A stretch of 64,000 nt of DNA from a virus. Taxonomy: Duplodnaviria > Caudoviricetes. The notes beneath the pieces were generated by a model that was given only the letters and a program-made list of their open reading frames with translations, was not told where the DNA came from and did no database searches. This document shows positions 1-64,000 of the stretch, in pieces. How positions within the stretch are numbered: the first letter of the stretch is position 1; every line of letters begins with the position of its first letter. The stretch spans positions 1 to 64,000 of the IMG/VR virus record IMGVR_UViG_3300047160_004777. One strand, written 5' to 3'. Both the position numbers and the translations under genes were made by a program.

Positions 1-189
1 CACCGAGGGCGACGATCCGCCCACCGAGCATCAAGTTACCGAGCCACTTTAACGACGCCATCCGCGCCCGACGTACCGCGTCTAGCTAAATAACCTGACC
101 AAAAGCCGGACACCGGTCTGGTCCGAACCCCAAACCGGCGCCGTTCCCTTTGGAGGGAGTGAGCGTTCGAAACTCACTCGTATTGTGCA

Positions 190-852
190 GTGTCTTTTGA
201 AAACGCGCAACCTACCCAAGCCGAACTGTACGCACAACTGACCGAACCGTTTACTCAGACGTTCACGGACCCGCGCGGCTTCACCTACGTCACGGGTGAG
301 CAGGTCGTCTCGCGGCTGAATGCCGTGTTCGGCCCGCTCAACTGGATGTTCGAGATTGTCGCTGATGGGTACGACTCGACTTCGGACGAGATGTGGACTC
401 ACGGGCGCTTGTCCGTCTTCAGCGACGAGACGGGTTCGTGGGTGAAGCGGGAGCAGTTCGGGTCGCAGAAGGTCAATCGCCGCCGCGACGATGGCAAGGA
501 GATCGACTACGGCTTCGACAAGAAGGGCGCCACGACCGACTGCTTGAAGAAGTGCGCCAGCTTGTTCGGGATTGGTCTGTACCTGTCGGCCAAGGAAGAG
601 CAGCGCGACCCGCGAGGTTCGCCGCCGGCCCGAAGTGTCACAACTTCGACACAGCCGCGACCGAGTGTGGCCGCGCCGCCGCCCGAGATCAAGTGCGAGG
701 AGTGCGGCGAGCCGCTGAAACGCGTTGACTTCAAGACCGGCGACTCATGGGAACCTTACATGCTCGCGAACAACGGCCAGAGCAAGTTCAAGAAGGTTCT
801 CTGCATGGTTCACTACCGGGCTTACACGGACGCCGCTAAAGCGTCCTCGTAG
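190..852 (+). CDS. Rad52/Rad22 (Sak-like) single-strand annealing recombinase with C-terminal Zn-finger-like region
   Basis: Motifs FTYVTGEQVVSRLNAVFGPLNW and KGATTDCLKKCASLFGIGLYL are typical of phage Rad52-like annealases; C-terminal CEEC...CMVH. Confidence 0.85.
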   Translation: MSFENAQPTQAELYAQLTEPFTQTFTDPRGFTYVTGEQVVSRLNAVFGPLNWMFEIVADGYDSTSDEMWTHGRLSVFSDETGSWVKREQFGSQKVNRRRDDGKEIDYGFDKKGATTDCLKKCASLFGIGLYLSAKEEQRDPRGSPPARSVTTSTQPRPSVAAPPPEIKCEECGEPLKRVDFKTGDSWEPYMLANNGQSKFKKVLCMVHYRAYTDAAKASS

Positions 853-857
853 CCCGT

Positions 858-1100
858 ATGACAGTCCGAACACCTGTCTACAAACACGTCTTTCGCCTGG
901 TGGTCCTGACCGAAGCCGAGAGCGCGAACTACAGCGACGACCTGTACGCGTTGGCTTACGCGATCAGCGAGGGCGAGGATATTGGCCAGTGCTGCCACGA
1001 GTCGGTTGAGCGGATCGAAGATGGCGACCGCATCGTCAGGGAATTGCTCGACGTAGGCAACGACGGCACGTTCTTCGATGAGTGGGACGCAGAGCCTTGA
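858..1100 (+). CDS. hypothetical acidic protein
   Basis: 80-aa ORF tightly packed between neighbours. Confidence 0.6.
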   Translation: MTVRTPVYKHVFRLVVLTEAESANYSDDLYALAYAISEGEDIGQCCHESVERIEDGDRIVRELLDVGNDGTFFDEWDAEP

Positions 1101-1105
1101 GAGAC

Positions 1106-2044
1106 ATGGTTATCACGACGACTCTTTGCCAGGCGCGGTCGTTTCTTTGGTCGGTCAGCGTGCCGGCGAAGCCGGACGAGAAGGCTCTGCTGATCCACCT
1201 CGGCATACTGGCGGACCCCGACTCGGGCGACGTGACTTGCCGATATGCCGATCTCGCAGCGGCCTTTATGACGACCGAGCGGACCATACGCGGCATCTTG
1301 AGTCGGCTGGTCGATAAAGGCTACGCCTTACGTCTCAAGCTCAGGATGGGTCGCGCCGGCGGCGTATGCCTACGGCTCGCGCTCGATACCCAACCGAGCG
1401 ATCTGCCGCTCGCGACCGTGATTGAGACGCGGAATGAGACGCCGAATGAGACGCCGAAACGCCCCATTCAGAACAATGAGACGCGGAATGAGACGTTCAT
1501 ACGTTCCATTCCAGAGATTGAGACGCCGAATGAGACGCTTGAACGTCCCATTCTTTGGGACCCAGACCCGGAGATACCCGGTACTCCTTCTCCGGTAAGT
1601 ATCCTGAAGGTAACTCAACTCAGCTCTATCCCTTCCGTAGGTTTCCCTTCCTCGCCGCCGAACGGAAAGTCAGAAAGTCAGTTGGACGAGTTAGCTTCCG
1701 GCGACTGGATCGAAGCCTGGTCTCTGAGCGACAGGGACCTCTCGGAGTTGATCTTCGTGTTCCGGCATCACCTGGACGAGACAAGCATCAAGCTCGCCGT
1801 GGACGCCTTTGTCGAACGCGAACAGGACAACGCCCGGCGAGAGTGCTATCGGACCGGCCGACGCCCACCGAAGCCTCGCAGCCTGAAAGCGAGGGCGGCG
1901 GCGTGGCTCGACCGTGAGAAATCGTGGAGGCCACACCGCAACGGCTCGAACGGGAGGGTAGCGGCTCAACCCGCTGAACGGGACGAAGAGTTTCTGTCCG
2001 TGGTTCGGGCTGACGACGAGCGACGAGAGGCACTGTTCGCATGA
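1106..2044 (+). CDS. phage replication initiator (lambda O/DnaD-like architecture, N-terminal HTH)
   Basis: N-terminal HTH-like segment (YADLAAAFMTTERTIRGILSRLVDKGY), internal DNA repeats, directly upstream of a DnaC-like gene. Start at ATG 1106 is inferred. Confidence 0.7.
   Translation: MVITTTLCQARSFLWSVSVPAKPDEKALLIHLGILADPDSGDVTCRYADLAAAFMTTERTIRGILSRLVDKGYALRLKLRMGRAGGVCLRLALDTQPSDLPLATVIETRNETPNETPKRPIQNNETRNETFIRSIPEIETPNETLERPILWDPDPEIPGTPSPVSILKVTQLSSIPSVGFPSSPPNGKSESQLDELASGDWIEAWSLSDRDLSELIFVFRHHLDETSIKLAVDAFVEREQDNARRECYRTGRRPPKPRSLKARAAAWLDREKSWRPHRNGSNGRVAAQPAERDEEFLSVVRADDERREALFA
1423..1542 (+). repeat. iteron-like direct repeats (TGAGACG[C]NGAA, 7 copies); probable replication origin
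   Basis: TGAGACG at 1423, 1435, 1447, 1477, 1489, 1519 and 1531, with 12-bp spacing within clusters, inside the initiator gene. Confidence 0.7.
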
Positions 2045-3018
2045 GTGAAGATTTTTGGGTTACCGAACACAACCACCCGTCTCAGCCTCACGCTTCGTAC
2101 AAGCCGAAGCCGTGCCGGGCGTGTTGGGGTGATGCGGCTCAGCCCGAACCCGACGTGCCGGTCGCTAACCCCGGGGTGGACGTAGAGCCAGCGAAGCGCA
2201 AGTCCAGTTCGGGGATGGTCCCGCTCAGCGAGGCGATCCGGCGTTGGCGTGAGCGGCGCGGCTTGTCCGACGAGCCCGAGCCGGTCGATACGTCGCAGAC
2301 GCCTGACGACGGACCACCTTGCGACCACTGCCGTTCTTTGCGTTGGGTTGGGCGGCACGACCTGATCCCCGGCGAGCCGGGCTTCGGTTTAGCGATTCCT
2401 TGCCCGGTGTGTTCGGCCGGAATGCTCGCTCAGCGGCGGCTCAATCGGTTGTTCGGCGAGTTGGGCGAGCGGCTCCACGGCCATACGCTCGACAACTTCC
2501 AGACGCCGCAGAAGGTCTACGCCGAGTACGTCGAGTCGGTTCGCGAGTGGGTCGCTGATTCGGGTAAGCCATGGCTCTACCTGTACGGCAAGGTCGGACG
2601 CGGCAAGACGCATCTCGCGGTCGGCGCGATGCGAGCGTGGATCGAGTCGGGCCACTCGGTCTTGTTCTCGAAGGTTGATGGTCTGCTCGACCATATCCAT
2701 CGCGGCTACAAGGACGGCAGCTACGACGACCTGATGCAATCGCTGCTCGAAGCGGAACTCGTCGTACTGGATGACCTGGGTGCCGAGCACAAGCATTCGC
2801 CGGAAGGCGATTGGGCGTCGGAGAAGTTGTTCGCGCTGATCGGTGGGCGCTACGACGCCAACGCACGCATGATCATCACGTCGAACTTGTCTATCCAGGG
2901 GATCACGAATCACCTGGGCCACGAGCGGATTGCTCGCCGGATTCACCAGATGTCGTATCCGAAGTATGCGCTCAACTTCGACAAGCTGCCGTACCGCGCT
3001 GAATGGGTAGCCGCGTGA
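2041..3018 (+). CDS. DnaC/IstB-like AAA+ helicase loader
   Basis: Zn motif CDHC...CPVC, Walker A GKVGRGKTHLA, Walker B LVVLDDLG, MIITSNL. Confidence 0.9.
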   Translation: MSEDFWVTEHNHPSQPHASYKPKPCRACWGDAAQPEPDVPVANPGVDVEPAKRKSSSGMVPLSEAIRRWRERRGLSDEPEPVDTSQTPDDGPPCDHCRSLRWVGRHDLIPGEPGFGLAIPCPVCSAGMLAQRRLNRLFGELGERLHGHTLDNFQTPQKVYAEYVESVREWVADSGKPWLYLYGKVGRGKTHLAVGAMRAWIESGHSVLFSKVDGLLDHIHRGYKDGSYDDLMQSLLEAELVVLDDLGAEHKHSPEGDWASEKLFALIGGRYDANARMIITSNLSIQGITNHLGHERIARRIHQMSYPKYALNFDKLPYRAEWVAA

Positions 3019-3109
3019 AGCGCGCGGACGGCATAGGGGCGGGCGGCTAAAATATCGGGGCCGCGACGTTGTAGGCGCCCGGCCCCACTGACGCCAAGGA
3101 GGTTGTCCC

Positions 3110-3958
3110 TTGTCGCGACGTAAGTCTACTCCCGGAGCGAGCCATCGGACTGCTCGCAAACACGATCTACTCAATAGCGTGTACGGACAACAAGCTGGTG
3201 CATTTCCGCACGTTCGAGATAGCCTGAAACTGGACGGCATGCTCTTCGTTGATCCAACCGCCGGAGATGGCGCGGACGAGCGGAGCAGCCCGCGTTTGTT
3301 GGTGCATCATGCGAGGCATCTCTTCGCGCGTGGTATTCCCGTGCGAGGCGAGTTGTTCGAACGCGAACGAACTACTTTTCAACAGCTAACGAGCAACCTT
3401 GTCGAATTCGACAAGGATGAAATTGCGCTAGCTCATCACGAGGACGCTGTTCTGGAAGTCAGCCGCATCAACCGGGAGCGTATGGCGGTGGTGTACTGCG
3501 ACGATCCAAACACGTCGTACGACTCCACGCTGGTCTTGGATAATCGGCTGTGGTTGTTCAGCGAGCGAGCCACAACAGTTATAACTTGTATCGGTGCTAA
3601 CGCCGGCGGGGTCGGGCGGATGAACGGGCACTATCCGGCTAGCTTGGAACGGTACTTTGCTTTGCTTGATCTCGCAGAGCGAGAACGCTATTTCCGTCGG
3701 TTGCCGTCGCTTGTGAGAATCCCGAATGACCCAGGTCGATTTGCCTACATGATCGTAGGCAGCGACCAGTTCAAGGACAGTATGGAGAAATCTCTGGGAC
3801 ATATTGCTCGGGAGTACGGCGGAATTATCGTTACCGGGTTCGCTAAGGTTCGCGAAGCGCTGCGCCAACTCCATACCTTTAGCGAGCGAACGATGAAGCG
3901 GCGAGCCGAACAGGCCGAGTTGTTTGAAAGTCAGACGTATGCGTTGGATACGAACTGA
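3110..3958 (+). CDS. tcmP: three-Cys-motif partner protein (TcmP-like, SAM-dependent methyltransferase fold)
   Basis: KH.LL...Y...  FVDPTAGDG...SSP motif; sits directly upstream of a DUF5131 gene, the usual pairing; AT-richer codon use than its neighbours. Confidence 0.65.
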   Translation: MSRRKSTPGASHRTARKHDLLNSVYGQQAGAFPHVRDSLKLDGMLFVDPTAGDGADERSSPRLLVHHARHLFARGIPVRGELFERERTTFQQLTSNLVEFDKDEIALAHHEDAVLEVSRINRERMAVVYCDDPNTSYDSTLVLDNRLWLFSERATTVITCIGANAGGVGRMNGHYPASLERYFALLDLAERERYFRRLPSLVRIPNDPGRFAYMIVGSDQFKDSMEKSLGHIAREYGGIIVTGFAKVREALRQLHTFSERTMKRRAEQAELFESQTYALDTN

Positions 3959-5408
3959 TCGACTCAGGACCGACGCTGACATCGCCGGCCTGTTCCCGAT
4001 TCGCGTTGACGATCTGCGCGCGGTCGAAGCGTCGATGCGCGGAAGAGGTTATGACGCAGCCGAACCGTTAGTAGTGTGGGAAAGCACCGTCGTAGACGGG
4101 CATACACGGTTACGAGCGGCTGTCGCGGCGGGCGTTGAGCGGGTGTATGTCGATGAGCGGTCGTTTGCCGACAAGCGGGACGCGCTCGAATACGCGATTG
4201 CTCGCCAGCGCGACCGGCGCAATCTGACCAGGCCCGAGATGACCGCGTTCATCGTCCGCGCTATCGACGCACTGGATCGACTCAAGCCGGCCGGACAGAG
4301 AACAGACCTAGCCTCCGTGGAGGCTAGGTCTGGAAAGTCTGCCGCCGAGACCGCCGAGACGCTTGGCGTTAGCCGAGCCCAGGTCGAGCGCGTGCGGGCA
4401 GTCCAGTCATCAGAAAATGAGGCGGTCAAGCAGCAACTGCGGGAAGGGTCGGTTACGATTCGCGGGGCGTACGACGCGATCAAGCAAGAGACATCTGCGA
4501 AACAAGACTCTGCTGAGCCTGAACCGCTGCTCTTGTCAGTACAACTCGTGCCATCGCCGGGCATCATCAAGGCATCGTACTCGGTGGGCGACTGGCAAAC
4601 TTTGTCGGAGGAGCAGCGCGACGCTGTTCTCCGACAGGCTCCGTTACGGGAGCGAGCTACGTTCAATTGGGTAAATGAGCATATCGAGTGGGCGGGGTGG
4701 TCTTGGAATCCTGTAACCGGATGTTTACATAACTGCGCGTACTGCTACGCCAGGGATATCGCTGAGCGCTTTTACGGGCAGAAGTTCGCCCCGACATTTT
4801 TGCCAAGCCGTTTATATGCGCCGCGACACACAGTCCCAAAACCATTGCCGCCGGAACCTACAGCGGAAGATAGGATACGGCACAAGAGCGTGTTCGTATG
4901 CTCTATGGCTGACCTGTTCGGTAATTGGGTTCCGAAAGAGTGGGTTGGCGCTGTGTTCGACCAGATTGTGGCTTCGCCGCAGTGGAACTTCCTGTGCCTA
5001 ACGAAATTCCCACAGCGATTGGCGGAGATTCAATGGCCGGAAAACGCGTGGTGCGGAACCTCGGTCGATTATCAGTATCGGGTAGAGATCGCAGAGCGCT
5101 CGTTCCGTAACGTGCGAGCCGGTGTGAAATGGCTCTCGTGCGAACCGCTTATGGAACGCCTTACGTTCAAGTCTTTGGAGATGTTTGATTGGGTAGTGAT
5201 AGGTGCGGCGAGTCAAAGCACGCAGACGCCGGAGTTTCAACCGCCGTGGGAGTGGGTCGAACACCTGATCGGGCAGGCGCGGGCAGCCGGATGTAGTGTC
5301 TACGTAAAGCCCAATCTGAAGTCTCGTCCGCGCGAGTACCCGGCAAGCATTATGCCCAGGCCGAGTGTCGTGCCGAACGGTCGCATTCGAGGCAAGCGTG
5401 CAGGCTAG
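3939..5408 (+). CDS. ParB-N domain fused to DUF5131 (phage Gp37/Gp68, radical-SAM-like)
   Basis: N-terminal VVDGHTRLRAA (ParB); C-terminal WSWNPVTGCLHNCAYCYA, VFVCSMADLFG, FLCLTKFPQR, WCGTSV, WLSCEPL, DWVVIG. Confidence 0.85.
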   Translation: MRWIRTDRLRTDADIAGLFPIRVDDLRAVEASMRGRGYDAAEPLVVWESTVVDGHTRLRAAVAAGVERVYVDERSFADKRDALEYAIARQRDRRNLTRPEMTAFIVRAIDALDRLKPAGQRTDLASVEARSGKSAAETAETLGVSRAQVERVRAVQSSENEAVKQQLREGSVTIRGAYDAIKQETSAKQDSAEPEPLLLSVQLVPSPGIIKASYSVGDWQTLSEEQRDAVLRQAPLRERATFNWVNEHIEWAGWSWNPVTGCLHNCAYCYARDIAERFYGQKFAPTFLPSRLYAPRHTVPKPLPPEPTAEDRIRHKSVFVCSMADLFGNWVPKEWVGAVFDQIVASPQWNFLCLTKFPQRLAEIQWPENAWCGTSVDYQYRVEIAERSFRNVRAGVKWLSCEPLMERLTFKSLEMFDWVVIGAASQSTQTPEFQPPWEWVEHLIGQARAAGCSVYVKPNLKSRPREYPASIMPRPSVVPNGRIRGKRAG

Positions 5409-5766
5409 CTTCTTCGATCCCGGTGAGGGCAACCGGCTGCGCGATCACGCCATCGATCTCGTAGAAGCGCACGCCGGAGAAGATTGGCTGAGCTGCGCTG
5501 CGCGAGCGATCAAGATTCTCGCGCAGGGCCGCGACAAGTTCACGACGGATGCGGTGTGGGCGTTACTCGACGCGTGGGGAACGCTCCCGCCCCACGAGGA
5601 ACGGGCGATGGGGGCGGCGATGCGCGGTGCAGCACGCGATGGGATTGTATGGGCTACACCCGAACATGTTTTGTCGTCGCGTCCGGCCTGTCACCGTCGG
5701 CCGATCAGGGTGTGGCAGTCCAGGTTACGCCCTGGTCCGTCGGCGAGTATTTCGACGCCGACGTAG
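5398..5766 (+). CDS. conserved phage hypothetical protein
   Basis: FTTDAVW...RAMGA...RP.CH..P..VW.S pattern; GTG start overlaps the upstream stop region. Confidence 0.6.
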   Translation: MQASFFDPGEGNRLRDHAIDLVEAHAGEDWLSCAARAIKILAQGRDKFTTDAVWALLDAWGTLPPHEERAMGAAMRGAARDGIVWATPEHVLSSRPACHRRPIRVWQSRLRPGPSASISTPT

Positions 5767-5841
5767 AAAAGCGCCGGCCCGTCGGCACGTTGGTCCCGGT
5801 ACGCTGCGGGAGTGCGGACGTACCCAACGGTCAGGCGCGCG

Positions 5842-6000
5842 ATGGCGGCATTGCTCGCTGTCGCCGCCATCGTGTTGGGTGTAGTCGTTATGTTCGACCC
5901 GGACTTTCTCGAAACACGCGTTGTTTTAGGTGTGACGGACGTGTTATTGGGTGTGTCCATCGTGCTCGGTATTGTCGTGATTCGTTCACACTACGACTAG
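5842..6000 (+). CDS. small two-TM membrane protein
   Basis: Two hydrophobic stretches; lies just upstream of the holin-like gene. Confidence 0.55.
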   Translation: MAALLAVAAIVLGVVVMFDPDFLETRVVLGVTDVLLGVSIVLGIVVIRSHYD

Positions 6001-6003
6001 TGC

Positions 6004-6408
6004 ATGGACGTGACCAGCGAACAAATCACGGCGTACCTCGCGCAGTTTCGGTTGGAGTGGGTGGCGCTGTGCGTCATCCTCATCATCCTCGACGTGGCGT
6101 ATCTCGGGTTCCGTACGTTGACGCACAGTGCCCGCGAGCCGTTCGGAGCGTACCTGACTCAGCGAGTGGGAATCCTGCTTCTGTTATTGATCATCGGGCT
6201 TGTTGACTTTCTCATGCCGAACATCCCGCTTCTGTATATGGCGAGCTTGTTTTATTCCGGCGTGAGCGTGCTGCACATTGTCGCACAAGTTCGGGCAGAG
6301 GGAGTCACCGACATTCCGCCATCTTTCCAGAGGCGGGCGGAGCAACTTCGCGGGGAATTGACGCCAGACGATATGGCCCCACCCGGCCCGCCGGATAAAG
6401 GAGCGTAA
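6004..6408 (+). CDS. holin-like membrane protein
   Basis: Three hydrophobic segments and a charged C-terminus; FY...S......G...IP pattern resembles a phage holin family. Confidence 0.55.
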   Translation: MDVTSEQITAYLAQFRLEWVALCVILIILDVAYLGFRTLTHSAREPFGAYLTQRVGILLLLLIIGLVDFLMPNIPLLYMASLFYSGVSVLHIVAQVRAEGVTDIPPSFQRRAEQLRGELTPDDMAPPGPPDKGA

Positions 6409-6413
6409 CAACC

Positions 6414-6632
6414 ATGAGGTTTCCAGTCGGAACCAACCTGCCGAATAAGACCAAGTTGAGCGATGGATCGCACGCCTTTTTGATCCGGCGTGTACCGGCT
6501 CCGGCAACAGGCCACGCGCCCACGAAGAAGACAGCTACGGGGGTGTGCTTGGACGGAGCGAACCCTATTCCGATCCGGGTGTACGCGCTTGGCGACGGGA
6601 CGTACGCGCTCGGGGTGCAGCGACATGGCTGA
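6414..6632 (+). CDS. small hypothetical protein similar to the N-terminus of the adjacent collagen-like protein
   Basis: [19 protein letters not shown] versus [19 protein letters not shown] in the next gene. Confidence 0.6.
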
Positions 6633-8685
6633 TGCAACCATTGTTCTGGCTCCGGATAACCCGATTCCGGTGCGCGCGTTCGATAATGGTGACGGAACGT
6701 TTAGTCTTGCGGTAGTCGATACAGCAGCAGGCGGCGGGTCAGCGGCACCGAGCGGCGGCGGTGGAACAGGACCTCAGGGTCCAACGGGAGCCACCGGAGC
6801 CACTGGGTCGGCCGGACCCACTGGCCCGGTAGGACCGGCTGGACCGATAGGGCCTCCCGGACCAGCGGGGACTCCGGGGGCGACCGGACCTACTGGTACG
6901 CCGGGAGCTACGGGAGCCACCGGAGCTTCGGGACCCGCCGGTCCGGCTGGTACGGACGGACAGCCAGGCGCAGCAGGACCCCAAGGGGTCGCGGGACCTG
7001 CCGGCGATCCTGGCGCCGAAGGTCCAGTTGGACCGGCAGGACCCGCTGGTCCTCAGGGCGCGGCGGGAACAGGCATCAGTATCAAGGGGTCGGTCGCTGA
7101 TACGTCGCAGTTGCCGACGACTGGGAATTCGACTGGAGACGCCTACCTCATCTCGGGCGACCTGTGGGTTTGGGAAGGCGCGCAGTGGACGAACGCCGGT
7201 AACATTCAAGGACCGGCTGGTCCGGCGGGACCGACTGGCCCATCTGGACCACAAGGTGACGCGGGACCAGCCGGGACCGATGGGACTCCGGGCGTAGCAG
7301 GCGCGGTCGGCCAGACAGGTCCGGCCGGTCCGCAAGGCGATGTTGGTCCAGCAGGTGTCCAGGGGCCTGCTGGAGACACGGGTGCTGCGGGTGCTGTTGG
7401 CGCTACCGGCGCTACCGGCGCTGCTGGGCCACAGGGTGCTGTCGGCGCACGCGGTCCGACAGGACTTACGGGTCCGGCAGGTAATGACGGGGCAGTCGGC
7501 GCCACTGGTCCTCAGGGCACGCAAGGGCCGCAGGGTCTTCAGGGCGACCCCGGTCCAGCGGGGCCGGCGGGCTTACCAGGCGCCACGGGAGCAGACGGAG
7601 TTCAGGGACCTATAGGGCCGCAGGGCGCCGTAGGTCCTACGGGTTCTAGCGGACCGGCCGGGCCTCAAGGCGACACGGGGCTAGCCGGTCCGCAGGGTGC
7701 GGCCGGAGCAGCCGGTGCCAACGGCCAGGATGGGGCGACAGGTCCAGCGGGCGCCGAGGGACCGACTGGCGCAACCGGACCTACTGGACCACAGGGTCCG
7801 GCTGGTCCCCAAGGCACCGCCGGAACCAGCCTCACGCTCAAGGGCTCGGTCGCGAATCAGGCGGCGCTGCCGGCGACGGGCAACACGGCTGGCGACGCGT
7901 TCCTGATTGCTGGCGATCTTTGGGTTTGGTCTGGTACCGCGTGGAACGATACCGGCAGTATCCAAGGGCCGGCGGGACCGACCGGCGCTACGGGTCCGGC
8001 TGGTCCTCAGGGACCGCAGGGCAACGTCGGCCAGACAGGTCCGCAAGGTGTTGCGGGTGCCGCCGGGCCGCAAGGCGCGACTGGCGCGACTGGCGCTGCG
8101 GGTACGACCGGGGCGACGGGCGCTCAGGGGCTTCAGGGTCTAACGGGCGCTGCTGGACCGACCGGGCCACAGGGTACGACTGGGGCGACTGGGCCTCAGG
8201 GCAACACGGGCGCCACGGGTTCGACGGGAGCGCAAGGTCCGCAAGGGCTTCAGGGAGCTACCGGACCGACTGGGGCGACTGGGCCACAAGGAGTGCCGGG
8301 TCTGACCGTGGCGGGAACTGCTGACGGCGCAACGTCGGCTCCGTCCACGACCTCAACCGCCTACGCCGATATCACGGATATGGCTGTCACGTTCTCGACC
8401 ACGACGGTTGGCCACGTGATTGCGTGGATGTCGATAGGCTTCTCTTTGAACGCGAACAACATCGCCGCGAACTTTGGTTTGTCGTTGGACGCAGCGACAG
8501 AAGTTGGCGCGATTCAATCGGGCGTGGGCTCCAATAACGGCAAGAGTTCGACAATGGTTTTCGGGGTGTGGAACAACGTGGCGGTTGGTTCCCATACGAT
8601 CAAGGGTCGATGGCAGTTGACTGCCGCAGGGACGCTGACCGGAACAACTACGATGCGTCACTTGCTGGTGGCGACAGCGACATAA
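6625..8685 (+). CDS. collagen-like (Gly-X-Y) fibre protein with two KGSVA...GDA[YF]LI.GDLWVW modules and a C-terminal beta domain
   Basis: Long G-X-Y repeats interrupted by two similar globular modules; ATG 6625 chosen as start. Confidence 0.9.
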
Positions 8686-8691
8686 ACGGGC

Positions 8692-8713
8692 GCCGGCGGC
8701 ACGTGCCGCCGGC
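8692..8713. repeat. perfect 22-bp palindrome after the collagen-like gene (possible terminator or operator)
   Basis: GCCGGCGGCAC/GTGCCGCCGGC; no U-tract. Confidence 0.6.
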
Positions 8714-8848
8714 TGCTCAAGAAGTAACCGCTAAGTACGCGGGGCGAGCGGTCGCGCTAGAATAGAGGGAGCGGGGAGAGCCCCGACTCGCACGAACGTG
8801 GAGGTTAGCGCGAACTCTCTCGTCGGCGTACTTGTGAAAGGGTTACGA

Positions 8849-9136
8849 ATGAGCAAGTTGAGCATCCTCGTGAGCGGCAATCAGTCGCCGGTCGCGGGCA
8901 TCTATCAAAAGTACGGTATCGCCGCGCGGCAAGGCCACACGGTTATTGAGTTCGAGCCCGGTACCGAGCAGGCGCGAACCGCCGCCGCCGTGTTCTCGGA
9001 GTTGACGACGCTCTATCGCTTCACTGGTCTGGCGACGACCGTCGCGGACAACCCGACGCGGATCGAGCGGATCGACCCCGAAGCCATCATGGAGTCGGAA
9101 TACGTGTTGATCCCGCAGATCGCCGGGGGCGCGTGA
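8849..9136 (+). CDS. small protein ending ...PQIAGGA (GG-motif paralog 1)
   Basis: Alignable with 9614 and 10719; GAAAGGG upstream of ATG 8849. Confidence 0.75.
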   Translation: MSKLSILVSGNQSPVAGIYQKYGIAARQGHTVIEFEPGTEQARTAAAVFSELTTLYRFTGLATTVADNPTRIERIDPEAIMESEYVLIPQIAGGA

Positions 9137-9600
9137 TCGACCGACCTCGGGACGCTCGCGGGCGCTATATCAGTCGTTGGATGGTCCAGCCGGGGAGTTC
9201 CCCGGCTGCGGCCAATCCGTTGGAGACGGTCCCCATCGAAAAAATCCAGCACAGCGGACGTTACAAGTCTGCGGATTACAAGGAAGTCATCCGTAAGGTG
9301 CTGGTTGAGCTGCGAGCGGGGAATCAGGTCGAACTCTACGACCGCTATCTTTCGCCGTTTCAGTGGTCGGAGATGGAGCGAACAGGGTGGATTCCGGTAC
9401 GCGGGTCGAAGGGCCACATGTACTTCGTCTGCGCCCTGTACGGCTTTGCCATCTATCAGATCGAAAATTCGCGCGGGTACACCTATTGCTTTCATGTCGG
9501 GAGTGGGGACTACCTAGATTGCGCGATAGCGACCGTCCTACTCATCAGAGCCGACGAGGGACGGTTCCGCGCCGTGGCGAATCGGCAATCCTGTTACTAA
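9133..9600 (+). CDS. partner protein paralog 1 (conserved Cys/Asp domain)
   Basis: GTGA overlap with the upstream gene; domain alignable with 9915 and 10949. Confidence 0.75.
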   Translation: MIDRPRDARGRYISRWMVQPGSSPAAANPLETVPIEKIQHSGRYKSADYKEVIRKVLVELRAGNQVELYDRYLSPFQWSEMERTGWIPVRGSKGHMYFVCALYGFAIYQIENSRGYTYCFHVGSGDYLDCAIATVLLIRADEGRFRAVANRQSCY

Positions 9601-9613
9601 AAACGGGGGTTAT

Positions 9614-9898
9614 GTGAATACGCTCAAGATCATGTCGAACGTGTCGGATCTCCGGCTCAAGGCGCTGTTCCACACCTACGGTATTCCGGTACGCAGCGGT
9701 CACACGGTGATCGAGTACGAGCCGGAAACGGAGAAAGCCGAGGTTGCCAGGGTTGTCTTTGGCCAACTTACGACGCTCTTTCGCTTTACTGCCCTGGAGA
9801 CGACGGTTGCGGGTACTCCCCGGCGTATTACTACGCTCGACACCGATGCCGAGTCGGAGTCGGAAGTTGTCCTCATCCCGGCGATCTGCGGCGGATGA
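9614..9898 (+). CDS. small protein ending ...PAICGG (GG-motif paralog 2)
   Basis: Clear paralog of 8849 (YGI..R.GHTVIE.EP.TE...LTTL.RFT.L.TTVA). Confidence 0.75.
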   Translation: MNTLKIMSNVSDLRLKALFHTYGIPVRSGHTVIEYEPETEKAEVARVVFGQLTTLFRFTALETTVAGTPRRITTLDTDAESESEVVLIPAICGG

Positions 9899-9914
9899 GG
9901 CGCCGCCCGTCCCG

Positions 9915-10292
9915 ATGGAGAAAATCTACAACCGCAACTGTCTAAACGTTGTTCCGGAACCTCCATCGCGACAGCGGCTAACCTATCTCAAGCACAGTGT
10001 TGAAGGTGAGTTGTTCGAGCGGTTTCTCACGCCGTACCAGTGGTCGGAACTCAAGCGCACAGGTTGGGTTCCGGTCCTCGGATCGGCGGGAGGCCACTAC
10101 TACGTCTGTGTCGCACAGAAGATGTTCTACTCGCAAGTGATGCGGTTCGATGGAGAGCGGGGTTGCTCGTACTGCCTGAGTGTCGGCGGGGGCGTAAGCG
10201 TCCGCGACATGGCGATGGCGAAAATCCTGTTGCTTCAGGCCGACGAACCGTACTTCTGTGCGGTTGCAAACGGCACGCGTTGGCGAGTCTAG
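9915..10292 (+). CDS. partner protein paralog 2
   Basis: FLTPYQWSELKRTGWVPVLGS matches YLSPFQWSEMERTGWIPVRGS of 9133; start inferred. Confidence 0.7.
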   Translation: MEKIYNRNCLNVVPEPPSRQRLTYLKHSVEGELFERFLTPYQWSELKRTGWVPVLGSAGGHYYVCVAQKMFYSQVMRFDGERGCSYCLSVGGGVSVRDMAMAKILLLQADEPYFCAVANGTRWRV

Positions 10293-10362
10293 TTTCTGAA
10301 CACGAGACAAGGAGTCGCCTTCGACCCCGCAGCTTCTTGTCTCGTTGATCGGAGGAAGTCAC

Positions 10363-10722
10363 ATGTTGGCGATAGCTGAGCCCAAGACAGAAGAACTGGA
10401 TACACAAACTGTCCTACCGGGCGTCGAAGGGCCGGCCGAATGGCCGACGCGTATCCAGATCAGAGTCACCGACGAGGACATCTTGCTCGGCGCGCGGTCG
10501 AGTATCGAACAGTGCCCGATAGCTCGGGCGTTGCGGCGTTGGGTGTCTCTGAACGGATACCCGGTCGTTGTGATCGAGGTGCGGAACAAGCGCGCTCGCG
10601 TCGGTATGTGGCACTTCCAGCACGACGCCGAGCACTTCGTGCGGAACTTCGATCACAAGAAAGACGTGTACGAAACCTGGGTCAATCTCCGACGAACCAG
10701 GAAAGTGAGCGGTATGCGATGA
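10363..10722 (+). CDS. hypothetical protein
   Basis: GGAGG RBS upstream; I.VT.EDI..G......CPIARAL pattern. Confidence 0.65.
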   Translation: MLAIAEPKTEELDTQTVLPGVEGPAEWPTRIQIRVTDEDILLGARSSIEQCPIARALRRWVSLNGYPVVVIEVRNKRARVGMWHFQHDAEHFVRNFDHKKDVYETWVNLRRTRKVSGMR

Positions 10723-10949
10723 CGGTTAGCGAAATGCGAATTATGGGCGGGTCCGGCGATACGAAGGTGATGTGGGACTCCGAACAGGAAGCGGAAGTGG
10801 AGAACGCGCGTCGTACCTTCAATGACTTGCGCGGTCGCGGCTACGCTGCGTTCGCGGTCCGTACCTCAGGCGAGAAGGGTCGGCAGGTCACCGAGTTCGA
10901 TCCCGAAGCCGAGAAACTTATCATGGTGCCGCAGATCGCGGGTGGTTGA
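10719..10949 (+). CDS. small protein ending ...PQIAGG (GG-motif paralog 3)
   Basis: ATGA overlap with the upstream gene; C-terminus FDPEAEKLIMVPQIAGG. Confidence 0.75.
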   Translation: MTVSEMRIMGGSGDTKVMWDSEQEAEVENARRTFNDLRGRGYAAFAVRTSGEKGRQVTEFDPEAEKLIMVPQIAGG

Positions 10950-11542
10950 TGGCTACCTGGACGACGTGGACCGGCACGTCGAGCGCCACGACCACGGGGA
11001 TCGTCTGGAACTACTGGAACACAGGCGCAGGGAACACCACGACGGTCTATACGGCCGACTTCCCTCAGTTGATATGGGCGAATTGGGTCAACGCGACGGC
11101 AACGACAACGATTGCTTCCGGCTGGAAGAGTCCTACGTATTGTCCGCCTGTTCTCAGTCCCGAAGAACAGGCGGCGGAGCGTGTCGCGCGAGCCGAACGC
11201 GAAGAGCGAGCAGTGAAAGAGCGAGCTGACCACGAACAAGCCGTTCAGCGAGCCGAGATACTGCTCAACGAACATCTGAACGCGGCACAGCGTAGTCAGT
11301 TGAAGGCTCGCGGTCGCTTCAAGCTGCGGTCGCAACGTGGCTCGTGGTACGAGATTCGGCGCGGGCACCACAGCAACGTGGTTCGGTTGAACGAAGATGG
11401 GCAACCGACTGAGACGCTGTGCGTCTACGCGCGGGGCGGCGTGCCCGACGCGGATTGCATGTTGGCGCAGAAGTTGTATCTGGAGATGAACGAAGATCGG
11501 CTGCGCGAGGTAGCGCACATTACGCCAGCAGGGGGCTTTTAG
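10949..11542 (+). CDS. partner protein paralog 3 (Trp/Thr-rich N-terminus, coiled coil, conserved C-terminal domain)
   Basis: TGATG coupling to the upstream gene; LCVYARGGVPDADCMLAQKLYLEMNEDRLREVA aligns with the other partners. Confidence 0.75.
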   Translation: MATWTTWTGTSSATTTGIVWNYWNTGAGNTTTVYTADFPQLIWANWVNATATTTIASGWKSPTYCPPVLSPEEQAAERVARAEREERAVKERADHEQAVQRAEILLNEHLNAAQRSQLKARGRFKLRSQRGSWYEIRRGHHSNVVRLNEDGQPTETLCVYARGGVPDADCMLAQKLYLEMNEDRLREVAHITPAGGF

Positions 11543-11543
11543 C

Positions 11544-11969
11544 ATGAGTGACGGCGGGTTTGTCATGGGACCGTTCGGCCCGGACAGCCAGGTAGGTCAG
11601 ATGTTTGGAGAGATGATGCGACGAGCGTCGATGGAGCCGGAGGCCGACGAGTTCGCGGAGCGCGCCCGAAAAGTCATCGGCGAGGCTGTCGAGCGTGAGT
11701 ACCTGAGCATCGCCGAGAAGTCGCACGTTTACGATGCGCTCCTGGCGCCGGGCGCTGAGCCGGCGACCTTCGAGCAGGCCGCGTATAGCTTTGCGCTGCA
11801 CGGGTTGGCGGCTCGGGTAGCTGGTCACGTGGCTCGAACGAAGCAGGGATCGGAAGAAAAGGAATATCTCGCTCAGCGCCGAGACCATCAGGCGGCGACC
11901 GAACGCTGGATGGGAAAGATGGGCGACGCGGCCAAGAACGAGTTGACGCAACGGCGACATGCAAACTGA
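11544..11969 (+). CDS. hypothetical protein
   Basis: Tightly packed ORF with genome-typical codon use. Confidence 0.6.
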   Translation: MSDGGFVMGPFGPDSQVGQMFGEMMRRASMEPEADEFAERARKVIGEAVEREYLSIAEKSHVYDALLAPGAEPATFEQAAYSFALHGLAARVAGHVARTKQGSEEKEYLAQRRDHQAATERWMGKMGDAAKNELTQRRHAN

Positions 11970-12255
11970 GCTGACGTGCAACGTTTGTGACCGTCAGCCG
12001 GCAGTCGGCGTGGCTAGCTCGGCGCTCGGCGCAGTCTCGCTCGCCTACTGTCGGCAGTGTCTTATCGAAAACGCGGACGCGACCTACATGCTCGCCGGCA
12101 ACATCTACAGCTGCGGTCCGAACCCGGACGACTACGCGGATTGGTTCTGGTTGAACAAGACGTTCTACGAGGGTCGGTACATCACAGCTCGGGAATACTT
12201 CGACATCGTGATTCAGGATCCGCACTTCTTTGACCCGCCGCCGGAGTACAAGTAG
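11959..12255 (+). CDS. hypothetical protein with CxxC...CxxC Zn-finger
   Basis: CNVC...CRQC; overlaps its neighbours. Confidence 0.6.
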   Translation: MQTELTCNVCDRQPAVGVASSALGAVSLAYCRQCLIENADATYMLAGNIYSCGPNPDDYADWFWLNKTFYEGRYITAREYFDIVIQDPHFFDPPPEYK

Positions 12256-12632
12256 TGGGAGTGCGACACATCGCCGTGGCTGCCGTGTTCAGCTTGTCTT
12301 CAGCGGTCAGCTCGCAACCCGCGCGAGCGCAGGAGCTGCGGCAGGAGTATGTGCGCGTGACCTTCTACACGCTCAGCGGCGTGATGGCCGATGCTCAGCC
12401 AGTTCATAAGGGCGCCGCAGCGTGCGCGAACTACATGCCGCTCGGGACAAGGCTGCGATTCAATGATGGGTACGTCGTCACCTGTGAGGATCGTGGCTTC
12501 GGCGGTTCGATCTGGGACGGGTGGGTAGATATCTGGGCGCCATCGCGAGCGTGGGGTGCGGCGAACGTTACCGACGCGTACGGGGATTACACGTGGGTAG
12601 ACGTGTTGCGGTGGGGATGGGGCGATGGATAA
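12255..12632 (+). CDS. secreted 3D-domain (MltA/RlpA-like) putative cell-wall hydrolase
   Basis: Signal-like N-terminus; VTFY...G.MA...V..GAAAC....PLGT......TCEDRG.....VDIW. Confidence 0.7.
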   Translation: MGVRHIAVAAVFSLSSAVSSQPARAQELRQEYVRVTFYTLSGVMADAQPVHKGAAACANYMPLGTRLRFNDGYVVTCEDRGFGGSIWDGWVDIWAPSRAWGAANVTDAYGDYTWVDVLRWGWGDG

Positions 12633-12637
12633 CCGGC

Positions 12638-13069
12638 ATGAATATTCCGATTGAGGGACTACCTCTGCATTTGACGAATGACGCGACGAAGGGGATGCCG
12701 CACGAGGGAGGCGAGTACACGTGCTGGTGCGTCGAGTCGGTGGCCGTGCTTCAAGCCGAGGTGGTCTCTCTGTTGGCGAAGCTCGGCAGAACACAAACGT
12801 GGCTAGACGAGTTCCAGGGGAAGCTGGCAGAAGAGGAGATCGCGACGCTGACCTACGGTGCGACGAATCGCGAGTTACGCAAGGAGCTGGCGCACTGGCA
12901 AGGCGCGGTGGCCGAATCGAACGAGCACTGGAATGCTGAGGTCGAGCGACTGCGGATGCGAGTTGAGGCTGCCGAACGGCTGATCGAGGTTGTGAGAGCG
13001 CGCGAGGTAGGTACTTCGGGCGGTGTTGGTGCCGCGTTCGAGGTTTACGACGCGCTTGGTAGACAATAG
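12638..13069 (+). CDS. hypothetical coiled-coil protein
   Basis: ORF packed in the operon. Confidence 0.55.
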   Translation: MNIPIEGLPLHLTNDATKGMPHEGGEYTCWCVESVAVLQAEVVSLLAKLGRTQTWLDEFQGKLAEEEIATLTYGATNRELRKELAHWQGAVAESNEHWNAEVERLRMRVEAAERLIEVVRAREVGTSGGVGAAFEVYDALGRQ

Positions 13070-13087
13070 CCGCGAAGATACTACCTA

Positions 13088-13282
13088 GTGGAACAATCCT
13101 TCCGACCGCGCGGTCCGCAGGCCGCGTGTATGGTGTGTGGCACGATAGAGGCGCTGACCTCAAACATGAACCTCAAAAGCGAAGGTTGGGTATTCAAGCA
13201 TGACATCGGTTGGTGTTGTCCTGAATGTAGGAATCGCCCATATCAGTCGCTAAATAGATCGGGTCGCAGAACCAAGGAATAG
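13088..13282 (+). CDS. small Zn-finger hypothetical protein
   Basis: CMVC...CCPEC. Confidence 0.5.
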   Translation: MEQSFRPRGPQAACMVCGTIEALTSNMNLKSEGWVFKHDIGWCCPECRNRPYQSLNRSGRRTKE

Positions 13283-13283
13283 C

Positions 13284-13544
13284 TTGAACCGACTGTACGT
13301 TTACACATTGTTTGCGATGCAGAGCTGCCATGACGAGTACGGGCATCAGGGGTGGAATCTACAAACTCGGATGGGTTGGGGCTTCGCATCGACCGGCGAC
13401 GAAATCTGGGAGCGGGCAACCCGAACCGCTCACGAAGCCTTTCCCAAAGAGATGGGCTTCCTGCACCATCATGTTATGCTCGCGACGATTGACGACCGTA
13501 CCGTGAAGCAACTGATCGAGGTCAAGTCTCAGACCCACCCGTGA
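13284..13544 (+). CDS. hypothetical protein
   Basis: Packed ORF with TTG start. Confidence 0.5.
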   Translation: MNRLYVYTLFAMQSCHDEYGHQGWNLQTRMGWGFASTGDEIWERATRTAHEAFPKEMGFLHHHVMLATIDDRTVKQLIEVKSQTHP

Positions 13545-13756
13545 TCCAGATAGCCGCCACCCTCGCTGCGATCTGGCTATTCGCTGGTCTGATGATTGCG
13601 CTCGTGTGCATCCGTGATGGCGCAACCGGCTTCAAGCTGCGGCATTGGTTGATGGTGGTTGTGGCTGGCCCGCCTGTCTTGGTAGGGCTCATCGTGTTCG
13701 GCATCCTGAATCCCGAGAACCCACACGCACACAATCAACCTCCAGGAGTCTCCTGA
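13541..13756 (+). CDS. small membrane protein
   Basis: Two hydrophobic segments; overlapping start and stop codons. Confidence 0.55.
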   Translation: MIQIAATLAAIWLFAGLMIALVCIRDGATGFKLRHWLMVVVAGPPVLVGLIVFGILNPENPHAHNQPPGVS

Positions 13757-13956
13757 TGCAGACCTTACGGTTCGCCGACGAAAAGGAAATGGCCGACTAC
13801 ATCGCGAGCTACATTGACCACCACATGGCCGAGTGGCTCGGCTTCGATCAGGACGGCATGCCTCTTCTTGTGCCCTTGAAGCCAAGCTACTGTCCGGCGT
13901 GTCTTGGCGAGCCGCACGCGACATGCCCAGAGGCGGGGTTGTCGCAGCACGGCTAG
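13756..13956 (+). CDS. hypothetical protein
   Basis: TGATG coupling; AGGAG RBS. Confidence 0.55.
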   Translation: MQTLRFADEKEMADYIASYIDHHMAEWLGFDQDGMPLLVPLKPSYCPACLGEPHATCPEAGLSQHG

Positions 13957-13958
13957 TC

Positions 13959-14144
13959 GTGCGACTTCGGATTGTCTCGGACGGGTCGGCACAGGGCACT
14001 ACGGTCGTCAATGCTGATACCGACGAGGACTTGACGAGCAACGTCAAGCTCATACGCTGGGTTCACGAGATGGGGCGCTTGCCGCAGATCGAGATAACTT
14101 TTGCGCGGCTCGACGTAGAGCTACGCAGCGAGACGGAGTTATAA
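13959..14144 (+). CDS. hypothetical protein
   Basis: GTG start inferred; LRIVSDG...GT.V pattern common in phages. Confidence 0.5.
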   Translation: MRLRIVSDGSAQGTTVVNADTDEDLTSNVKLIRWVHEMGRLPQIEITFARLDVELRSETEL

Positions 14145-14375
14145 ATGGCAAACACTGACCTCACGCCGGTAACCGAGAACTACTTTCAGACCTACCCCTA
14201 TCCACAGACGTACACGTACCCGTTGAACTACATCTACTGGTACCCGCCGACGCCGCGTTGCGCCTGGTGTCAGGGAACGCATACCGATAAGTGCCCACGG
14301 CTGAAAGAAGTGCGCTACCGTGATGACGGGACGGTCGAGCACATTGAGTTCTTCCCGGCCAAAGACAGCGGCTGA
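14145..14375 (+). CDS. hypothetical protein (Tyr/Pro-rich, C..C...H...CP)
   Basis: GGAG RBS; abuts the upstream stop. Confidence 0.55.
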   Translation: MANTDLTPVTENYFQTYPYPQTYTYPLNYIYWYPPTPRCAWCQGTHTDKCPRLKEVRYRDDGTVEHIEFFPAKDSG

Positions 14376-14964
14376 CTTCATCAAGACCGCAACCGAACAA
14401 CGTCACGTCCTGCCCGCCGTACTTCAGCGCCTTGAATGGGGGCAGTGGTACGCGATCCACGTACGGCAGCAGGGTGGCTTCGGTCGCGACCACGACGGGA
14501 TTCTGCAAGCTGTGCCGCCCGAGGCGAGCTACGGATGGCCGGACATCTTCGCGACGAGCCCGCGCGAAGCGAGGCCGCTAGCGCTCGAACTGAAAGATCA
14601 GCGCAATCCGATGACTGACTATCAGGTTGATTGGATGGACCGACTGTTCAAGGCCGGCTGCGATTGCGCCCTACTGCGCCCCGATGACGTGTTCGGCGCC
14701 GGCGCGCAAATCGTCGCGGCGCGACTCGTCAGCCACATCACCTGTCCGGCACCGTGCCCCGGCGATCAGGCGTGTACGGGTTGGTGTTCAATCCGTTGGC
14801 CGCACGGTCGTCCGGCGAGGAGCCAGGGCACGGCATCCGATTTAGCCGTTCGCAATATCCTTCGACCGAAGCCCAGCCGGTCTCAGGTAAGCGTGTCGCG
14901 ACGCACGCCTAGTCCCGTAAGAGCGAGGACATCTCGGCGGCCCTGGCGACAGGACGCTACATGA
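14323..14964 (+). CDS. VRR-NUC-like PD-(D/E)XK nuclease
   Basis: GWPDIF...LALELK......T.YQ..W...L motif. Confidence 0.7.
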   Translation: MTGRSSTLSSSRPKTAADFIKTATEQRHVLPAVLQRLEWGQWYAIHVRQQGGFGRDHDGILQAVPPEASYGWPDIFATSPREARPLALELKDQRNPMTDYQVDWMDRLFKAGCDCALLRPDDVFGAGAQIVAARLVSHITCPAPCPGDQACTGWCSIRWPHGRPARSQGTASDLAVRNILRPKPSRSQVSVSRRTPSPVRARTSRRPWRQDAT

Positions 14965-15043
14965 TAGCTGCTGGTGTACTATGCCATTAGCGTACGTCCG
15001 GTCCCGTCGTGGTTACACGCTTTCGTACAGGAGTAGCAGTCGC

Positions 15044-15841
15044 ATGTCGCCCAGAGGTGCAGCCCAGCCAACCGCTCAGGTCACGCTTCCGCAAGGTCGT
15101 TCGTTCCAGCCGTTGAAGCGGCTCAACCTGCTTCCTGGCAATCCCCGGATAATTTCGACAAGTCAATTTCAGTCGCTGATGGCCTCGCTCAAGCGCGATC
15201 CTCGCTTCGCGTTGGTTCGGCCGGTGGCGGTCGCGGATGGTCCCGAGAATCAGGCCGGCGCTCTCGTTTACGGCGGCAACATGCGCGTCCGCGCTTTCGA
15301 GCAGATGTTCAACGAAGGATGGGAACCCGCTCCGGACCTTCAGAAGCTCGGCTGGAAGCCGATGTACGTGCCGGTAGACGTAGACGACATCCCGGAGCCG
15401 ATGGCTCGCGAGCGCGCGATTCAGGACAACAACACATGGGGCACCTGGAACGATCAGGAACTCGCCGAGATGCTCTACAACCTGGATCAACTCGAAGGCT
15501 CCGACCTCAGTGTCCTGGGTTTTGACCAGAGAGTGCTGGACGACTTGCTCGCATCAGTCGGTGGCACGGACGAGCCGGAACGCCGCGCCGATGGCCGTCC
15601 GGCAGACCTGCCACCTCAGGCGCTCACCACCGAAGAACGTATGGAAATCTACGAGAACCAGGCGATCCGGCAGGTGGTGCTCTACTACCCGAAGGAAGAT
15701 TACGAAGATATCCTTGAGCTGCTCGACTGGCTCAGGAAGCACTTCCAGTCCGAGACGAACACCGAGGCAGTTACGGCGGCGCTGCGCGCGTATCGGCAAA
15801 CCTGCGACGACGAGTACGAGCAACCTGACGACGACGAGTAG
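15044..15841 (+). CDS. ParB/Srx-like protein of the DNA-modification cluster
   Basis: L..LPGNPR.I, YGGNMRVRA, IQDN...G.WN motifs; AGGAG RBS before ATG 15044. Confidence 0.75.
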   Translation: MSPRGAAQPTAQVTLPQGRSFQPLKRLNLLPGNPRIISTSQFQSLMASLKRDPRFALVRPVAVADGPENQAGALVYGGNMRVRAFEQMFNEGWEPAPDLQKLGWKPMYVPVDVDDIPEPMARERAIQDNNTWGTWNDQELAEMLYNLDQLEGSDLSVLGFDQRVLDDLLASVGGTDEPERRADGRPADLPPQALTTEERMEIYENQAIRQVVLYYPKEDYEDILELLDWLRKHFQSETNTEAVTAALRAYRQTCDDEYEQPDDDE

Positions 15842-15843
15842 AC

Positions 15844-16533
15844 GTGGCGGGCTCGTTCGGGTCGGCCACGCTGCTCATCATGGCCTATCGGGGACTTAGC
15901 GCTCCAACTTCACCGCGTGTTGTCTCGCTCGCCTTGCAGAGCGGGTGGGACTTTCTGATTAGCTCTGACGACTCGGCTATCGACCGTCTGCGAAGTCGGG
16001 CGGTCACGCGTTGGTACGTTGACGCGTCTGACGACGTGTGCATGTTCATAGATGACGACATGCTGTTCTCGCCCGAGTCGGCGCGCCAGCTTGTGATGGT
16101 TTGCCGCGAAACCGAGTCCATCGTTGGCGGCCTCTACCCGTTCCGTAACGCGGCGGGTTGGGCCGTGCAGCCCTTAGCCGGGACCGAGATCAAGTTGGGC
16201 GATCCGGTGACTGAGGTTGAATACGCGGCGAGTGGCTTCATGGCGATCCATCGCAAGGTGGTTCGAGCGTTGGTCAAGACGCTGCCGCTCGCGCACGCGG
16301 ATCAGCCGACCTCGTTCTGGCCGATGTTTATGCCGTTCCTGATGGAGCGACCCGACGGCGTGATCTGGGAACTGTCCGACGATTGGTCATTTTGTCAGCG
16401 AGCCCGCGACGCCGGCTTCACGATCTGGCTCGACCCGTCGATTCTCGTGGGTCATCTCGGTCAGGTCACCGTGACGGCCGAGAACATCAAGACTGTGTAC
16501 AAGGCGATCCAAGAGGCCGGCACCGTTTTCTGA
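15844..16533 (+). CDS. GT-A fold (family 2-like) glycosyltransferase
   Basis: MFIDDDMLF (DxD), ASGFMAIHRKV, SDDWSFCQRARDAGFTIWLDPSILVGHLG. Confidence 0.8.
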   Translation: MAGSFGSATLLIMAYRGLSAPTSPRVVSLALQSGWDFLISSDDSAIDRLRSRAVTRWYVDASDDVCMFIDDDMLFSPESARQLVMVCRETESIVGGLYPFRNAAGWAVQPLAGTEIKLGDPVTEVEYAASGFMAIHRKVVRALVKTLPLAHADQPTSFWPMFMPFLMERPDGVIWELSDDWSFCQRARDAGFTIWLDPSILVGHLGQVTVTAENIKTVYKAIQEAGTVF

Positions 16534-16658
16534 TGGGGATCGGCTGCGTCGCGTACGTAGCCGTGTTCGTTGTCTCCCTACTCATCCTCGGATTCGCGAC
16601 GCTGGCCTTTTTCGCCTATGTTGGATACGAGGTTCTTTGGCTGTTGCGGCCGCGCTAA
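16533..16658 (+). CDS. small hydrophobic protein
   Basis: TGATG coupling; single long hydrophobic segment. Confidence 0.45.
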   Translation: MGIGCVAYVAVFVVSLLILGFATLAFFAYVGYEVLWLLRPR

Positions 16659-16975
16659 GAGTTCACGTAGTCCTGGTAGCTCTGGTCGAGTTCGAGATTG
16701 CACACGCCCCGCTCGTCCAGAGCGCACGGCGTATCGGATAGCTGAATCCAGGCATCGAGCGGGCAATCGTTGAGGCCGGCTAAGCGCGGATCGGACGTGT
16801 GGTACCAGACCTCGGTCCAGGGAGTGAAGTTGCATTCACCCGAGTGAATCAACCAGCGCCCATCAGGAAGAGCCAGCTCGTACCATCCGGGGGCGGTTGA
16901 GTCCGGGGCGGGACGCAAGTAGGCATTAGGCGCAGGCGATTGGGCGATCAGCAAGGCGAAAAGTAGCGCGAGCAC
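16655..16975 (-). CDS. antisense secreted hypothetical protein
   Basis: GAGGT RBS-like sequence then GTG; starts MLALLFALLIAQSP (signal-peptide-like); fills the gap between + strand genes. Confidence 0.55.
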   Translation of the reverse strand: MLALLFALLIAQSPAPNAYLRPAPDSTAPGWYELALPDGRWLIHSGECNFTPWTEVWYHTSDPRLAGLNDCPLDAWIQLSDTPCALDERGVCNLELDQSYQDYVNS

Positions 16976-16993
16976 TTTCTCAGTTACCTCTTC

Positions 16994-17902
16994 ATGCGTT
17001 ACATTACGGGTGGCTTGCAACGGGCGCTGCGCGACACGGTCGATCTGACAGGTATCCGGACGATCCGGGTTGATCAGCGGCGGGTGCTCAATCTTGAGGA
17101 GTACAAGCTTCGCGAGGCTGTCGAGTCTGACTTTGGTGAGCTGATTCGAGAGCCATTCCTTCTCTACGAGGGACCGAGGCTGCTCGTCGCGTACTTTCAT
17201 CTCGGCGACAACCGCGAAACGAAGCCGATGCTCGACGCGATCTGGCGCAACCTGCCAGGTATCGACTTCCCCGAGCATTACCGCTCAGACGGATTGCCGC
17301 ACACGTCGCAGACCATTGGCTACTTGCCGCGCGTGACGACCCGGCGCGATTACTGCACCGCGACCAAGACCGCGATGGAGTATCCGGAGGCGCACAAAGC
17401 CATCGTCGCTGCCGCGCCGTGGATCGGGACGTATTACCGTTCGATCAACCCGCGCCTGTTCTTCCGGCATCGGATGCTCGCGACGAAGGTCTTGTCGAGC
17501 TTCCAGATCGAGGGCGGGCCGTTCACGTCCGGCATCATCAACTTCAACAGCCAGCTTCGGTATCACTTCGACAGCGGCAACTTCAAGGACGTGTGGAGCG
17601 CGATGCTCGGCTTCAAGCGCGACATGGGCGGTGGCTACTTGTCGATGCCTGAGTTCGGAATTGCCGCCGAAGTTTGCGACCGTTCGTTGCTGATGTTCGA
17701 CGGCCAGGGCATTCTTCACGGCGTGACCTCGCTCCGTCCGTTGAAGGCTGACGCGAAGCGCTACACCATCGTCTACTACTCGATGGAACAGATGTGGAAC
17801 TGCTTGCCGATAGGCATGGAGCTAGAACGCATCCGTCATCGACGCACCGTCCGGGAGTACAAGCGTGCCGGCCTTGCGCCAGGTTCCGCCGCCTTACCGT
17901 AG
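16994..17902 (+). CDS. TET/JBP-family 2-oxoglutarate/Fe(II) dioxygenase
   Basis: FTSGIIN...LRYHFDSGN (HxD), GGYL.MPE, LLMFDG..ILHGVT (H), RYTIVYY (R). Confidence 0.85.
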   Translation: MRYITGGLQRALRDTVDLTGIRTIRVDQRRVLNLEEYKLREAVESDFGELIREPFLLYEGPRLLVAYFHLGDNRETKPMLDAIWRNLPGIDFPEHYRSDGLPHTSQTIGYLPRVTTRRDYCTATKTAMEYPEAHKAIVAAAPWIGTYYRSINPRLFFRHRMLATKVLSSFQIEGGPFTSGIINFNSQLRYHFDSGNFKDVWSAMLGFKRDMGGGYLSMPEFGIAAEVCDRSLLMFDGQGILHGVTSLRPLKADAKRYTIVYYSMEQMWNCLPIGMELERIRHRRTVREYKRAGLAPGSAALP

Positions 17903-18998
17903 GCCGCAGCTTCCGAAGAATTGGCTGGTCCCGACCAAACTCGCGGACCTCATTCCGAAGTCGCATCGTTTCCGTCCGCAACACAGCCCGGCGTTCATCC
18001 CAGTTCGTAGTGACTGGGACACGCTCAAGCTTTTCGCCGAGAACCTGATGTCCTCGCGGGACATTGACCCCATCTACCCGGTGCTGCGCTCGCTGTACGA
18101 CGCTCGCGGCTACACTGCCGAGGACGCGCTGTGGTGCTCGATCCTGTACGTGACGTTCTACAACTTGCCGAGTGCGCTCGAAGCGCGGCGGCGACTCGGA
18201 CCTTCGCCCGAGCTAAGTCACGAGCGTATCGACCGAACTGAGCTAAGCGACCTGCCCACCGGGGTAGAGCGGCGCGGGATGCGCGGAGCTGGCAAGGTGG
18301 CCCAGTATCTCCACGGCCTCTACGACTGCATACACGAGCCCGTTCCGTCGTATCGGCAGGCGAACCTTACCCGTCATCTGCCGTGGTCGATATCGCCCAT
18401 CGAGCCGGTACGAAGCTGGCTTCGACGCGGCGAGTTGTCGTGGAACTTCACTCCGTGCGAGCGGGGGTATCGCGTGCGGACGAATTACCGCAACTTCCGG
18501 CGTCGATGGGACGCCGTTCCTGGTAACGGGCGATGGTCTGGGTTCAAGCTCGCGGAAATTTTGAGGGTCGTGCATCACATGCCGTATCAGGCGCCGGACA
18601 TGGACCTGGAACACTCGTCGGGACCGAAGGAAGGACTTCAGTGGCTCTACGCGACGCATCAGGAGGACGCCACGGTTCTCAATGGGCTCGCGGAGCAGTT
18701 TCGCTTCTTGATGATGCGGCCGAACTACGACTACCTCGATTGGGAGGTGCTCGAAACGATCTTGTGCAACATGAACTCTCTGGGGACCGGCCACTACTAC
18801 GTTGGCCACGACATAGACGAGTTTCAGGGCCAGATAGAACGGGCCGCGTTGCACAAGGATGACCGACGCGACCTGCTGATCGCTCGCCGCGAGGCGCTGC
18901 CGTACGCTTATCTCGGCGAGCACCACGGATGGTCGGGTGTGCAGCGCAATCGGCTTGCTGCGTGGCGCAACCGGCGGGAGGTGGTACTTCGTCCATGA
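17865..18998 (+). CDS. amino acid:DNA transferase (aGPT-Pplase2/ADDT-like, HhH glycosylase superfamily)
   Basis: DIDPIY, TGVERRGMR, GNGRWSGFKLAEIL, PDM...SSGP.EGL, ETILC...GHYYVGHDIDE. Start codon uncertain. Confidence 0.8.
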   Translation: MPALRQVPPPYRRPQLPKNWLVPTKLADLIPKSHRFRPQHSPAFIPVRSDWDTLKLFAENLMSSRDIDPIYPVLRSLYDARGYTAEDALWCSILYVTFYNLPSALEARRRLGPSPELSHERIDRTELSDLPTGVERRGMRGAGKVAQYLHGLYDCIHEPVPSYRQANLTRHLPWSISPIEPVRSWLRRGELSWNFTPCERGYRVRTNYRNFRRRWDAVPGNGRWSGFKLAEILRVVHHMPYQAPDMDLEHSSGPKEGLQWLYATHQEDATVLNGLAEQFRFLMMRPNYDYLDWEVLETILCNMNSLGTGHYYVGHDIDEFQGQIERAALHKDDRRDLLIARREALPYAYLGEHHGWSGVQRNRLAAWRNRREVVLRP

Positions 18999-19135
18999 GT
19001 GAGAGAAATCGCTTCGTCCCGGTCTGTGCGGTCTGCGGGATAGAAGGCTGGTTTTTCTGTTCGCGGGGAAGGCACTGGTGCTGTCGGCTGCACTTTCAAG
19101 CGCATAACTGTCCGGAGCCGGAACCCAAGAAATGA
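18995..19135 (+). CDS. small Cys/His-rich Zn-finger protein
   Basis: CAVC...C...CCRLH...HNC; ATGA overlaps at both ends. Confidence 0.55.
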   Translation: MSERNRFVPVCAVCGIEGWFFCSRGRHWCCRLHFQAHNCPEPEPKK

Positions 19136-19668
19136 GGATGCTGTTCTACTTGCTCGGCGTGCCGGGAGCCGGTAAGACTTCGGTTATGCGCGCAGCGCTG
19201 CAAGATGTACCAGCGTACATCGAGAGGCGGCCGTTCGCGTGGACGCGGTATCCGGGCGGCGCGCAACTCGGCGCGGAGCGAAACGGGCTGTTTTCAGGCA
19301 CGGACGTGCTGCCGCTCAACGTTCAGCCCTCCGTTCTTCGGTGGCTTGATCGCTGCCCGTTTCAAGCGATTGTTGCTGAGGGTGACCGGCTCGCTAACGG
19401 CGTGTTCTTCGATGCGGTGCGAGCGCAAGGTTGGAAGCTTACGGTGGCCTTGATTGAGATTGGGCCGGCGCTCGCGGCCACGCGACGGGAAGTGCGTCGT
19501 GCCTATCAGAGCCAATCCTGGTTACGCGGTCGCGACACCAAAGTGCGGCGCTTAGCGTCCGCGTATGCTGATCCCGACTGGATTATGAGCGGACGCGATT
19601 CCATCGACGCGCTTGGTTCGCGGTTGCGTGTACACCCTGCTTTCCGGGCTCTCGCGCATGCCGGCTAG
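19132..19668 (+). CDS. P-loop nucleotide kinase of the type found in phage base-modification clusters
   Basis: YLLGVPGAGKTS, G.F.GTD.L...VQP, EGDRLANGVFF. Confidence 0.8.
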   Translation: MRMLFYLLGVPGAGKTSVMRAALQDVPAYIERRPFAWTRYPGGAQLGAERNGLFSGTDVLPLNVQPSVLRWLDRCPFQAIVAEGDRLANGVFFDAVRAQGWKLTVALIEIGPALAATRREVRRAYQSQSWLRGRDTKVRRLASAYADPDWIMSGRDSIDALGSRLRVHPAFRALAHAG

Positions 19669-20377
19669 ACTGCGCTCGCCGGGTCAGGTTCAGGCCGACC
19701 GCGCCAAGATTTCCAATATGTACCTGCGCGGCTTCTCGCTGATGACCATCGCCAACGAGATGGGCGTGTCGAGAGAAAACGTGGCGTACGAGATGGGCAA
19801 GATTCGGAAAGAGTGGCGGGCGTCGGCCGTGTTCGACTTCGCTTTGGCCCGTCAGCAAGAGTTAGCCCGCATCGACCTTATCGAACAGGAAGCCTGGAGA
19901 GCCTGGGAGAACTCGAAGGCGCCTATCGAGGCCACGAGCACGCGTCAGCGGCGGCGCGACCTCAAGTTCCCGATGGCCGTTCCGCGACCCGGCGAGGAAG
20001 CCGAGTTACCCGTGGACTCGGTATCCGAGGCGAACAAGCGCTCGACCATGCGCGACCCGAACGCAGGCTTTTTGGACCGGATCGCATGGTGTGTCGAGAT
20101 GCGCTGCAAGATTCTCGGGCTCGTCGCACCGCAAGAACTGCGGCACACTGGCACGATCCAGCAAATCCACGAAATCTTCTACGAACCCGCCGCGCTCCCG
20201 GATAACGGCCAGGCGAATCGGCTCGTCATCCTCGGCGGCGCTCCGGCCTCGCTCCCCGCCCCGACCGCGCCCCCCGCCGCCCCGGAAGAGCGTCCGGACG
20301 AAGCTACGCCCACCGCGAACGGGCGAGTCTACGCGGAGGATGACGAAGAGCTAGACGACGACGACGAGGCTGAGTGA
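19658..20377 (+). CDS. terS: terminase small subunit
   Basis: N-terminal HTH (YLRGFSLMTIANEMGVSRENV), ELARID..E.EAW.AW, RCKILGL; immediately upstream of terL. Confidence 0.8.
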   Translation: MPARLRSPGQVQADRAKISNMYLRGFSLMTIANEMGVSRENVAYEMGKIRKEWRASAVFDFALARQQELARIDLIEQEAWRAWENSKAPIEATSTRQRRRDLKFPMAVPRPGEEAELPVDSVSEANKRSTMRDPNAGFLDRIAWCVEMRCKILGLVAPQELRHTGTIQQIHEIFYEPAALPDNGQANRLVILGGAPASLPAPTAPPAAPEERPDEATPTANGRVYAEDDEELDDDDEAE

Positions 20378-22863
20378 GCGTGCCGCGCGCAGCTGTCGCG
20401 GCTACACCCTCGCTCGCGCCCCGCGTTATCGCGAAGCGTCCCAAGTCCCCGACCTCGCCGTGGTGGATCGAGGATATCGGCCAAGGGCGCGGAAGAATCT
20501 GCACGAGTCTGCATCCCGGTCAGATGGCCGTGATGAAGTCCGCCAGTCGATTCACCGCCATGATAGCCGGGACCCAAGGAGGTAAAAGGCTCGACATAAA
20601 TACACCAATCCCGACACCGACCGGCTTCAAGCCGATGGGAAGTCTGGAGATTGACGACCTCGTCATCGGGTCGGACGGGTTGCCCACGAAGGTGACGTAC
20701 GTGTCGCCTATCGAATGGAGCGGGATTACCTACCGCCTGCGATTCGATGACGGAACTTCTGTATTAGCCGACGCCGAACATCTCTGGGTAACGCAAACTC
20801 GCGCTGAGCGGAAGAACGAGGCGCGGTTCGTAGTCGAGCGTAAACATCCGAAGCGGGGTGGCCACAATCGACAGCAATCTAGCGGCGTCAGGACGACCCA
20901 GGAGATTGCCGATACATTAGCCCGCTACGGTGCGGCGAATCATAGTCTGGCGATCTCAATCGGGCCGGATTTGGCGGAAACCGATTTGCCGATCCCGCCG
21001 TATACGTTGGGCGTTTGGCTGGGCGACGGCACGTCGAGTTCCGCCACCATTACTACCGCCGACCCGGAAGTGCTGGAAGCCATAGCTGCCGAAGGTATAG
21101 CCATAGGCGTTGCCAAAGAAGTCAATGCCGGCGTCGCGCGAGGTTACCGGCTGGGCGGAAAAGCCGGCCGAGCACGGAATGCGTTCGGCCAATGGGCTGG
21201 CGGCGAGACGTTGAACGCCAAACTTCGCGCGGGCGGACTACTTGGGAACAAGCATATTCCGATTGAGTATCTGTTCGGCTCGCGAGCGCAGCGATTAGCT
21301 CTAGTCCAGGGCCTTATGGATACTGACGGCTATGTCGGTCCGAGAGGGCAAGGAGCAAGGTGCGAGTACGTCACAACAAGCTTTCGGCTAGCGGGCGACG
21401 TAGCCACGTTGCTTCGTTCGCTAGGAATCAAGGTGCGCGTGGCCGAAAAGCAGCCATACCTCCACGGAAAACCTACGCGCCTCGCTTATCGTCTCGCATT
21501 TACAACCTCGGCGCCAGTCTTTCGTTTGCCGCGCAAAGCGGCCAAGATACGCGAACGCCAGCGATCAGACACGCGTCGGCGCTTCGTTGTGGCTTGCGAT
21601 CCGGCCCCCAGTGTGCCGATGCGTTGTATTACCGTGGGCGCGTCCGACGGGCAGTACCTTTGTACTACCGCCTACATCACGACCCATAACACCAGCCTCG
21701 GACCCATGTGGTTGGAACGCGAGATACGCAATCGCGGCGCCGGCGATTACCTCGCGGTCACGGCGACGTTCCCGCTGCTCAAGCAAAAGATGCTTCCTGA
21801 GTTCATTCACTACTTCAGGGATGCGCTCCAGCTCGGCTACTACGCTCGTGGCGAGCGCACGTTCTACTTTCACGACAATGAGACGCGCGTGATGTTCGGC
21901 TCGGCGGCACATCCCGAGTCTTTGGAATCGGCGACCGCGAAAGCTGCGTGGCTAGACGAGGCCGGCCAGTACCAGTTCCGCCTGGAATCGTGGGAAGCCG
22001 TCCAGCGCCGCGTTTCTCTCTTCCAAGGCCGCGTCCTCATTACGACCACGCCGTACAACCGAGGTTGGCTCAAGACCGAGATTTACGACCGTGCCGCTGA
22101 TGGCGATTCGACCTTCCAGGTGGTGCAGTTCGCTTCGACGCTCAACCCATCTTTCCCGGCCGAAGAGATGGAGCGCGTCAAGCGCTCGGGTACGCAGCTG
22201 TGGAAGATAAGGATGTTTTATGAGGGGCTGTTCGATCAGCCGCCCGGCCTTATATTTCAGTCATACATTGATACATACCGCGAGTCTGGCGGACATCTTG
22301 TACGGCCGTTTCCGATCCCACCGTGGTGGCCGCGCTACGTCGGTGTTGACTTCGGTGGCACGAACACCGCCAAGGTCTACCTGGCGCACGACCCGGCGGC
22401 GGCGGTTTACTACCTGTACATGGAGGACTTGAGCGGGCATAAGACCGCTGCCCAGCACGCGCACGAGGTCCTCAACCATATCGGCGAGGGCATCCTCGCG
22501 GGTATTTGGGGCGGCGCGAAGTCCGAGAGCGCGTGGCGGCTAGAGTGGGCGGCGGCGGGCGTCCCGATGCAAGAGCCGGACGTGTACGACGTTGAGATTG
22601 GCCTCGACCGCGCCGTCGGTTTGTTCAGTTCTAACCGTCTATTCGTGTTTGAGACGTGTCGCGGTATCCGTGATGAGCTAGGCACGTATTCTCGACAAGT
22701 CGCGCCGGACGGCACGGTATTACCCACGATTCAGGACAAGAACACCTATCACCGCATTGACGCGTTGCGAGCCTTGTCGCTCGGCATCGGCGGACCCCCA
22801 ATGCCACAACCGTTGCTAGCGTTTGGCGCGGCTAAAGGTTGGCAGCCCAGGATGCTCCGCTAG
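20374..22863 (+). CDS. terL: terminase large subunit containing an intein
   Basis: Walker A GTQGGK|T split by the intein; Walker B AWLDEAG; ITTTP; nuclease GVDFGG and HRIDALR. Confidence 0.95.
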   Translation: MSVPRAAVAATPSLAPRVIAKRPKSPTSPWWIEDIGQGRGRICTSLHPGQMAVMKSASRFTAMIAGTQGGKRLDINTPIPTPTGFKPMGSLEIDDLVIGSDGLPTKVTYVSPIEWSGITYRLRFDDGTSVLADAEHLWVTQTRAERKNEARFVVERKHPKRGGHNRQQSSGVRTTQEIADTLARYGAANHSLAISIGPDLAETDLPIPPYTLGVWLGDGTSSSATITTADPEVLEAIAAEGIAIGVAKEVNAGVARGYRLGGKAGRARNAFGQWAGGETLNAKLRAGGLLGNKHIPIEYLFGSRAQRLALVQGLMDTDGYVGPRGQGARCEYVTTSFRLAGDVATLLRSLGIKVRVAEKQPYLHGKPTRLAYRLAFTTSAPVFRLPRKAAKIRERQRSDTRRRFVVACDPAPSVPMRCITVGASDGQYLCTTAYITTHNTSLGPMWLEREIRNRGAGDYLAVTATFPLLKQKMLPEFIHYFRDALQLGYYARGERTFYFHDNETRVMFGSAAHPESLESATAKAAWLDEAGQYQFRLESWEAVQRRVSLFQGRVLITTTPYNRGWLKTEIYDRAADGDSTFQVVQFASTLNPSFPAEEMERVKRSGTQLWKIRMFYEGLFDQPPGLIFQSYIDTYRESGGHLVRPFPIPPWWPRYVGVDFGGTNTAKVYLAHDPAAAVYYLYMEDLSGHKTAAQHAHEVLNHIGEGILAGIWGGAKSESAWRLEWAAAGVPMQEPDVYDVEIGLDRAVGLFSSNRLFVFETCRGIRDELGTYSRQVAPDGTVLPTIQDKNTYHRIDALRALSLGIGGPPMPQPLLAFGAAKGWQPRMLR
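20587..21690 (+). mobile_element. class-3-type intein (368 aa) with LAGLIDADG homing endonuclease
   Basis: Starts RLDINTPIPTPTG, block B DAEHLW, block F PMRCITV, ends YITTHN before Thr; LGVWLGDG and QGLMDTDG motifs. Confidence 0.9.
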
Positions 22864-23062
22864 CGTACCAATGTGTGTATGCTGGCCTCGGGCCTGATGG
22901 CGGGTGAGCCTCCAACTCCCCTTAGCTCGTCTTCAGGCGGCTGCTGAGTTAGGGCCTAACCCGGTAGTCACGGTGAAGCGGTGCGGAGGCGTGCGGGGCC
23001 GAAGTGCCGCCAACCGTCCATACCGGCATCACGCTAGAGCAGCCATTACAATGCTGCTCTAA

Positions 23063-24994
23063 GTGCCGCTCCTGACCGATCTGCGCGAGACACTTAGGCT
23101 CCCATCGGCCGAGCCTCGCCAGCCGATGGCGCCATACAACCCGTTTTCGCCGTATCCGGGCGGGTCGATCTTCCCGCCGATGCCCGGCTCGCCCCCGCCG
23201 AGTCCGCCGATCCCGCCGCCAGGTTGGATGGGCGTGACTGCGCCGCAACCGGACAAGAACCTCAAGGGCGGTCGTCTCACGTGGGACGACATGAACTACT
23301 TCGGCGCGGGGATGCCGGTCATCCTTCCGCCGGACAGCATTTCCGAATCTTGGCGCAAGCTCGATCTCGACTCCGACCACATCCGCTTCATGAGTGTTCC
23401 GCAGCTCCTGCGCGTGCTCGCGGAGTCGAGCCCGGACGTGTCTCGCGCGCTTTGGGACTTCCTAAGGTTGACCAATCCGGGCTGGAGTGCGACGGCCTAC
23501 ATTCCGGGCACGCAGACGCCGATGCCGGCAGGGCAGAAGGTGGTCGATGACTATCTGCGTCGGTTGACCAAGCTGTACGGCTCGGTGGATGTGCCTATCG
23601 GCCGGATGCACTTCGCCGCGTTCTTGCGGGGAGCCCTGTTCACGGAACTCGTTCTCGATGAGGACGCTCGCACGGCGATAGACCTCGCGGTGCCCGATCC
23701 GCTGTATGCGCGCTTCAAGCAAGGGTGGGACCCGGTGCGGGGTCGAGTCTGGCTGCTCGGGCAGTTTCAGCTAGGGCAATGGGTCGATCTGTCCACGCGG
23801 GAAACCGTAGGCTACATCCCCATCGACCCCGCGCCGGCGAACCCGTACGGTCGGGCGCCGGCGACGCCCGCCATCTTTTCGTCGTTGTTCCTGCTTGGGC
23901 TACTGATGGACTTGCGTCGCGTCGTTGCCCAGCAGGGCTATCCGCGCTACTGGCTGTCGATTGCGCTCGAACCGTTGAGGAAAACCACGCCGCCCTCAAT
24001 TCAGCAAGACCCGCTCGCTTGGAAAGAGTGGGTAGACACGACCATCGGCGAGGTGCAGAAAGCCTACAGCGCGCTTCAGCCAGACGACGCGTTCGTGACG
24101 ACGGACGTGGTTACGGTGAACGCGCCCAAAGGTGCTATCTCGGCGGACGCTATTGCTGGCATCGACCCACTCATCCGTGCCCTCGAACGGCAGCTTGCTC
24201 GCGCTCTCAAGACGATGCCGCTGCTTATGGGTGTGATCGAGGGTCAATCCGAGGCTAACGCGAACCGCCAGTGGGAACTGCAAGCCGCTGGTATCAAAGC
24301 GATCCAGCATTTGTCCGAATCGCAACTTTCCGAGTGGTGCACGCTCGCGTGCGAGGCGCAGGGTATTGCCGCCGAGGTACGGTGGCAATTTGCCGAACTA
24401 CGTGCGGCCGAGAAGTACCGCGACGCGATGACGGACGGTTTGCGTATCGACAACGCGACGAAACTCTGGATGATGGGGTTGATCAATCAAGAGACGTTCG
24501 CCGACATGACTACGGGTAAGCCGGCCGATCAACCTGAACCGCGTCTACTGCCAACGACCGAGGCCCCATACATCTCCAGCACGACGACCGGCTCGCCAAC
24601 GGCGTCCGGCGAGCCATCCAATCCCGGCTCGCCTGGTCGCCCGTCGCCTCGTCCGACCAAAGAAGAAGGCGAGACGGGCGGTGAGGCCGGCGAGACGGGG
24701 TCGAGCTTGAGCCGTATTCCGACTGGTCTCCGTTGGCCAGAGTTCCGATTCTGGCGCAACGGCAAGGCTGAGAAGAACGGCCATAGCCAGGGCGACTATC
24801 CGCTACGTGTGCCCGGTATGCCATTGGCGTACATTCCCGTCGAGGTCACGTACGATGAAGGTGAGCGGCGGCGGATCACGCGGTTGTGGGACGAGAGTGT
24901 CCCGGAAGCAGCAGGACTACTCGACGCCCACGCACCCGCGCCTCCGTCGCCGCCCGAGGAATCCTGGACGCCTGCTCTGAAACAGGTAACGTAA
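23063..24994 (+). CDS. portal protein
   Basis: Follows terL; 643 aa; HhPID..P..PYG.......A and LA.ALKT.P.LMG patterns; Pro-rich termini. Confidence 0.8.
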   Translation: MPLLTDLRETLRLPSAEPRQPMAPYNPFSPYPGGSIFPPMPGSPPPSPPIPPPGWMGVTAPQPDKNLKGGRLTWDDMNYFGAGMPVILPPDSISESWRKLDLDSDHIRFMSVPQLLRVLAESSPDVSRALWDFLRLTNPGWSATAYIPGTQTPMPAGQKVVDDYLRRLTKLYGSVDVPIGRMHFAAFLRGALFTELVLDEDARTAIDLAVPDPLYARFKQGWDPVRGRVWLLGQFQLGQWVDLSTRETVGYIPIDPAPANPYGRAPATPAIFSSLFLLGLLMDLRRVVAQQGYPRYWLSIALEPLRKTTPPSIQQDPLAWKEWVDTTIGEVQKAYSALQPDDAFVTTDVVTVNAPKGAISADAIAGIDPLIRALERQLARALKTMPLLMGVIEGQSEANANRQWELQAAGIKAIQHLSESQLSEWCTLACEAQGIAAEVRWQFAELRAAEKYRDAMTDGLRIDNATKLWMMGLINQETFADMTTGKPADQPEPRLLPTTEAPYISSTTTGSPTASGEPSNPGSPGRPSPRPTKEEGETGGEAGETGSSLSRIPTGLRWPEFRFWRNGKAEKNGHSQGDYPLRVPGMPLAYIPVEVTYDEGERRRITRLWDESVPEAAGLLDAHAPAPPSPPEESWTPALKQVT

Positions 24995-25072
24995 AGCCAG
25001 TCCCAATCCAATGGGGTAGCAGTCCCGGTGGCGCAATTCAATGCAGGCCGGCCTTTCTACTAGGAGATTGGG

Positions 25073-25174
25073 ATGCTCGCGACGGGTCTACTCTTTCCAG
25101 TTCCAGATCACGCGAACGTACGTCGGCCATTTGCGTCCAAACTGCTGCTCAGAACAGTTAGGAGCACCAACTAA
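25073..25174 (+). CDS. possible 33-aa sORF coupled (TAATG) to the 25174 gene
   Basis: AGGAG upstream of ATG 25073; its stop overlaps the next start. Confidence 0.3.
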   Translation: MLATGLLFPVPDHANVRRPFASKLLLRTVRSTN

Positions 25175-25821
25175 TGCCGGCCACAGTACAGGCGCAATAC
25201 TTCGGCGCCAGTGCGACGCTGCCCGCCGGGGCCAACGCCGAAGGTGGCGCGACGTTCAACCGCGAGGACACGCTGACCGGCACGACACCCGTACCGATCC
25301 CTGTTGCGGCGGGCGTGAACTTTTCGTGGATCAAGCAATTTCAACTTGCGATCACCGCGACGAGCACGACCACGATGAGCAATCGCACTGTGCGTATCTC
25401 GGCCGGGTTCGCGACCGGGTTGGGAATGCATTGGAAAGCTGTCGCTCAAGCGAGCTACATAAATCAGACCTCGGCCTCCGGAGCACCGGCAGACACCACG
25501 GGTACGAATAACGCCGCCACCGCGCCCTCGACGTACACGGCGTTCACAACCTCTGCCGTGCAATACGACAACACGAGTCAGGCGACTTCGAGCACGGGCA
25601 TTGGTACGACGCAGCTTCTAGTGGTCTTGCTTGCCGTGGACGCCACGTACGCGGGTGGTCCGGGGTCGGCTAGCTTGGGAAACATCGTGCTGGGCTACGA
25701 CGAAGCCCACCACCGCGACAAATTGGAACGGGACGCTGTAGCTTGGGGACGCGATCCGATTGGTACTTCGGCCCGGCCTGATCGGTGTTGCCGACGACGA
25801 GGACGCCGCGATAGTTGGTGA
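25174..25821 (+). CDS. putative virion structural protein (Thr/Ala-rich beta) with a 37-aa C-terminal extension
   Basis: AGGAG RBS; beta-rich body up to GYDEA, then a basic tail carrying the RDAV..DPIGTS motif. Confidence 0.75.
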   Translation: MPATVQAQYFGASATLPAGANAEGGATFNREDTLTGTTPVPIPVAAGVNFSWIKQFQLAITATSTTTMSNRTVRISAGFATGLGMHWKAVAQASYINQTSASGAPADTTGTNNAATAPSTYTAFTTSAVQYDNTSQATSSTGIGTTQLLVVLLAVDATYAGGPGSASLGNIVLGYDEAHHRDKLERDAVAWGRDPIGTSARPDRCCRRRGRRDSW

Positions 25822-25867
25822 TTGAGGCGAATGCGCGCGAGGCGTATGGTACGCAAGGAGCGATTCG

Positions 25868-26224
25868 ATGACTGATACACCCATCGGTCGGCCGACTGGC
25901 GGAAAGCCGATCAACCTTGCTCAGCTCCAGAGCGAACTGGCCACGGCAGGTATTACGGTCACGGGATTAGCCTTGGAAGGCGACTACATCGAGGAGTACG
26001 ACGACACGGGTCAGCTCACCGACTTCCCTGCTGCTCAACAGGCGACGGTAGATCAGGTCATCGCAGCACATGTCGCTATGCGGGACAAGAGTCTCGAAGA
26101 GTTGTCAACTGAGTTCAACGCCAACCCGACGGACATCGCTCGTCGGCAGGTGCTTATGGCTGAGTACGTCGGCCTGACGCCGATAGAGCAGGTGCCGATG
26201 ACTGCGGCAGATATGGCGACCTGA
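25868..26224 (+). CDS. hypothetical (probably virion-associated) protein
   Basis: AAGGAG RBS; INLAQL..EL...Q.TVDQVIAAH pattern. Confidence 0.65.
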   Translation: MTDTPIGRPTGGKPINLAQLQSELATAGITVTGLALEGDYIEEYDDTGQLTDFPAAQQATVDQVIAAHVAMRDKSLEELSTEFNANPTDIARRQVLMAEYVGLTPIEQVPMTAADMAT

Positions 26225-26511
26225 TGCCTACCATTCCTACGGCAACACCCATCTCGCTCCAGGCGCAACTCGCGAGTGGCGTCTGGCCGGCGCCGCCAGC
26301 TTGGACTACGAGCGATCCGGACACCTCGACCATCTCTTTGGTGGATGGGTCCGGTCAGTTTCTCGCTACGGTGACCACGACGGCCGCGACCGTGGCGGGT
26401 ACGCCGTTACATATTTCGATTGAGGCTGGCGCAATGCAGGGCAGCATCGACCTCGACGTGCAAGACGGAGCGGTCGCACCAGGCTCAGCATTGGTCGTGC
26501 CGGTCGCGTGA
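26224..26511 (+). CDS. small Ig-like structural protein
   Basis: PAWTTSDP....SLVD.SG...TVT...G......G...GSIDLDV beta pattern. Confidence 0.55.
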   Translation: MPTIPTATPISLQAQLASGVWPAPPAWTTSDPDTSTISLVDGSGQFLATVTTTAATVAGTPLHISIEAGAMQGSIDLDVQDGAVAPGSALVVPVA

Positions 26512-26906
26512 TCCAAGAACGGCCAGAGGTCCTCACTGTCCAGACGTGCCCGCAGTGTCAGGACATCTTCACCTGGCTGGCGGTCTACAAGGACGGTAGC
26601 GCGCTCTCGGAATGCTCGGGGAACGGGATACACGCCGCGTTCGCGCATATTGAGCAGGACCGGCTAGCGTCCATGATTCTGATTCCCTTGCGCGATGGCT
26701 ACCCACAGGTCGCCGTGGCGATGACAGACGAAACGATGCGACCCATCTTCTTTCGGCGGCGGCTGATCGAACTCAATATGGGCGGTGGCGACGGCGGACA
26801 CAACACGATCCACTGTTTGGGATGGCGCAAGCCAGGAATCGAGAGTTTCACCTTCATCTTTGAGGATGGCAGCATCGTGATCTCGGACGACAGGAACGCG
26901 GTCTGA
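26508..26906 (+). CDS. hypothetical protein
   Basis: RPIFFRRR...HCLGW...FIFEDGSIVIS pattern; GTGA overlap. Confidence 0.6.
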   Translation: MIQERPEVLTVQTCPQCQDIFTWLAVYKDGSALSECSGNGIHAAFAHIEQDRLASMILIPLRDGYPQVAVAMTDETMRPIFFRRRLIELNMGGGDGGHNTIHCLGWRKPGIESFTFIFEDGSIVISDDRNAV

Positions 26907-26924
26907 GGGAAGGAGGGTAGAGGT

Positions 26925-27044
26925 ATCCCTTTCGGTAGTGAATGCGAGTTCGCCGATTTTGATGCGTGCGTGCGTCACCACAAGGACAAGGACGATCCGG
27001 ATGCCTACTGCGCCGAGATCATGCGGAGCACAGAAGAGCATTGA
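26925..27044 (+). CDS. 39-aa protein with an apparent non-canonical ATC start ([M]PFGSECEFADFDACVRHHKDKDDPDAYCAEIM...)
   Basis: AGGAGG at 26911-26916, 8 nt before ATC; in-frame stop at 26904 and no ATG/GTG in between; missing from the ORF track. Confidence 0.45.
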   Translation: MPFGSECEFADFDACVRHHKDKDDPDAYCAEIMRSTEEH

Positions 27045-27074
27045 AAGGGACGTAGCAACGGTCTGTTGCTGAGC

Positions 27075-27773
27075 ATGAACGGCCACATCGAGACACGCGA
27101 CCGCGACTTTGGCGAGGCGCTGCGGCCGATTGGTCCCCGACCGTGGACGTGGGACGCGGCGAGCGCGGTCTATCTCGATGCGAACGGCAACCCGCTACCG
27201 CCGGCCGACCTGCGCGGCCTCATGGCTCGTTTCCTCGAAGTCCAACGCCAACGCGCCGAACAAGCGACAGGACAGATGGTGTCGAACCAGATCACGGTTC
27301 CCGAATGGGAAACGGAGATGCGGGCGATTATCAAGGACGCCTATGGCGCGTCCTATATGCTCGGTCGCGGCGGTCGATATCAGATGACCACTCGCGATTG
27401 GGGCAAGCTCGGCCAGTCGGTCCGCGAGCAATTTCAGTACCTGAACCGTTTCGCGGCTTCGTTCGCAGCAGGCTCGGTATCAAACGCTCAAGCGCTGATG
27501 CGTTCGGACCTGTATCCGCTTTCGGCTCGCCAGGTGCAATCGCTCGGCTACAGCTACGCGATAGGTGCACCAGAGCTACCCGCGCATCCGGGTGACGGGT
27601 CTAGCGAATGTTTTGGGAATTGTGGGTGCGCGTGGGAGCTACAGCAGACGACGCTCGATGATAACCAGCCAGGATGGGAGTGCTGGTGGGAACGCGGCAA
27701 GACTGATTCGTGCGAGACGTGTATTCGACGGGAGAACGAGTGGGCGCCGCTTAGGCTACGCGCGACTGGATGA
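27075..27773 (+). CDS. head morphogenesis (minor capsid, gpF/gp7-like) protein
   Basis: WE..MR..IK..Y...Y.LG.GG, WG.LG..VR.Q..YL.RFA, C-terminal PGDG.S.C..NC.C.W...SC.TC. Confidence 0.75.
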   Translation: MNGHIETRDRDFGEALRPIGPRPWTWDAASAVYLDANGNPLPPADLRGLMARFLEVQRQRAEQATGQMVSNQITVPEWETEMRAIIKDAYGASYMLGRGGRYQMTTRDWGKLGQSVREQFQYLNRFAASFAAGSVSNAQALMRSDLYPLSARQVQSLGYSYAIGAPELPAHPGDGSSECFGNCGCAWELQQTTLDDNQPGWECWWERGKTDSCETCIRRENEWAPLRLRATG

Positions 27774-27958
27774 TTCGCTCGGGCGAATCATCGGAGGACG
27801 AGACCATGTTGATGAGCGATGACAACCCGAACGAGAAGTTCATGACGAAGATGCCGCATCACATGCCGACGCCGCCCAAGCAGTACAAGCCGAAACCTGT
27901 TCCGCCGCCCCAGAGCGTCAAAATGCCGGGGATACGAAGCAGTGGACGCAGGAAGTGA
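27770..27958 (+). CDS. hypothetical Pro/Lys-rich protein
   Basis: Overlapping start and stop codons with neighbours. Confidence 0.45.
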   Translation: MIRSGESSEDETMLMSDDNPNEKFMTKMPHHMPTPPKQYKPKPVPPPQSVKMPGIRSSGRRK

Positions 27959-28185
27959 TCCTCGTGGCGCGGCCTACGGTCTGGCACGGAACAGAGGCCG
28001 AGTTGCGCGAACTCGAACGCGCCGCTCAACGAAATTGTCGGCAGCATGACAACCTACCATGTGACGAGCTATGCGCTCATAGGCTGCTCGGTAATCAGCG
28101 ATACATTGACGGACTCGTGTTTATGCGGCGCCTCCGCGAGCGTCTCGAATTCGGAGAACATGGACTCGCCGATAAAGTGTCCTGA
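27955..28185 (+). CDS. hypothetical protein
   Basis: GTGA overlap; WHGT..EL..L..A...NC pattern. Confidence 0.55.
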   Translation: MILVARPTVWHGTEAELRELERAAQRNCRQHDNLPCDELCAHRLLGNQRYIDGLVFMRRLRERLEFGEHGLADKVS

Positions 28186-28327
28186 GTGCAGCGAGTCGAT
28201 GCAGCTCATCGGCGAGCGCGTGTATCGGTGTCCGAACGGCCACACGTTCCAGGCAAAAACTGCCCGAACGTTGCGCTACTCGCGCGGCCTGCGTCCGGTC
28301 GGGGCTCGTCGGAACCCACCTCGCTAG
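28160..28327 (+). CDS. small Zn-ribbon protein
   Basis: GGAG RBS; CPEC...YRCPNGH. Confidence 0.5.
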   Translation: MDSPIKCPECSESMQLIGERVYRCPNGHTFQAKTARTLRYSRGLRPVGARRNPPR

Positions 28328-28418
28328 GCCAAAAAGACCGGCAAACGGGCGAATCTGCGCCTCCGGTCATGCTAGGCTCCCGGTTCATTACATCGGTGGC
28401 TAGCTGACGAGGTAACGA

Positions 28419-30500
28419 ATGATCGACACCGGCGACGACGACGTGTCCGTCGAAGCTATGGACGAAAGCGAGGATCGCCCCGTACCGCGTCCAGAGCAGC
28501 AACTGATGTTGGCGCGGATGCAGTTGCTGGAAGGCACCAGAGCCCGTCGTCAACCCAAGGGACCGGACGAACTACCGGAAGAACTCCTCAACCAGATTCA
28601 AAATCCGGCTGTCCTCGACAATGGCCTGCCGTACATCAATACGGCGTGGGCTTCGACCAATCTTATCGACAGCTACCACACGCGCATGCGTGATTCGTCG
28701 TTGCGTAACTACGCCGACGACGCGACCAAGGGAATCTCGCTTCAGAACTCACATCGCGAGAATGAATTGCCCTTCGGCCGCACGTTTCTCGGTCGGTACA
28801 AGCCTGGCCGTGGCTCAAACCCAGCCAGGGCAGAGATGGACTTTTACATCCCGCCCAACTTGAACGTGAACGGCGTGAACTCGAACGACGTGATCCGCGC
28901 CATCGACTACGGTACGGCGCGCGACGTAAGCATTGGGTTCTACGGTGGCGACTTGCGCTGCTCCATCGACGGCAAGCTGATGATGGGCGACTTGCTCAGC
29001 TTGCTCCTGTTCGGCGGTGATGACGATTCGGCCGACGTACGCGACCCGAACGCACCTTGTAACCACCTTCCCGGTTTGGAATATGGGGTGCGTGACCGGG
29101 AAGGGAAGCTGACAGGTGATCGCGCGGTCGCCATTGGGGAGGTTGATGGAGCGCACTGTGCTGAGTTGAGCATCGTGTTCGACGGGGCGACACCGATGGC
29201 GCAAATCAGTGGTCGAGCGGTGCCGGTTCTGGCGAAAGCTCAGCGCATGTTGGAGATGGACGCCTTGTCGCCGACCACGGCGATGGCGTTGGAGAGGCGC
29301 TATAGGGGCGTGCGATTCCCGACACTTACGAATCGCAAGTTTTCGGTGTCGCACGCGAAGGTGCGCGATTCGGCGGGCAGTCCCCCTCCCAGTGAGCCAG
29401 CCGCCGAATCCGTGCCGGAGCCTGCGACGGAGGGACGACCGATGGTTGAGGAACGCGCGGAATGGAGCACGGCCTATAAGAACGATCTGCCGGACAGCGC
29501 GTTCGCCTACGTGGAGCCCGGCGGCAAGAAAGACGAGGACGGCAAGACGACACCGCGCAGTCTGCGTCACTACCCGCATCACGACAAGGATGGTTCGGTA
29601 GACGAGCCGCACTTGAAGAATGCGTTAGCTCGCGCGGCTCAAAATCCAGATAGTGGCAAGAAAGCCATGCCGCATTTGGAACGGCACGCCAAAGCAATGG
29701 GCATAGGAGATCGCGCAGTGAGCAATGGAGATCGCGCAGTAGTCGTAGACAGCGACGATGTTGACTTTCGAGATATGACCGATATGCCGGCCCATTTCAA
29801 CAACGCTACGGGCGGCACGGCGAAAGCCAGCGGTGACTTCGGCACCGCTACAGGCAAGGGGGTGGGACCCGGCGCGGAGCCAGAAACGATCACCTTGGAC
29901 CCGGATCAGGTCAAGGCCGATGATCCGGACGACTATATCCCGAGGTCCAAGAGAGCGCCGAAGGCTCCCACCGACGAGAACCCCGATCCCGATGGCGATG
30001 GTGACGACGACCGAACCCCGCAAGGTGACACGGACCACTCGCACTGGACACCAGATGGCAAACCCAAGTTTCAAAGGAGTCGAGTAGCTACCGTGGCCGA
30101 TGATGCGCTTTCCGGGGTTCGTTCCGCTCTCGTGGCGGCTGGTCTAGCGCCCGAGGGCTTTGTGGGTGACGTATCGGTTCGCTTCGCGGAGATCAGCAAG
30201 GAAATGTCGGCGCTGCGCCGCTGGGCGGATGTTGGGCGAGAAGCGCGCGACAAGCTGGTCGAGGACTGCAAGAAGGCCGGCGTGCGAGCGTTCGGGACGA
30301 GTGGGTTTTCGGAGAAGGCGTATGGGCCAGTCCTGGCTCGCGGGAGCTACGAGGAACTCCAGGACTTGTTTGCGCACTTCGAGGAACAGGGCCACAAGCG
30401 GTTTAGTGGTGGGCGAGCGACGACCGATGCCGAGCCCGAGAAGGTGCCTGCCGAGACCAGCGCGAAGCGCCGCGTACCAGTCCAGGCTTACCGAGCCTGA
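28419..30500 (+). CDS. prohead protease/scaffold fusion
   Basis: LIDSYHT.M...LRN, SH...LP.GR, VSIGF, ELS.V..GA.P.A protease-like motifs; internal WSTAYKNDLPDSAFAY domain; acidic linker and helical C-terminus. Confidence 0.8.
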   Translation: MIDTGDDDVSVEAMDESEDRPVPRPEQQLMLARMQLLEGTRARRQPKGPDELPEELLNQIQNPAVLDNGLPYINTAWASTNLIDSYHTRMRDSSLRNYADDATKGISLQNSHRENELPFGRTFLGRYKPGRGSNPARAEMDFYIPPNLNVNGVNSNDVIRAIDYGTARDVSIGFYGGDLRCSIDGKLMMGDLLSLLLFGGDDDSADVRDPNAPCNHLPGLEYGVRDREGKLTGDRAVAIGEVDGAHCAELSIVFDGATPMAQISGRAVPVLAKAQRMLEMDALSPTTAMALERRYRGVRFPTLTNRKFSVSHAKVRDSAGSPPPSEPAAESVPEPATEGRPMVEERAEWSTAYKNDLPDSAFAYVEPGGKKDEDGKTTPRSLRHYPHHDKDGSVDEPHLKNALARAAQNPDSGKKAMPHLERHAKAMGIGDRAVSNGDRAVVVDSDDVDFRDMTDMPAHFNNATGGTAKASGDFGTATGKGVGPGAEPETITLDPDQVKADDPDDYIPRSKRAPKAPTDENPDPDGDGDDDRTPQGDTDHSHWTPDGKPKFQRSRVATVADDALSGVRSALVAAGLAPEGFVGDVSVRFAEISKEMSALRRWADVGREARDKLVEDCKKAGVRAFGTSGFSEKAYGPVLARGSYEELQDLFAHFEEQGHKRFSGGRATTDAEPEKVPAETSAKRRVPVQAYRA

Positions 30501-30521
30501 GAACGAAAAGGAGAGTAAGGA

Positions 30522-30959
30522 ATGCCTGTTACTGGTCGCCAAGCAGTTGGCTTTGATGACATCCGCTTTGATGCGATCACCTTGTGGGCCGACAACTCGA
30601 CCATTGTGTTCAACGTCACGCAGCCGGACGGTTCAGCGCAGGTCGGGTTCGCGGTCACGTACGGAGCTGGCACTGATGTAGTCAAGTTGTGCGTTGACGG
30701 CGATCCTGTCCTCGGCAGGTTGCTGAAGGTCGAGGCAGACGGCGCTTGCTCAATTCAGCACAAGGGCATGTGCCACCTGGCTGCTGGCAACGCGGCGACG
30801 ATCACGCCGGGCATCAAGCTCGTCGGGGCACTAGGACCGGCGTCTGCGGCTGGCTACGTTCGCAATGCGAACTCGGCCACTGCTGCCGAGTTGGTCAAGA
30901 TGGGACCCATCGCCGTAGACAACTCGGACATGACGAACGTCATTGTGGACTTCCAGTAG
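30522..30959 (+). CDS. capsid decoration/cement protein
   Basis: Lies between scaffold and major capsid; G.AV...G....V.L..DG..V.G.L.KVE.DG pattern. Confidence 0.7.
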   Translation: MPVTGRQAVGFDDIRFDAITLWADNSTIVFNVTQPDGSAQVGFAVTYGAGTDVVKLCVDGDPVLGRLLKVEADGACSIQHKGMCHLAAGNAATITPGIKLVGALGPASAAGYVRNANSATAAELVKMGPIAVDNSDMTNVIVDFQ

Positions 30960-30980
30960 TCGGTAGGAGGACGACAAATA

Positions 30981-32426
30981 ATGGCTATGGTTCTCTCGCC
31001 GGCGCTGCCGGAAATCCGCCGCCAGTCCCCGGAGGACACGATTCGGGCGCTGGGCACGAACGGGGCGAACTTGTATCGGATCGCCTACGACCACGGCATG
31101 AACGTGTCCCAATTCCTCGAAAATCAAGACCCGACCGCAGAGCGCGAGACAGAGGATCGCTCGCTGGATGCGTACGAGCGGCTCGTCCAGGCGACAGGGC
31201 TCGTGATGACGCCGATCCCCGAGATTGGCCTTCGCGCCTCGACCTGGGAGGAATGTCTCGCGACTCCCGAGCGCCGAGCGCTGATGCCTGAGTTTATGTC
31301 GCGCGTCTGGCGTCGAGCGCACACGGTGGGCGGCCCGCCACTTCAGTCCGACGTGTGGAACGGTCAGATTCAGACCCGTGCCGTGCTGATGTCTGGAGAC
31401 GTGGCGCCTGGTGCATTGGCTAACCCGTGGTACGACAATCCGGAAATTCGTGCGAAGCGGTTGGTTCCGCCGATTCCGCTCGAAAGGATCGTGGCCCGAA
31501 CCACCGCTATCGACACGGACGCCTACCGTACGTTGTACGTAACGGACGACTACGGCAACGACTCGTACCGCATGAAGCGCATCGCTGAGGGTGCCGAGAT
31601 TCCCTCGACGTACCTCATCACCGGCGAGCACACCTTGCGGCTCTACAAGTTTGGCCGGGCACTCCGGGCAACCTACGAGCAGTTGCGGCGCCAGCGGGTT
31701 GACCGCATCGCCTTCGTCATCGCGCGTATGGCGATTCAGACCGAAATCGACAAGGTGAGCATCGGCATGAACACGCTCATCAACGGTGACGGTAACGCCA
31801 ATACTGCGGCGGTGGTCCAGAACAACACCGCGCTCGACTCGGCAGCGGTCGCTGGTACCTTGACGCTGAAGGCATTCTTGGCCTTCCGCCTCAACTTCTC
31901 GCTGACCTACCTGCCGGACATCATCCTGGCACAGCAGCCAGCGATGATGCAGCTCCTGGTCTTGCCGGTGGCTCAGGGTGTTCAGGTGCCGTTCGCGTTG
32001 CTGCCAGGTAACGCCTTCGGGACAATCCAGCCGATCTACAACCAGTTGAACTACGCGATTGAGTACGGCATTACCGCCGACGCTCCCGCGCTCAAGCTGG
32101 TCGCCTTCCAGTCCAACATCGCGTTGGAGCGCGTAACCGAAGTCGGCGGGAATGTTTCGGAGGTGGATCGCTTCATAAATAACCAGACTCAGCTTCTTAC
32201 TATCACTGAGGTTGAGGGGTACGGCGTGATCGACCCTAACGCGACACGCATACTCAACGTGAATGCCACGGCGTCATCGTCCCAAATGCAGAGAGATGCT
32301 GTCGTTATGGCGAGTGATCCCGTGGGAACGTCTGAGAAGCGGGGTCGCCATTGCTTGAAGCGCGAAGCTAACGGCAAGAGTAGGTCGCGGCGCGGCGCGG
32401 ACCACTCGAACGGGATCGACTTCTAG
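30981..32426 (+). CDS. major capsid protein with a 52-aa C-terminal extension
   Basis: MKRIAEGAEIP, LYKFGRALRATYE.LRR...D motifs; strong AGGAGG RBS; capsid-like terminus EGYGVIDPNATRILNVNA followed by a basic tail with RDAV..DPVGTS. Confidence 0.9.
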   Translation: MAMVLSPALPEIRRQSPEDTIRALGTNGANLYRIAYDHGMNVSQFLENQDPTAERETEDRSLDAYERLVQATGLVMTPIPEIGLRASTWEECLATPERRALMPEFMSRVWRRAHTVGGPPLQSDVWNGQIQTRAVLMSGDVAPGALANPWYDNPEIRAKRLVPPIPLERIVARTTAIDTDAYRTLYVTDDYGNDSYRMKRIAEGAEIPSTYLITGEHTLRLYKFGRALRATYEQLRRQRVDRIAFVIARMAIQTEIDKVSIGMNTLINGDGNANTAAVVQNNTALDSAAVAGTLTLKAFLAFRLNFSLTYLPDIILAQQPAMMQLLVLPVAQGVQVPFALLPGNAFGTIQPIYNQLNYAIEYGITADAPALKLVAFQSNIALERVTEVGGNVSEVDRFINNQTQLLTITEVEGYGVIDPNATRILNVNATASSSQMQRDAVVMASDPVGTSEKRGRHCLKREANGKSRSRRGADHSNGIDF

Positions 32427-33382
32427 TCCAGAGGGCGCCAGCTTTGTCCGAGAACCAGCCGGCCGATGGTCGTTCGACTGACTCCGTATCGCGCACCGAG
32501 TTCATCTTGCGTCCACTCGCCGGTTGCGTACAGTTCGGAAATGAGCCGGCGTACCTCGGGATCGTCCAGCGAACCGCTTCCCAAGGGGCCGGTATGACCA
32601 CGGCGACCCTTGCGAATCATGTCGTGCATGTTGTCGAGAGCCGTTCCCTCGCGCAGATGGTCGGGTTCCTGGCATATGGGTCTGTCGCAGTTATGGAGCG
32701 CGTGGGGAGCAAGCTCGCTCAGGGGTTTGCCGAGCTTCAGCGACAGGCCGAATCGGTGGGCGGTCGTCATCACTGTTCCGGTCCAAAACAGGCCGTAACC
32801 GGCCTCGTTCGTGGCGCCGAGCCAATCTCTTCCGCGACAGGCAGAAACCTTCTCGTTGTTGACCAAAGCCCAGTAGCGTTGCGTCGGTGTCGGGCGCATT
32901 TTCGGCGGTCGTTGCACAAGCAATCGGCAGCGCGGCTTCCCGCAAGATTTCTGCTCCTTACCGCCGGCGCGACGAGGGATATAGACCTCTTCGCAAATGG
33001 GACAGACGCGCGGTTCCTCGCGCAGCAGGCCGCGTTTCCGTTTCGCGGCTTTGAGCAAGGCGCTAGGCGTAGAACCGGCCCCGCGACTTGCCCAACTCGC
33101 TTTCAGGACTTCGCTGCGCGGCCCGCAAACGCAATGCGCCAGCGCAACACACAGCGTAACGTTACACACGAGAGCTACTATGTAATCGTCCGGGACGAGT
33201 CCATAGGCGAGTTCCCACCGCACACGTACAACACGCGGTTGTTTGGGACGGGCATCCTCGCCGCAAAAGATTACGGGGGAACCTTCTTTGTTCAGCGATC
33301 CTGTCCAAAGCTCGTGACCCGAGTGGCCAGGCGAGATCAGTGTCGCTATCCGTTCCGACAGGACCGTATTATTGAGAAGCAT
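32423..33382 (-). CDS. free-standing HNH homing endonuclease (two HNH_3-like modules plus C-terminal HTH)
   Basis: W.GA.N..GYG.F...TAHRF...ALH.CDRP.C..PDHLREGT.LDNM.DM; degenerate first module; antisense to the operon. Confidence 0.85.
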   Translation of the reverse strand: MLLNNTVLSERIATLISPGHSGHELWTGSLNKEGSPVIFCGEDARPKQPRVVRVRWELAYGLVPDDYIVALVCNVTLCVALAHCVCGPRSEVLKASWASRGAGSTPSALLKAAKRKRGLLREEPRVCPICEEVYIPRRAGGKEQKSCGKPRCRLLVQRPPKMRPTPTQRYWALVNNEKVSACRGRDWLGATNEAGYGLFWTGTVMTTAHRFGLSLKLGKPLSELAPHALHNCDRPICQEPDHLREGTALDNMHDMIRKGRRGHTGPLGSGSLDDPEVRRLISELYATGEWTQDELGARYGVSRTTIGRLVLGQSWRPLD

Positions 33383-33481
33383 CGCGGGATGTCCTCCGTG
33401 GTGTCGCGCTCCCGGCTGTTGACTCAGTGCGGGAGCATTCCGTTTTCCGCGATTGTATCGTTCTAACTAGGAGGTACCCGA

Positions 33482-33823
33482 ATGACGGATACACCGAGCC
33501 CGACGACCAGTCCCGCCACCGAACCGGCCGCACCGACCGGCGACGCGCCGGCGCCAGACGGGTCGCGTACGCAGGGCGAAGGTCCCGACGTATACGACGG
33601 GTCCGAGATCGAAAAGATGTGGGTTCAACCCGCAGCGCAACACAAGGCGAGCGGCATGGTTGTTCTGTTCGAGCGCCACCCGGCCCACCCGGACGGCGAG
33701 GCGTTTATTGGCGGCGACGGACCGGCGGTCGAGGTTGCCAAGACACCGGCCGTGATGGCGAAGCTCGACGCCGGCGACCTCGAAGAAGCCGAAGCGCCCG
33801 CACCACCCGCTCCACCGAGCTAG
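33482..33823 (+). CDS. hypothetical protein (paralog of 33826)
   Basis: AGGAGG RBS; VVLFERHPAHPDGEAFIGG. Confidence 0.7.
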   Translation: MTDTPSPTTSPATEPAAPTGDAPAPDGSRTQGEGPDVYDGSEIEKMWVQPAAQHKASGMVVLFERHPAHPDGEAFIGGDGPAVEVAKTPAVMAKLDAGDLEEAEAPAPPAPPS

Positions 33824-33825
33824 AT

Positions 33826-34374
33826 ATGGCCGAACGAAAGACTGAAGCAGCGATTGCTGAGTACGAACGCGAGCGGGCCGTCAAGCGCGGTGTTGCAGCG
33901 GGCGACCTCGAAACGTTGGTCGCGCGCACGATCTGGGTGCTTTCGGGTCGTGCCGACGACCGCGTGGTGATCTACGAACGCGACCCGCGCCATCCGGCAG
34001 GCGAAGCGTTCGTGGCGGGCTCGTGCCCGGCGCGCGTGTATCGTACGGAAGAGATGGAACGGCTCATGCTCACCGGGGAGCTGGTCGAAGTGCCCGCGCC
34101 TCGCAAGTTCGTCAAGGTGATGGACGAGTTCACCAACGAGGAACGCGACGAGCCCAACCCGAAGTATCCGTTGGATATCGACATCGAGCCCTACGAACAG
34201 ATGGTCGTGAATCCCGGACGACCCACGCCCCTCGGTCGTCGGATGGACCCAACCTTGTGGGACGAAGAGACGATTCGAGAAGTCCAAACACGCGTGGCGA
34301 AACAGCCGCGTGAGGTTCGGCTTGCTCCAGGCGGGTACGTGCCCCGTCTCCAGGACGTGGACCGGCCTGCATAG
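33826..34374 (+). CDS. hypothetical protein (paralog of 33482)
   Basis: VVIYERDPRHPAGEAFVAG. Confidence 0.7.
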   Translation: MAERKTEAAIAEYERERAVKRGVAAGDLETLVARTIWVLSGRADDRVVIYERDPRHPAGEAFVAGSCPARVYRTEEMERLMLTGELVEVPAPRKFVKVMDEFTNEERDEPNPKYPLDIDIEPYEQMVVNPGRPTPLGRRMDPTLWDEETIREVQTRVAKQPREVRLAPGGYVPRLQDVDRPA

Positions 34375-35285
34375 TGGTTGCAGTTACTGGCGAGGCTAGT
34401 CACTTCGACGGTTCCCAAGCTTGGTTGGGAACCGTTATTCCTCCATTCCCACCCGGCGGCACCCCCATCTCCGTTAGTGTCCGCCAATCCCTCGGAGCGA
34501 CTGGCGCGCCGGTTGTGCTCGTGCTCACGGATGTCAACGGGACACATTCATATCAAGCATCACCAGACGCCACGGGCTTGGCGTCGATTACGGCGTTACT
34601 GTCGCCTGTGGCTGTTGCGCTGATTCAGTTCGGGCCACGCCCGACGACCTCGGGCACGTTCCAAGACGTGTCGTACTGGACGGATTGGGTAAGCCCAGCG
34701 CAGGGCGCCCCGCCGCTGACCGGCACGAACATCCGGCCCTACGGCGAGCAATTCACGCTTCCGACCGGAGCGCCAGCTCAGCCGCCGGTCGAGACGCTCA
34801 CGGTCTTGAACCTGCTGACGGACGCTGACAACCCGCTCATCCGAGCCCTTATTCGTACTGACCTCGGGCCGAATGACTTGCCAGACGCGGTGATCGAGAT
34901 GGCGTATCCGTATGCGAACGCGCGGGTAGCTTCCATCGACACGCTCGCGCCGTGGCCGGCAGGTTCGCAGCAAGCGAACTTCGACCATCAGGCGGCGGTC
35001 TATCTCGCGGCAGCGCACCTGATCGTGAGCGTGCCGTTGCCGACTCGCGAACGATTCGAGGGCTATCTGTACGAGCTACAGCCGTTCGATCCACAAGAGC
35101 GCGCGGACGCGTTGAGGGCAACAGCTCAAGGATTGCTCATGCTGAACATGGGGCCGCAAGGGCAAACGTTCACTGGGGCTCTGCGCGCAGTGAGCTTTAC
35201 CACCGCCGCAGGTGGGCGCGGCGACGTATCGAACTCTGGACTGGGGCAGTTGTCTCCGTATAGGCAGACAGCAAACTCGTACTAA
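34374..35285 (+). CDS. head-tail adaptor-like protein with an N-terminal extra beta domain
   Basis: C-terminal IRALI..DL...LPD.VI...AAVYLAAAHL...P...ERF..Y.Y pattern; position after the capsid gene. Confidence 0.6.
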   Translation: MVAVTGEASHFDGSQAWLGTVIPPFPPGGTPISVSVRQSLGATGAPVVLVLTDVNGTHSYQASPDATGLASITALLSPVAVALIQFGPRPTTSGTFQDVSYWTDWVSPAQGAPPLTGTNIRPYGEQFTLPTGAPAQPPVETLTVLNLLTDADNPLIRALIRTDLGPNDLPDAVIEMAYPYANARVASIDTLAPWPAGSQQANFDHQAAVYLAAAHLIVSVPLPTRERFEGYLYELQPFDPQERADALRATAQGLLMLNMGPQGQTFTGALRAVSFTTAAGGRGDVSNSGLGQLSPYRQTANSY

Positions 35286-35291
35286 GGCGTT

Positions 35292-36212
35292 ATGGCTAGT
35301 TCCACGTGGGTGCAAGGCCGCGTGTACCGCATGATGCGGCACACCTATACGTGGATGCCGCGCGTGCTCGAAACCGAAACCCCACTTCAGGACTGGCTGT
35401 ACGGTACGAGCGCGACGCCACCATTTACGGGCTCGCTTACGGCAGGCGGGGTGACCCGCGCTGTCCAGATTCGAGCGAATCAAAACGCGAGCTTGTATGC
35501 CGTGGGGTTTCATGTCAACGGCGCGAGTATCGGCGGGCTCGCGGCGGTCGGCGTGTGGCCGGTCGGCAACCTTACGCCTATCGCGAATGAGGTGTTCAAC
35601 ATTCCCGCGCCGGGCGGCCCGTCCGCCTGGTTTGTGTACACGCTCAACACGGCCGTGCCCCTGAGTCCAAACAACGACTACCGAATCGGTGTCCTTCAGA
35701 CGAACTTTCAGATGGACTATGCTGCGTCCTACTCGTGGGGATCGGGCGTGGTCTCGAACCCCAACGCGTTCTTTACCGCGCTCGCGACGTTCTACGGCGG
35801 TTCGCTGGCTTCGACCAATCTGAGCTATCCCAACACGTCCGATACGAACAACTACTACGTCGATCCCTACGTAGAACAAACAGCCGGCGCAGTCGATCCT
35901 TGGGGACTGCCTCTCGAAACGACCGACTCGCCGCCGGCGCCGGCGCCCGTTCCGAACAAGCCGTGTCTCTTCCGAGACGAGTCGATGATCGTCAACGGGT
36001 TGAATGGCCCGATTCAATACCAGCGCACGCGTCTGTTTCTGCCGTTTGACGATCCCTTGCGCGAGGGCGACTACGTGACGGACGTGATGGACCCACTCAC
36101 AGGGCGAGTCTTTGTCGCTCAACCATCCCGGACCGAACTCCTTACGCTCACGGCCACGAAAGACGCCTTGATCTGGAAGCAAGTTACTATTCGTTGGTCG
36201 GAGGTGGACTGA
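35292..36212 (+). CDS. head-closure-like protein with an inserted DUF4082-like domain
   Basis: Flanks MMRHT.T and D.WG.P...PCLF...L..GD.V..V.DP enclose a beta domain ending NYYVDP. Confidence 0.6.
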   Translation: MASSTWVQGRVYRMMRHTYTWMPRVLETETPLQDWLYGTSATPPFTGSLTAGGVTRAVQIRANQNASLYAVGFHVNGASIGGLAAVGVWPVGNLTPIANEVFNIPAPGGPSAWFVYTLNTAVPLSPNNDYRIGVLQTNFQMDYAASYSWGSGVVSNPNAFFTALATFYGGSLASTNLSYPNTSDTNNYYVDPYVEQTAGAVDPWGLPLETTDSPPAPAPVPNKPCLFRDESMIVNGLNGPIQYQRTRLFLPFDDPLREGDYVTDVMDPLTGRVFVAQPSRTELLTLTATKDALIWKQVTIRWSEVD

Positions 36213-36658
36213 TGCCTCGCGGGACTCGCAACCGTCCTGTCGCGGTGGGCAATCGGCCGTTGCGGTCGGTTGGGCCAACCTCGATCAACATTTCGGGGAC
36301 AGGTACGACGTACCAGTGGCGCGGTCAGCGCGTGATCGAAGCCTTCAACGAAACGCTGACGCGCGGGTTTCAGAACCTGGCGGCGTTCGCTGAATCGTAC
36401 TGGCGCAACGAAGAATGGACTCGGGATCGCCACCCGTACATGACGGGCAACGAGCGCGATCAGGGCTTCTTCAGTGTTTCCATCGAGAACGGCAGGGTGT
36501 TGCTCGAAGTTGGCGCCGAGACGTACTACGCCACCTACGAAGAGTTCGGCACGATCCATCGGCCTGGGCACTACCCGATCCGCAATACTCTCGACCGCGT
36601 GGCCTACCGTTTCGGCGACGTGATTCGTGACGCGGCTCGACAAGACGGGTTGGTCTGA
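36212..36658 (+). CDS. HK97 gp10-like neck/tail completion protein
   Basis: P..TGN.R, VGAETYYA.YEEFGT...P..P. Confidence 0.8.
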   Translation: MPRGTRNRPVAVGNRPLRSVGPTSINISGTGTTYQWRGQRVIEAFNETLTRGFQNLAAFAESYWRNEEWTRDRHPYMTGNERDQGFFSVSIENGRVLLEVGAETYYATYEEFGTIHRPGHYPIRNTLDRVAYRFGDVIRDAARQDGLV

Positions 36659-37170
36659 TGGTTGCGGGGCTGATGCTTCCGGACGTAGTGGGAGCCATCA
36701 TTTCGATCCTGAACAGCGATCCGGACGTGTCGGGCTACTGTCGGCGCAACCTGAAGGACCCGACCGCTCCCGCGCGCATCGCGAGCGCGTTTCCTGAAGC
36801 GCCGGCCACGGACCTGCGACGGCATTGGTTCATGCCCGACTATGCCGTCCTGATCCGTCGCGCCGGCGGCGCCGCGACAAACCTCGACATGGACCTCCAT
36901 TACGCTCGGCTCGACATTCGCTGTTACGGTCCCGGACCCACGGTCAACGTGCGTCGGCGTACCGCCGAAGAGTTGTGGCGCGTGCTTCATCCCGCCTTGA
37001 TCCCACCGCTGTATACCGGGCTCCCCTCATCGTTCCGGGTCTCGCGTGCGATCATTCAGCGCATCCAACAGGAAGCTGAGCCCATCCCGCAAGACGAGCC
37101 CGGAACCGACTGGCCGCTCGTCCTCACTCCCTACATCGTGTGGTACATGGGACAGAGGATCGCCGCGTGA
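36658..37170 (+). CDS. tail terminator-like protein
   Basis: Position after gp10-like; VLIRRAGG...ARLDIRCYG. Confidence 0.65.
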   Translation: MVAGLMLPDVVGAIISILNSDPDVSGYCRRNLKDPTAPARIASAFPEAPATDLRRHWFMPDYAVLIRRAGGAATNLDMDLHYARLDIRCYGPGPTVNVRRRTAEELWRVLHPALIPPLYTGLPSSFRVSRAIIQRIQQEAEPIPQDEPGTDWPLVLTPYIVWYMGQRIAA

Positions 37171-37706
37171 GCGAGCTGCTCGTTCCACACGGTCCTGGTT
37201 GGGAACGGGTTGGTGACTGGGTTGAGCCGTACCGCCGCGAAGGAGCGGCCGGGCTCAAGCTCGGTAACTGGATGACGCGCGACGAGTGGAATCGTTGGCA
37301 GCGATATCAAGACAGTCGGTTCTTCTTAGTTCGCAATCGGGGTGGGGACACGGGCGAGCGGTTCCGTTGTAGTCGGCACGCGTACGAGCCCGGTATCTCC
37401 GAGCCGGTCTACCACGAATTTATGACGCTGATGTGCGTAGATCGGCCGTGGCGCGGACTCGACGGAGCCTTGTACGCCTACGCGACGATCACGAGCGACG
37501 AACGGCTGAAGTCGATGATTCTGCGCGATTTACCGGCAGCCAATAACGCTCATCCCGCGACGTTCGGTAATCTGACACCCAACTTCGATGGTGAGGAACT
37601 GATCGCCGTGTCCTTGGGCATCGCGGAACCGATCACTCAGGCTCACGCCAAACGGCTCGCGGATGAGATCAACTCGCGACGCCCACCGAAGCCTTTCGAG
37701 CTATAA
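37167..37706 (+). CDS. hypothetical protein
   Basis: GTGA overlap; packed ORF. Confidence 0.6.
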   Translation: MSELLVPHGPGWERVGDWVEPYRREGAAGLKLGNWMTRDEWNRWQRYQDSRFFLVRNRGGDTGERFRCSRHAYEPGISEPVYHEFMTLMCVDRPWRGLDGALYAYATITSDERLKSMILRDLPAANNAHPATFGNLTPNFDGEELIAVSLGIAEPITQAHAKRLADEINSRRPPKPFEL

Positions 37707-37717
37707 GGAGGTTCACC

Positions 37718-37927
37718 GTGCCGAAGTTTTTGGGACCCGGCGAGCTGGCTTTAGGTCAGGACGCAGATGGCAATGTTCAACAGTGGTATCACCCCGGCGA
37801 CGACGTACCGGCCGACGACGCGACCTTGAAATGGCTCGTCTCGTGGGGACTGACGTTCGATCCGATGCCAGGTACGCAGCCCGCCCCGGCGCCAGCACCC
37901 GCTCCGGCCCCGGCGCCCCCGGCTTAG
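37718..37927 (+). CDS. small hypothetical protein with Pro-Ala tail
   Basis: AAGGAGG RBS. Confidence 0.65.
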   Translation: MPKFLGPGELALGQDADGNVQQWYHPGDDVPADDATLKWLVSWGLTFDPMPGTQPAPAPAPAPAPAPPA

Positions 37928-37990
37928 CCTACGCATCGCATCCAGCGGTACGTAGAGACCACGCGCTATCCAGGCGCAAAGGACTAACCA

Positions 37991-38617
37991 ATGGCAGGAC
38001 TCGATCAAACACAGGTCATCGCCGGCCGTAACTTGCTGCTTTACACGGAGCCGTGGATATACAGCAATACCTACGTTGCCGATAGCGTTGTATGGGGCGA
38101 CCCTCCAGGGTGGGGTGGTTCGTGGATAGACCTCGGGTTCACCCGCGACGGTCTGCGGTTCCGCTTGCAGGTCGAACGTCAGGACGTGCTGGTCGATCAG
38201 GTTGTTGACCCGGTTCTGCGTATTCCGACTCGCCGTAACTTGAACCTGGAAACGGCGCTCGCCCAGATCAACTCGCAGAACCTGTCGTACTCAACTGGTC
38301 AGGGCACCATTTCTACGATTGCTCCCGGTGCTCCGGGCACGAACACCTTCGGCCATCAGGACTACGTGGTGTCGGGCACCATTGTTGACCTGTACTACAC
38401 CGTGGGCTACGACATTTTGTCGCCGGGCACGAACCAGCCGGTTCGCGTGTTCGGATGGAAGTCGCTGTGTATGGCCGACGTGGAGATGCAGTTCAACGTC
38501 ACGGACGCCGCGCGCATCGCCTACAACATGGCGGTCCTGCCGGACACGGGGACAGTGGCTAACCCGATTAGCCCGCCTCGCGTCGCGACCTTCCGCGTGG
38601 TGACTTGGTCGGGTTAG
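37991..38617 (+). CDS. major tail (tube) protein
   Basis: W.DLGFTRDG..F......D..VDQ..DPV pattern typical of siphophage tube proteins. Confidence 0.8.
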   Translation: MAGLDQTQVIAGRNLLLYTEPWIYSNTYVADSVVWGDPPGWGGSWIDLGFTRDGLRFRLQVERQDVLVDQVVDPVLRIPTRRNLNLETALAQINSQNLSYSTGQGTISTIAPGAPGTNTFGHQDYVVSGTIVDLYYTVGYDILSPGTNQPVRVFGWKSLCMADVEMQFNVTDAARIAYNMAVLPDTGTVANPISPPRVATFRVVTWSG

Positions 38618-38625
38618 GATTGAGC

Positions 38626-38648
38626 GGGGCTGGCTACTAACCAGCCCC
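38626..38648 (+). terminator. GC-rich hairpin after the major tail gene (weak terminator or processing candidate)
   Basis: GGGGCTGG-CTACTAA-CCAGCCCC; no U-tract. Confidence 0.35.
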
Positions 38649-38719
38649 AGCCCGGCGAGGCGGCATCCAGCGGCTGAGTCGGAGACAAGGCGTCATCCAG
38701 GCGCTAAAGGAGCACGGAC

Positions 38720-39364
38720 GTGCCCACAGACGCGAGTCGCTCGAATGGACGAGCTTCGCCGCCGCGTGTTTTGCGGATCGGCGATCTGTCGCCAGAACGT
38801 GTACCCGTCGAGTTCTCGAACGGGCGAATGCTTCAGGCGTGGGTCTGTACGAATCGTCGCTATCCGGCATCGGTGGCCGCCGACCTTGAAGATGCCCGCA
38901 ACACCTACCTCGCCACGCGCGAACGCGTCTATGAGGGACCGCCGCCGCCAGCCCTGGTAGCGGCCGCCCGAGCGTTGCTCGACGTGTTGCCGCCGCAGGA
39001 TGACCTGTACAACCCGATCAGCGCCGCTATTGAGCAGCAGCGGATCGAGTTAGCCGCCGCGATCAAAGCCTACGACGACACGCCGCAGTTCCGGCCCAAG
39101 GCGTCCGAGTGGGAAACGTATCTCACACGCTGCTTGCTGCTGCTGATCCCCGGTTTGGAATACAGCGAGGCCGACATGATGTCGCAGGAGCAGCGTCTCG
39201 GCTGGCTGTTTGACCTCGGGTACTTCCAGCGTAATGAGGCGACAGATATGGAGGGAAACGAGCCCAGCTCTCCGGAACCGGCGGTGACGGAGCAGGCTCA
39301 GGAGACGCCGGAGACTTCGATTGGGGACAAGCCCGCGCAAAATTTGGCCGGTTCTACAACGTAG
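38720..39364 (+). CDS. tail assembly chaperone (G)
   Basis: Between the tail tube and tape measure genes; AAAGGAG RBS. Confidence 0.75.
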   Translation: MPTDASRSNGRASPPRVLRIGDLSPERVPVEFSNGRMLQAWVCTNRRYPASVAADLEDARNTYLATRERVYEGPPPPALVAAARALLDVLPPQDDLYNPISAAIEQQRIELAAAIKAYDDTPQFRPKASEWETYLTRCLLLLIPGLEYSEADMMSQEQRLGWLFDLGYFQRNEATDMEGNEPSSPEPAVTEQAQETPETSIGDKPAQNLAGSTT

Positions 39365-39669
39365 GTCCCGACGAACAGGGGCGAATGCTACTGCTGGAAT
39401 GGTTCGCGTGGTGGAACGAGATTATTCCTCTACAAGCGGATGAGCAGTTGACCGCATATCAGGTGAACTTGTTGAGCGACTCGGGGTGGAAAACTGATCG
39501 CGAGAGCATCATTCAGGTTTGGAATCAACTTGCTCGTCGCGACAAGGCTGCCGGGCGGTTCGTGGCGGAAGGGACCGGCGACGGGGAAGTGGATGCGGTA
39601 GAAGCGTTGCGTCGTGATGCTCTGCGCGTCCGCGACTGGCTGAAGATCAATATGTCGGGGATTGACTAA
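39340..39669 (+). CDS. tail assembly chaperone GT extension via -1 frameshift at A-AAT-TTG (39340-39346)
   Basis: X-XXY-YYZ heptamer in phase with G; the -1 frame reads KFGRFYNVGPDEQGRMLLLEWFAWW... to 39669. Confidence 0.7.
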   Translation, partial: KFGRFYNVGPDEQGRMLLLEWFAWWNEIIPLQADEQLTAYQVNLLSDSGWKTDRESIIQVWNQLARRDKAAGRFVAEGTGDGEVDAVEALRRDALRVRDWLKINMSGID

Positions 39670-42600
39670 TGCCGCCACGCGGCGGCACGCCTACCCCAGC
39701 AGGCGGCGGCGGAGGCGAGGGCGGCGCAGGTGCCGGCGGAGCCGGAGCCGGGGCTGAGATTGCGAGGCTGTACGCCTCAGTTGGTTTAGACGCCAGCGAG
39801 TTTCTCGCCGAGATCGCCAATATCGAGAGCGCGACTGCCGAGGTAGCGAGTCGGCAGACGCAATACGTCCGAGCCATTCAGCAGCAATGGCAGCGGATGG
39901 GCCAAGGCGGGGCGGCGAGCGGATACCTCCGTTCCATCGAGCAGGCGGTTCAAGGTGGGCAATCGCTCGCGCAAGCGTTCGCCGGCGCCAACACGTCGAT
40001 GCAACGCACGCAGCAAACTCTCGCCAATATCGGCGAGGCGCTGCGAGCGACAGGCGGCAACACGCAAGCGTCGGGGTTGCTGCGTACAAGCCAGGCGCTC
40101 ATGCGAGCGGGCGCGAGTGTCGAGGATACGTTCTCGGCGCTCAAGCAGATGCGCTACTCGACTCAGGACATTCAGAACGTCCTGGGACCGCTCACGCAGG
40201 GCATTGGACAAGCGACCGCAGCCCAAAAGGGATTGAACGCGGCGGTAGCCGAAGGCAACGACCTCCAGCGCGAGCAGCAGCGAATTGCCCGCGCCGAAGC
40301 GCAGCTCGCTTCGCAAGCTCGTTCAATTCAGAGACGGTCGGCGGCTCCTGAGGTTGAAGCCCGTGTTCGGGCGCTGCGCCGGTTCCAAGACCCGAATCTC
40401 GATTGGGCCGAGCGCACCCGAGCCTTCAGCGGACGCGCTGGTGGCGAGTTCATGGCGGCGGCGCAAAAGGCCGCGCTCACCGATACCGTCTCGATCCTTG
40501 GCTCGCGATACCGCGTTACGCGCCAGAACGAAACACAAGTTCGGGCTCTGGCAGCGGCCGAAGCCGAGCTAATCGCCCGCGAGCGGCAGCTTCAGCAGGA
40601 AATTACCGGGACTGCCCGCGCCTACGCTGAGTCCGCAGCGCAATACGAGCGGTTCATGGGCCAGGCGGCTCAGCGAACCGGGGTCGGGACGTTCCGCGCC
40701 GAGGAACGCCAGGCTCAGCAGCAGATTGCCCGGTTTGCCCAAGGCGCGTACTACCGGCCCGAAGCGCCGACACCACCCGAGGCCGGCGGGTATCTTCCGA
40801 TTGTCGGGGTAGGCGCCCCGCCGCCCGTCGCGTCCCGTACGGGCGTCCGGACGAGCCGTAGAGGGGCTCCGGCCGGGGCGGCGGCGGGAGTCGGCGCCCC
40901 GGTTCCGGCTCCTGCTGCTGCGCCTCCTCAGACCGCCGCGCCGACTCCCGCACCAACTCCCGCTCCGACCCGTCAGGAGGCGTACAGCCAGCTTCTCCGG
41001 CAGCAGCAACAGCTCGAACGCGAGACAGGACTTCCCGTCTTTCGTGGTGGGCAAACGGCGCGGCCGAGAGGTGTTTCGGCCGAGGAATGGCAGAGTTATT
41101 TCCAGATTGGCGGCGGGGGCGGCGCTCCAAGCGAATCAACGCTCACTGAAGTCGCGGCCGACATCAAGAGCGAAATCGACGCGCTTGATGTTCAAATCAA
41201 GAGTGGCTCATCTGCGCTTCGAGTTGGTCGCGAGTCGGGCGGCATGTCTCGGCCGGAGCGCCAGGCCGCCGCTGCGTCGCTCACTCGCGACAAGTTCCGT
41301 CTTGAACAACTGCGTGCTCGACTGAGCGCAGAGCAGCGGCAAGGTCCCACCAACCCGCCAATCCAGCGTTACGGCGATGAGCCAGAAGAAGCCGAGTACC
41401 GCGCCATTGGCGGCGTCGTCGGTGGTGGCGGCCGCTACATCGTTGGCGAGCAAGGCCCAGAACTATTCGTCCCCGGACGCGCCACTGGTGGTCCCGTTAC
41501 CAGTCCAGAAGGTCGGGTTCTCCAGAACGTTTTCGCGGGTGATCCGCTTCGCGGCGGGCGACGAGCCCTCGGGTTCCAGGGCCGACGGTCGCGCTCGCTC
41601 ATGGCGCAGCTTCCGGGTTGGAAGAGTCCGAGCTACTTCGAGATTACGCCGCAGACCAAGACGGTTCCTGAGCAGTTCCGTGGGATGCAGCGAATCCGCG
41701 ACAACCCGAATTACCAGCTAGAAGTCAATCCTCGAAGTGGTCTCGGCTACGTCCAGTGGATCAGTGTCCCCGAAGCGCAGCGCGGTACCGGAGCCGGCGG
41801 CGGTCTGTATCGCGACATTGCCGAGCAAGCGGCTCAGCGCGGCTGGCGTATCTTCAGCGGCCTCGACCGACAGCGGGGCGCACGTCTTTCGCTCGAACGA
41901 GCAGCTAGTCAGGGCCTTGTCCATGTAACGCGTCGGCCAGTGGGCTTTGATACGTCGCTGCTAGGCGGCGAAGGGCATCGGTTCCTTGATGAGATCATGC
42001 TCCCGCGTGCGACTGGCGGTCGGGTGTATCCGCTCGGTCCCCGTCAGCTTGCTCGGCAGCTTACGGAACGTGCCGGAACACTCGCGCCGAGTATGGCGCT
42101 TCGCGAGCTGTACACGTACTTCCCGCGTGGTGCGCTTCACCTCGTCCAGCCGGCGGCACTCGGCTTCCAGCCTGGTCAGGAACTACCCAACTTCGCGAAG
42201 CCACTCGCGGGTTTCCTTGAGCGACAAGGTCACGTTCTTCGCTCCGGCGGGCTAACGCCGCATCAGGTAGCGGCGGGCTATCTCACCACGCTCGCGTCCA
42301 TTCGTGGTCGCGAGGCGCCGGCGGGCAACGTTTTCCAGCGGCTCGGCGGACGGATACCGGGCATTCTGTCGCGAGGGCGCGGACGCGGCGTAGTCCGACC
42401 CGAAGATTTGATGGCGCACTTCCTGGGTCAGGAAGAAAACCGCCATCTCTACGACAAGCTCTTCGCCGGAAATGCCGGCCCGATGCAAGCCGCTATCGAG
42501 GACCTGGGTAATCGCAGCGGCTTCACGTTCCTTCGCACGCCGCAGGCGTTTCAGCCGGCTGCGCCGGGCTCGTACTCGCTTCACAACATCGGCGCAGCGA

Positions 42601-45600
42601 CCGCAGCACTCAACACGGCGGGTCGGCAGGGAGCCTCGCCCGACGAGATGTCCGCGATCCTGGGCTCGTTCCAGGGTGTTGGTTACGGCAAGGCCGGTTT
42701 TCTCGGCCAGTGGCTCGGATACGGGCGAATCCCGACAGTCGATACCAACGTTCTTCAGCGCTGGCTTGGCTCGGAGCGCTATGGGCAAGTCGCACAACGA
42801 GCCGCATCCGCGACCGCGACCGGGCTCGGGATGCGAATGCGCTCGCTCATCAGTGGGCGCTACGACGAGATGCGGCGGATGGGCGTATTCCCCGGATTGT
42901 CCGAGGACATCTACAACGCTATCGCCCATCACGTCACGTTCTCGACGGGTGTTCAGGCCGAAACGACGCATCAGCCGGTCATCTCCACGATGGAGAGCCT
43001 GGGTCGCGCTCGGGCGCGCGGCGGCGAGGCCGGAAGCGGCGCGTACCTCGTTGGCGAACAGGGGCCGGAACTCTTTGTTCCTGAACGAGCTGGCTATGTC
43101 CTCAACCGCAAGGACACTCTCCGCGCTCTAGGTGCCGAAGCTCGACAAACTGGCGGCCCGGTGTATGTGCCGACAGCGCCCTACGGCGTGGTGGGTGGTC
43201 GTCCGCCGATTGGTACGTTCCGGACTCCGACTGGTGTTACCGCCGGTCAGGTCCAGTATGGCGCGGCGAACGTCGCAACTCCGGTGCAAGCAGCAGCGGC
43301 CGAATCCGCCGCGCGAGCCTGGGGTGAATTAGCCGCCGTTCAGCTCACGGTTATCAATCATTACGAGCAGATCGCGCGAGCGTCGCAACGTTCCGCCGAA
43401 CAACAGATTGCTGCGGCCCGCGAAGTTCAGGACCGCGCACTTCGGTCCCAGCCGACTCAGTTAGCCCGGTTTATCGCGCAGACGCAGGCGCGGGCGCTTC
43501 AGGGGCCGACCGCGCAGTACGGCGGCGCGATGTTCGACGTTACGGCAGCGAACCGCGCTCAGCTTGTTCAAGCACGCGCCTTAGAACAAACGAAAGCTGA
43601 ACAACAGCGACAGGCGCAGGAGCAATTTGACGAGGATGCGCGTCGCGAGCAGATTCGACTGCGGTCGAGCCCTGCTGCGCTACAGGCTCAGCGTCAGATA
43701 GCGGCAGCACAGCCTCGACGCGCACCGCTGGTCGAAGGCGCTCGTGCGGGCGAATACGTCGAAGTCACGCCTCAGAACGTGCAGGACGTGCGTAGGCTTC
43801 GACAGGAACGCTTCAGCCGCGAGCAGCAAGCGCAGCAGGAGCAGGAACGAGCCGAACGCGCCACGGCTCCCCGCACGAACATCTTTCGCCGCATCCAAGG
43901 CACCATCGAAGGCGGCATCGACCCGGCGCAGGCGCTTACCGGGCGTCAGGCAAACATCGTTCGTATCGGCGCCGGTCTGCTCGGTGTCCCGCTCGGTATC
44001 AACGTTGCGGCCGGCTTAGCGCGACTGCTCCACACGGCGCTCGCGCAGGTCGCTGACGACGCCGAACACATCAACCGCTCGTTCGCGCAACTGGCCGCGA
44101 GCATGGGTGGTCTTACTGCCCAAACGCGCGACTTCGTTTCGAGCCTGTCTACCGCTTCGGGGTATCTCCAGACCAACGTAGCGTCGTCGCTCGCCCTCGC
44201 GAACAACATGACCACGACGGTCGGGGCGACAACGCAGCAGAACCAAGAACTGACGCAGATCGCGACGCAATTTGCGCAGCTCAACAACATCCCGCAGGAA
44301 CAGCTACCCCAGGTAACTCAGCAGATCACGCAGCTCGCGATGCGCGGCGGTGCTGCGCCGGCGTTGGGCATTAGCGACATTGATCGGTACCTCCAGCAGC
44401 AAGGGATCAACGTTGCCGGTCTGACTCCGCAGCAAGCGACGCAGCAGCGCATTCAAGCACTCCAAGCGATGGGCGGTCGCGGTATGGGGGCGGCGCTCGG
44501 TACGCCGGAAGGCACCGCCGCTCTTCAAGCCGAACAAGCTGCCAGGAACCGCGAGGAGGTGCAGAACGTTCTCGGCCGGGGCGCCGGCCAGGCCCTCCAA
44601 AACATCGGGACGGCAGCCAACTCCGCGATCAGCGGGTTGGGTCATTTGGTTCCCGGAATCCAGAGTCAGATTGACGCGAATAACCAGTTAGCTCAATCGA
44701 CCCAAGCTGCGGCGACCAGCGCGAGCCAAGCCGCCGATAACTTCACGGCGCTTGGTGGAGCGGTAGCCGCCGCTCGACTCGATCCGGTAACAGGTGTTCT
44801 CGCGCGGCTCCAGGCAATTCAGGGGAACATCGCGACTGCCGGACCAATCGCGGAAGCCTATCGCGCCGCTCCGCAACTCCTGACTCCAGCGCAGATTCGC
44901 GGTCAAGCCGAAATTGAAACGGAGCAGGCTGTTGCCGCGCAGCAGGCGGTACAGGTTGCTCAAGCGCGACCCGGCGGTGAGGGCGCTGCGGAGCGAGCCG
45001 AGTTAGAGAAGCGGTACCAGGACGCACTCGTTTCGGGCGATCAGCAGCGGATCACGGACGCGAGGGAGTTACTCAATCTCCACGACCGGCTGACCGCTTC
45101 GATGCAGGCGCAAGTCGCCGCGACACAAGCAGTCCAGGTCGCCCAGATAGCGCAGGGTCGCGCTCAGTACCAGATCGACCAGATCACTTTTGCGGATCGG
45201 CGGCGACAACTCGACGTAGCTAATCAGCAGGCCGCGATTCAGATAGGCGTCTTGCAGCTCGATAGTCAGATCGCTCAGGTCGGCGAGCGCCAACAATTGG
45301 TCCAGAATCGGCTGACCGTTGCGTCGCGCGACAACCTGGCGATTCGGCGGAATGTTCTCCAGACGCAACTCGACGGATTAGCTGCCGAACAACGACTTCA
45401 GGACATTCAATTCCAAGGTCAGGCGGCTCAAGCCCAACTCGGGGCTATCGGCGCGCGCATGGTGCGAGGCACGGCGACCGCTGGCGACATTGGCAGTATC
45501 GGCGACCTCGCCCAGCAGTCCATCAATGCCACGCTGGATGCGGCGGAAGCCCAACCAGAGGCTCTGGCCGCCGCACATAAGAATGTCGTAGCGCAGCGGG

Positions 45601-47897
45601 CTCAGACACGCGACGAACTCCAACGTCAGTTGATGCCCGGCGGCATCATCGACCTGACGCAGCAGCAGCGCGACCTCGAAGACATCGCCATGCGGCTGAC
45701 CGAACGTCGGACGCACGAGCAGAACATCGCGGACGAGATTCAGCGCCAACTTGATATCGCGGTACGGCAAGAGCAGCCGCAACGAACCGCCGCCGAACAA
45801 GCCAAGCTCATTGCGGACCAGGATTTCGCCGCAGCGAACAACATGCTGAATTGGGCCAACGCGATCAAGCTTGGCCTCGACTACACCGGCGACCTCCACG
45901 CCGCGTGGCAGAGCATCTACAACCTCGTTGATCAGACGATCAACCGCGCGCAGCAAATTGGCACGTACCAGGCGGCGGGCGGAGTTGGGACTCCGCAACA
46001 GCCCGGCGGTGCGCCAGGTGCGGTCATCAATCCGGGCGGCGGGGTCGGAAATCAACCGTACGGTCCAGCCGTGGTGCCGGGAGCCGGCGGAGCGGCAGGC
46101 GGCGGCGACCAGATTCCGCAGATGTCGCCGGTGGAGCAAGCTGCCTGGCTAGTAGCAGGCGGTGTTGGCGCCGGGGTCGGTGTTTACGGAGTCACGCACA
46201 TTCTTCCGGCGGTCGGCGGTCGGATTCTTGGTGCGGCAGGTAGGGCGCTCGGACTCGGTGGCGGCCCCGGCGGCGGCAGGTTGGGTGTGCAAGAGGCGCC
46301 GACCGCTGTCGAGGGAGCACCAGCCGCTGAAGCTGGGGCCGAGGCCGCGACATCAGCCGCTGAGGCTGCGACTGGTGCGGAAGCTGCCGGAGCCGGCGCG
46401 GAAGCTGCGGCGGCTTCTGCGGCCGAAGCAGCGGCAGTCGTAGAAGGCGGTGCGGCAGCCGCACCCGAGGTCGCCGGTGCTGCTGGCACTGCCGCCGCCG
46501 TTGCGGGCGGTATCGGTGGTGGGACTTTGCTCGCCGGGGGAGCTGTTGTCGCAGGTAGCGCAGCGACGCTCTACGGCATCCAGCAGTCGGCCGAGCAGCT
46601 CAACGCGATGCGGGCACAGCTCGCCGGATTGCCCGAAGAGCAGCGAGCGGCGGTGCTGGCGGAGATGGACCGCCGCTCCCAAGGACAAACCTTGTTTGGT
46701 GGCGACCGCCAAGCGATGCTCAACGCGATTCTGGCCGGAGGGGCTCAGAATCTTCAGCCGGCGACGCCCGAGCAAATCGCGGCGATGCGCCAGAGCGCCG
46801 AGTGGCGGACGCAAGGTCCTACCGGCGGTCAGCAGTTCCTTCAATGGGCCGGCGGGTTGTTTGGTGGCGGTCAGGGACAGCCAGACCAGGCAGCGGCGCA
46901 AGCGCAGACAGATGCGGCGACGGATCAAACGCGCGCTGCCCAAGATCAGACCACAGCCGCGAACGACCAGACGACCGCTGCCCAGCAGCAAGCGCAAGCC
47001 GCGAATCAGGCCAACGATGCGGCGGCGCAAGCGGCAGCGTCCGTCGCTCAGGCCAACGACGCGGCAGCGGCAGCAGCGGCTTCGGCGGCACAGGCCCAGA
47101 CAGCGGCGGCTCCCGGCGCTCCGGCTCCCGCGCCGCAGCTTGCGCCAGGTCAGTTGCCACCGGGAGCCGAGGAGCCGGTACCAGTGCCGGCGGCCGGACC
47201 AGCACCGCAAGATGCGCAAGCTCAAGCGCAAGCGACAGATCAGCTCAATGCGGCACTTCAGACCGAAGCCGCCGCGCAGCAATCCACCGCAGATGCGGCC
47301 GCTGCCTGGCTCGCAACCCTTCAGGCTACGCAAGAGCCGCTGACGAGCACGGCCACGACCGCGCAGAACATCGCGGATTCGACTCAGAGCACGTCAGACT
47401 CGGCAGCGGCCTGGCTTCAGACGATTCGAGATGCTCAGCCACCGCTGAACGACACAGCAAACCTGCTGGCCGCGATGCAACAGTCGGCGCAGCAGATCGA
47501 CACTTCCGCGAGCAGCTTCTCGAATTCTATGGCGGCTGTCGCGGCAAATATGGCGAATGCGGCGGCGGCTGCGGCCGCGTTGCGCGACATGCTGGCGGCG
47601 GCGGCCCAATCTGTTCTTGAGATGGGTGGCGGCGCTCCACCACCAGGGCAACCACCCGTCGCCGGAGTCCCGACGCCCGCGCAGCCGGTCGCGGCGCCCA
47701 TCACTACAACCGCAGCCACACAAAGTGGCGGGGTGAACTTCGGCAATGTCCAGGTAAATGTTCAGCCTCAGCCAGGTGAGTCGAACGAGCAACTGATAGA
47801 CGACCTGACCGCCGAGTTTCGACGCCAGATGATCCAGGTGTTCCAGCTCGCGAATGTACCGGCGGCGCCGAGTTTGGCCGGGGTGATCGCGCAATGA
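39669..47897 (+). CDS. tape measure protein (2742 aa) with embedded GNAT-like and HhH glycosylase-like domains
   Basis: EIARLYASVGLDASEF N-terminal motif, Ala/Gln-rich helical body, two GG.V...Y.VGEQGPELFVP motifs. Confidence 0.9.
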   Translation: MPPRGGTPTPAGGGGGEGGAGAGGAGAGAEIARLYASVGLDASEFLAEIANIESATAEVASRQTQYVRAIQQQWQRMGQGGAASGYLRSIEQAVQGGQSLAQAFAGANTSMQRTQQTLANIGEALRATGGNTQASGLLRTSQALMRAGASVEDTFSALKQMRYSTQDIQNVLGPLTQGIGQATAAQKGLNAAVAEGNDLQREQQRIARAEAQLASQARSIQRRSAAPEVEARVRALRRFQDPNLDWAERTRAFSGRAGGEFMAAAQKAALTDTVSILGSRYRVTRQNETQVRALAAAEAELIARERQLQQEITGTARAYAESAAQYERFMGQAAQRTGVGTFRAEERQAQQQIARFAQGAYYRPEAPTPPEAGGYLPIVGVGAPPPVASRTGVRTSRRGAPAGAAAGVGAPVPAPAAAPPQTAAPTPAPTPAPTRQEAYSQLLRQQQQLERETGLPVFRGGQTARPRGVSAEEWQSYFQIGGGGGAPSESTLTEVAADIKSEIDALDVQIKSGSSALRVGRESGGMSRPERQAAAASLTRDKFRLEQLRARLSAEQRQGPTNPPIQRYGDEPEEAEYRAIGGVVGGGGRYIVGEQGPELFVPGRATGGPVTSPEGRVLQNVFAGDPLRGGRRALGFQGRRSRSLMAQLPGWKSPSYFEITPQTKTVPEQFRGMQRIRDNPNYQLEVNPRSGLGYVQWISVPEAQRGTGAGGGLYRDIAEQAAQRGWRIFSGLDRQRGARLSLERAASQGLVHVTRRPVGFDTSLLGGEGHRFLDEIMLPRATGGRVYPLGPRQLARQLTERAGTLAPSMALRELYTYFPRGALHLVQPAALGFQPGQELPNFAKPLAGFLERQGHVLRSGGLTPHQVAAGYLTTLASIRGREAPAGNVFQRLGGRIPGILSRGRGRGVVRPEDLMAHFLGQEENRHLYDKLFAGNAGPMQAAIEDLGNRSGFTFLRTPQAFQPAAPGSYSLHNIGAATAALNTAGRQGASPDEMSAILGSFQGVGYGKAGFLGQWLGYGRIPTVDTNVLQRWLGSERYGQVAQRAASATATGLGMRMRSLISGRYDEMRRMGVFPGLSEDIYNAIAHHVTFSTGVQAETTHQPVISTMESLGRARARGGEAGSGAYLVGEQGPELFVPERAGYVLNRKDTLRALGAEARQTGGPVYVPTAPYGVVGGRPPIGTFRTPTGVTAGQVQYGAANVATPVQAAAAESAARAWGELAAVQLTVINHYEQIARASQRSAEQQIAAAREVQDRALRSQPTQLARFIAQTQARALQGPTAQYGGAMFDVTAANRAQLVQARALEQTKAEQQRQAQEQFDEDARREQIRLRSSPAALQAQRQIAAAQPRRAPLVEGARAGEYVEVTPQNVQDVRRLRQERFSREQQAQQEQERAERATAPRTNIFRRIQGTIEGGIDPAQALTGRQANIVRIGAGLLGVPLGINVAAGLARLLHTALAQVADDAEHINRSFAQLAASMGGLTAQTRDFVSSLSTASGYLQTNVASSLALANNMTTTVGATTQQNQELTQIATQFAQLNNIPQEQLPQVTQQITQLAMRGGAAPALGISDIDRYLQQQGINVAGLTPQQATQQRIQALQAMGGRGMGAALGTPEGTAALQAEQAARNREEVQNVLGRGAGQALQNIGTAANSAISGLGHLVPGIQSQIDANNQLAQSTQAAATSASQAADNFTALGGAVAAARLDPVTGVLARLQAIQGNIATAGPIAEAYRAAPQLLTPAQIRGQAEIETEQAVAAQQAVQVAQARPGGEGAAERAELEKRYQDALVSGDQQRITDARELLNLHDRLTASMQAQVAATQAVQVAQIAQGRAQYQIDQITFADRRRQLDVANQQAAIQIGVLQLDSQIAQVGERQQLVQNRLTVASRDNLAIRRNVLQTQLDGLAAEQRLQDIQFQGQAAQAQLGAIGARMVRGTATAGDIGSIGDLAQQSINATLDAAEAQPEALAAAHKNVVAQRAQTRDELQRQLMPGGIIDLTQQQRDLEDIAMRLTERRTHEQNIADEIQRQLDIAVRQEQPQRTAAEQAKLIADQDFAAANNMLNWANAIKLGLDYTGDLHAAWQSIYNLVDQTINRAQQIGTYQAAGGVGTPQQPGGAPGAVINPGGGVGNQPYGPAVVPGAGGAAGGGDQIPQMSPVEQAAWLVAGGVGAGVGVYGVTHILPAVGGRILGAAGRALGLGGGPGGGRLGVQEAPTAVEGAPAAEAGAEAATSAAEAATGAEAAGAGAEAAAASAAEAAAVVEGGAAAAPEVAGAAGTAAAVAGGIGGGTLLAGGAVVAGSAATLYGIQQSAEQLNAMRAQLAGLPEEQRAAVLAEMDRRSQGQTLFGGDRQAMLNAILAGGAQNLQPATPEQIAAMRQSAEWRTQGPTGGQQFLQWAGGLFGGGQGQPDQAAAQAQTDAATDQTRAAQDQTTAANDQTTAAQQQAQAANQANDAAAQAAASVAQANDAAAAAAASAAQAQTAAAPGAPAPAPQLAPGQLPPGAEEPVPVPAAGPAPQDAQAQAQATDQLNAALQTEAAAQQSTADAAAAWLATLQATQEPLTSTATTAQNIADSTQSTSDSAAAWLQTIRDAQPPLNDTANLLAAMQQSAQQIDTSASSFSNSMAAVAANMANAAAAAAALRDMLAAAAQSVLEMGGGAPPPGQPPVAGVPTPAQPVAAPITTTAATQSGGVNFGNVQVNVQPQPGESNEQLIDDLTAEFRRQMIQVFQLANVPAAPSLAGVIAQ

Positions 47898-48862
47898 GCA
47901 CTGATGTCACCAATATCGTTACCGGGGGTCGCGGGCCGTTCTCTAGCTTCCGCAACGTGGGTTTCGATTGGAATTACTCGACTCCGAAACGCGAGATTCG
48001 GGATGGAGCAACGGTCTTTTCCGGCCAGGTCTGGCTGTATGGCCAGTTCGCACTGGATCAGTTCTTCACGTTCTTTCGGCCGGTGAATGTCCGCGTGGCG
48101 GGTGATCCTTCGGCGGGCGGTACAGTCTACGTCGATCACTGGGGAGCCGATCCGAGTGGGGCGCTGATTACGCACGTCCTCGATCTGGATGGGAGCGGCC
48201 ATATCACGCCGCAGCCCAAGACCTACACGGCTATCTTGTCGGGTATCACCCGCTCGGCCGCACTCCCCGGCGGACTTCATCAGGCCGAGGTCGAGTTCAC
48301 GCTGGTGGATGCGGGCACCTCGCTCGGGGGCGTACCAGTCACATCGGGCGCAGGAGTGGCCGCCACACAGTTCATCATGAGTTCGACTGCGGCCGACGCC
48401 GATGTGCTGAACGAGTGGAACGGAACCAGTAACAACACGCCGCCGTCAGGTTGGATGAATACGGGATTTGACGACTCGGGGTGGGCCAACGGGGTAGAGG
48501 CGAATCTCGGCGGTGGCGACGTACCTGTAAGCGGGAGTCAGGCGATCTGGTCCTCAGACACGCCCGAGGCGGTGGGTCAGGCAGTGCTCTTCCGTCAGAC
48601 ATTTAGTCTCACAGTGCCGACCGGACATACGCTCACGAGTGCATTTTTGCTGTTGCAGATGTCGGATCGGATCGACTCGGCCTGGTTGAACGGTCACGAG
48701 ATCGCGGCAGATGTCGCTGGCTACCATGCCGACCCGCCGGCGAGTGTGGCGATTGACACGACGTTCTTTCTAGCGGGTACCAACTTGCTCGCGGTGGAGT
48801 CGGAAAACTTGCTTTCGGGCGCGGCCTGGATATCGTACGTGATCGGAGTACAGATCACCTGA
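47894..48862 (+). CDS. distal tail-like protein with a C-terminal carbohydrate-binding jelly-roll domain
   Basis: First gene after the tape measure; W...GFDDS.W...IW...LFRQTF...D....AWLNG...G.N.LAVE.EN. Confidence 0.65.
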   Translation: MSTDVTNIVTGGRGPFSSFRNVGFDWNYSTPKREIRDGATVFSGQVWLYGQFALDQFFTFFRPVNVRVAGDPSAGGTVYVDHWGADPSGALITHVLDLDGSGHITPQPKTYTAILSGITRSAALPGGLHQAEVEFTLVDAGTSLGGVPVTSGAGVAATQFIMSSTAADADVLNEWNGTSNNTPPSGWMNTGFDDSGWANGVEANLGGGDVPVSGSQAIWSSDTPEAVGQAVLFRQTFSLTVPTGHTLTSAFLLLQMSDRIDSAWLNGHEIAADVAGYHADPPASVAIDTTFFLAGTNLLAVESENLLSGAAWISYVIGVQIT

Positions 48863-50217
48863 TGGTTGTGGTGCGTCGTCAGATCGTGGCTCAGGTGACT
48901 ATCGGAACGACAACCGTTACGGACTTCCTGGGCCTGCGCGTTTCGAATTCACTGGAACAGTCGATTGCCAGAGCGCAGATTATCTGTCCGGTTCCGCACG
49001 GCACCTACAACGATCAGGTGACGATTCAGTGCGGAGCGATCCCCGGTAATGGGTTGGCGACACGTTTCGTCGGCTACCGGCGCAAGGCGAACTACGAGCT
49101 GTATCCGCGCCTATGCACCATCGAGTGCATCGGGAGATTGGGGCTCGCGGCGGAATATACCAACTGGCAAGATGGGTTAGCCAATCAGGTAGCTTTCGAT
49201 CCCAACAGCAACGCAATGCTGGAGATTGGGCAGGGCGGCTTGCGTGTTCAGGACCTCGTGCCAACGTCTACTCACTACGGTGGGTGCGCCACGTTCGCCG
49301 AGATCGCTGCTGCGGTGCTGACGAAGGTCGGGGTTCCCTATGTCGGCACGAACCTGCACTCTTCTGGACGGTTGTATGGTGGCGGACTCGACAGCGGCTG
49401 GCGATTCATCTGGCATTCGGGCACGCTGTCTCTCAACCCGCTTCAGGGCAACTCGCCGCAACTGATCAACGCCTTTCAGCGAGCGGGCGACACAGCGCTC
49501 GCGTATCTCCAGAAGTACAGCCAGATCGACTGCTTCTACGATGCCGGCCCGCCGGAGGTCGCAGGCTTCTATCGGCTGTACGAAGGCATCGACGGCACGG
49601 TGCATATCAGCTTGATCGGCGGCAGGCCGCGCGGCACGCCGACCTGTACGTTCACCGAAGGTGGCTCGGCGTTCATCCAGAACACCGAAGGGGTGCAGTT
49701 CGATCCGGCGGATGGAACCGTCAACATCCTGACCGCGAGCATCGCACGCGATTATCCACTCGGCAACCGGACGCTCGTAATTGGCTCCGATTTGGGTGGG
49801 TATCAGTGTCGATACGAGGCCGTGTCGGAGAATCCGTTCATGACACCGGGGAGCACGACGTATCACTATGATCCATCGCCGCCGGGCTCGGATTGGATCG
49901 ACTGGCAAAACTACAATTCAGCACCGATGGGCTACCTGACTAGTGGCGGCTTGTTCGGTATGGATTGCGAGACAGTCGCGAAGGCTCGGTTGCCCGAGAT
50001 CAATCGGGAAACGGTTTCCGGCACGCTGACAACCGCCGAGGATTACTTGATTCAACCCGGCGACGTGCATCTTGTTCAGGGACCAGCCGGTATTCCCGAC
50101 CGACTCGGTACCGGAGAGCTGCTGTGGGTCCAGGGTATCGACTTTGATCTGGAGAATCGAAACGGAGCGCCCGTGCTGACCCAAACCCCGACGTATCTCG
50201 GCGGCGGTGCTCCGTGA
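48862..50217 (+). CDS. tail tip/baseplate hub-like protein
   Basis: Position; ends I.PG....V.....LG..E.LWVQ.ID. Confidence 0.6.
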   Translation: MVVVRRQIVAQVTIGTTTVTDFLGLRVSNSLEQSIARAQIICPVPHGTYNDQVTIQCGAIPGNGLATRFVGYRRKANYELYPRLCTIECIGRLGLAAEYTNWQDGLANQVAFDPNSNAMLEIGQGGLRVQDLVPTSTHYGGCATFAEIAAAVLTKVGVPYVGTNLHSSGRLYGGGLDSGWRFIWHSGTLSLNPLQGNSPQLINAFQRAGDTALAYLQKYSQIDCFYDAGPPEVAGFYRLYEGIDGTVHISLIGGRPRGTPTCTFTEGGSAFIQNTEGVQFDPADGTVNILTASIARDYPLGNRTLVIGSDLGGYQCRYEAVSENPFMTPGSTTYHYDPSPPGSDWIDWQNYNSAPMGYLTSGGLFGMDCETVAKARLPEINRETVSGTLTTAEDYLIQPGDVHLVQGPAGIPDRLGTGELLWVQGIDFDLENRNGAPVLTQTPTYLGGGAP

Positions 50218-50708
50218 TGAATCAACGCTTCGCACTTCCCGACCGCGAGCTTGTCAAGGCCGCAGAAGGCTTCTTGAACAAGGCTGTGCCTCGCACAGGG
50301 CCGTCGCCGGCCGATCTGCACGCGATGGTGCAGCAGTTTGGTCAATATGGTTCGACGCTTCAGGTTGGAGCCCGCGCCATGTTGATCATTAGCAAACGGT
50401 GTCAGCTCACGGAATGGACACTCGACTCGACATTGGTCGGTACGGCCGGAATCTCGCTTCAGTGGGCATCGTGGGCTACGCCGCGCGTGTGGACAGATAT
50501 GGTCGGCTCAGGGACCGGACCTCAGATTGTGGGTCAATCGAACGCGGGCTCGGCGCAGCTCGCCGATTGGACCGGGCCGCTACTGCTCAGAAAGCACGAC
50601 GCGATCTTGATGACTGTGACCGCCTCCGATTTTATCGAGCAGCTTACTTTGGCGCTGTATATGAAAGAACTGAACAATCCAGCCGGAACGCCGACGGTGG
50701 CGCACTAG
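50214..50708 (+). CDS. tail-associated hypothetical protein
   Basis: Packed ORF in the tail module. Confidence 0.6.
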   Translation: MMNQRFALPDRELVKAAEGFLNKAVPRTGPSPADLHAMVQQFGQYGSTLQVGARAMLIISKRCQLTEWTLDSTLVGTAGISLQWASWATPRVWTDMVGSGTGPQIVGQSNAGSAQLADWTGPLLLRKHDAILMTVTASDFIEQLTLALYMKELNNPAGTPTVAH

Positions 50709-50709
50709 C

Positions 50710-51846
50710 GTGTCGTTGCTCTTCGTAGACGGGTGGGATCATTACGTGGTGAGTCCCGACTCGCCCGGCAACGACATGGCTAACGTGCTACCGATCATGG
50801 GCAAGTGGGACATCTTGATGTACGCCTACGAGTTCGATGAGGCGGTTCAGATGTACGTGCATACGTCTGGAGGGCGCAGCGGACACGGCTGGCTAGAGAT
50901 GGGCTACTGGGCGCAGTGCGGCCAGTATTACGCGCTCGGCCGCATCTTGCCCGGACTGCGGGACGAACTCATCGTGGGCTTCGCGCTCCGGCCGCAGGCG
51001 GGTTCGCCCGGCTACGACTTCATTACGTTCGGACGGTCGGGTTGGTCGCAGTGCAGTGCGATGATTTCCAGCACGGGCGAAGTGTGCGGGATGGGTTACC
51101 GCAATGGCTACGTAGGTACAACCGGCGGCGGACAGTATCAGGCAACTATTGTTGGCCGCACAGCGCCGAACTCAGCCCCAATGAATGTCTGGCACTATTG
51201 GGAGTTCCACGTCTCGAACGGCTCGATGCAGGTTCAGCGCGACGGACAGCTCGTCGCCACGTGGTCGCATCCAGCGATCCATGCCCCGTATGACACGTTC
51301 TACCTGGGGAAAATCAATGGACAGGATGCGGGCTACGCCAACTATGCTCAGTGGCGGTACGACTTTGACGACCTGTACCTGATCGACACGCTCGATCCGC
51401 CACCGAACGCCTTCTTGGGCGATGTTGAGATAACAACTATCTGGCCGCGCGGCGCGGGATCAAATACGGAGTGGGTCACGCAGCCGAGTGGAACGCCGAA
51501 TTGGTACGCCGTATCAGACCCGATCCCGGACGACGACGGCTCGCTCATCACTACTGATGCTGCTGCCCAAATCGACAGCTATCAGATGCAGCACTTGCCT
51601 GACGCACCCATCTCGGGAGCGCAGTACACGTATTGGACACGCTCGGTTCCTGGCACGACACCCAAGTTGGTCACGCTCACGCGACGGAGTGGCTCCGAAC
51701 GACAAGGCACTTACCAGATGCTGCCAATGCCGGACTACTCGTTCGTGACGACGCAGTACGGCTACAACCCGCTGTCCGGGGCGCCGTGGGTCGCGGACGA
51801 CTTCAACGACCCGACGGCTGAGCACGGGGTGGTGCTGATCCCGTGA
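50710..51846 (+). CDS. tail structural protein, paralog family A (ConA/LamG-like plus DDLY...GD C-domain)
   Basis: MSLLFVDGWD start; FDDLY...FLGD...NPLSG.PW. Confidence 0.75.
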   Translation: MSLLFVDGWDHYVVSPDSPGNDMANVLPIMGKWDILMYAYEFDEAVQMYVHTSGGRSGHGWLEMGYWAQCGQYYALGRILPGLRDELIVGFALRPQAGSPGYDFITFGRSGWSQCSAMISSTGEVCGMGYRNGYVGTTGGGQYQATIVGRTAPNSAPMNVWHYWEFHVSNGSMQVQRDGQLVATWSHPAIHAPYDTFYLGKINGQDAGYANYAQWRYDFDDLYLIDTLDPPPNAFLGDVEITTIWPRGAGSNTEWVTQPSGTPNWYAVSDPIPDDDGSLITTDAAAQIDSYQMQHLPDAPISGAQYTYWTRSVPGTTPKLVTLTRRSGSERQGTYQMLPMPDYSFVTTQYGYNPLSGAPWVADDFNDPTAEHGVVLIP

Positions 51847-53042
51847 GCATCATCTTCACCGATAGCTTCGACACGTACACTGCGAGCGGGACGGACTACG
51901 CACAGCTTCAAGCGAAGTGGGGCTTGTACGACTGGCAGAATCGAGGTCAGTACCCACCAACCTACGTTGGCCCGACTGGGCGTGGCGGGTACGGCAATTT
52001 CTTGAGGATGCAGTATTCAGGCGTCCAGGAGGGTTCGTATTACTACCTGGGTCACCCCACACCAGGCTACGCAGAGCTGATCGTGGGCTTCGCCATGCGC
52101 TGGTGGCGGATGCCCGATACGTTCGACTTTTTCAGTGCTGATCTGATCGTTTCCTCGATTGACCACCACTTTTTGTCTTTTGGGCCAGCGCTTATGCATA
52201 TGAACCTGGGCTTTCGCGTGACGTACGGGGGCTTCATTGCGCTCGCGGCTGGTCATACGGGCGACCGCTTCACCGATGAGCTGGCGCGCACCGATATGCC
52301 GTGCGTCCGGGACGGTCTCTGGAACTACTTCGAGTTCAAGGTCGGCCCTGGCCATGCAGAAATTCGGCGAGACGGCATCGAAATTTTCAATCAGAGCGGG
52401 CTTGACACGAACCGTTTCGGCAGTGGCTATGCAAACACATATCTAGGCCATATTCAGGGCAAAGGTCCGACGGGCGGGTTGTTCGGCGGAACGGGGCAGT
52501 TCCCGAATTGGCAGTACGACTACGACGACGTGTACATAGCTACCACGTCCGGAGGCATCTACACGGATTTCGTGGGCGACGTGAAGGCTTCGACGCTGCG
52601 TCCTATCGGGCCTGGACCACGTACCGAGTTCGTGCCGTGGCCTGCTGGGTCAGCAAACTGGGCTGATGTGAGCGACACGACACCAGACGGAGATACGACG
52701 AACGTCAGTACGGACGTGTTCAATGCAGGTGACGTGTATCAGATCGAGCAGCTCCAGTCACAAGGGACAATTCTGAGTGTCCAGTTTGCGGTAGTAGCGC
52801 GGCGCTACGGGACGGCGAACGGTAAGCTGCTGCCTATTGTGCGGCAGGGAACGGTTGAGGCGAATGGTCCCGCTATTGACGTGAACACGACAGCCTTCGG
52901 CGCGGGTGCGAGCCCCGGCGTGTATCACCTGACGACAGTCGCGCTCGAAGTGAACCCGCTGACTGGCGTACCTTGGATTCCGTCTGATCTGGTCAGCACA
53001 GCGACCGTGCTGAACTACGAAGGATACCGGGTAAGCCGATGA
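51843..53042 (+). CDS. tail structural protein, paralog family A
   Basis: MSIIFTDSFD start; YDDVY...FVGD...NPLTGVPW. Confidence 0.75.
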   Translation: MSIIFTDSFDTYTASGTDYAQLQAKWGLYDWQNRGQYPPTYVGPTGRGGYGNFLRMQYSGVQEGSYYYLGHPTPGYAELIVGFAMRWWRMPDTFDFFSADLIVSSIDHHFLSFGPALMHMNLGFRVTYGGFIALAAGHTGDRFTDELARTDMPCVRDGLWNYFEFKVGPGHAEIRRDGIEIFNQSGLDTNRFGSGYANTYLGHIQGKGPTGGLFGGTGQFPNWQYDYDDVYIATTSGGIYTDFVGDVKASTLRPIGPGPRTEFVPWPAGSANWADVSDTTPDGDTTNVSTDVFNAGDVYQIEQLQSQGTILSVQFAVVARRYGTANGKLLPIVRQGTVEANGPAIDVNTTAFGAGASPGVYHLTTVALEVNPLTGVPWIPSDLVSTATVLNYEGYRVSR

Positions 53043-54142
53043 CGCTGCGCTGGACCAGCAGTTTCGACAACTTCCAGGACTCGGACAGACCCAGCATATT
53101 CACCGCATCGAACGCCTACGATGGTGGCGGCAGCTACGCGTTCAACTTCGGGACGACCTACAGCCGGTGGCCATCCGGTAAGGGCATTCGTCTCCAAGGA
53201 AACGTTGGAACGGGCGACGGCACTGGTTTCGGCACGTCTTTCGATCTGCTCTTTGATTACCAGCCGCAATGGTATTGCGGTGTGGCGGTCCGCCCTGTGA
53301 CCTATCCGCAAGGTAATACAGGACTCACGTATCAAGTCTGTTCATTGATGGACGTAGCGTCCTACGTCATCGAATGCCGACTGACGGCAGCAGGTGTGCT
53401 GGTGGTTACGCTCAACGGCACGGCTATCGCAACGGGGACAGTCACGTTGCCGACAGGTGTCTTCTCGTTCGTGGAGTTTGGAGTGGTTCTTCACCCGACC
53501 GCCGGTTCATATACGGTCAGGCTCAACGGGGCGAACTATCTGACGGCGAGTGGCGTCAACACCACTGCCACAGGCACCGGGCAGGCGAACAAGTTCCGTC
53601 TAGGAATGATTCAGCCGGGAACAAGTGGTTCGCAGACCGCGAGCGGCGAAGTCTGGTACGACGACCTGTATATCGCGGATGGGACAGGTAGCGGCGTCAA
53701 TAATTTCGTAGGTGACTGCCACCCTATCGAACTGCTGCCCAGCTCGAACGGCACCTACTCGGATTGGGCGCAGACCGGCGGCACCGGCGGCAGCCCATAT
53801 ACAGCGGTTAGCGATACGCCGAACAATGGCGATACGAGTTATCTGAGCAGCTTCACGCCGAACCAACGAACGACGTTCCACTTCCCGACTCTCCCGGTGA
53901 CGACGAGCAGTGTGCGCGCAGTGGCAATAGGTCTGTGGCTTCGGAAAGACGACGCCAATTCCCATACTGTAGCTGCTCGTTCGGTCGAAAGCAGTACCGA
54001 AAGCACGAGTGCGGCGAGCGTGGGAGCGTTGGCCCAATATGCTTTTAGCGAAATCGTCATGGAGACGGACCCGCTCGATGGCGCGAGCTGGACAGCGACG
54101 AAGGTGAATAACAGTGAGTTTGGGGTCGTGTTATCCACATGA
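53039..54142 (+). CDS. tail structural protein, paralog family A
   Basis: MTLRWTSSFD start; YDDLY...FVGD...RKDD...EFG. Confidence 0.75.
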   Translation: MTLRWTSSFDNFQDSDRPSIFTASNAYDGGGSYAFNFGTTYSRWPSGKGIRLQGNVGTGDGTGFGTSFDLLFDYQPQWYCGVAVRPVTYPQGNTGLTYQVCSLMDVASYVIECRLTAAGVLVVTLNGTAIATGTVTLPTGVFSFVEFGVVLHPTAGSYTVRLNGANYLTASGVNTTATGTGQANKFRLGMIQPGTSGSQTASGEVWYDDLYIADGTGSGVNNFVGDCHPIELLPSSNGTYSDWAQTGGTGGSPYTAVSDTPNNGDTSYLSSFTPNQRTTFHFPTLPVTTSSVRAVAIGLWLRKDDANSHTVAARSVESSTESTSAASVGALAQYAFSEIVMETDPLDGASWTATKVNNSEFGVVLST

Positions 54143-55248
54143 CCCTCATCTTCACCGAGTCGTTTGATCTGTTCGCGGGCAACACCACCGATTACGGGTA
54201 CAAGTGGTTCGACCGTAGCTTCGGCAACGCCACGTTGGGTTCGACCACGGGTCGTTTCGGAGGAAGTGCTGCACAAATCAGCGCCTCAGTCGGCTCGCCA
54301 AGCAGTGGCACGGGGTATATCGGTGCGGGGCTCGGCACGGACTACACGACGTTCGTGGTCGGGTTCGCGATGAACATCCAATCACTGCCCGTCGGAACCG
54401 CCTTCTTCTGGGTTGTGGATTCTGCAAACACGACCCAGCTGTATATGGCGGTCGATGTCGGAGTTCTCGCGCCATACTTCGTTCGTTCGGGGTCTGGAAC
54501 GCGGTTGTGTACGTCGAGCCGCTCGGTGCCGACAGGTTCTTGGGTATATGTCGAAGTGCCGATGAATATCAGCGCGACGGCAGGTTGGTGCGAAATCTGG
54601 CTCGATGGAACACTGACGGCGAGCTACTACGGCACGAATACAAGTCGGGCAAGCTCGAACGGAAACACCTTGTCTGGACTCGCTGCCGGCGCGCGCACGG
54701 TACGTATCGGGTGTCAGATCAGCGGATCGCTGGTGACGAACACATTCCTCTACGATGACCTGTACGTATGCAACACGGCCGGTACCGTGAACAACGACCG
54801 ACTGGGAGACGTTCACGTTATGAGTCTGTTGCCGACGGGCGCCTCGGCAGCGGGCGGCCACACGCAGTTCACTATTGGCGGAACCACACCGGCCGCCACC
54901 AATTATCAGTCCGTGAATGAAGCTACGCCGAACGTAGACGTGACTTACGTTGCGGACAACACAGTTGGGCACGTGGACACCTACGCCTACGCGGATCTAC
55001 CAACCACGGCCTCGGTCGTCAGAGGCGTGGCGGCTCAGTACGTGGCGCGTAAGGACGACGCGGGGCTGCGCCAAATTCAGGCTGTTGTGCGGCAGTCGGG
55101 CACCGATGCGTACAGCCCATCGGTTTTCAATCTGGGCGCTTCGTATCAGTCCGCACAGCTCATCATGGAGACGAACCCGGTCACCGGTTTGCCGTGGACT
55201 GTTTCTGATGTCAACGGTGACGAGTTCGGGTTCCGGGTCTACTCATGA
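54139..55248 (+). CDS. tail structural protein, paralog family A
   Basis: MTLIFTESFD start; YDDLY...LGD...RKDD...NPVTGLPW...EFG. Confidence 0.75.
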   Translation: MTLIFTESFDLFAGNTTDYGYKWFDRSFGNATLGSTTGRFGGSAAQISASVGSPSSGTGYIGAGLGTDYTTFVVGFAMNIQSLPVGTAFFWVVDSANTTQLYMAVDVGVLAPYFVRSGSGTRLCTSSRSVPTGSWVYVEVPMNISATAGWCEIWLDGTLTASYYGTNTSRASSNGNTLSGLAAGARTVRIGCQISGSLVTNTFLYDDLYVCNTAGTVNNDRLGDVHVMSLLPTGASAAGGHTQFTIGGTTPAATNYQSVNEATPNVDVTYVADNTVGHVDTYAYADLPTTASVVRGVAAQYVARKDDAGLRQIQAVVRQSGTDAYSPSVFNLGASYQSAQLIMETNPVTGLPWTVSDVNGDEFGFRVYS

Positions 55249-56033
55249 GTCCTGTGATGCAGCTCGTCAACGGGTTGATCCAGACCACCTCGGTTAGTAG
55301 TCAGTTGGTGGGCGATACGACGGTCAATCCGTCGAGTCCTCTCGGCTTTCCAGCAATACCGCAGTTCACGGTGCTGAATGTCCGAACTGGCGAACTGCTG
55401 CTCGTCACGGCGCTCGGGCCGCCCTGGACGGTGACACGCGGCTTCGGCAGCAGTACGGCAGCGGCTATCAACGCGGGCGACCCACTCCAGTACAGCGTGA
55501 CACGAGAGATGCTGCTGGCTGGCTTCATGGCTAAGCTCGATGAGGTCGTGTTAGCTGCTGATTCCTCGGCGGTGTTGACACTGACCGTGCCCTCCGGCTT
55601 GCCGTTTCTCCGCAATCTCAAGCTGCACGTGAATGGGAACGCCGTCAGCGATTGCGACCTGGATTGGCGGTTCAACAGCGATTCGAGCAACACGTATATC
55701 CAGAACTACGCCTACTGGGGGTCTGGCTCGTCGTCAGGCCAGCAGACGAGTACGTACGGTCGTATCTGGATTGGCGGCCAGACGTTCCCTCAGGTGGGGG
55801 TGGACGCGGAGATAACCATCGGCGGTGCTGACGCCGCAGACCGTTGGAAAACGTGGCAAGTTATCCAGTGGCTCCGCCAGAGTGGCGGCCAATACTACGT
55901 GATGGTTGAGAGCGGGAGCTGGCAGCCGACGACGCAGGCGGCGATTAGCACTGTGCAGCTTGCGGCCGGCAATACGTGGAACGCAGTGACGCTGCGCGCG
56001 GGCTTTCGGGCGCAGCTATACGGGGTGCCCTGA
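55245..56033 (+). CDS. tail fibre-like protein, family B (shared N-terminal module)
   Basis: N-terminal LVNG...FP...E...VT....TV.RG...TAAAI..GD; C-terminal domain similar to the end of 58915. Confidence 0.7.
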   Translation: MSPVMQLVNGLIQTTSVSSQLVGDTTVNPSSPLGFPAIPQFTVLNVRTGELLLVTALGPPWTVTRGFGSSTAAAINAGDPLQYSVTREMLLAGFMAKLDEVVLAADSSAVLTLTVPSGLPFLRNLKLHVNGNAVSDCDLDWRFNSDSSNTYIQNYAYWGSGSSSGQQTSTYGRIWIGGQTFPQVGVDAEITIGGADAADRWKTWQVIQWLRQSGGQYYVMVESGSWQPTTQAAISTVQLAAGNTWNAVTLRAGFRAQLYGVP

Positions 56034-56034
56034 G

Positions 56035-57096
56035 ATGGGAATCCTATTTGTCGATGGGTTCGATCACCTGGCGACGGCCAGCGGGTCGATGAAATGGAGT
56101 TCAATCTCGGGCGCCACGTGGGGGTCTGGCTCCAGTCGATTCGCGGGTGGTCAAGGCGTGAACATTGCCACGAGCGGCGCGAGTGGTGGGTCGCCGGCGC
56201 AATGGATTGCCAAGACATTTGTCAATCGCAGGATGGTAGTGATGGGCGTCGCGTTCAACGCGCCAAGCGTGTACGCCGGCAACTACTTCGGGTTGGGCCA
56301 ACTCGGGTTCTTCGATGGCGGAACGGCGCAGGTCGATGTCCGTATCAATAGCTCGCAGCAGTGGTACGTCACCCGGAACGGGACGACGCTGTTTACCGCG
56401 ACCACTTCTCCGTTGGCGTTTGGTTCGTTGTGGTACTTTGTCGAACTCAAGTCCACCATTGATCCAAGTGCCGGATACGCGGAGCTGCGCGTGAATGGCG
56501 TATCGCTCGGCACCTTCTCGGGGAACACGTCCGGTTCCGGAAACGCGTATGCCAACCAGATTCGTATTGGCTGGCTCAACGGTACGAGCGGCGGGTCCGT
56601 CAGCACAAATTTCGATGATGTGTACCTGCTGGAAGGAGACAGCGGGACTGGCCTGATCGACTTCTTGGGTGATTGTCGCGTGCAAACGTTACTCCCGAAC
56701 GCCGCAGGTACCAATACGAACTTCTCAAAAGCGGGCGCCGCAGCTACGAACTGGCAGTCGGTCAACGAAGCCCAGCCGGATACGACGACCACGGTGTTTG
56801 GAAATACGGCAGCGCAATACGACACGTACCAGTATTCCGATCTGACCACAACTACGAACCGCGTGTTCGCCGTAGCGCAGAGCTTCGTCCAACAAAAGGA
56901 TGACGCGGGGTTCCGCACGGCGACGGCTCGCGTGCGCTCTGGAGGCGCGGAGGCTGATTTCGCGGCTCCCGTCGTGCCGCTGACAGCTAGCTATAGTGTC
57001 CTACAACAGATTCAAGAAACGAATCCCGTCACTGCTGTACCGTGGGTTGTAGCTGATGTGAATGCGGCGGAGTTCGGGCCGCGCATCTCAACGTAA
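56035..57096 (+). CDS. tail structural protein, paralog family A
   Basis: MGILFVDGFD start; FDDVY...FLGD...KDDAG...NPVT..PW...EFG. Confidence 0.75.
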   Translation: MGILFVDGFDHLATASGSMKWSSISGATWGSGSSRFAGGQGVNIATSGASGGSPAQWIAKTFVNRRMVVMGVAFNAPSVYAGNYFGLGQLGFFDGGTAQVDVRINSSQQWYVTRNGTTLFTATTSPLAFGSLWYFVELKSTIDPSAGYAELRVNGVSLGTFSGNTSGSGNAYANQIRIGWLNGTSGGSVSTNFDDVYLLEGDSGTGLIDFLGDCRVQTLLPNAAGTNTNFSKAGAAATNWQSVNEAQPDTTTTVFGNTAAQYDTYQYSDLTTTTNRVFAVAQSFVQQKDDAGFRTATARVRSGGAEADFAAPVVPLTASYSVLQQIQETNPVTAVPWVVADVNAAEFGPRIST

Positions 57097-57101
57097 AACT
57101 G

Positions 57102-58181
57102 ATGCCTCAAGAGCAATTTGCCAATGGCGCACCCTCGAACACGGTCAGTACGAGCTACGCGTCTGGTGCGACGAGCATCGTGATGAACTCGATTAGTGGC
57201 TATCCGCTCGTTCCGCAATTCCGCTTGCTCAATATCCGTACGGGAGAAGTTGTGGTCGTGGTTGGGATTGCCGGAGTGACACTGACGGTCCTGCGCGGAG
57301 CGGAATCCACGACTGCGGCGGCGATCAACTCCGGCGACAACTTGAATCACATTCTAACCGCCGGAGCGCTAGGGAATCTCGGCAATACGCTGCGGATCGT
57401 GCCGACCCCTCCGAGTTTGTGTGTTGACTACGCTTCATCCTTTACCGCGACATTACCACCGGCTTCGTATGCCAATATCACAGCTCAGGCGATTGAGACG
57501 CGAGCGACGATGCCACAGTGGGGCTCAACCACGTCGCCACCCTGGTCGCCGTATCAGTGGGGTTATGCAAACTACCCGGTTCTGACGAATTTCTCGTGTC
57601 AGATTCGGGCAAGGTTTGTATGCCCGAGCGCTCTCGGCGGCGCGTGGAACTTCTCGTGGTCGTCGGATGACAGCACGGATATCTCGGTATGGACCGACGC
57701 CGCTTTTACTACGCAGGTTGGTTCGACCATCGGCACATTTTCTAACAGCACGACGAACTCAGGTAACGGCAACGTCACGCTGACCGGCGGCAGCACATAC
57801 TACCTGCGTGTCCGGTGGGCACAAGGTGCAGGCGGTTACTCGTTGTGGGTTCAGTACACACCACCGGGTGGTGTGGCACATTATCTGATGGACGATATGC
57901 TGATTGGCAGCACGCTCTATGTGTGTCCGTTTCGCGCTATCGGCTGTATCGGGGTGGTAGGCGATACGCGCAACGGTGATCGTTTAGACCTGCTGAGTTC
58001 CGGCGGCGCAGTCCAGTCCTCGTTCCGCGTGAATGCGGCTGGTCAGGACGCCTCATTGCCATTGCTCGCGACGCCATACAACGGAACCGTGCGGTTGTCG
58101 GAGGCGGACGGCACCGTCGTCGGGACATTGGCGCAGACATTCAATGGCGGCGAGTTCATTCGAGTCGGATCGCGACAGTAA
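57102..58181 (+). CDS. tail fibre-like protein, family B, with a PA14-like domain
   Basis: Family B N-terminus; G.W.F...SDD...VW...VTL..G..Y.LRV.W.Q..GGY.L. Confidence 0.7.
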   Translation: MPQEQFANGAPSNTVSTSYASGATSIVMNSISGYPLVPQFRLLNIRTGEVVVVVGIAGVTLTVLRGAESTTAAAINSGDNLNHILTAGALGNLGNTLRIVPTPPSLCVDYASSFTATLPPASYANITAQAIETRATMPQWGSTTSPPWSPYQWGYANYPVLTNFSCQIRARFVCPSALGGAWNFSWSSDDSTDISVWTDAAFTTQVGSTIGTFSNSTTNSGNGNVTLTGGSTYYLRVRWAQGAGGYSLWVQYTPPGGVAHYLMDDMLIGSTLYVCPFRAIGCIGVVGDTRNGDRLDLLSSGGAVQSSFRVNAAGQDASLPLLATPYNGTVRLSEADGTVVGTLAQTFNGGEFIRVGSRQ

Positions 58182-58915
58182 TGCCTGAAGCCTTAGTGAA
58201 CGGTGCGGCTTCGACGCTCGCGGCCAGCATCACGAATTCGCAGACAACGATCCCCATTCAAAGTGCCGACGCGAGCAAGTTCCCCGGAACCGGAAACACG
58301 TATCGGCTCGCAGTCTCGGACGGCACCAATATTGAGCTGATGTGGGTCACGGCCGGTCAGGGTACTGCAACGCTGACCGTAACTCGCGCAGTCGAAGCCT
58401 ATAACGGAGTCCAGACAGCCTTTGCGTTCGGCTCCGGAGCGACAGTCGCGGCGGTGCTGACGGCCGCCGCATTCACGACTCTGGTCCCAGCTAGCGTGCT
58501 CGTGCAGCGGCGAACATCTACGCCCACTAATGGTGTGACCGTCACCGGAGACAACACGGCCTACCACTCCTGGTCCACGCCGTGGCAGATCACCGTCACC
58601 GGCGTTGCGAGCGGTCAGCACGTTCTTTTGCGCGCGAACGCGGCTCTCAGCAACGGCACGAACTATGGTTATATCGCTTTTTACCGCGTGACAGGCGGGC
58701 CGACCTTTCTCTACTGTGTTGGCGTTGATATGAATGCGCACGTGGTAGGCGTCTACCTTGAATACGACGACGCTACGCCGGGGACCGGCAGCATCACGTA
58801 CGAGGTCTATGGCGGAGCGAACACGGGTACGGTTACGCTCAACAACAACGGGTCGTCGGCTTTCAGCGTGAATGTTGGCAACAGCCTGTTGGTTGCGGAG
58901 GTGTACAACCCATAA
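58181..58915 (+). CDS. tail fibre-like protein, family B
   Basis: MPEALVNGAASTLAASI...FP...E...VT...TLTV.RA.E. Confidence 0.7.
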   Translation: MPEALVNGAASTLAASITNSQTTIPIQSADASKFPGTGNTYRLAVSDGTNIELMWVTAGQGTATLTVTRAVEAYNGVQTAFAFGSGATVAAVLTAAAFTTLVPASVLVQRRTSTPTNGVTVTGDNTAYHSWSTPWQITVTGVASGQHVLLRANAALSNGTNYGYIAFYRVTGGPTFLYCVGVDMNAHVVGVYLEYDDATPGTGSITYEVYGGANTGTVTLNNNGSSAFSVNVGNSLLVAEVYNP

Positions 58916-61900
58916 TGGTCGCTCTCGTCAACGGTGCTCAGACCACGCTTGGGGCGGATATCGCCTCCGGAGCTACGACCATCACGGTGGCCTCCGGCAA
59001 TGGCGCGATGTTCCCTTCAGGGGACTTCACTATCACCCTGGATGACCGGACTCACCAGGAAGTGATCTACGTTCCAACGGGCGGTCGCTCGGGTGATACG
59101 TTCTCCAACTGCGTGCGCGCCTACGAGAGTTACGGTGGAGCAGCCACTGCCTACGCTTTCGTAGCTGCGACTCCAACTACGCTCGCCCAGACCGTCACCG
59201 CCGCCACGATGAACCGCCAGTTCGCGGGCGGCACGATGACGCAGTACAGCAACTTCCTCGGTGCTGATGTCACGTTCTCAATCGCAAACACATTCTTCGA
59301 CGGGCCGGCTCTCACGCTCGCCCCTGGCACGTGGTTGCTGTCAGGACAGGTCACAGCCAGTTGCGATGGAGGGACACAGGGTTTCACTGCGAAGCTGTGG
59401 GATGGGACAAGTACGTTCGCCACAGCGTCGGCGGCCAATCCTTTTTCCGGTTATGCCGTGCCGATGCCGCTCATGGCTGTTGTCAGCCCTACAGTCGCGA
59501 CCACCTACAAGATCAGCGTTTGCCAGGACTCCGCTGTAGCCAGTCGCATCAAGTGTCAGCCCAGGTCGAACCCGGCTGGCAACAATGCGAGCTATCTCAT
59601 CGCAATGCTGCTCACATCCGGTGGTTCAAGCAGTGCCTACGCGCCCAGCGAGCAGTACGCGGTGGTGGTCGATCAGAAGACTGCTGGAACGGATGGTGGA
59701 ACGTTCAACTCGGGTGCGTGGCAACGACGTGATCTGAACACAGTCCTAGCTAATACAGGTAACTGGCTAACAGTTAGTGGTAACCAGATCACGTTACCAG
59801 CTGGCACATATCGTACCGATATACTCGCGCCTGCGTCCGCCGCTGGTCGTCATCAAGCTCGTTTGCAGAACGTCACTTCCGGAACAACGCTGTTGGTTGG
59901 CACTGACGCAGGCGCAAGCACCGGGACTGGCGCTTCGGCAGTTATTAGCCAGTCCCGTATCAATGGTAGGTTTACGCTTACTGCAACTAGCACACTAGAA
60001 GTGCAGCATCAGTGTGGTACAGGAAAGGCTAGTGACGGATTTGGTAACGCAGCTGGTGGGGCTTTTACAGTAGCCTATGAAGTCTATACCGTTGCCCAGT
60101 TCTGGCTGGAGCAGCAGAACCTCGCGCCAAACGGGTCGAAGCTACTACTGGACTTCAGACCGACGACGGATTTGGTCAATGGGCAGTCCATAAGCGCCAC
60201 CACGTGGACGGACGTGCCTGGGACAACACAGACCTTCACGATTGACGACGGCAACGCGCTAGTAGAAATCGCCTGGGGCGGCTTCGTCTACATGAATGGG
60301 TCGTCTTTAGGCGTGTGCTCCAGTCGGTTTGTGATAGACCCGGCCGGTGCAAACATCATCCGATATTTAGGAGCGCTGATAGACAGCAGCGAGAGAAACA
60401 ACGTGATGGCCGGAGCGCCGCCCGTATCTGTGGCTGCGGCAGCACTTGGGACGGGCACACATACGGTCAAGCTACAGGTGTACGCCGTTACGTCGGGTTT
60501 TCTGCTGTACTGTCGGCCCGCGACGAACCCGAATACTGAGTTCGTCACCTGTCAAGTACGCCAGGTCCCCCAGGCGACGACCACACTCAGCCCGGCGGTC
60601 GCCAACGGCACGAAGATCCTGCTGAACTACACGGACACGACGGACCGTTCCAGTACCGCACTCTCGTCATCGGTGTGGACTGACGTTCCAGGCACCACCC
60701 AGAACTTCACCGTGGATGACCCGAATGCCATCGTGGAGTTGTCGGCCTTCGATCAGATCAAGGTCGTCGCGAGCAGCTACGGTCCCGGCGCAACACGGTT
60801 CCTGATCGACGGGAACCCTGTTGGTGATTACGGAATCGTGCAGTGCAACTCGGGTGGCTATCAGACCAACGTGTTGACGGGCGGCACGCCTATCCCGGTT
60901 GCAGGGCTGTCGGTTGGTGTTCACGCCGTCAAAATTCAGGTCAATCTTGGTGGTGGCGGCACGCTCTATCAGCGGTACAGCACGTCCCCCGATGAGCACT
61001 GCGGCATCCGCATCCTTCAGCGACCCCAGGTGCAGGCCACGCCGGTCGGCGGCACGGCGGGTGACAAGCTGCTGCTGAACTACACGGAGACAGCCGACAA
61101 ATTCAGCGGCTCGCAAATGACGATTGGGACCTGGTACGACCTGCTCACGACGCAAACCTTTGTGGTCGATGACGCCAGCGCCACTATCGAAGTCGTTGTC
61201 TCAGGCAACGTGTTAGCTGGCTACAACAACAGTAGCGCCAGTCCCCGCACGCAACTCGTCATTGACGCAACCGGCTATCGACTGGGCAGTCAAAAGACCG
61301 ACGGTCTTTCCTGGGGTAATCCCTTTGCTGGAGTGGGGCCAGTGCCAATTACGGGTCTGGCCGTTGGTTCCCACACACTTAAGGTGCAGGTCACTTCTGA
61401 CGCCGGGGCAGGAGCGTCAGCGGCTGGTATCTACGCGCAATTTGCGACAAACCCGAACCGGGATTTTCTTCAAGTCCGCGTCTGGCAGCGGCCGACAATC
61501 TATCGCGGCGGTAGCGTGCCGAGCGTACAGGTTGGACTCGCGGCATCTAAGACGCCCGCACAGTCGGCTGGTAACTGGAGCGCGGCACTCTCCTGGGATG
61601 TAGCTAACTGGAACACTGACAACCTTTGGTCGGCGGCAAATCCTACTCGTCTGACGTGCCAGACGCCAGGCAAGTATCTCGCAATGGCCAACCTTCAGGC
61701 AGCTAACGCGACTCTGGAACTCTGGCTAGTCAAGAACGGGGTTACTGCAACACATATTGCCGACTCGGCGTATCAGCAATACCAACTGCTCTCCACGGTC
61801 GTTGATCTATCGGTCGGGGACTACCTGGAGTTGTACGGCTACAACTCGAACAGCGGGTCAAACACGATCAATCAGACGGCGGTCATGTCGCTCACGCGCA

Positions 61901-62439
61901 TTGGTGATGCGGCACTTGGCGGGCCGGTCAAGTTTGCAGAGGTCGGTCCACTGACGAGCACCGCCGCCAGCGTCACGTTGCCAGTGTCCGGGTCGTTGCC
62001 GCAGAACTACCGCAACATCAGGGTCACCGGCCAGGCTCGCGGTGATACGGCTGCTACCTCTGTCGTCATCAATCTGCAATTCAACGGTGACACGGGCAGT
62101 AACTACGACTACATGGAGATGGCGTTCCAGGGCAGCACATCCGTCGCTCAGAACTATGGCGGCACGTCCAGTCGGGTCGGCATCGTCACTGCTGCAAGCT
62201 CGCCAGCGAATCACGCTGGGGAGTTGGAGATCACCGTCCCGAATTACAGCGGCACCACGTTCTACAAGAACGTTGTGTCTCGGTCAGGCGAGGCGCAAGC
62301 GCTGTCGAGCACCAACTATTACTTGCGCGAAACGCGCTCGACGTGGCACAGCACCAGTGCGATTACGTCGCTGACGCTCACGCCTGTCGCCGGCAACTTC
62401 GTCGCCGGGTCCGTCTTCACCCTGTATCTCGATCCATGA
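58915..62439 (+). CDS. large modular tail fibre/receptor-binding protein, family B (1174 aa)
   Basis: Family B N-terminus followed by about seven beta modules, including three K[LI]LL[DN]...W.D..T.Q.F.[IV]DD repeats. Confidence 0.8.
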   Translation: MVALVNGAQTTLGADIASGATTITVASGNGAMFPSGDFTITLDDRTHQEVIYVPTGGRSGDTFSNCVRAYESYGGAATAYAFVAATPTTLAQTVTAATMNRQFAGGTMTQYSNFLGADVTFSIANTFFDGPALTLAPGTWLLSGQVTASCDGGTQGFTAKLWDGTSTFATASAANPFSGYAVPMPLMAVVSPTVATTYKISVCQDSAVASRIKCQPRSNPAGNNASYLIAMLLTSGGSSSAYAPSEQYAVVVDQKTAGTDGGTFNSGAWQRRDLNTVLANTGNWLTVSGNQITLPAGTYRTDILAPASAAGRHQARLQNVTSGTTLLVGTDAGASTGTGASAVISQSRINGRFTLTATSTLEVQHQCGTGKASDGFGNAAGGAFTVAYEVYTVAQFWLEQQNLAPNGSKLLLDFRPTTDLVNGQSISATTWTDVPGTTQTFTIDDGNALVEIAWGGFVYMNGSSLGVCSSRFVIDPAGANIIRYLGALIDSSERNNVMAGAPPVSVAAAALGTGTHTVKLQVYAVTSGFLLYCRPATNPNTEFVTCQVRQVPQATTTLSPAVANGTKILLNYTDTTDRSSTALSSSVWTDVPGTTQNFTVDDPNAIVELSAFDQIKVVASSYGPGATRFLIDGNPVGDYGIVQCNSGGYQTNVLTGGTPIPVAGLSVGVHAVKIQVNLGGGGTLYQRYSTSPDEHCGIRILQRPQVQATPVGGTAGDKLLLNYTETADKFSGSQMTIGTWYDLLTTQTFVVDDASATIEVVVSGNVLAGYNNSSASPRTQLVIDATGYRLGSQKTDGLSWGNPFAGVGPVPITGLAVGSHTLKVQVTSDAGAGASAAGIYAQFATNPNRDFLQVRVWQRPTIYRGGSVPSVQVGLAASKTPAQSAGNWSAALSWDVANWNTDNLWSAANPTRLTCQTPGKYLAMANLQAANATLELWLVKNGVTATHIADSAYQQYQLLSTVVDLSVGDYLELYGYNSNSGSNTINQTAVMSLTRIGDAALGGPVKFAEVGPLTSTAASVTLPVSGSLPQNYRNIRVTGQARGDTAATSVVINLQFNGDTGSNYDYMEMAFQGSTSVAQNYGGTSSRVGIVTAASSPANHAGELEITVPNYSGTTFYKNVVSRSGEAQALSSTNYYLRETRSTWHSTSAITSLTLTPVAGNFVAGSVFTLYLDP

Positions 62440-62490
62440 TGCGTGAAGGACATACCAGCAGTACATGCACCTGCCCTTTGGAGCCATGAT

Positions 62491-63570
62491 GTGGCGTTGA
62501 TCATGGTCGAGGGCTTCGACACCTATGCGGCGGTGGGCTCCGGCGACGCGAACTTCGTTGTTCAGATCAGACGCAACTGGGACAGTTCCAATTACAACCG
62601 GGGCGACCTCGGCGGAGTTACTACGGCCGGACGTGGGAGTCAGGCTCTCTACAACTACGGGGACAACTCGTACTACACGAATCTGCTGCGTGATCTGGGC
62701 ACGGTCTACCCGACGATTATCGCGGGCATGTCGTGGCAAGGGAACAACACCACGGGCACGACCTCGTTCTGTGTGCTGTTGCTTCGGGATAGCGCCGGAA
62801 CAGAGATGGGCCGGTTGTACTGGACAGGCAGTGCTGGGCAGTTCGCCTGGCGGAATGGGTCCGGCACCAACGTGCTCACCACCAGCGTGCCCGGCGGCAT
62901 CGCTCTCAGCACGTGGTACACGCTAGAAATCATGCTCACGGCTGGCACCACGACCGGCTATGTCGAGATTCATGTGAATGGCGTGAGCTACAGCGCGAAC
63001 AATGTCAACACGGTCGGCGCGGCACTCACCACGGGCGCGCGCTCGATCATGCTCGGTCCGCCTGGGTCATCGCAGAACTTCAATACGCAATACATCGACC
63101 ACTTCTATCTGATGGACAACACGACGACCAGTTTCAACACGTTCCAGGGCGACCTGCGTATCCGGACACTGATCCCGAGTGGCGCGGGCGGGCACTCGGA
63201 TTGGACGCCTACTGGCGCTACGCCGAACTGGAACTGTGTCAAAGAGGCCGGCCTAGATCAGGACACGACGTACAACGCGACATCAACCGCTGGGGCGAGA
63301 GACTCGTACGCGTTGACGCAGATACCGAGCGGGTTGACCGTCTACGCCGCGTCGATCAGCGCCCATGCCAAGACAGATGACGCCACGCCGCGTCAGACGC
63401 AGTTTTTTGTTCGGTCAGGCGTCGATCAGTCCGTCGGGTCCGCGACCAGCCTGGCGAGCGACTACACGACACGTCTGGTCGCGATCCTTCCGACGAACCC
63501 ATTGACAGCCGGGGCTTGGACAGCCGCTGCTGTGAACGCGCTAGAGGCCGGCATTCGACTAATCTCGTAA
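62491..63570 (+). CDS. tail structural protein, paralog family A
   Basis: MALIMVEGFD start (GGAG RBS); IDHFY...FQGD...KTDD...NPLT..AW...LEAG. Confidence 0.75.
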   Translation: MALIMVEGFDTYAAVGSGDANFVVQIRRNWDSSNYNRGDLGGVTTAGRGSQALYNYGDNSYYTNLLRDLGTVYPTIIAGMSWQGNNTTGTTSFCVLLLRDSAGTEMGRLYWTGSAGQFAWRNGSGTNVLTTSVPGGIALSTWYTLEIMLTAGTTTGYVEIHVNGVSYSANNVNTVGAALTTGARSIMLGPPGSSQNFNTQYIDHFYLMDNTTTSFNTFQGDLRIRTLIPSGAGGHSDWTPTGATPNWNCVKEAGLDQDTTYNATSTAGARDSYALTQIPSGLTVYAASISAHAKTDDATPRQTQFFVRSGVDQSVGSATSLASDYTTRLVAILPTNPLTAGAWTAAAVNALEAGIRLIS

Positions 63571-63595
63571 TTGGCCATGGCAGGCTGATTGGCTA

Positions 63596-64000
63596 ATGCC
63601 AGGTCGCGTCAGCAAACTTCAAGTCGAGCTGCTCGTCGCGGCGCAGGCTGTCCGGACTATCCCGGCGCGCGGGCAGTTCGCGATCTTTCCTTCTGGCAGC
63701 GGTAGCTCGGGACAAGCGGCTGGGTCTGTACCGGCCACGATCAATGAGCAGCCCGGCCGCATTGTTCTGGGCGGCGTCAGTCTCACGACGACTACGGGAG
63801 CCGGCGGAACAGGTGGACGTGGCATCCCCGTTACGGTTCGCTTCCGGGGCACGCCCTCGCGCTCGATCCCGAGCACCGTTCGTCTTTCGGGCACGCTGCC
63901 ACTCACCGGACGCCTCGGCGGAAACTTCAGCCGTCCGGGTCTGATCCAGCCAGGCAATCCCGCTACCGGCTACAGTCACGCACCTACCTATGTCCGGACG
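63596..64000 (+). CDS. 5' part of a tail-region protein (truncated by the window)
   Basis: ATG 63596 opens MPGRVSKLQVELLV... with no stop before the window end. Confidence 0.55.
   Translation, partial: MPGRVSKLQVELLVAAQAVRTIPARGQFAIFPSGSGSSGQAAGSVPATINEQPGRIVLGGVSLTTTTGAGGTGGRGIPVTVRFRGTPSRSIPSTVRLSGTLPLTGRLGGNFSRPGLIQPGNPATGYSHAPTYVRT

Follow-up and report, generated by a model that had tools for sequence, protein, structure and literature searches.

To our knowledge, the conjugation of ubiquitin-like proteins (Ubls) described to date in prokaryotes serves bacterial defence or metabolism, and an E1 enzyme takes part in almost every described system. A stand-alone E2 of CBASS was reported to cut cGAS behind its C-terminal Gly and to form both a Cys-thioester and a Lys-isopeptide without any E1 (bioRxiv 10.1101/2022.05.25.493364), and prokaryotic E2-like proteins in which a His C-terminal to the Cys is conserved have also been documented (PMC1779556). 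This E2-only CBASS is the nearest precedent for the two-gene module considered here, which a soil phage carries as three small-gene/partner-gene pairs at positions 8849-11542 of the window, i.e. the whole stretch of 64,000 nucleotides that was analysed. Our best reading, to which we assign a probability of roughly 0.4, is that of an E1-less Ubl plus mini-E2 module, whose covalent chemistry we infer.

The first-pass annotation of this DNA had proposed a triplicated module with a ubiquitin- or sulfur-carrier-like logic. The six ORFs on which it was built are all present in the ORF list at the coordinates that it gave (Table 1), and the three small proteins do end in IAGGA, ICGG and IAGG.

Table 1. 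Features of the triplicated locus, with positions in the window.
Feature	Positions	Strand	Length	Remarks
Small protein B1	8849..9136	+	95 aa	"Type B", divergent, Ubl-like; ends IAGG-A; from the ORF list
Partner B1	9133..9600	+	155 aa from GTG 9133 or 139 aa from ATG 9181	Core about 9301-9597
Small protein B2	9614..9898	+	94 aa	Type B; ends ICGG; family profile E 1e-18
Partner B2 (gene-caller P0003)	9915..10292	+	125 aa	Nearly the core domain alone
Intervening ORF	10345..10722	+	125 aa	Between pairs 2 and 3; outside both families
Small protein A (gene-caller P0013)	10719..10949	+	76 aa	Mainstream family member; ends VPQIAGG; profile E 2e-39
Partner A (gene-caller P0001)	10949..11542	+	197 aa	Core 11225-11539; family profile E 5e-43

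Pairs 1 and 2 are, as judged by their sequences, clear paralogues, the two small proteins sharing 51% identity (E 9e-33) and the two partners 44% (E 4e-28). The comparison of pair 3 with pair 1 gives E 3e-5 for the small protein and likewise for the partner, which is weak taken alone; the family profiles recover all three copies, which confirms the relationship of pair 3 as a distant one. The tandem pairs would represent diversified paralogues, one of a mainstream "type A" and two of "type B", and it is the triplication together with the divergent type B subfamily that is particular to this phage. Among the small proteins, B1 (identical to the 95-aa gene-caller product P0012) carries GHT instead of GDT as well as an N-terminal extra segment of about 20 aa, and matches the small-family HMM with E 4e-17, while A displays the motifs GDTK...W-D, EVENARRTF and FDPEAE. 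As for the partners, B1 (E 7.6e-32 in the family profile search) has its Cys codon at 9487 and its Asp codon at 9517, and keeps a His two residues after the Cys (Cys+2), the Asn and Gln of the family being absent; B2 (Cys codon 10173, Asp codon 10206) is devoid of His, Asn and Gln, and A (Cys codon 11420, Asp codon 11453) has a Tyr in place of the usual His. The full Cys-His-Asp-Asn-Gln set is found in none of the three window partners. The N-terminus of partner A is rich in Thr and Trp, with three W-x-x-W motifs starting at 10958, 11006 and 11075 and followed by a charged helix. The ORF located between pairs 2 and 3 matches PHROG 19191 (unknown function) with E 2e-7, and no Pfam family.

Overlapping codons had been described for two of the pairs. 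This stands for pair 3, where TGA and the ATG at 10949 share one base (TGATG), and depends on the choice of the start codon for pair 1: the GTGA overlap requires the GTG start at 9133, and the gene caller (P0002) instead starts at ATG 9181. In pair 2, a 16-nt spacer separates the two genes. Across the viral loci, the small and partner genes are adjacent and translationally coupled in 35 of 36 cases, the partner being immediately downstream, with a gap of 0-8 nt in most of them. Besides, natural in-frame fusions of the Ubl-GG-x-partner type occur in at least two unrelated lineages (L015/L016 and P0201/P0202). When 508 ORFs taken from 33 loci were clustered all against all, no recurrent neighbour emerged other than the pair itself, and the mutual information between the two proteins (29 pairs, APC correction) was dominated by clade signal. 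In this phage, the tail-fibre gene is followed by a stretch of accessory genes that holds the three pairs, a location that fits a role in host takeover or counter-defence. The module is not consistently found in tail regions, being near SbcCD-like genes (Metallophos, SMC_N) in L002 and adjoining Rad52-like and IstB-like genes in L043.

The small protein is a member of a phage family of about 76 aa. Over 35 distinct loci, the C-terminal end is GG in 29, GG plus one residue in two and AG in two, and GG is present in 33 of 34 database homologues; a general loss of the terminal GG in homologues, raised beforehand as a possible counter-argument, was not borne out, 31 of the 35 loci keeping it as GG or GG-x. 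All four Gly codons occur at the GG, which points to conservation at the amino-acid level, and the tail residues preceding it are also conserved at the protein level. At 4-10 nt before the start of the partner gene, the GG codons form a GGNGG motif resembling a Shine-Dalgarno sequence. That GG is kept solely as a ribosome-binding site is ruled out by the use of the four codons and by its retention in fusions, in a locus with reversed gene order (L035) and in front of spacers of 16 or 370 nt.

On the partner side, the C-terminal domain of about 100 aa matches 11,814 cluster representatives (clusters at 50% identity). The Cys and the Asp that had been called invariant from the three copies are 100% conserved in the 149 cluster representatives inspected, where no loss of the Cys was encountered, and they are the sole invariant columns in 37 locus-derived cores. 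Among the same 149 representatives, Asn, Gln and Pro reach 99% and the His at Cys+2 reaches 90% (134/149), the latter being absent from the L015 fusion and from two of the three copies in the window. The family also displays an H-P-x3-V-P loop, the HP of which follows the Cys. A His-dependent trimming, in which the His at Cys+2 would be tied to GG-x ends or fusions, was considered and no such link was found, given that this position is a Tyr in the L015 fusion and a Gln in the GGA pair of L043.

Searches in Pfam, PHROG, PADLOC and NCBIfam yielded no meaningful match for the six proteins, the L015 fusion and the L022 partner. At E up to 1, Pfam returned no ubiquitin, ThiS/MoaD, RWD or UEV match, and no E2 profile (UQ_con, Prok-E2_A to E, UFC1 and similar) was matched in Pfam, NCBIfam or PADLOC; PDB sequence profiles gave no match for either the small protein or the partner. 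The nearest named Atlas cluster to the small protein is ThiS, with a weak score of 0.75. In tblastn, the partner was unmatched in cultured phages and the small protein matched two uncultured records alone, LR756511 and Rctr197k, while blastn of the region found no match and a pattern scan of GTDB species genomes with the small family found nothing. Agrobacterium phage Atu_ph07 may encode a distant homologue. The two-gene module appears widespread yet undescribed, being missing from Pfam, PHROGs, NCBIfam and PADLOC.

Further information comes from predicted folds. For the L015 fusion, AlphaFold gives a model with a pLDDT above 90 for both domains and a pTM of 0.67, 36% of the chain being disordered; it was obtained from a paired alignment in which 13 helix residues per core row were misplaced, the alternative alignments being worse (full-length partners misaligned onto the small domain, and trimmed cores poorer still). 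Such a pTM would imply one fixed arrangement of the two domains. Residues 1-72 (pLDDT 81-97) follow the order b-b-a-b-b-b, and every VIA-align match of residues 1-69 is a beta-grasp domain, among them PKD ULD, PB1, RBD, TtuB (Z 3.4) and Ufm1, with Z of just 3.0-4.3. The structure check proposed for the small protein therefore favours a beta-grasp/ubiquitin-like resemblance in the predicted model of this fusion homologue. The core of partner A was modelled with a pLDDT of 95.6. With two independent partner models, VIA-align, for which by the tool's own note a Z below 8 can reflect a mere common arrangement, places Ubc9 on top (Z 5.3 and 5.1, rmsd 3.0-3.1 A, 82-83 residues aligned); E2, UEV, RWD, FANCL and BubCD together account for at least 20 of the best 50 rows, the RWD domains at Z 4.1-4.8. 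Foldseek against the PDB gave no match for either model at E <= 1e-3, and the coiled-coil RWD protein Mad1-CTD appears in its first list. The predicted partner fold thus seems to be matched best, and weakly (Z about 5), by Ubc9, RWD and UEV domains. Strand 4 ends with the invariant Cys, which opens a connector of about 8 residues and lies off the canonical position of the E2 Cys with its active-site loop of about 30 residues, and the HPN motif is absent from the alignment of the partner family. Compared with the model of the core alone, the fusion model has a longer Cys-bearing strand, which, together with the pTM, gives indirect signs that the GG may come close to the Cys. Taken together, the predicted folds, the tight gene coupling and the Ubl-GG-x-partner fusions lend partial support to the ubiquitin-like logic of the first-pass annotation. 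Its alternative of a peptide/receptor pair diversified against host defences received neither support nor contradiction from these results.

As already pointed out for the window in the first-pass annotation, E1 and JAB genes cannot be recognised, and this extends to the full 79-kb record. No E1/ThiF gene was found within 5 kb in 33 loci, and of nine phage genomes with the pair and a completeness of at least 90%, one contains a ThiF-type E1, which is not that of this phage. In the huge phage G002, a gene of the partner family that stands alone has a short ThiF-like gene and a JAB-like gene at a distance of about 1 kb, a single case that does not generalise to a link with E1. ThiF-family enzymes, for their part, are found in essentially all hosts (controls).

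In the preferred reading, the two proteins of each pair would act in complex. One, the small protein, would be a beta-grasp Ubl that depends on its Gly-Gly C-terminus for function, and the partner would combine a variable Trp/Thr-rich N-terminus with a minimal E2/RWD-like C-terminal domain, and would probably dimerise via its long helix. An active-site-like cluster would be formed by the invariant Cys and Asp and, in 90-99% of the mainstream members, by the Asn, the Gln and the His at Cys+2. The Ubl tail may lie along the Cys-bearing strand, its terminal glycine being putatively loaded onto the Cys as a thioester. Since the phages encode no E1, this loading would proceed by self-processing or through a host enzyme: either the partner would attack the Gly-X bond of precursor or fused forms, in the style of E2-only CBASS, or a host adenylyltransferase of the ThiF/MoeB type would activate the Ubl. 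Transfer of the Ubl to a target picked by the variable N-terminus of the partner would follow. Against conjugation count the Z of 5.3 or less, the missing HPN and the non-invariant His; in addition, the free GG end of most small proteins offers no leaving group for E1-free loading. A more far-reaching version, which we consider rather unlikely, would endow phages with a self-sufficient, E1- and ATP-independent Ubl tagging, in which a proto-E2 of about 100 aa with a Cys(-His)-Asp site loads the Gly-Gly of its own Ubl and transfers it to host or phage proteins chosen by the Trp/Thr-rich N-terminus. If this were true, the tandem paralogues would broaden the target range, few ubiquitin-type systems known outside eukaryotes would match the module, with its more than 10,000 sequence clusters, in abundance, and it would be a plausible model for a pre-E1 stage of ubiquitin signalling.

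The partner might also be an RWD/UEV-like adaptor on a coiled coil that binds the tail of the small protein non-covalently, a possibility that we hold to be somewhat unlikely. It would be comparable to Mad1-CTD or the kinetochore RWDs, with the Cys and Asp serving in binding or in the structure. The complex would then provide a scaffold, or would decoy or inhibit host Ubl machinery such as Bil, Bub, CBASS Cap2 E1/E2 or ThiF/MoeB. Consistent with such an adaptor are the RWD and UEV scores nearly equal to that of Ubc9, the Mad1-CTD match, the lack of E1 and HPN, the connector as short as in an RWD domain, the loss of His, Asn or Gln in the window copies and the HP-x3-VP motif, which we take to resemble the YPxxxP motif of RWD domains; the fusions are compatible with pure binding, too. 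Nevertheless, a single Cys and Asp absolutely invariant across very divergent members would be unusual for a binding surface, and the same applies to the co-conserved Asn, Gln and His. Besides, a free GG that is strictly conserved, with an occasional one-residue extension, typically marks Ubls that undergo activation or conjugation, and not Ubl domains used for binding alone.

It is very unlikely, in our opinion, that the small protein is a sulfur carrier of the ThiS/MoaD/TtuB type, whose GG would be converted into a thiocarboxylate by a host E1, the partner Cys relaying or accepting the sulfur for thio-modification. While TtuB is among its beta-grasp matches, ThiS is its nearest Pfam-named Atlas cluster, the hosts provide ThiF-family enzymes and its tail (hydrophobic residues, then P-P/Q-V/I-A-G-G) presumably resembles the C-terminus of MoaD, the profile searches at E up to 1 gave no ThiS/MoaD match, no recurring sulfurtransferase, rhodanese or PP-loop partner is found nearby in the 33 loci, and the predicted partner fold is E2/RWD-like, unlike MoaE or TtuA. 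Finally, the pair could be unrelated to ubiquitin chemistry, for instance toxin-antitoxin-like or a regulator with its ligand, the folds and the GG being coincidental and the GG perhaps partly a ribosome-binding site. All the fold Z-scores are under the reliable level of the tool, the GG codons have the Shine-Dalgarno-like placement mentioned above, and the mobile, self-contained two-gene cassette is reminiscent of toxin-antitoxin pairs. However, the two independent folds indicate the same biochemical system, the GG persists in the fusions, in L035 and ahead of the long spacers, the preceding tail residues are conserved as protein, and no PADLOC model matches either protein, which makes this last explanation quite unlikely.

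Compared to described systems, the covalent reading brings the module closest to E2-only (type II short) CBASS, where an E2-fold protein acts on the C-terminal Gly of its partner without E1 or JAB (bioRxiv 10.1101/2022.05.25.493364; PMC12948482); the phage genomes show the same arrangement, the folds being predicted. In E2-only CBASS, the tail inserts into the Cys pocket and the E2 itself removes whatever follows the Gly, be it one residue or a fused protein, and GG-x precursors and fusions exist for the phage module as well. On the other hand, the Cys and a nearby His are catalytic in E2-only CBASS, whereas the His is not invariant in the phage module; the substrate there is a nucleotidyltransferase (CdnG/cGAS) instead of a putative beta-grasp Ubl; the CBASS E2 is a recognisable UBC homologue, whereas the phage partner domain of about 100 aa has neither an E2 profile match nor an HPN loop; and E2-only CBASS is a bacterial defence whereas the present module is phage-borne. 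The Bil (BilABCD) and Bub (6E/DUF6527) systems similarly associate a prokaryotic Ubl bearing a terminal Gly with an E2-like Cys enzyme and have a role in phage-host conflict (PMC10557695, PMC11601596, PMC11601603; bioRxiv 10.1101/2023.09.04.556158). Bub includes Ubl-E2 fusions, and BubCD is a weak fold match to the partner (Z 2.9). Yet Bil and Bub are bacterially encoded and always come with an E1 and a JAB/peptidase, in contrast to the phage module, which has no linked E1/JAB and no PADLOC/Pfam match.

The RWD/UEV domains (GCN2, RWDD1/2, Tsg101/Vps23, FANCL, kinetochore RWDs) share with the predicted partner a minimal alpha-beta4-alpha sandwich, a short strand-4-to-helix connector and a Pro-rich loop; they often follow a coiled coil, and UEV domains bind ubiquitin. 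They nonetheless lack a catalytic Cys and any profile relationship, while the phage partner family has its invariant Cys and Asp. In lambda and T1, TAPI (with TAPK; PMC1779556) is a phage beta-grasp Ubl with a conserved C-terminal Gly that is sometimes fused to its partner, and the pairs in this window also lie near tail genes; the partner of TAPI is, however, a JAB plus NlpC/P60 peptidase instead of an E2-like domain. ThiS, MoaD, TtuB, SAMP and Urm1 are small beta-grasp proteins with a GG end, and a dependence on a housekeeping ThiF-family E1 would be conceivable for the phage protein as well, although the phage pair is without profile match, E1, or MoaE, ThiG or TtuA partner. In the light of these comparisons, the phage-encoded module, which is very abundant and consistently without E1, may be a minimal protein-tagging system. 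Should it be a non-covalent decoy instead, it would be a candidate for inhibiting defences of the Bil, Bub or Cap2 type. If its Cys is Ubl-loaded, viruses of bacteria would tag proteins, the origin of E2 chemistry could be studied with a tractable, minimal pair of 76 aa and about 100 aa, and the single E2-only CBASS precedent would extend to true beta-grasp Ubls.

The triplicated two-gene module proposed in the first-pass annotation was located in full, the ORF calls placing three pairs of a small ORF and a partner ORF on the same strand (see the table). The small proteins of pairs 1 and 2 share 51% identity (E 9e-33) and their partners 44% (E 4e-28), pair 3 resembling pair 1 only remotely (small protein and partner each at E 3e-5), and the family profiles pick up every copy of both proteins, with E values between 1e-17 and 1e-43. 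As for the overlapping codons claimed in two pairs, the TGA stop of pair 3 does overlap the partner ATG (TGATG), and the GTGA overlap of pair 1 holds if the partner starts at GTG 9133, the gene caller having chosen ATG 9181; in pair 2, a 16-nt spacer separates the two genes. Because no promoter-like site was found between the pairs and terminator-like sites are no more frequent there than in shuffled sequence, the three pairs are probably co-transcribed. The ORF lying between pairs 2 and 3 is unrelated to both families. Just upstream of the pairs, the collagen repeats of a protein of about 690-730 aa, probably a tail fibre, are interrupted twice by a non-collagen stretch of about 50 aa, the two stretches being almost identical and both bearing a motif of the form ...GDA-Y/F-LI-x-GDLWVW-x-G.

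Positions of the module and related features in the window and in two other viral loci
Feature	Position	Strand	Remark
Collagen-repeat protein gene	6490-8685	+	Pfam Collagen, E 7e-62, 8 stretches
Three small/partner pairs	8849-11542	+	
Pair 1	8849 and 9133	+	type B (partner B1)
Pair 2	9614 and 9915	+	type B (partner B2)
Pair 3	10719 and 10949	+	type A
GG codons doubling as GGNGG	9122-9136; 10938-10951		also in loci L002-L042
125-aa ORF	10345-10722	+	PHROG 19191 (unknown function), E 2e-7
W-x-x-W motif copies	10958-11090		
Type B and type A pairs of a related soil-phage fragment	L043:4001-5868		one pair of each type, two small genes between
JAB-like, ThiF-family and partner-family genes	L048 (G002:331000-345000), ~4504-8343		complete 436-kb phage

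A word-indexed search yielded 34 homologues of the small protein, mostly of 74-76 aa, which share the motifs GDTK-x2-W-D, EVENARRTF, GYAAF and FDP-x-AE and a consensus ending V-P-x-x-A-G-G. The C-terminal di-Gly claimed for this candidate ubiquitin-like protein (Ubl) is conserved: 31 of 35 distinct loci end in GG exactly (29) or in GG plus one residue (2), and two end in AG, GG-A, GG-I, GG-V and GG-ASGL being further endings in the database set. Since all four Gly codons are in use at both positions, selection on GG acts at the protein level. Besides, the GGN-GGN codons double as a Shine-Dalgarno-like GGNGG, 4-10 nt upstream of the partner start. In one metagenome protein of 213 aa (P0203), the small Ubl continues past GG-L through a Cys-rich stretch to a C-terminus like that of HNH endonucleases.

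The partner family is far larger, a profile built from 37 partner cores matching 11,814 of the 50%-identity cluster representatives searched at E <= 1e-3, and 7,605 at E <= 1e-10. A typical partner has about 200 aa with a C-terminal core of ~100 aa. Among the 149 best representatives, Cys66 and Asp77 are conserved at 100%, as the first-pass annotation had claimed from three copies, Asn51, Pro74, Gln82 and Asn98 at 99%, and a His at Cys+2 at 90%. The N-terminal halves are Thr/Ser-rich and then form a long charged helix; in 118 of the 149, they carry two to four copies of a hydrophobic-W-x-x-W(-N) motif, in a region of low AlphaFold confidence which could bind targets.

Pair 3 belongs to this mainstream type A, except that its partner has Tyr instead of His at Cys+2. 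Pairs 1 and 2 make up a rare subfamily, type B, in which the small protein has GHT for GDT and an additional N-terminal segment, and the partner is devoid of the Trp/Thr-rich N-terminus, the Asn and the Gln; within this type, only B1 retains the His. The full Cys-His-Asp-Asn-Gln set is found in none of the three window partners, Cys and Asp being the only universal residues. A related soil-phage fragment also combines both types, its type A small protein being almost identical to that of the window, and the combination therefore predates the window phage. In this fragment, Rad52-like and IstB-like genes lie upstream of the pairs, which places the module there in an early or replication region and not in a tail region.

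In 35 of 36 viral loci, found via the small protein, the partner gene comes after the small gene, mostly directly; the order is reversed in one locus (L035), a 370-nt gap intervenes in L024/L025, and L022 has three partner copies. Clustering of 508 neighbouring ORFs revealed no other recurrent neighbour. In addition, in-frame Ubl-GG-x-partner fusions occur in a complete 435-kb phage from two metagenomes (L015/L016) and in the unrelated AT-rich P0201/P0202. This coupling and these fusions mark the pair as a self-contained cassette, and its two products are almost certain to interact.

For the natural L015 fusion, folded from a block alignment (A8), the model gives residues 1-72 (the small domain) and residues 230-356 (helix and core) a pLDDT above 90 and shows the linker as disordered. 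Its pTM of 0.67, despite a largest rigid unit of only ~36% of the chain, suggests that both domains sit in one fixed frame. Compared with the core-only model, the fusion model extends the Cys-bearing strand by three residues, and it has the M-Q-G tail of the small protein in a strand conformation; both features would fit a tail pairing beside the Cys, short of proving it. The pair-3 core modelled by itself (pLDDT 95.6, pTM 0.87) is predicted as helix-helix-b1-b2-b3-b4(Cys)-loop-helix. In a VIA-align comparison with 48,161 PDB representatives, the top hit of either model is Ubc9 (Z 5.3 and 5.1, below the tool's reliable level). RWD domains (Z 4.1-4.8) rank behind it, as do UEV domains, FANCL, several E2s and BubCD, and these folds account for at least 20 of the top 50 rows. 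For the small domain of the fusion, beta-grasp folds were the only matches, again with Z below the reliable level. Foldseek found nothing for either model, and the Ubl and E2/RWD assignments are based on hit-list consistency and not on any single score. BFVD matches to the partner model are uncharacterised viral proteins only; one is a 397-aa protein of the cultured jumbo phage Atu_ph07 of Agrobacterium (A0A2L0UZL2; TM 0.71 by query, Foldseek probability 1.00, 12% identity), which could be an experimental handle if truly homologous.

An E1-like or JAB gene had not been recognised in the window, and none is present in the whole 79-kb IMG/VR record (estimated completeness 63%). Of nine phage genomes that carry the pair and are at least 90% complete, one (G002) has ThiF; there, a short ThiF-like gene (194 aa) and a JAB-like gene lie ~1 kb away from a solo gene of the partner family, all within 4 kb, and this last gene (324 aa) is convergent, with no adjacent Ubl. 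This lone case is the sole E1 proximity seen for the family.

The pair is thus conserved, coupled and sometimes fused, with a selected GG terminus, an invariant Cys and Asp beside near-invariant Asn, Gln and His, no phage E1, and confidently predicted structures with Ubl and E2/RWD domains as their best fold matches. We tentatively favour a conjugation-type module (probability about 0.4), in which the tail of the small protein would bind at the partner Cys and a thioester would form there. As most small proteins end in a free GG, they would need activation by a host ThiF/MoeB, or would otherwise function non-covalently. A non-covalent RWD/UEV-like binder or decoy is the nearest rival; in the partner, strand 4 ends with the Cys, H-P-x3-V-P-x2-D comes next, and neither the HPN motif nor the long active-site loop of E2s is present. 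We consider this rival rather unlikely, and less probable than the conjugation-type module. Sulfur-carrier or unrelated functions take up the probability that is left.

Searches of Pfam, PHROGs, NCBIfam, PADLOC and PDB sequences returned no match for either family; their Atlas clusters are unnamed and mostly viral, and cultured-phage records hold neither, apart from two uncultured entries. Full-text literature searches returned no description of a phage Ubl and E2-like pair. Iyer et al. described prokaryotic E2-like proteins in which a conserved His lies C-terminal to the Cys (PMC1779556). An E1-free route has a published precedent in E2-only CBASS: there, a stand-alone E2 trims cGAS back to its C-terminal Gly and makes Cys-thioester and Lys-isopeptide bonds, requiring both Cys and His (bioRxiv 10.1101/2022.05.25.493364). 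Relative to ubiquitin-type Ubl/E2 systems, what is new is a phage-borne, E1-less pair with a putative minimal proto-E2.

Follow-up and report, generated by a model that had tools for sequence, protein, structure and literature searches.

Homologous C-terminal tails on the major capsid protein and a second late protein of a tailed phage: probable translated relics of homing-endonuclease cassettes

The window analysed here is a stretch of 64,000 nucleotides of a Caudoviricetes phage genome (IMG/VR record IMGVR_UViG_3300047160_004777), in which two conserved late genes run on past the point at which most or all of their homologues stop. The reading frame at 25174-25821 continues for 37 codons beyond ...GYDEA, and the major capsid frame at 30981-32426 continues for 52 codons beyond ...NVNA. 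Both tails, reported in an earlier note on this DNA, were re-read from the sequence and stand as described; each follows directly on a GCC codon, and the TAG of the capsid frame does share the CTAG at 32423-32426 with the stop of an antisense HNH gene. The features of the two loci are as follows.

25174-25707, plus strand: body of the 25174 protein (178 aa, beta-sandwich, uncharacterised phage family), whose usual end is ...GYDEA-stop
25708-25821, plus strand: tail A, 37 codons and TGA, in which the host frame probably runs on into the 5' part of a type-1 HNH cassette
25751-25825, plus strand: dead sense HNH remnant in the +1 frame of tail A, translated as AIRLVLRPGLIGVADDEDAAIVGD-stop
25868-26224, plus strand: next gene (118 aa), in the same place as the 117-aa gene that follows the HNH gene in relative L001
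30981-32267, plus strand: body of the HK97-type major capsid protein (429 aa, Phage_capsid_4; Pfam PF25209, E = 3e-10; PHROG 3922, E = 2e-44)
32268-32426, plus strand: tail B, 52 codons and TAG, of which 32283-32363, but not 32364-32423, is homologous to the 5' end of the type-1 cassette
32314-32358, plus strand: remnant of a dead sense HNH start in the +1 frame of tail B, translated as GTG-VIPWERLRSGVAIA-stop
32423-33382, minus strand: antisense HNH gene (319 aa), apparently intact, with two HNH_3-like regions and a C-terminal HTH
33464-33466, plus strand: TAA, followed by AGGAGG and by ATG at 33482; probable original capsid stop and ribosome-binding site of the next gene

The two tails are homologous. 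They align without gaps over 24 codons (25720-25791 and 32283-32354), with 41 of 72 nucleotides identical, and a recount returned the 11 identities that had been claimed for this block, of which 8 use different codons. That the match exceeds chance is upheld by three comparisons: a 24-residue window holds 12 identities, against at most 10 in 5000 shuffles of both tails; when the 79,006-bp genome is searched in all six frames by tblastn, tail A finds tail B at E = 3e-5, and the next hit follows at 0.018; and a DNA profile made from four foreign tails (nhmmer) finds 25709-25818 at E = 3e-22 and tail B, at 32291-32355, as second-best site in the genome (E = 0.003, next 0.61). These are the only two tail copies in the 79-kb genome. 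The antisense reading frame was rejected as the conserved one, its identity being lower. Frameshifting or stop read-through was likewise rejected as a route to the tails, because neither a stop nor a change of frame lies between NVNA or YDEA and the tail.

Comparison with homologues, a check proposed in the earlier note, locates the tails outside the conserved proteins. All 120 capsid homologues listed stop at ...LN[IV]N[AG], the NVNA position, and none carries a tail; furthermore, the Phage_capsid_4 (Pfam) and PHROG major head protein profiles reach only to residues 421-428, which places tail B outside the capsid fold. Homologues of the 25174 protein end at a YDEA-type motif in 110 of 118 cases, and a 37-aa tail is present in 5 of the 118. 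Tails homologous to tail A, also of 37 aa, were found in four carriers that come from other samples (P0122, P0123, P0135 and P0161) and at one further locus, L013. In the AF2 model of the 25174 protein, residues 1-178 form the beta-sandwich and confidence is low for the tail (pLDDT about 52-56). The protein has no match in Pfam or PHROG, none at E <= 0.001 in the PDB by Foldseek and none among cultured phages by tblastn, and a wide fold search returned generic pilin/Ig-like sandwiches only (Z about 6), which assigns no function; megablast of 25000-33500 against cultured phages was also without a match. An unusual codon usage had been claimed for both tails, and this holds for tail A (GC3 0.49 versus 0.74 in its gene body) and hardly for tail B (0.71 versus 0.79).

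The origin of the tails is indicated by the genes that follow them in relatives. In every foreign carrier (P0122, P0123/L001, P0135/L002, P0161/L003 and L013) a same-strand HNH_3 gene starts inside the tail, so that two reading frames overlap: in the host frame the tail DNA encodes DPxGTS..R.R.C-RRRGRR, in the +1 frame the N-terminus of the HNH protein, VIQLxLRPGVIAIADDED, and identical DNA gives RDPTGTSSRRDRHCRRRGRRDSW-stop in the former and VIQLALRPGVIAIADDEDAEILGK in the latter. In P0243 the start is placed by gene callers at a GTG within the R-D codons. The HNH_3 domains of the relatives (PF13392), accompanied in some more distant relatives by AP2 (PF00847), lie directly after the tail or overlap it. 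Over tail codons 16-37 all three codon positions are equally conserved (about 20% differences), whereas third positions in the gene body are saturated (about 70%), a pattern that, to judge from these alignments, is the signature of dual coding.

Free-standing HNH genes in this arrangement are found in the relatives; the window retains only their remnants. Tail A consists of a 15-codon leader followed by 22 codons that overlap the former HNH start, and here the GTG start has become GCG and the remainder of the gene is deleted. The 24 HNH codons left resemble the N-termini MIRLELRPGLTVLADDEDGAIVG (P0243) and VIQLALRPGVIAIADDEDAEILG (L001), and 25778-25819 is the sole match in the genome to the L001 HNH protein by tblastn. 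L013 is 80% identical to the window in nucleotides from the end of the host gene to 25819, where homology ends. Loss of the HNH gene by deletion at 25819 left the whole tail frame intact, an observation that counts against regarding the tail as a relic. In L001 the gene order is a 218-aa tailed gene, the HNH gene and a 117-aa gene, and from position and size the 118-aa gene at 25868-26224 is presumably homologous to the last of these. Tail B keeps 14 HNH codons, with a run, TCGCCATTGC, in common with L001-L003; conservation of its HNH frame is poor (3-8 of 23 residues) and lower than that of the host frame.

The cassette is polymorphic among close relatives. L012 (empty) and L008 (filled) have flanks that are 97-99% identical, and in L008 a 601-nt cassette takes the place of 19 nt, which run from the last base of the final codon through the stop and the spacer to the second codon of the next gene; across the 25174 family, tail plus HNH occurs in a small minority. 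The sister cassette of L008 and L009, whose HNH is 64% identical, places a wholly different, hydrophobic extension after YDEA, which argues that the extension follows the cassette and not the host protein. Among 80 loci whose HNH_3 genes are more distant, none has an upstream reading frame of at least 90 codons that passes the start of the HNH match, and since the upstream frames found there stop earlier, the read-through overlap appears specific to the present cassette lineage.

These results do not support the portable virion tag that the earlier note had put forward. Searching the tail profile against 1.84 billion representative proteins (hmmsearch) gave two spurious tandem-repeat translations and nothing credible, with the proviso that representatives were clustered at 50% identity, so tailed members may stay hidden. 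IMG/VR contigs yielded no hit to profile A1, nor any to tail B by itself, and a scan of JGI metagenome contigs with the tails found the L001 contig only. Furthermore, DPxGTS and the Arg-rich stretch of tail A are the HNH N-terminus in another frame, and the distribution differs from that of an encapsulin-CLP-like tag in that only two host families are involved, the capsid homologues lack the tail and all foreign carriers have an HNH gene attached.

At the capsid locus the antisense HNH gene (Pfam HNH_3, E = 5e-6; matches to several PHROG HNH endonuclease families) is the sole HNH_3 match in a family search of its own genome, and is unrelated to the sense HNH whose remnant lies in tail B. One distant relative in IMG/VR, at 33% identity, is uninformative on its flanks. 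In relative L004 the capsid gene ends GCT GCC TGA and is followed by a homologue of 33482-33823. The TAA at 33464 is probably the native capsid stop, and the insertion would therefore span 32268-33463 (1196 nt). The search for a relative with an intact sense HNH behind the capsid gene found none, and the history of tail B thus rests on 65-81 nt of homology.

It is probable, on this sequence evidence, that both tails are translated relics of HNH homing-endonuclease cassettes, and the earlier suggestion of an element inserting in frame before stop codons would then be essentially right: the HNH gene overlaps the tail in every foreign tailed allele, and the filled/empty pair shows the stop replaced. 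A free-standing gene of HNH_3/AP2 type with a short 5' leader, presumably active in homing, would have inserted in two conserved late genes, in each directly behind the final sense codon (GCC). Because insertion cost the host frame its stop, translation would read into the leader of about 15 codons and then through the first HNH codons in the wrong frame until a stop is met. The motif common to both tails would reflect shared descent of the cassette 5' end, with RDAV derived from the leader, DPxGTS..R.R.C from a reading of the HNH N-terminus VIQLxLRPGV.AIA that is shifted by one base and, in tail A, CRRRGRR from an out-of-frame reading of ADDEDA. The two sense HNH genes decayed afterwards, to 24 codons at the 25174 locus and 14 at the capsid locus, where a second, unrelated HNH gene now lies antisense; the order of these events at the capsid locus is inferred. 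Since the tails would be relics of cassettes whose HNH genes have decayed, both proteins are most likely made with junk-derived C-terminal extensions, which are probably tolerated rather than useful.

One alternative is that former cassette DNA has become a functional C-terminal module, the peptide being kept by selection after loss of the endonuclease. We consider this unlikely, although several observations speak for it. Host-frame amino acid identity is 11-12 of 24 against 6-7 expected (column shuffles, p 0.002-0.07), and third-position differences are in excess in the host frame, both in leader codons 1-15 (6/5/11 and 5/5/11 by codon position, p 0.01-0.02) and for tail B versus L013 (6/9/15, p = 0.011), at p about 0.01-0.04 overall with pairs that are not independent. 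A pure relic model predicts no such excess, so the tail peptide may be under selection, and the codon-position patterns suggest weak purifying selection. The earlier view that the peptide rather than the DNA is conserved is therefore half sustained: DNA homology is detectable, and the third-position excess hints at constraint on the peptide. Both tails also remain open despite dead HNH genes, the deletion of the HNH gene stops only just beyond the tail, at 25819, and there is precedent in mobE-derived tails that became essential (PMC3045599). Such a module might serve as a surface arm, whether tolerated or useful, as a metal or cross-link site formed by His/Cys, or as an arm that binds nucleic acid. 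However, the statistics come from short stretches of few, phylogenetically linked sequences, the modelled tail is of low confidence, the sister cassette puts an unrelated hydrophobic tail on the same family, most 25174-family members have no tail, and other carrier proteins were not found in the searches above. A further, rather improbable, proposal is that the type-1 leader peptide is kept by selection on any late protein behind which it lands, outliving the endonuclease; the peptide might preserve the ability of the host protein to assemble, or couple translation of the HNH gene to that of a highly translated late gene.

It is very unlikely that element A (115 nt) and element B (1196 nt, with the antisense HNH) are self-splicing introns or otherwise excised from RNA, the proteins ending at YDEA and NVNA. 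[quoted passage not shown] The two systems resemble each other in pairing a long, endonuclease-bearing capsid element with a short, ORF-less structural-block element that has a 5' segment in common. The mycobacteriophage elements, however, are spliced, with RT-PCR evidence and U/G splice-site hallmarks (PMC3706429), whereas no ribozyme signature, structure or splice hallmark was detected here, and in relatives the common segment encodes the start of a sense HNH protein. Searches of Rfam at E <= 1 gave no match in 25000-34000, where a core interrupted by the 960-nt ORF might be missed, and none around the cassette in five related loci. The sole Rfam match in the related loci, ALIL in L009, lies elsewhere, antisense and far below the gathering score. 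Folding energies are no better than those of shuffles (z -1.4 to +1.2, including the joined 5' and 3' parts of B), and a pairing between the element ends that had been suggested found no support as structure. Exon 1 ends in ...GCC, with C and not the U of group I introns, element B ends ...GTTC before TAA, with C and not G, and element A, which ends ...TGAT, is too short for a ribozyme core, for which the L001 and L008 cassettes likewise leave no space.

That tail B is an assembly chimera or a lesion specific to this single metagenomic contig is hardly credible: a second copy of the capsid-tail junction was absent from the collections searched, and none of the short Logan unitigs listed from low-coverage soil runs bridges 32268 (nor 25708), but unitigs from soil metagenomes match the window identically over 32393-32559, one run has coverage in the bin 32175-32461, the insertion is cleanly bounded by GCC and by TAA plus SD, and the tail A type recurs in independent metagenomes, which makes an artefact unlikely for tail A.

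The cassette-relic reading can be set beside several known systems. T-even phages carry free-standing homing endonuclease genes (seg and mob) that spread by intronless homing. As in those phages, a small endonuclease gene lies between conserved genes of a tightly packed operon, is polymorphic for presence among close relatives and eventually decays; the classical cases, however, are intergenic with neighbouring frames intact, whereas here the upstream stop is removed and the L008 cassette also supplies the start of the next gene. The capsid protein 10B of phage T7 is a C-terminal extension of 10A produced by a -1 frameshift, a minor and recoding-dependent product. Tail B is similar in extending an HK97-fold capsid protein by about 50 aa, but it is in frame on every copy and would derive from a mobile element.

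The closest known cases are out-of-frame HNH insertions (the ShiLan domain) and the mobE-derived tails on split NrdA. The ShiLan domain comprises 'hidden' out-of-frame HNH insertions in DNA methylase genes of actinobacteriophages (Arsenault, Gosselin and Gogarten 2025, PMC11855218). In both systems an HNH gene is inserted in a host frame that reads on without a stop, the HNH occupies another frame with a GTG start a few codons into the insertion (18 bp in ShiLan, 43-45 nt here), neither an intron nor an intein is detectable, and occurrence among relatives is patchy. The ShiLan insertion is internal, with the whole HNH overprinted by a host frame that stays open throughout and rejoins the host gene (PMC11855218); the insertion described here is terminal, at the stop codon of late structural-module genes, overprints only the first 14-23 HNH codons, and leaves a host protein that ends 37 codons on, the HNH genes of the window having been lost. 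In Aeromonas phage Aeh1, insertion of mobE in nrdA created element-derived C- and N-terminal tails on NrdA-a and NrdA-b (Crona et al. 2011, PMC3045599). There too, sequence arriving with a free-standing HNH insertion is translated as a host-protein tail, but nrdA is broken into two parts, whose tails are essential for assembly, whereas the host genes here are unsplit.

What appeared to be an undescribed virion tag would thus be explained as the footprint of a selfish element, one type of HNH cassette having entered two unrelated, highly conserved late genes, that of the major capsid protein among them, precisely where the last codon meets the stop. For annotation, odd C-terminal extensions that adjoin an HNH gene, or that hold an ADDED-like peptide in another frame, would be better regarded as cassette read-through than as domains. 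If the tails are made, each capsid subunit would bear about 50 endonuclease-derived residues, illustrating the tolerance of the HK97-fold C-terminus and the gain of sequence by essential proteins from mobile elements. If selection does act on the leader peptide, homing-endonuclease cassettes would be a route to new heritable C-terminal peptides on the capsid and further late proteins of phages.

Two genes of the 79,006-bp phage record (about 61% G+C; the window is its first 64 kb) encode proteins with C-terminal extensions, here called tails A and B:

25174-25821, plus strand: 25174 gene with tail A, 178 residues to GYDEA, then 37 more
30981-32426, plus strand: major capsid gene (Pfam Phage_capsid_4; PHROG major head protein) with tail B, 429 residues to NVNA, then 52 more

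An earlier note on this DNA had observed that the two tails share an ungapped block of 24 codons with 11 identical residues, and this is confirmed. The match is beyond chance, because none of 5000 shuffles of both tails came near it and because a whole-genome tblastn search with tail A retrieved tail B (E=3e-5) ahead of a following match at 0.018, leaving two copies only. A recount over the aligned codons also bore out that 8 of the 11 identical residues differ in codon; 41 of 72 nucleotides are identical. The 25174 gene lies directly after the portal gene, and in the related loci L006, L009, and L012 its family members have neighbours of a tail or fibre-like kind (Peptidase_S74, Laminin_G_3, Gp80). 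The protein is modelled as a generic beta-sandwich, and a distant paralogue (34% identity over about 100 residues) is encoded past the window at genome positions 65792-66100, plus strand.

The earlier note favored a portable tag on virion proteins, a reading that the distribution of the peptide does not support. That note proposed to see whether homologues end at NVNA or YDEA, and nearly all do: the 120 capsid homologues listed, which range in identity from 75% to 41%, stop without exception at the NVNA position, none with a tail, and for the 25174 protein 110 homologues out of 118 stop at a YDEA-type motif, alongside 3 fragments and 5 proteins (the window's included) with a homologous tail of 37 aa. 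A profile of the tails, the search proposed there for other C-terminal occurrences, matched two translated tandem repeats only among 1.84 billion representative proteins, and scans of IMG/VR and JGI contigs for tails gave no new carriers. On this evidence the tail peptide is no widespread tag.

The alternative raised in the same note, an element that inserts in frame just before stop codons, fares better, and the element corresponds to an HNH_3 cassette. All tail-bearing alleles from other samples, namely P0122, P0123 (locus L001), P0135 (L002), P0161 (L003), and L013, are followed by a same-strand HNH_3 endonuclease gene that starts within the tail. The host frame of L001 reads RDPTGTSSRRDRHCRRRGRRDSW-stop, and the frame one base on reads VIQLALRPGVIAIADDEDAEILGKYQW..., the N-terminus of the endonuclease; for L013, the gene caller placed the HNH start at a GTG within the R-D codons, with the product MIRLELRPGLTVLADDEDG. 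Judged from these frames, the motifs DPxGTS and R-x-R-x-C are the out-of-frame shadow of the HNH start, as is the Arg-rich stretch in tail A, which is GAC GAC GAG GAC read as CGA CGA CGA GGA. Across tail codons 16-37 about 20% of sites differ, equally at all three codon positions, an even divergence that is consistent with dual coding; outside the tail, the gene body differs at about 70% of third positions.

A filled and an empty locus show a cassette in place of the stop codon. L012 and L008 are 97-99% identical surrounding a family-25174 gene, and 601 nt in L008 (3873-4473) stand for 19 nt of L012 (3543-3561): the base that closes the final codon, the stop TAG, nine nucleotides of spacer, and two codons from the start of the following gene. 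The insert gives the upstream gene a new end, and a new GTG start of the downstream gene overlaps the stop of the HNH gene (GTGA). Upstream, about 650 nt of L012 (2365-3012) are absent from L008, truncating the 5' end of the host gene. The L008 insert is a sister (type-2) cassette, its HNH 64% identical, and in L008 and L009 a 25-aa hydrophobic extension follows YDEA that is quite unlike the tail of the type-1 cassette. Because the sister cassette yields a different extension on the 25174 family, the extension is a property of the cassette version rather than something the host protein requires. The type-2 extension is strongly hydrophobic and transmembrane-like, which is odd on a presumed structural-module protein, and 9 of 25 residues are identical between L008 and L009. 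A set of 80 loci whose HNH_3 genes are more distant contained not one upstream ORF of at least 90 codons that reads into the HNH gene.

In the window itself, remnants of the endonuclease start are found in the HNH frame (+1 relative to the host frame) of both tails:

25751-25825, plus strand: tail A HNH remnant, AIRLVLRPGLIGVADDEDAAIVGD-stop, GTG changed to GCG
32314-32358, plus strand: tail B HNH remnant, GTG-VIPWERLRSGVAIA-stop

The tail A region shows 80% nucleotide homology to L013 from the host gene to 25819 and none beyond, so the remainder of the endonuclease gene is deleted; tblastn of the L001 enzyme against the genome gave no match besides the tail A remnant. A DNA profile built from four foreign tails only and run on the phage genome found tail A (E=3e-22) and, second, 32291-32355 (E=0.003), with remaining matches at 0.6 or worse, so the relation of tail B to the cassette holds at the DNA level too. 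Both sense HNH copies in the window are, by their sequence, dead.

The view that the peptide is conserved and not the DNA thus stands only in part, since DNA homology is detectable and a host-frame third-position excess hints at peptide constraint. In comparisons of few, non-independent pairs, this excess is seen in leader codons 1-15, upstream of the HNH start (differences at positions 1/2/3 of, for example, 6/5/11 and 5/5/11, p about 0.01-0.02), and between tail B and L013 (6/9/15, p=0.011). Host-frame identity exceeds that of column shuffles (p 0.002-0.07), and the HNH frame of tail B is not conserved. From these few, non-independent pairs, the pattern hints at weak purifying selection on a predicted translated tail. 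An AF2 model gives the tail low confidence and one short helix, and we assign a low probability to a secondary function of this peptide.

A different HNH gene lies downstream of tail B:

32423-33382, minus strand: antisense HNH_3+HTH gene, apparently intact

This is the genome's only HNH_3 match. In its product, separate HNH_3-like sequence occurs twice, at about residues 8-91 and 163-262, and a helix-turn-helix stands at the C-terminus; the stop of the gene shares CTAG with that of the capsid ORF. In the relative L004 the capsid gene ends GCT GCC TGA and is followed by a homologue of 33482-33823; the insertion in the window therefore extends from 32268 to about 33463, right after which come TAA, AGGAGG, and the ATG of the next gene. 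Between portal (23063-24994, plus strand; PHROG 3753) and capsid, 28419-30500 (plus strand) encodes a 693-aa protein with no Pfam match and a weak PHROG match, which we presume to be a fusion of protease and scaffold like that of L004 (697 aa).

An intron or structured RNA as the source of the tails has a real precedent in LittleE/BAKA, but in relatives the shared block codes for protein, Rfam gave no match of any weight in the window region and five related loci, folding energies of candidate RNA elements fell inside the shuffle range, and the splice-site hallmarks looked for in the window elements were absent. For tail A, an artefact is countered by the recurrence of its type in independent metagenomes; for tail B, identical matches are short unitigs only, and none of those listed bridges the junction at 32268.

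For an HNH cassette at the stop codon, the closest published case is the hidden out-of-frame HNH insertion of ShiLan type (PMC11855218), which has the same 5'-boundary geometry but is internal, whereas the window cassettes are terminal. In phage Aeh1, where mobE splits nrdA, element-derived tails on host proteins became essential (PMC3045599), and the window phage likewise encodes element-derived tails on host proteins. The most probable reading is a stop-codon-replacing HNH cassette at two mutually unrelated late genes of this phage, both copies having decayed to putative translated relics.

Follow-up and report, generated by a model that had tools for sequence, protein, structure and literature searches.

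We identified, in the 64,000-nucleotide stretch of phage DNA analysed here (the window), a 2742-aa open reading frame that we read, with a probability of roughly 0.6, as a siphophage tape measure whose block of repeat modules holds two globular domains, an HhH-GPD enzyme and a GNAT, that would be delivered together. The HhH-GPD domain, predicted to be well folded and Ogg2-like, has conserved active-site-like residues, and the family that it represents comprises over 100 homologous protein clusters. Searches of Pfam, PHROGs and NCBIfam with both inserts and 45 homologues covered this domain with no family.

The tape measure gene and its repeat module

By gene order, the ORF is the longest gene of the tail module and is placed between the tail-tube and tail-tip genes. 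Genes for a major head protein (position 30981), a tail terminator (36658) and an Ig-domain protein (37991) lie 5' of it, and a tail-fibre gene (58915) lies 3'. A Pfam scan of the entire protein gave no match; tape-measure PHROGs were matched by the repeat module only (E 0.016-0.019), and PF09718 is present in relatives having the same module. Residues 578-1177 are rich in Gly, Arg, Leu and Pro, whereas the flanks are rich in Ala and Gln.

An earlier note on this DNA had described RAxGG-type motifs bracketing two inserts, and all of its motifs were recovered in place within the ORF. RAIGG starts at aa 578 (nucleotide 41400), RATGG at aa 604 (41478) and again at aa 780 (42006), RARGG at aa 1115 (43011) and RQTGG at aa 1159 (43143), while VGEQGPELFVP occurs at aa 592 and aa 1128. 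The strings that resemble GNAT and HhH motifs begin at aa 695 (41751) and aa 1001 (42669), respectively. R[AQ]xGG is found six times in the protein against 0.8 +/- 0.9 expected, a count reached by 0 of 2000 protein shuffles, and RxxGG seven times against 2.7 expected (P = 0.02). The codon strings of the two RATGG sites differ by three synonymous changes, which rules out a recent DNA duplication as their source; since there is furthermore no longer DNA repeat around them, the motif is maintained at the protein level.

RAxGG and VGExGPELFVP are parts of one repeat of about 50 aa that is common in tape measures, with the consensus A-R-A-x-G-G-P-V, a few residues, Y-L-V-G-E-x-G-P-E-L-F-V-P and about 20 further residues. 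The repeat, represented by an HMM of 75 copies from other proteins, occurs in 44 other proteins with one to seven copies each. A resemblance to the C-terminus of lambda gpH, noticed by eye, was discarded as the HMM gave no match even with filters off. Two relatives, P0010/L017 and P0011, carry the same module after or around their glycosylase-like domain, and L017 has a single RATGG directly after the module core, followed by that domain. Residues ~575-1163 are a block of this common module that interrupts an Ala/Gln-rich helical rod, and contain two complete copies of it as well as three RxTGG stubs, with the two globular domains in between (Table 1).

The bracketing of the domains is explained by RAxGG opening a widespread tape-measure module, and cleavage is not needed to account for it. 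The proposal that these motifs release the enzymes is therefore unsupported as it was put forward, and we consider it very unlikely that they are proteolytic sites at which both enzymes are cut free. The motifs do border each domain and are enriched, and the phage also encodes small proteins with a GG C-terminus. Processing of this kind has precedents: in the lactococcal phage Tuc2009, Gly-rich self-cleavage frees a lysin domain from Tal, a tail protein, and lambda gpH is trimmed in assembly. However, 40 of the 44 other proteins with the module lack a glycosylase-like domain, and the C-terminal sequence of the small proteins is P-Q-I-A-G-G or P-A-I-C-G-G, which is not the context of RAxGG.

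Table 1. Features of the tape measure gene, in nucleotide positions of the window.
Feature	Position	Strand	Basis or remark
Tail tape measure gene, P0001, 2742 aa	39669..47897	+	single open frame
Module copy A, aa 575-606: RAIGG, Y-I-VGEQGPELFVP, RATGG stub of a further copy	41391..41486	+	module HMM match
Arg/Gly/Pro-rich linker, aa 605-659, probably disordered	41481..41645	+	pLDDT 26-32 in insert-1 model
Candidate GNAT-like domain (domain 1), aa ~660-780	41646..42008	+	motif A R705-G-T-G708-A-G710
RATGG stub between the two domains, aa 780-784	42006..42020	+	
Predicted HhH-GPD (Ogg2-like) domain (domain 2), aa ~825-1101	42141..42971	+	AlphaFold2 model, VIA-align, homologous clusters
K1008 codon, Lys opening the second HhH helix	42690..42692	+	invariant in alignments A1, A2, A4, A5, A6, A8
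D1025 codon, Asp after the Gly/Pro loop	42741..42743	+	invariant in all alignments
Module copy D, aa 1112-1163: RARGG, Y-L-VGEQGPELFVP, RQTGG stub at end	43002..43157	+	module HMM match

Fold, residues and distribution of domain 2

Structure prediction bore out the suggestion that the second insert is HhH glycosylase-like: its AlphaFold2 model is confident (pLDDT 89.3, pTM 0.88) and has a two-lobed all-alpha HhH-GPD fold with the signature Asp. The whole fold of about 207 residues superposes in VIA-align on Ogg2 enzymes (M. jannaschii Ogg, 3KNT and 3FHF; T. maritima TM1821, 3N0U), with Z 14.2-15.2 and rmsd 3.1-3.3 over 199-205 residues (3KNT_D, Z 15.2, rmsd 3.1, 199 of 206 residues; 3N0U, Z 14.4; 3FHF, Z 14.2). 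Middling Z scores arise frequently by chance with helical models; for this predicted structure, a Z of 15 with 199 of 206 residues aligned is well above that level. The best 22 of 48,161 representative PDB chains are all HhH-GPD enzymes, with unrelated chains from rank 23. Foldseek against the PDB returned nothing for domain 2 at E <= 0.001, and Ogg and AGOG chains were among its weak matches (E > 0.1). Based on the model, domain 2 appears to belong to the HhH-GPD superfamily as a family that has no name, is largely restricted to phages and is nearest in fold to the Ogg2 8-oxoguanine glycosylase/lyases.

The structural Z falls from 14-15 for Ogg2 to about 9 for OGG1, EndoIII, MagIII and QNG1 (for EndoIII, 7.1 with 2ABK and 9.5 with D. 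radiodurans EndoIII-3). QNG1 structures give the longest aligned stretches (221-238 residues, Z 9.0-9.2), the glycinyltransferase of phage PaMx11 (8Z2M) is matched with Z 4.7, and the invariant His and Glu of the family differ from those of known glycosylase families. These observations would suit a QNG1/DUF2419-like nucleoside or nucleotide hydrolase, or a DNA-base transferase resembling the amino-acid:DNA transferases, directed at a host signal, the nucleotide pool or modified DNA. We regard this as quite unlikely, as Ogg2 DNA glycosylases fit domain 2 far better and hhalign gave a probability of 0.25% between the domain 2 family and the phage's own ADDT.

Within domain 2, we used a segment numbering in which K229 is K1008 and D246 is D1025 of the protein. 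The hairpin pattern h-x-x-h-x-G-h-G-x-x-x-A is present as L218-G-S-F-Q-G224-V-G226-Y-G-K-A230, between model helices 212-219 and 227-236, and is followed by a Gly/Pro loop and Asp, G238-Y-G240-R-I-P243-T-V-D246. The helix-hairpin-helix, the Gly/Pro loop and the helix-capping Asp are common to domain 2 and Ogg2. E. coli Nth aligns without a gap from G116 to T139, with the same G-V-G, A and V-D-T (L218..G224-V-G226..A230..V245-D246-T247 against Nth L113..G116-V-G118..A122..V137-D138-T139). In this alignment, D1025, which caps helix 247-254 of the model, coincides with the catalytic D138 of Nth and lies, like it, 20 residues past the last hairpin Gly (G118 in Nth). K1008 is one residue past the position of the Schiff-base Lys of bifunctional glycosylases (K120 in Nth), two residues beyond the hairpin G-h-G, and this position is taken by G228. 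Unlike Nth, domain 2 also has no 4Fe-4S cluster motif.

Across distant members of the family, K, G, F and D do not vary, and RPE, W, N, HH and TTH vary little or not at all, whereas one distant member has G-A-S at the hairpin, so that G-h-G is variable in the family. Domain 2 differs from Ogg2 in the Lys displaced by one, in its own invariant RPE, HH and TTH, in an N-terminal extension of some 45 residues and an inserted Arg/Gly loop, and in being embedded in a 2742-aa virion protein where Ogg2 is free-standing. Furthermore, its sequence identity with Ogg2 is 8-9%, with no profile match. A Pfam scan of the tape measure protein gave no match to PF00730 at E <= 10, a six-frame scan of the genome likewise gave none at that limit while 14 of 14 control genomes were positive, and sequence and profile searches of the PDB with domain 2 gave chance matches only, with no known glycosylase. 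The hhalign probability between the domain 2 family and E. coli Nth was 0.4%.

This lack of a sequence-level tie to active glycosylases, the Lys off the canonical nucleophile position and the variable hairpin glycines would agree with a non-catalytic DNA-binding module that, like a pilot protein, holds the end of the phage DNA or the host DNA during ejection; HhH motifs are known for sequence-nonspecific binding of the DNA backbone. Such a role is unlikely in our view. The invariant Asp stands exactly at the catalytic position, and the Glu of RPE, the Asn and the two His are invariant across 22-30% identity, a pattern that is more active-site-like than expected of a backbone-binding surface.

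Domain 2 is carried by 113 of the 153 retrieved representatives, most of them 2000-6000 aa long, and at all nine IMG/VR loci with the domain the ORFs range in length from 1500 to over 4200 aa. Its BFVD matches are uncharacterised phage proteins only. Two pattern scans over one genome per species (185,579 prokaryote species) gave no match for the first pattern and a single match for the second, on a contig of a Myxococcales MAG. Judging by these sequences, the family appears to be almost confined to viral contigs.

The GNAT-like domain 1

The claim that the first insert is a GNAT held in part. Its motif A (R/Q-x-x-G-x-G/A, the pyrophosphate-binding loop) is present, preceded by Y-V-Q-W-I-S-V, and aligns with motif A of PDB 2G3A. 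The domain aligns to aa 1444-1507 of P0022 and shares 50% identity over 34 aa with the GNAT of locus L015, which adjoins an ART-PolyVal-like stretch; both homologues pass the PF00583 cut-off (30.6 and 29.7 bits, respectively). With a three-sequence profile, E <= 1 was reached by 28 sequences of the PDB, and almost all of these are GNAT acetyltransferases (best 2G3A, E 3.8e-5), whereas the best PDB match of domain 1 alone had E = 1. Its own Pfam scores were below the cut-offs (Acetyltransf_1, PF00583, 13.2 bits, E 0.11, cut-off 20.7; Acetyltransf_CG, PF14542, 15.1 bits, E 0.025, cut-off 30), and the AlphaFold2 model, made from a two-sequence alignment, was unusable as evidence of fold (pLDDT 42.9). 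Look-alikes of this insert in a protein atlas were weak (best 0.88; GNAT clusters 0.78). Database searches gave no homologues of the linker that precedes the domain. By transitive homology, insert 1 (aa ~660-775) is a candidate for a small acyltransferase domain of GNAT type, such as polyvalent phage proteins contain.

There is an appreciable, though lesser, chance that domain 1 is instead a decayed GNAT remnant or a linker that neither binds acyl-CoA nor is active. The sub-threshold Pfam scores and the poor model would fit this reading, as would the lack of homologues in two database searches and the comparison of relatives, in which the entire domain 1 block is missing from the closest one, L017. 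Against it, motif A is well preserved together with its flanking strand and helix, V-P-E-A-Q-R-G-T-G is identical to that of a bona fide polyvalent-protein GNAT, and three further proteins (P0022, P0081 and P0104) combine the same GNAT type with domain 2.

Possible delivery and action of the two domains

Ready-made proteins that phages are known to inject include polyvalent proteins, Alt and IPI of T4 and the RNA polymerase of N4. By analogy with polyvalent proteins, it is probable that this phage brings finished, putatively active enzymes into the cell together with its DNA. The tape measure would exit the tail before the DNA, and a few copies per virion would carry both domains into the host at DNA entry. 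A folded domain of about 30 kDa is too large for the lumen of the tail tube; therefore, the protein would be unfolded there, and would refold after the tail, or be located elsewhere in the virion. Once inside, the HhH-GPD domain would most likely bind DNA, flip a base and cut the N-glycosidic bond, possibly with lyase action, and the GNAT domain would most likely acylate a host protein.

We tentatively extend this to the family as a whole, as phage-specific DNA glycosylase/lyases or base-flippers that are injected within tape measures and further giant ejected proteins and act on host DNA or defence-related nucleic acid before phage gene expression. If domain 2 is active, DNA base chemistry would serve as an immediate-early weapon; if it is indeed an injected glycosylase, phage counter-defence or host takeover would gain a new arm that operates within seconds of the start of infection. 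Our literature search found no paper on a base-excision-type enzyme in a tape measure.

The phage itself encodes an ADDT. A tie between the glycosylase and the phage's own base modification, raised in the earlier note, is not general, as Tet_JBP and ADDT were matched in 0 of 5 other phages having domain 2, three of which are at least 96% complete, while both positive controls were matched.

Polyvalent proteins had also been cited as carriers of both GNAT and HhH domains. The survey of these proteins describes GNATs, some of them beside ART-PolyVal, and never mentions a glycosylase-like domain (Iyer et al. 2017, PMC5512222). The present protein resembles them in combining several effector domains, here with predicted delivery, in one giant protein, and in a GNAT of the type that neighbours ART-PolyVal; it differs in that the carrier is a tape measure with repeat modules. 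Furthermore, some domain 2 homologues share their proteins with ART-PolyVal, ddrB-ParB, ResIII helicase, methyltransferase or HipA_2 domains.

A reading of the inserts as cell-wall hydrolases was rejected, as no lysozyme, SLT or peptidase fold was among the structural matches. Tape measures with SLT, M23 or NlpC/P60 domains likewise have an enzyme domain inserted, whereas the predicted fold here is that of a nucleic-acid enzyme, with no lysozyme or peptidase chain among the top matches. Some of the giant proteins homologous to domain 2 carry SLT, M23, NlpC/P60 or glucosaminidase domains as an addition.

The tape-measure gene and its repeat module

The virus record from IMG/VR is 79 kb long, and the tape-measure gene lies in its late region. 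A Pfam scan of the entire 2742-aa protein returned no match, and we accept it as a tape measure because of its gene order, size, composition and repeat module. Residues 1-577 and 1178-2742 are rich in Ala and Gln, while residues 578-1177 are rich in Gly, Arg, Leu and Pro.

Features of the tape-measure protein and of its genomic setting (nt, window positions; aa, residues of the tape measure)
Feature	Position	Strand	Remark
Major head protein	nt 30981		upstream of tape-measure gene
Tail terminator	nt 36658		upstream of tape-measure gene
Ig-domain protein	nt 37991		upstream of tape-measure gene
Tape-measure gene	nt 39669..47897	+	single open frame, 2742 aa
Tail-fibre gene	nt 58915		downstream of tape-measure gene
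Full module copies (n=2)	aa 575-606 and 1112-1163
Module stubs (n=3)	aa 604, 780, 1159		start R-x-T-G-G-x-V

The earlier note had described RAxGG and VGEQGPELFVP motifs around two non-helical inserts, and we found all of them where it had placed them. R[AQ]xGG occurs six times against 0.8 expected, a count reached in none of 2000 shuffles. Both strings are parts of a single unit of ~50 aa. Its consensus, drawn from 75 copies collected in other proteins, reads F-G-G-A-R-A-A-G-G-P-V, 5 residues, Y-L-V-G-E-K-G-P-E-L-F-V-P, then ~20 residues. This module is present in 44 retrieved proteins in one to seven copies apiece, a 40-aa piece of it matches two tape-measure PHROGs, and PF09718 was found in several of its bearers. 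A possible kinship with the C-terminus of lambda gpH was not confirmed by the module HMM.

The bracketing of both inserts is thus real, each RAxGG motif opening a module copy or stub. It is most simply explained by globular domains lying between repeated copies of a linker-like unit; proteolytic cleavage at RAxGG may be entertained as a candidate idea. The C-terminal 1580 residues (aa 1164-2742, window 43158-47897) are devoid of the module, whose copies here lie 21% and 41% of the way along the protein, versus in the C-terminal half in most other bearers. Elsewhere in the window (8798-11542), three small proteins have the C-termini P-Q-I-A-G-G-A, P-A-I-C-G-G and P-Q-I-A-G-G. For two of them, the next protein is a partner with a common Cys-containing pattern (F-L-S/T-P-x-Q-W-S-E, then G-W-x-P-V), and the protein following the third lacks this pattern. 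Any tie between these proteins and the RAxGG motifs would be pure speculation.

Fold, signature residues and distribution of domain 2

Insert 2 (domain 2) had been proposed to resemble HhH DNA glycosylases, and structure prediction bore this out. A phmmer search against 1.8 billion representatives gave 255 matches, and a domain of ~270 aa matching residues ~837-1112 of the tape measure was found in 113 of 153 retrieved proteins. An AlphaFold2 model built on an alignment of 23 shorter homologues was all-helical (pLDDT 89.3, pTM 0.88). When this model was compared with 48,161 representative PDB chains, ranks 1 to 22 were all HhH-GPD enzymes, led by T. maritima Ogg2 (TM1821, Z 14.3), and unrelated chains began at rank 23. 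Closer comparison gave Z 15.2 for DNA-bound M. jannaschii Ogg (rmsd 3.1, 199 of 206 residues), 14.4 for TM1821, 14.2 for apo Ogg and ~9 for OGG1 and QNG1; Foldseek by itself returned weak matches. We regard the HhH-GPD fold assignment, made on the predicted structure, as firm.

The hairpin-to-Asp stretch aligns without gaps to E. coli endonuclease III (Nth), with G-V-G, A and V-D-T coinciding, which places D1025 on Nth D138. Hairpin, loop and Asp of the proposed motif stand, and K1008 falls one residue after the position of Nth K120. The model places K1008 in the opening turn of the second HhH helix, with D1025 capping the helix that follows. K, G, F and D do not vary in the family, and across members of 22-30% identity R-P-E, W, N, H-H and T-T-H show little or no variation. 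Domain 2 has the fold, hairpin, loop and Asp of the HhH-GPD superfamily and lacks a match to its Pfam model; the family as a whole was recognised by no Pfam, PHROG or NCBIfam model, nor by PDB profile searches. Domain 2 is most likely a DNA-directed glycosylase or lyase. A purely DNA-binding role and action on a nucleotide or other substrate are both live rivals.

Bearers of domain 2 are mostly 2000-6000 aa long, and nine IMG/VR loci with the domain all have open frames of 1500 to >4200 aa. Among 21 bearers scanned for co-occurring domains, ART-PolyVal was found in two, and single proteins also have ddrB-ParB, ResIII, methyltransferases, a HipA-like kinase or GNAT, or a cell-wall hydrolase (SLT, M23, NlpC/P60 or glucosaminidase). 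Domain 2 and the tape-measure module occur together in only four proteins, namely the window protein, P0010 (contig L017), P0011 and P0012. Of the full-length tape-measure relatives, the nearest (3002 aa) is encoded by the P0011 contig, L003, a phage with several glycosyltransferase genes dispersed among its structural genes. Another locus, IMGVR_UViG_3300002220_000004 (L008; 42,199 bases, direct terminal repeats, 100% complete), is a 42-kb phage in which one protein with the glycosylase-like domain takes up 11.5 kb or more (open frame, 3823 aa or longer).

Pattern scans covering one genome for each prokaryote species matched a single MAG contig, which weakly suggests that the family is seldom found outside viral contigs. 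A survey of polyvalent proteins does not mention a glycosylase (PMC5512222), and no published example within a tape measure turned up in our literature searches. The inserts are probably delivered into the cell, as would be expected from the known behaviour of tape measures and polyvalent proteins.

The GNAT-like insert and its relatives

Insert 1, for which a GNAT motif had been claimed, has weak signals of its own (Acetyltransf_CG, E 0.025; Acetyltransf_1, E 0.11; best PDB match GNAT 2G3A, E = 1), its fold model reached a pLDDT of 43, and database searches found no homologues of it. However, the claim gains from two relatives. The core of the insert, around Y-V-Q-W-I-S-V-P-E-A-Q-R-G-T-G, aligns to residues 1444-1507 of P0022, immediately upstream of that protein's own domain 2 copy, and shares 50% identity over 34 aa with a segment of a giant protein (>2700 aa) from locus L015. 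Both segments pass the PF00583 cut-off, and a profile of the three sequences matched 28 sequences in the PDB at E <= 1, of which almost all are GNAT acetyltransferases. The same profile located insert-1-type GNATs at differing positions in two further domain 2 bearers, P0081 and P0104. Judging by these occurrences, the GNAT accompanies domain 2 repeatedly and is part of no fixed cassette.

An ART-PolyVal-like stretch follows the L015 GNAT segment, as in one of the two families of GNAT known from polyvalent proteins (PMC5512222). The L015 open frame (2-8101), which holds the GNAT most closely related to insert 1, also has a helicase-like region and an N6-methyltransferase-like motif (N-P-P-F) and is a textbook polyvalent protein.

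In the suggested comparison of related tape measures, the closest relative has domain 2 and lacks the GNAT block of ~170 aa. This relative, the 2-kb contig L017 with a frame open from end to end, shares 60% identity over aa 770-1187; in it, only one RATGG lies between the module core and domain 2. The block is therefore an indel between two RATGG stubs. A fresh DNA duplication of the RATGG sites was ruled out because they differ at three synonymous positions.

Base-modification genes and other genes of the window

At window 16994-18998 the phage encodes a Tet/JBP dioxygenase (PF12851) next to an amino-acid:DNA transferase (ADDT, PF18724), and it therefore probably hypermodifies a pyrimidine. 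The earlier note had called a glycosylase notable in a phage that probably modifies its own bases; of five other domain 2 phages searched for these two genes, none has either (three of the five are at least 96% complete).

Furthermore, the large terminase (829 aa, window 20374-22863) has LAGLIDADG homing-endonuclease matches at aa 306-382, followed by a Terminase_6N match at aa 474-635, which suggests an intein or endonuclease insertion in its gene. In the early region (window 6490-8685), a 731-aa protein carries eight collagen triple-helix repeat matches (PF01391, E 1.4e-61).
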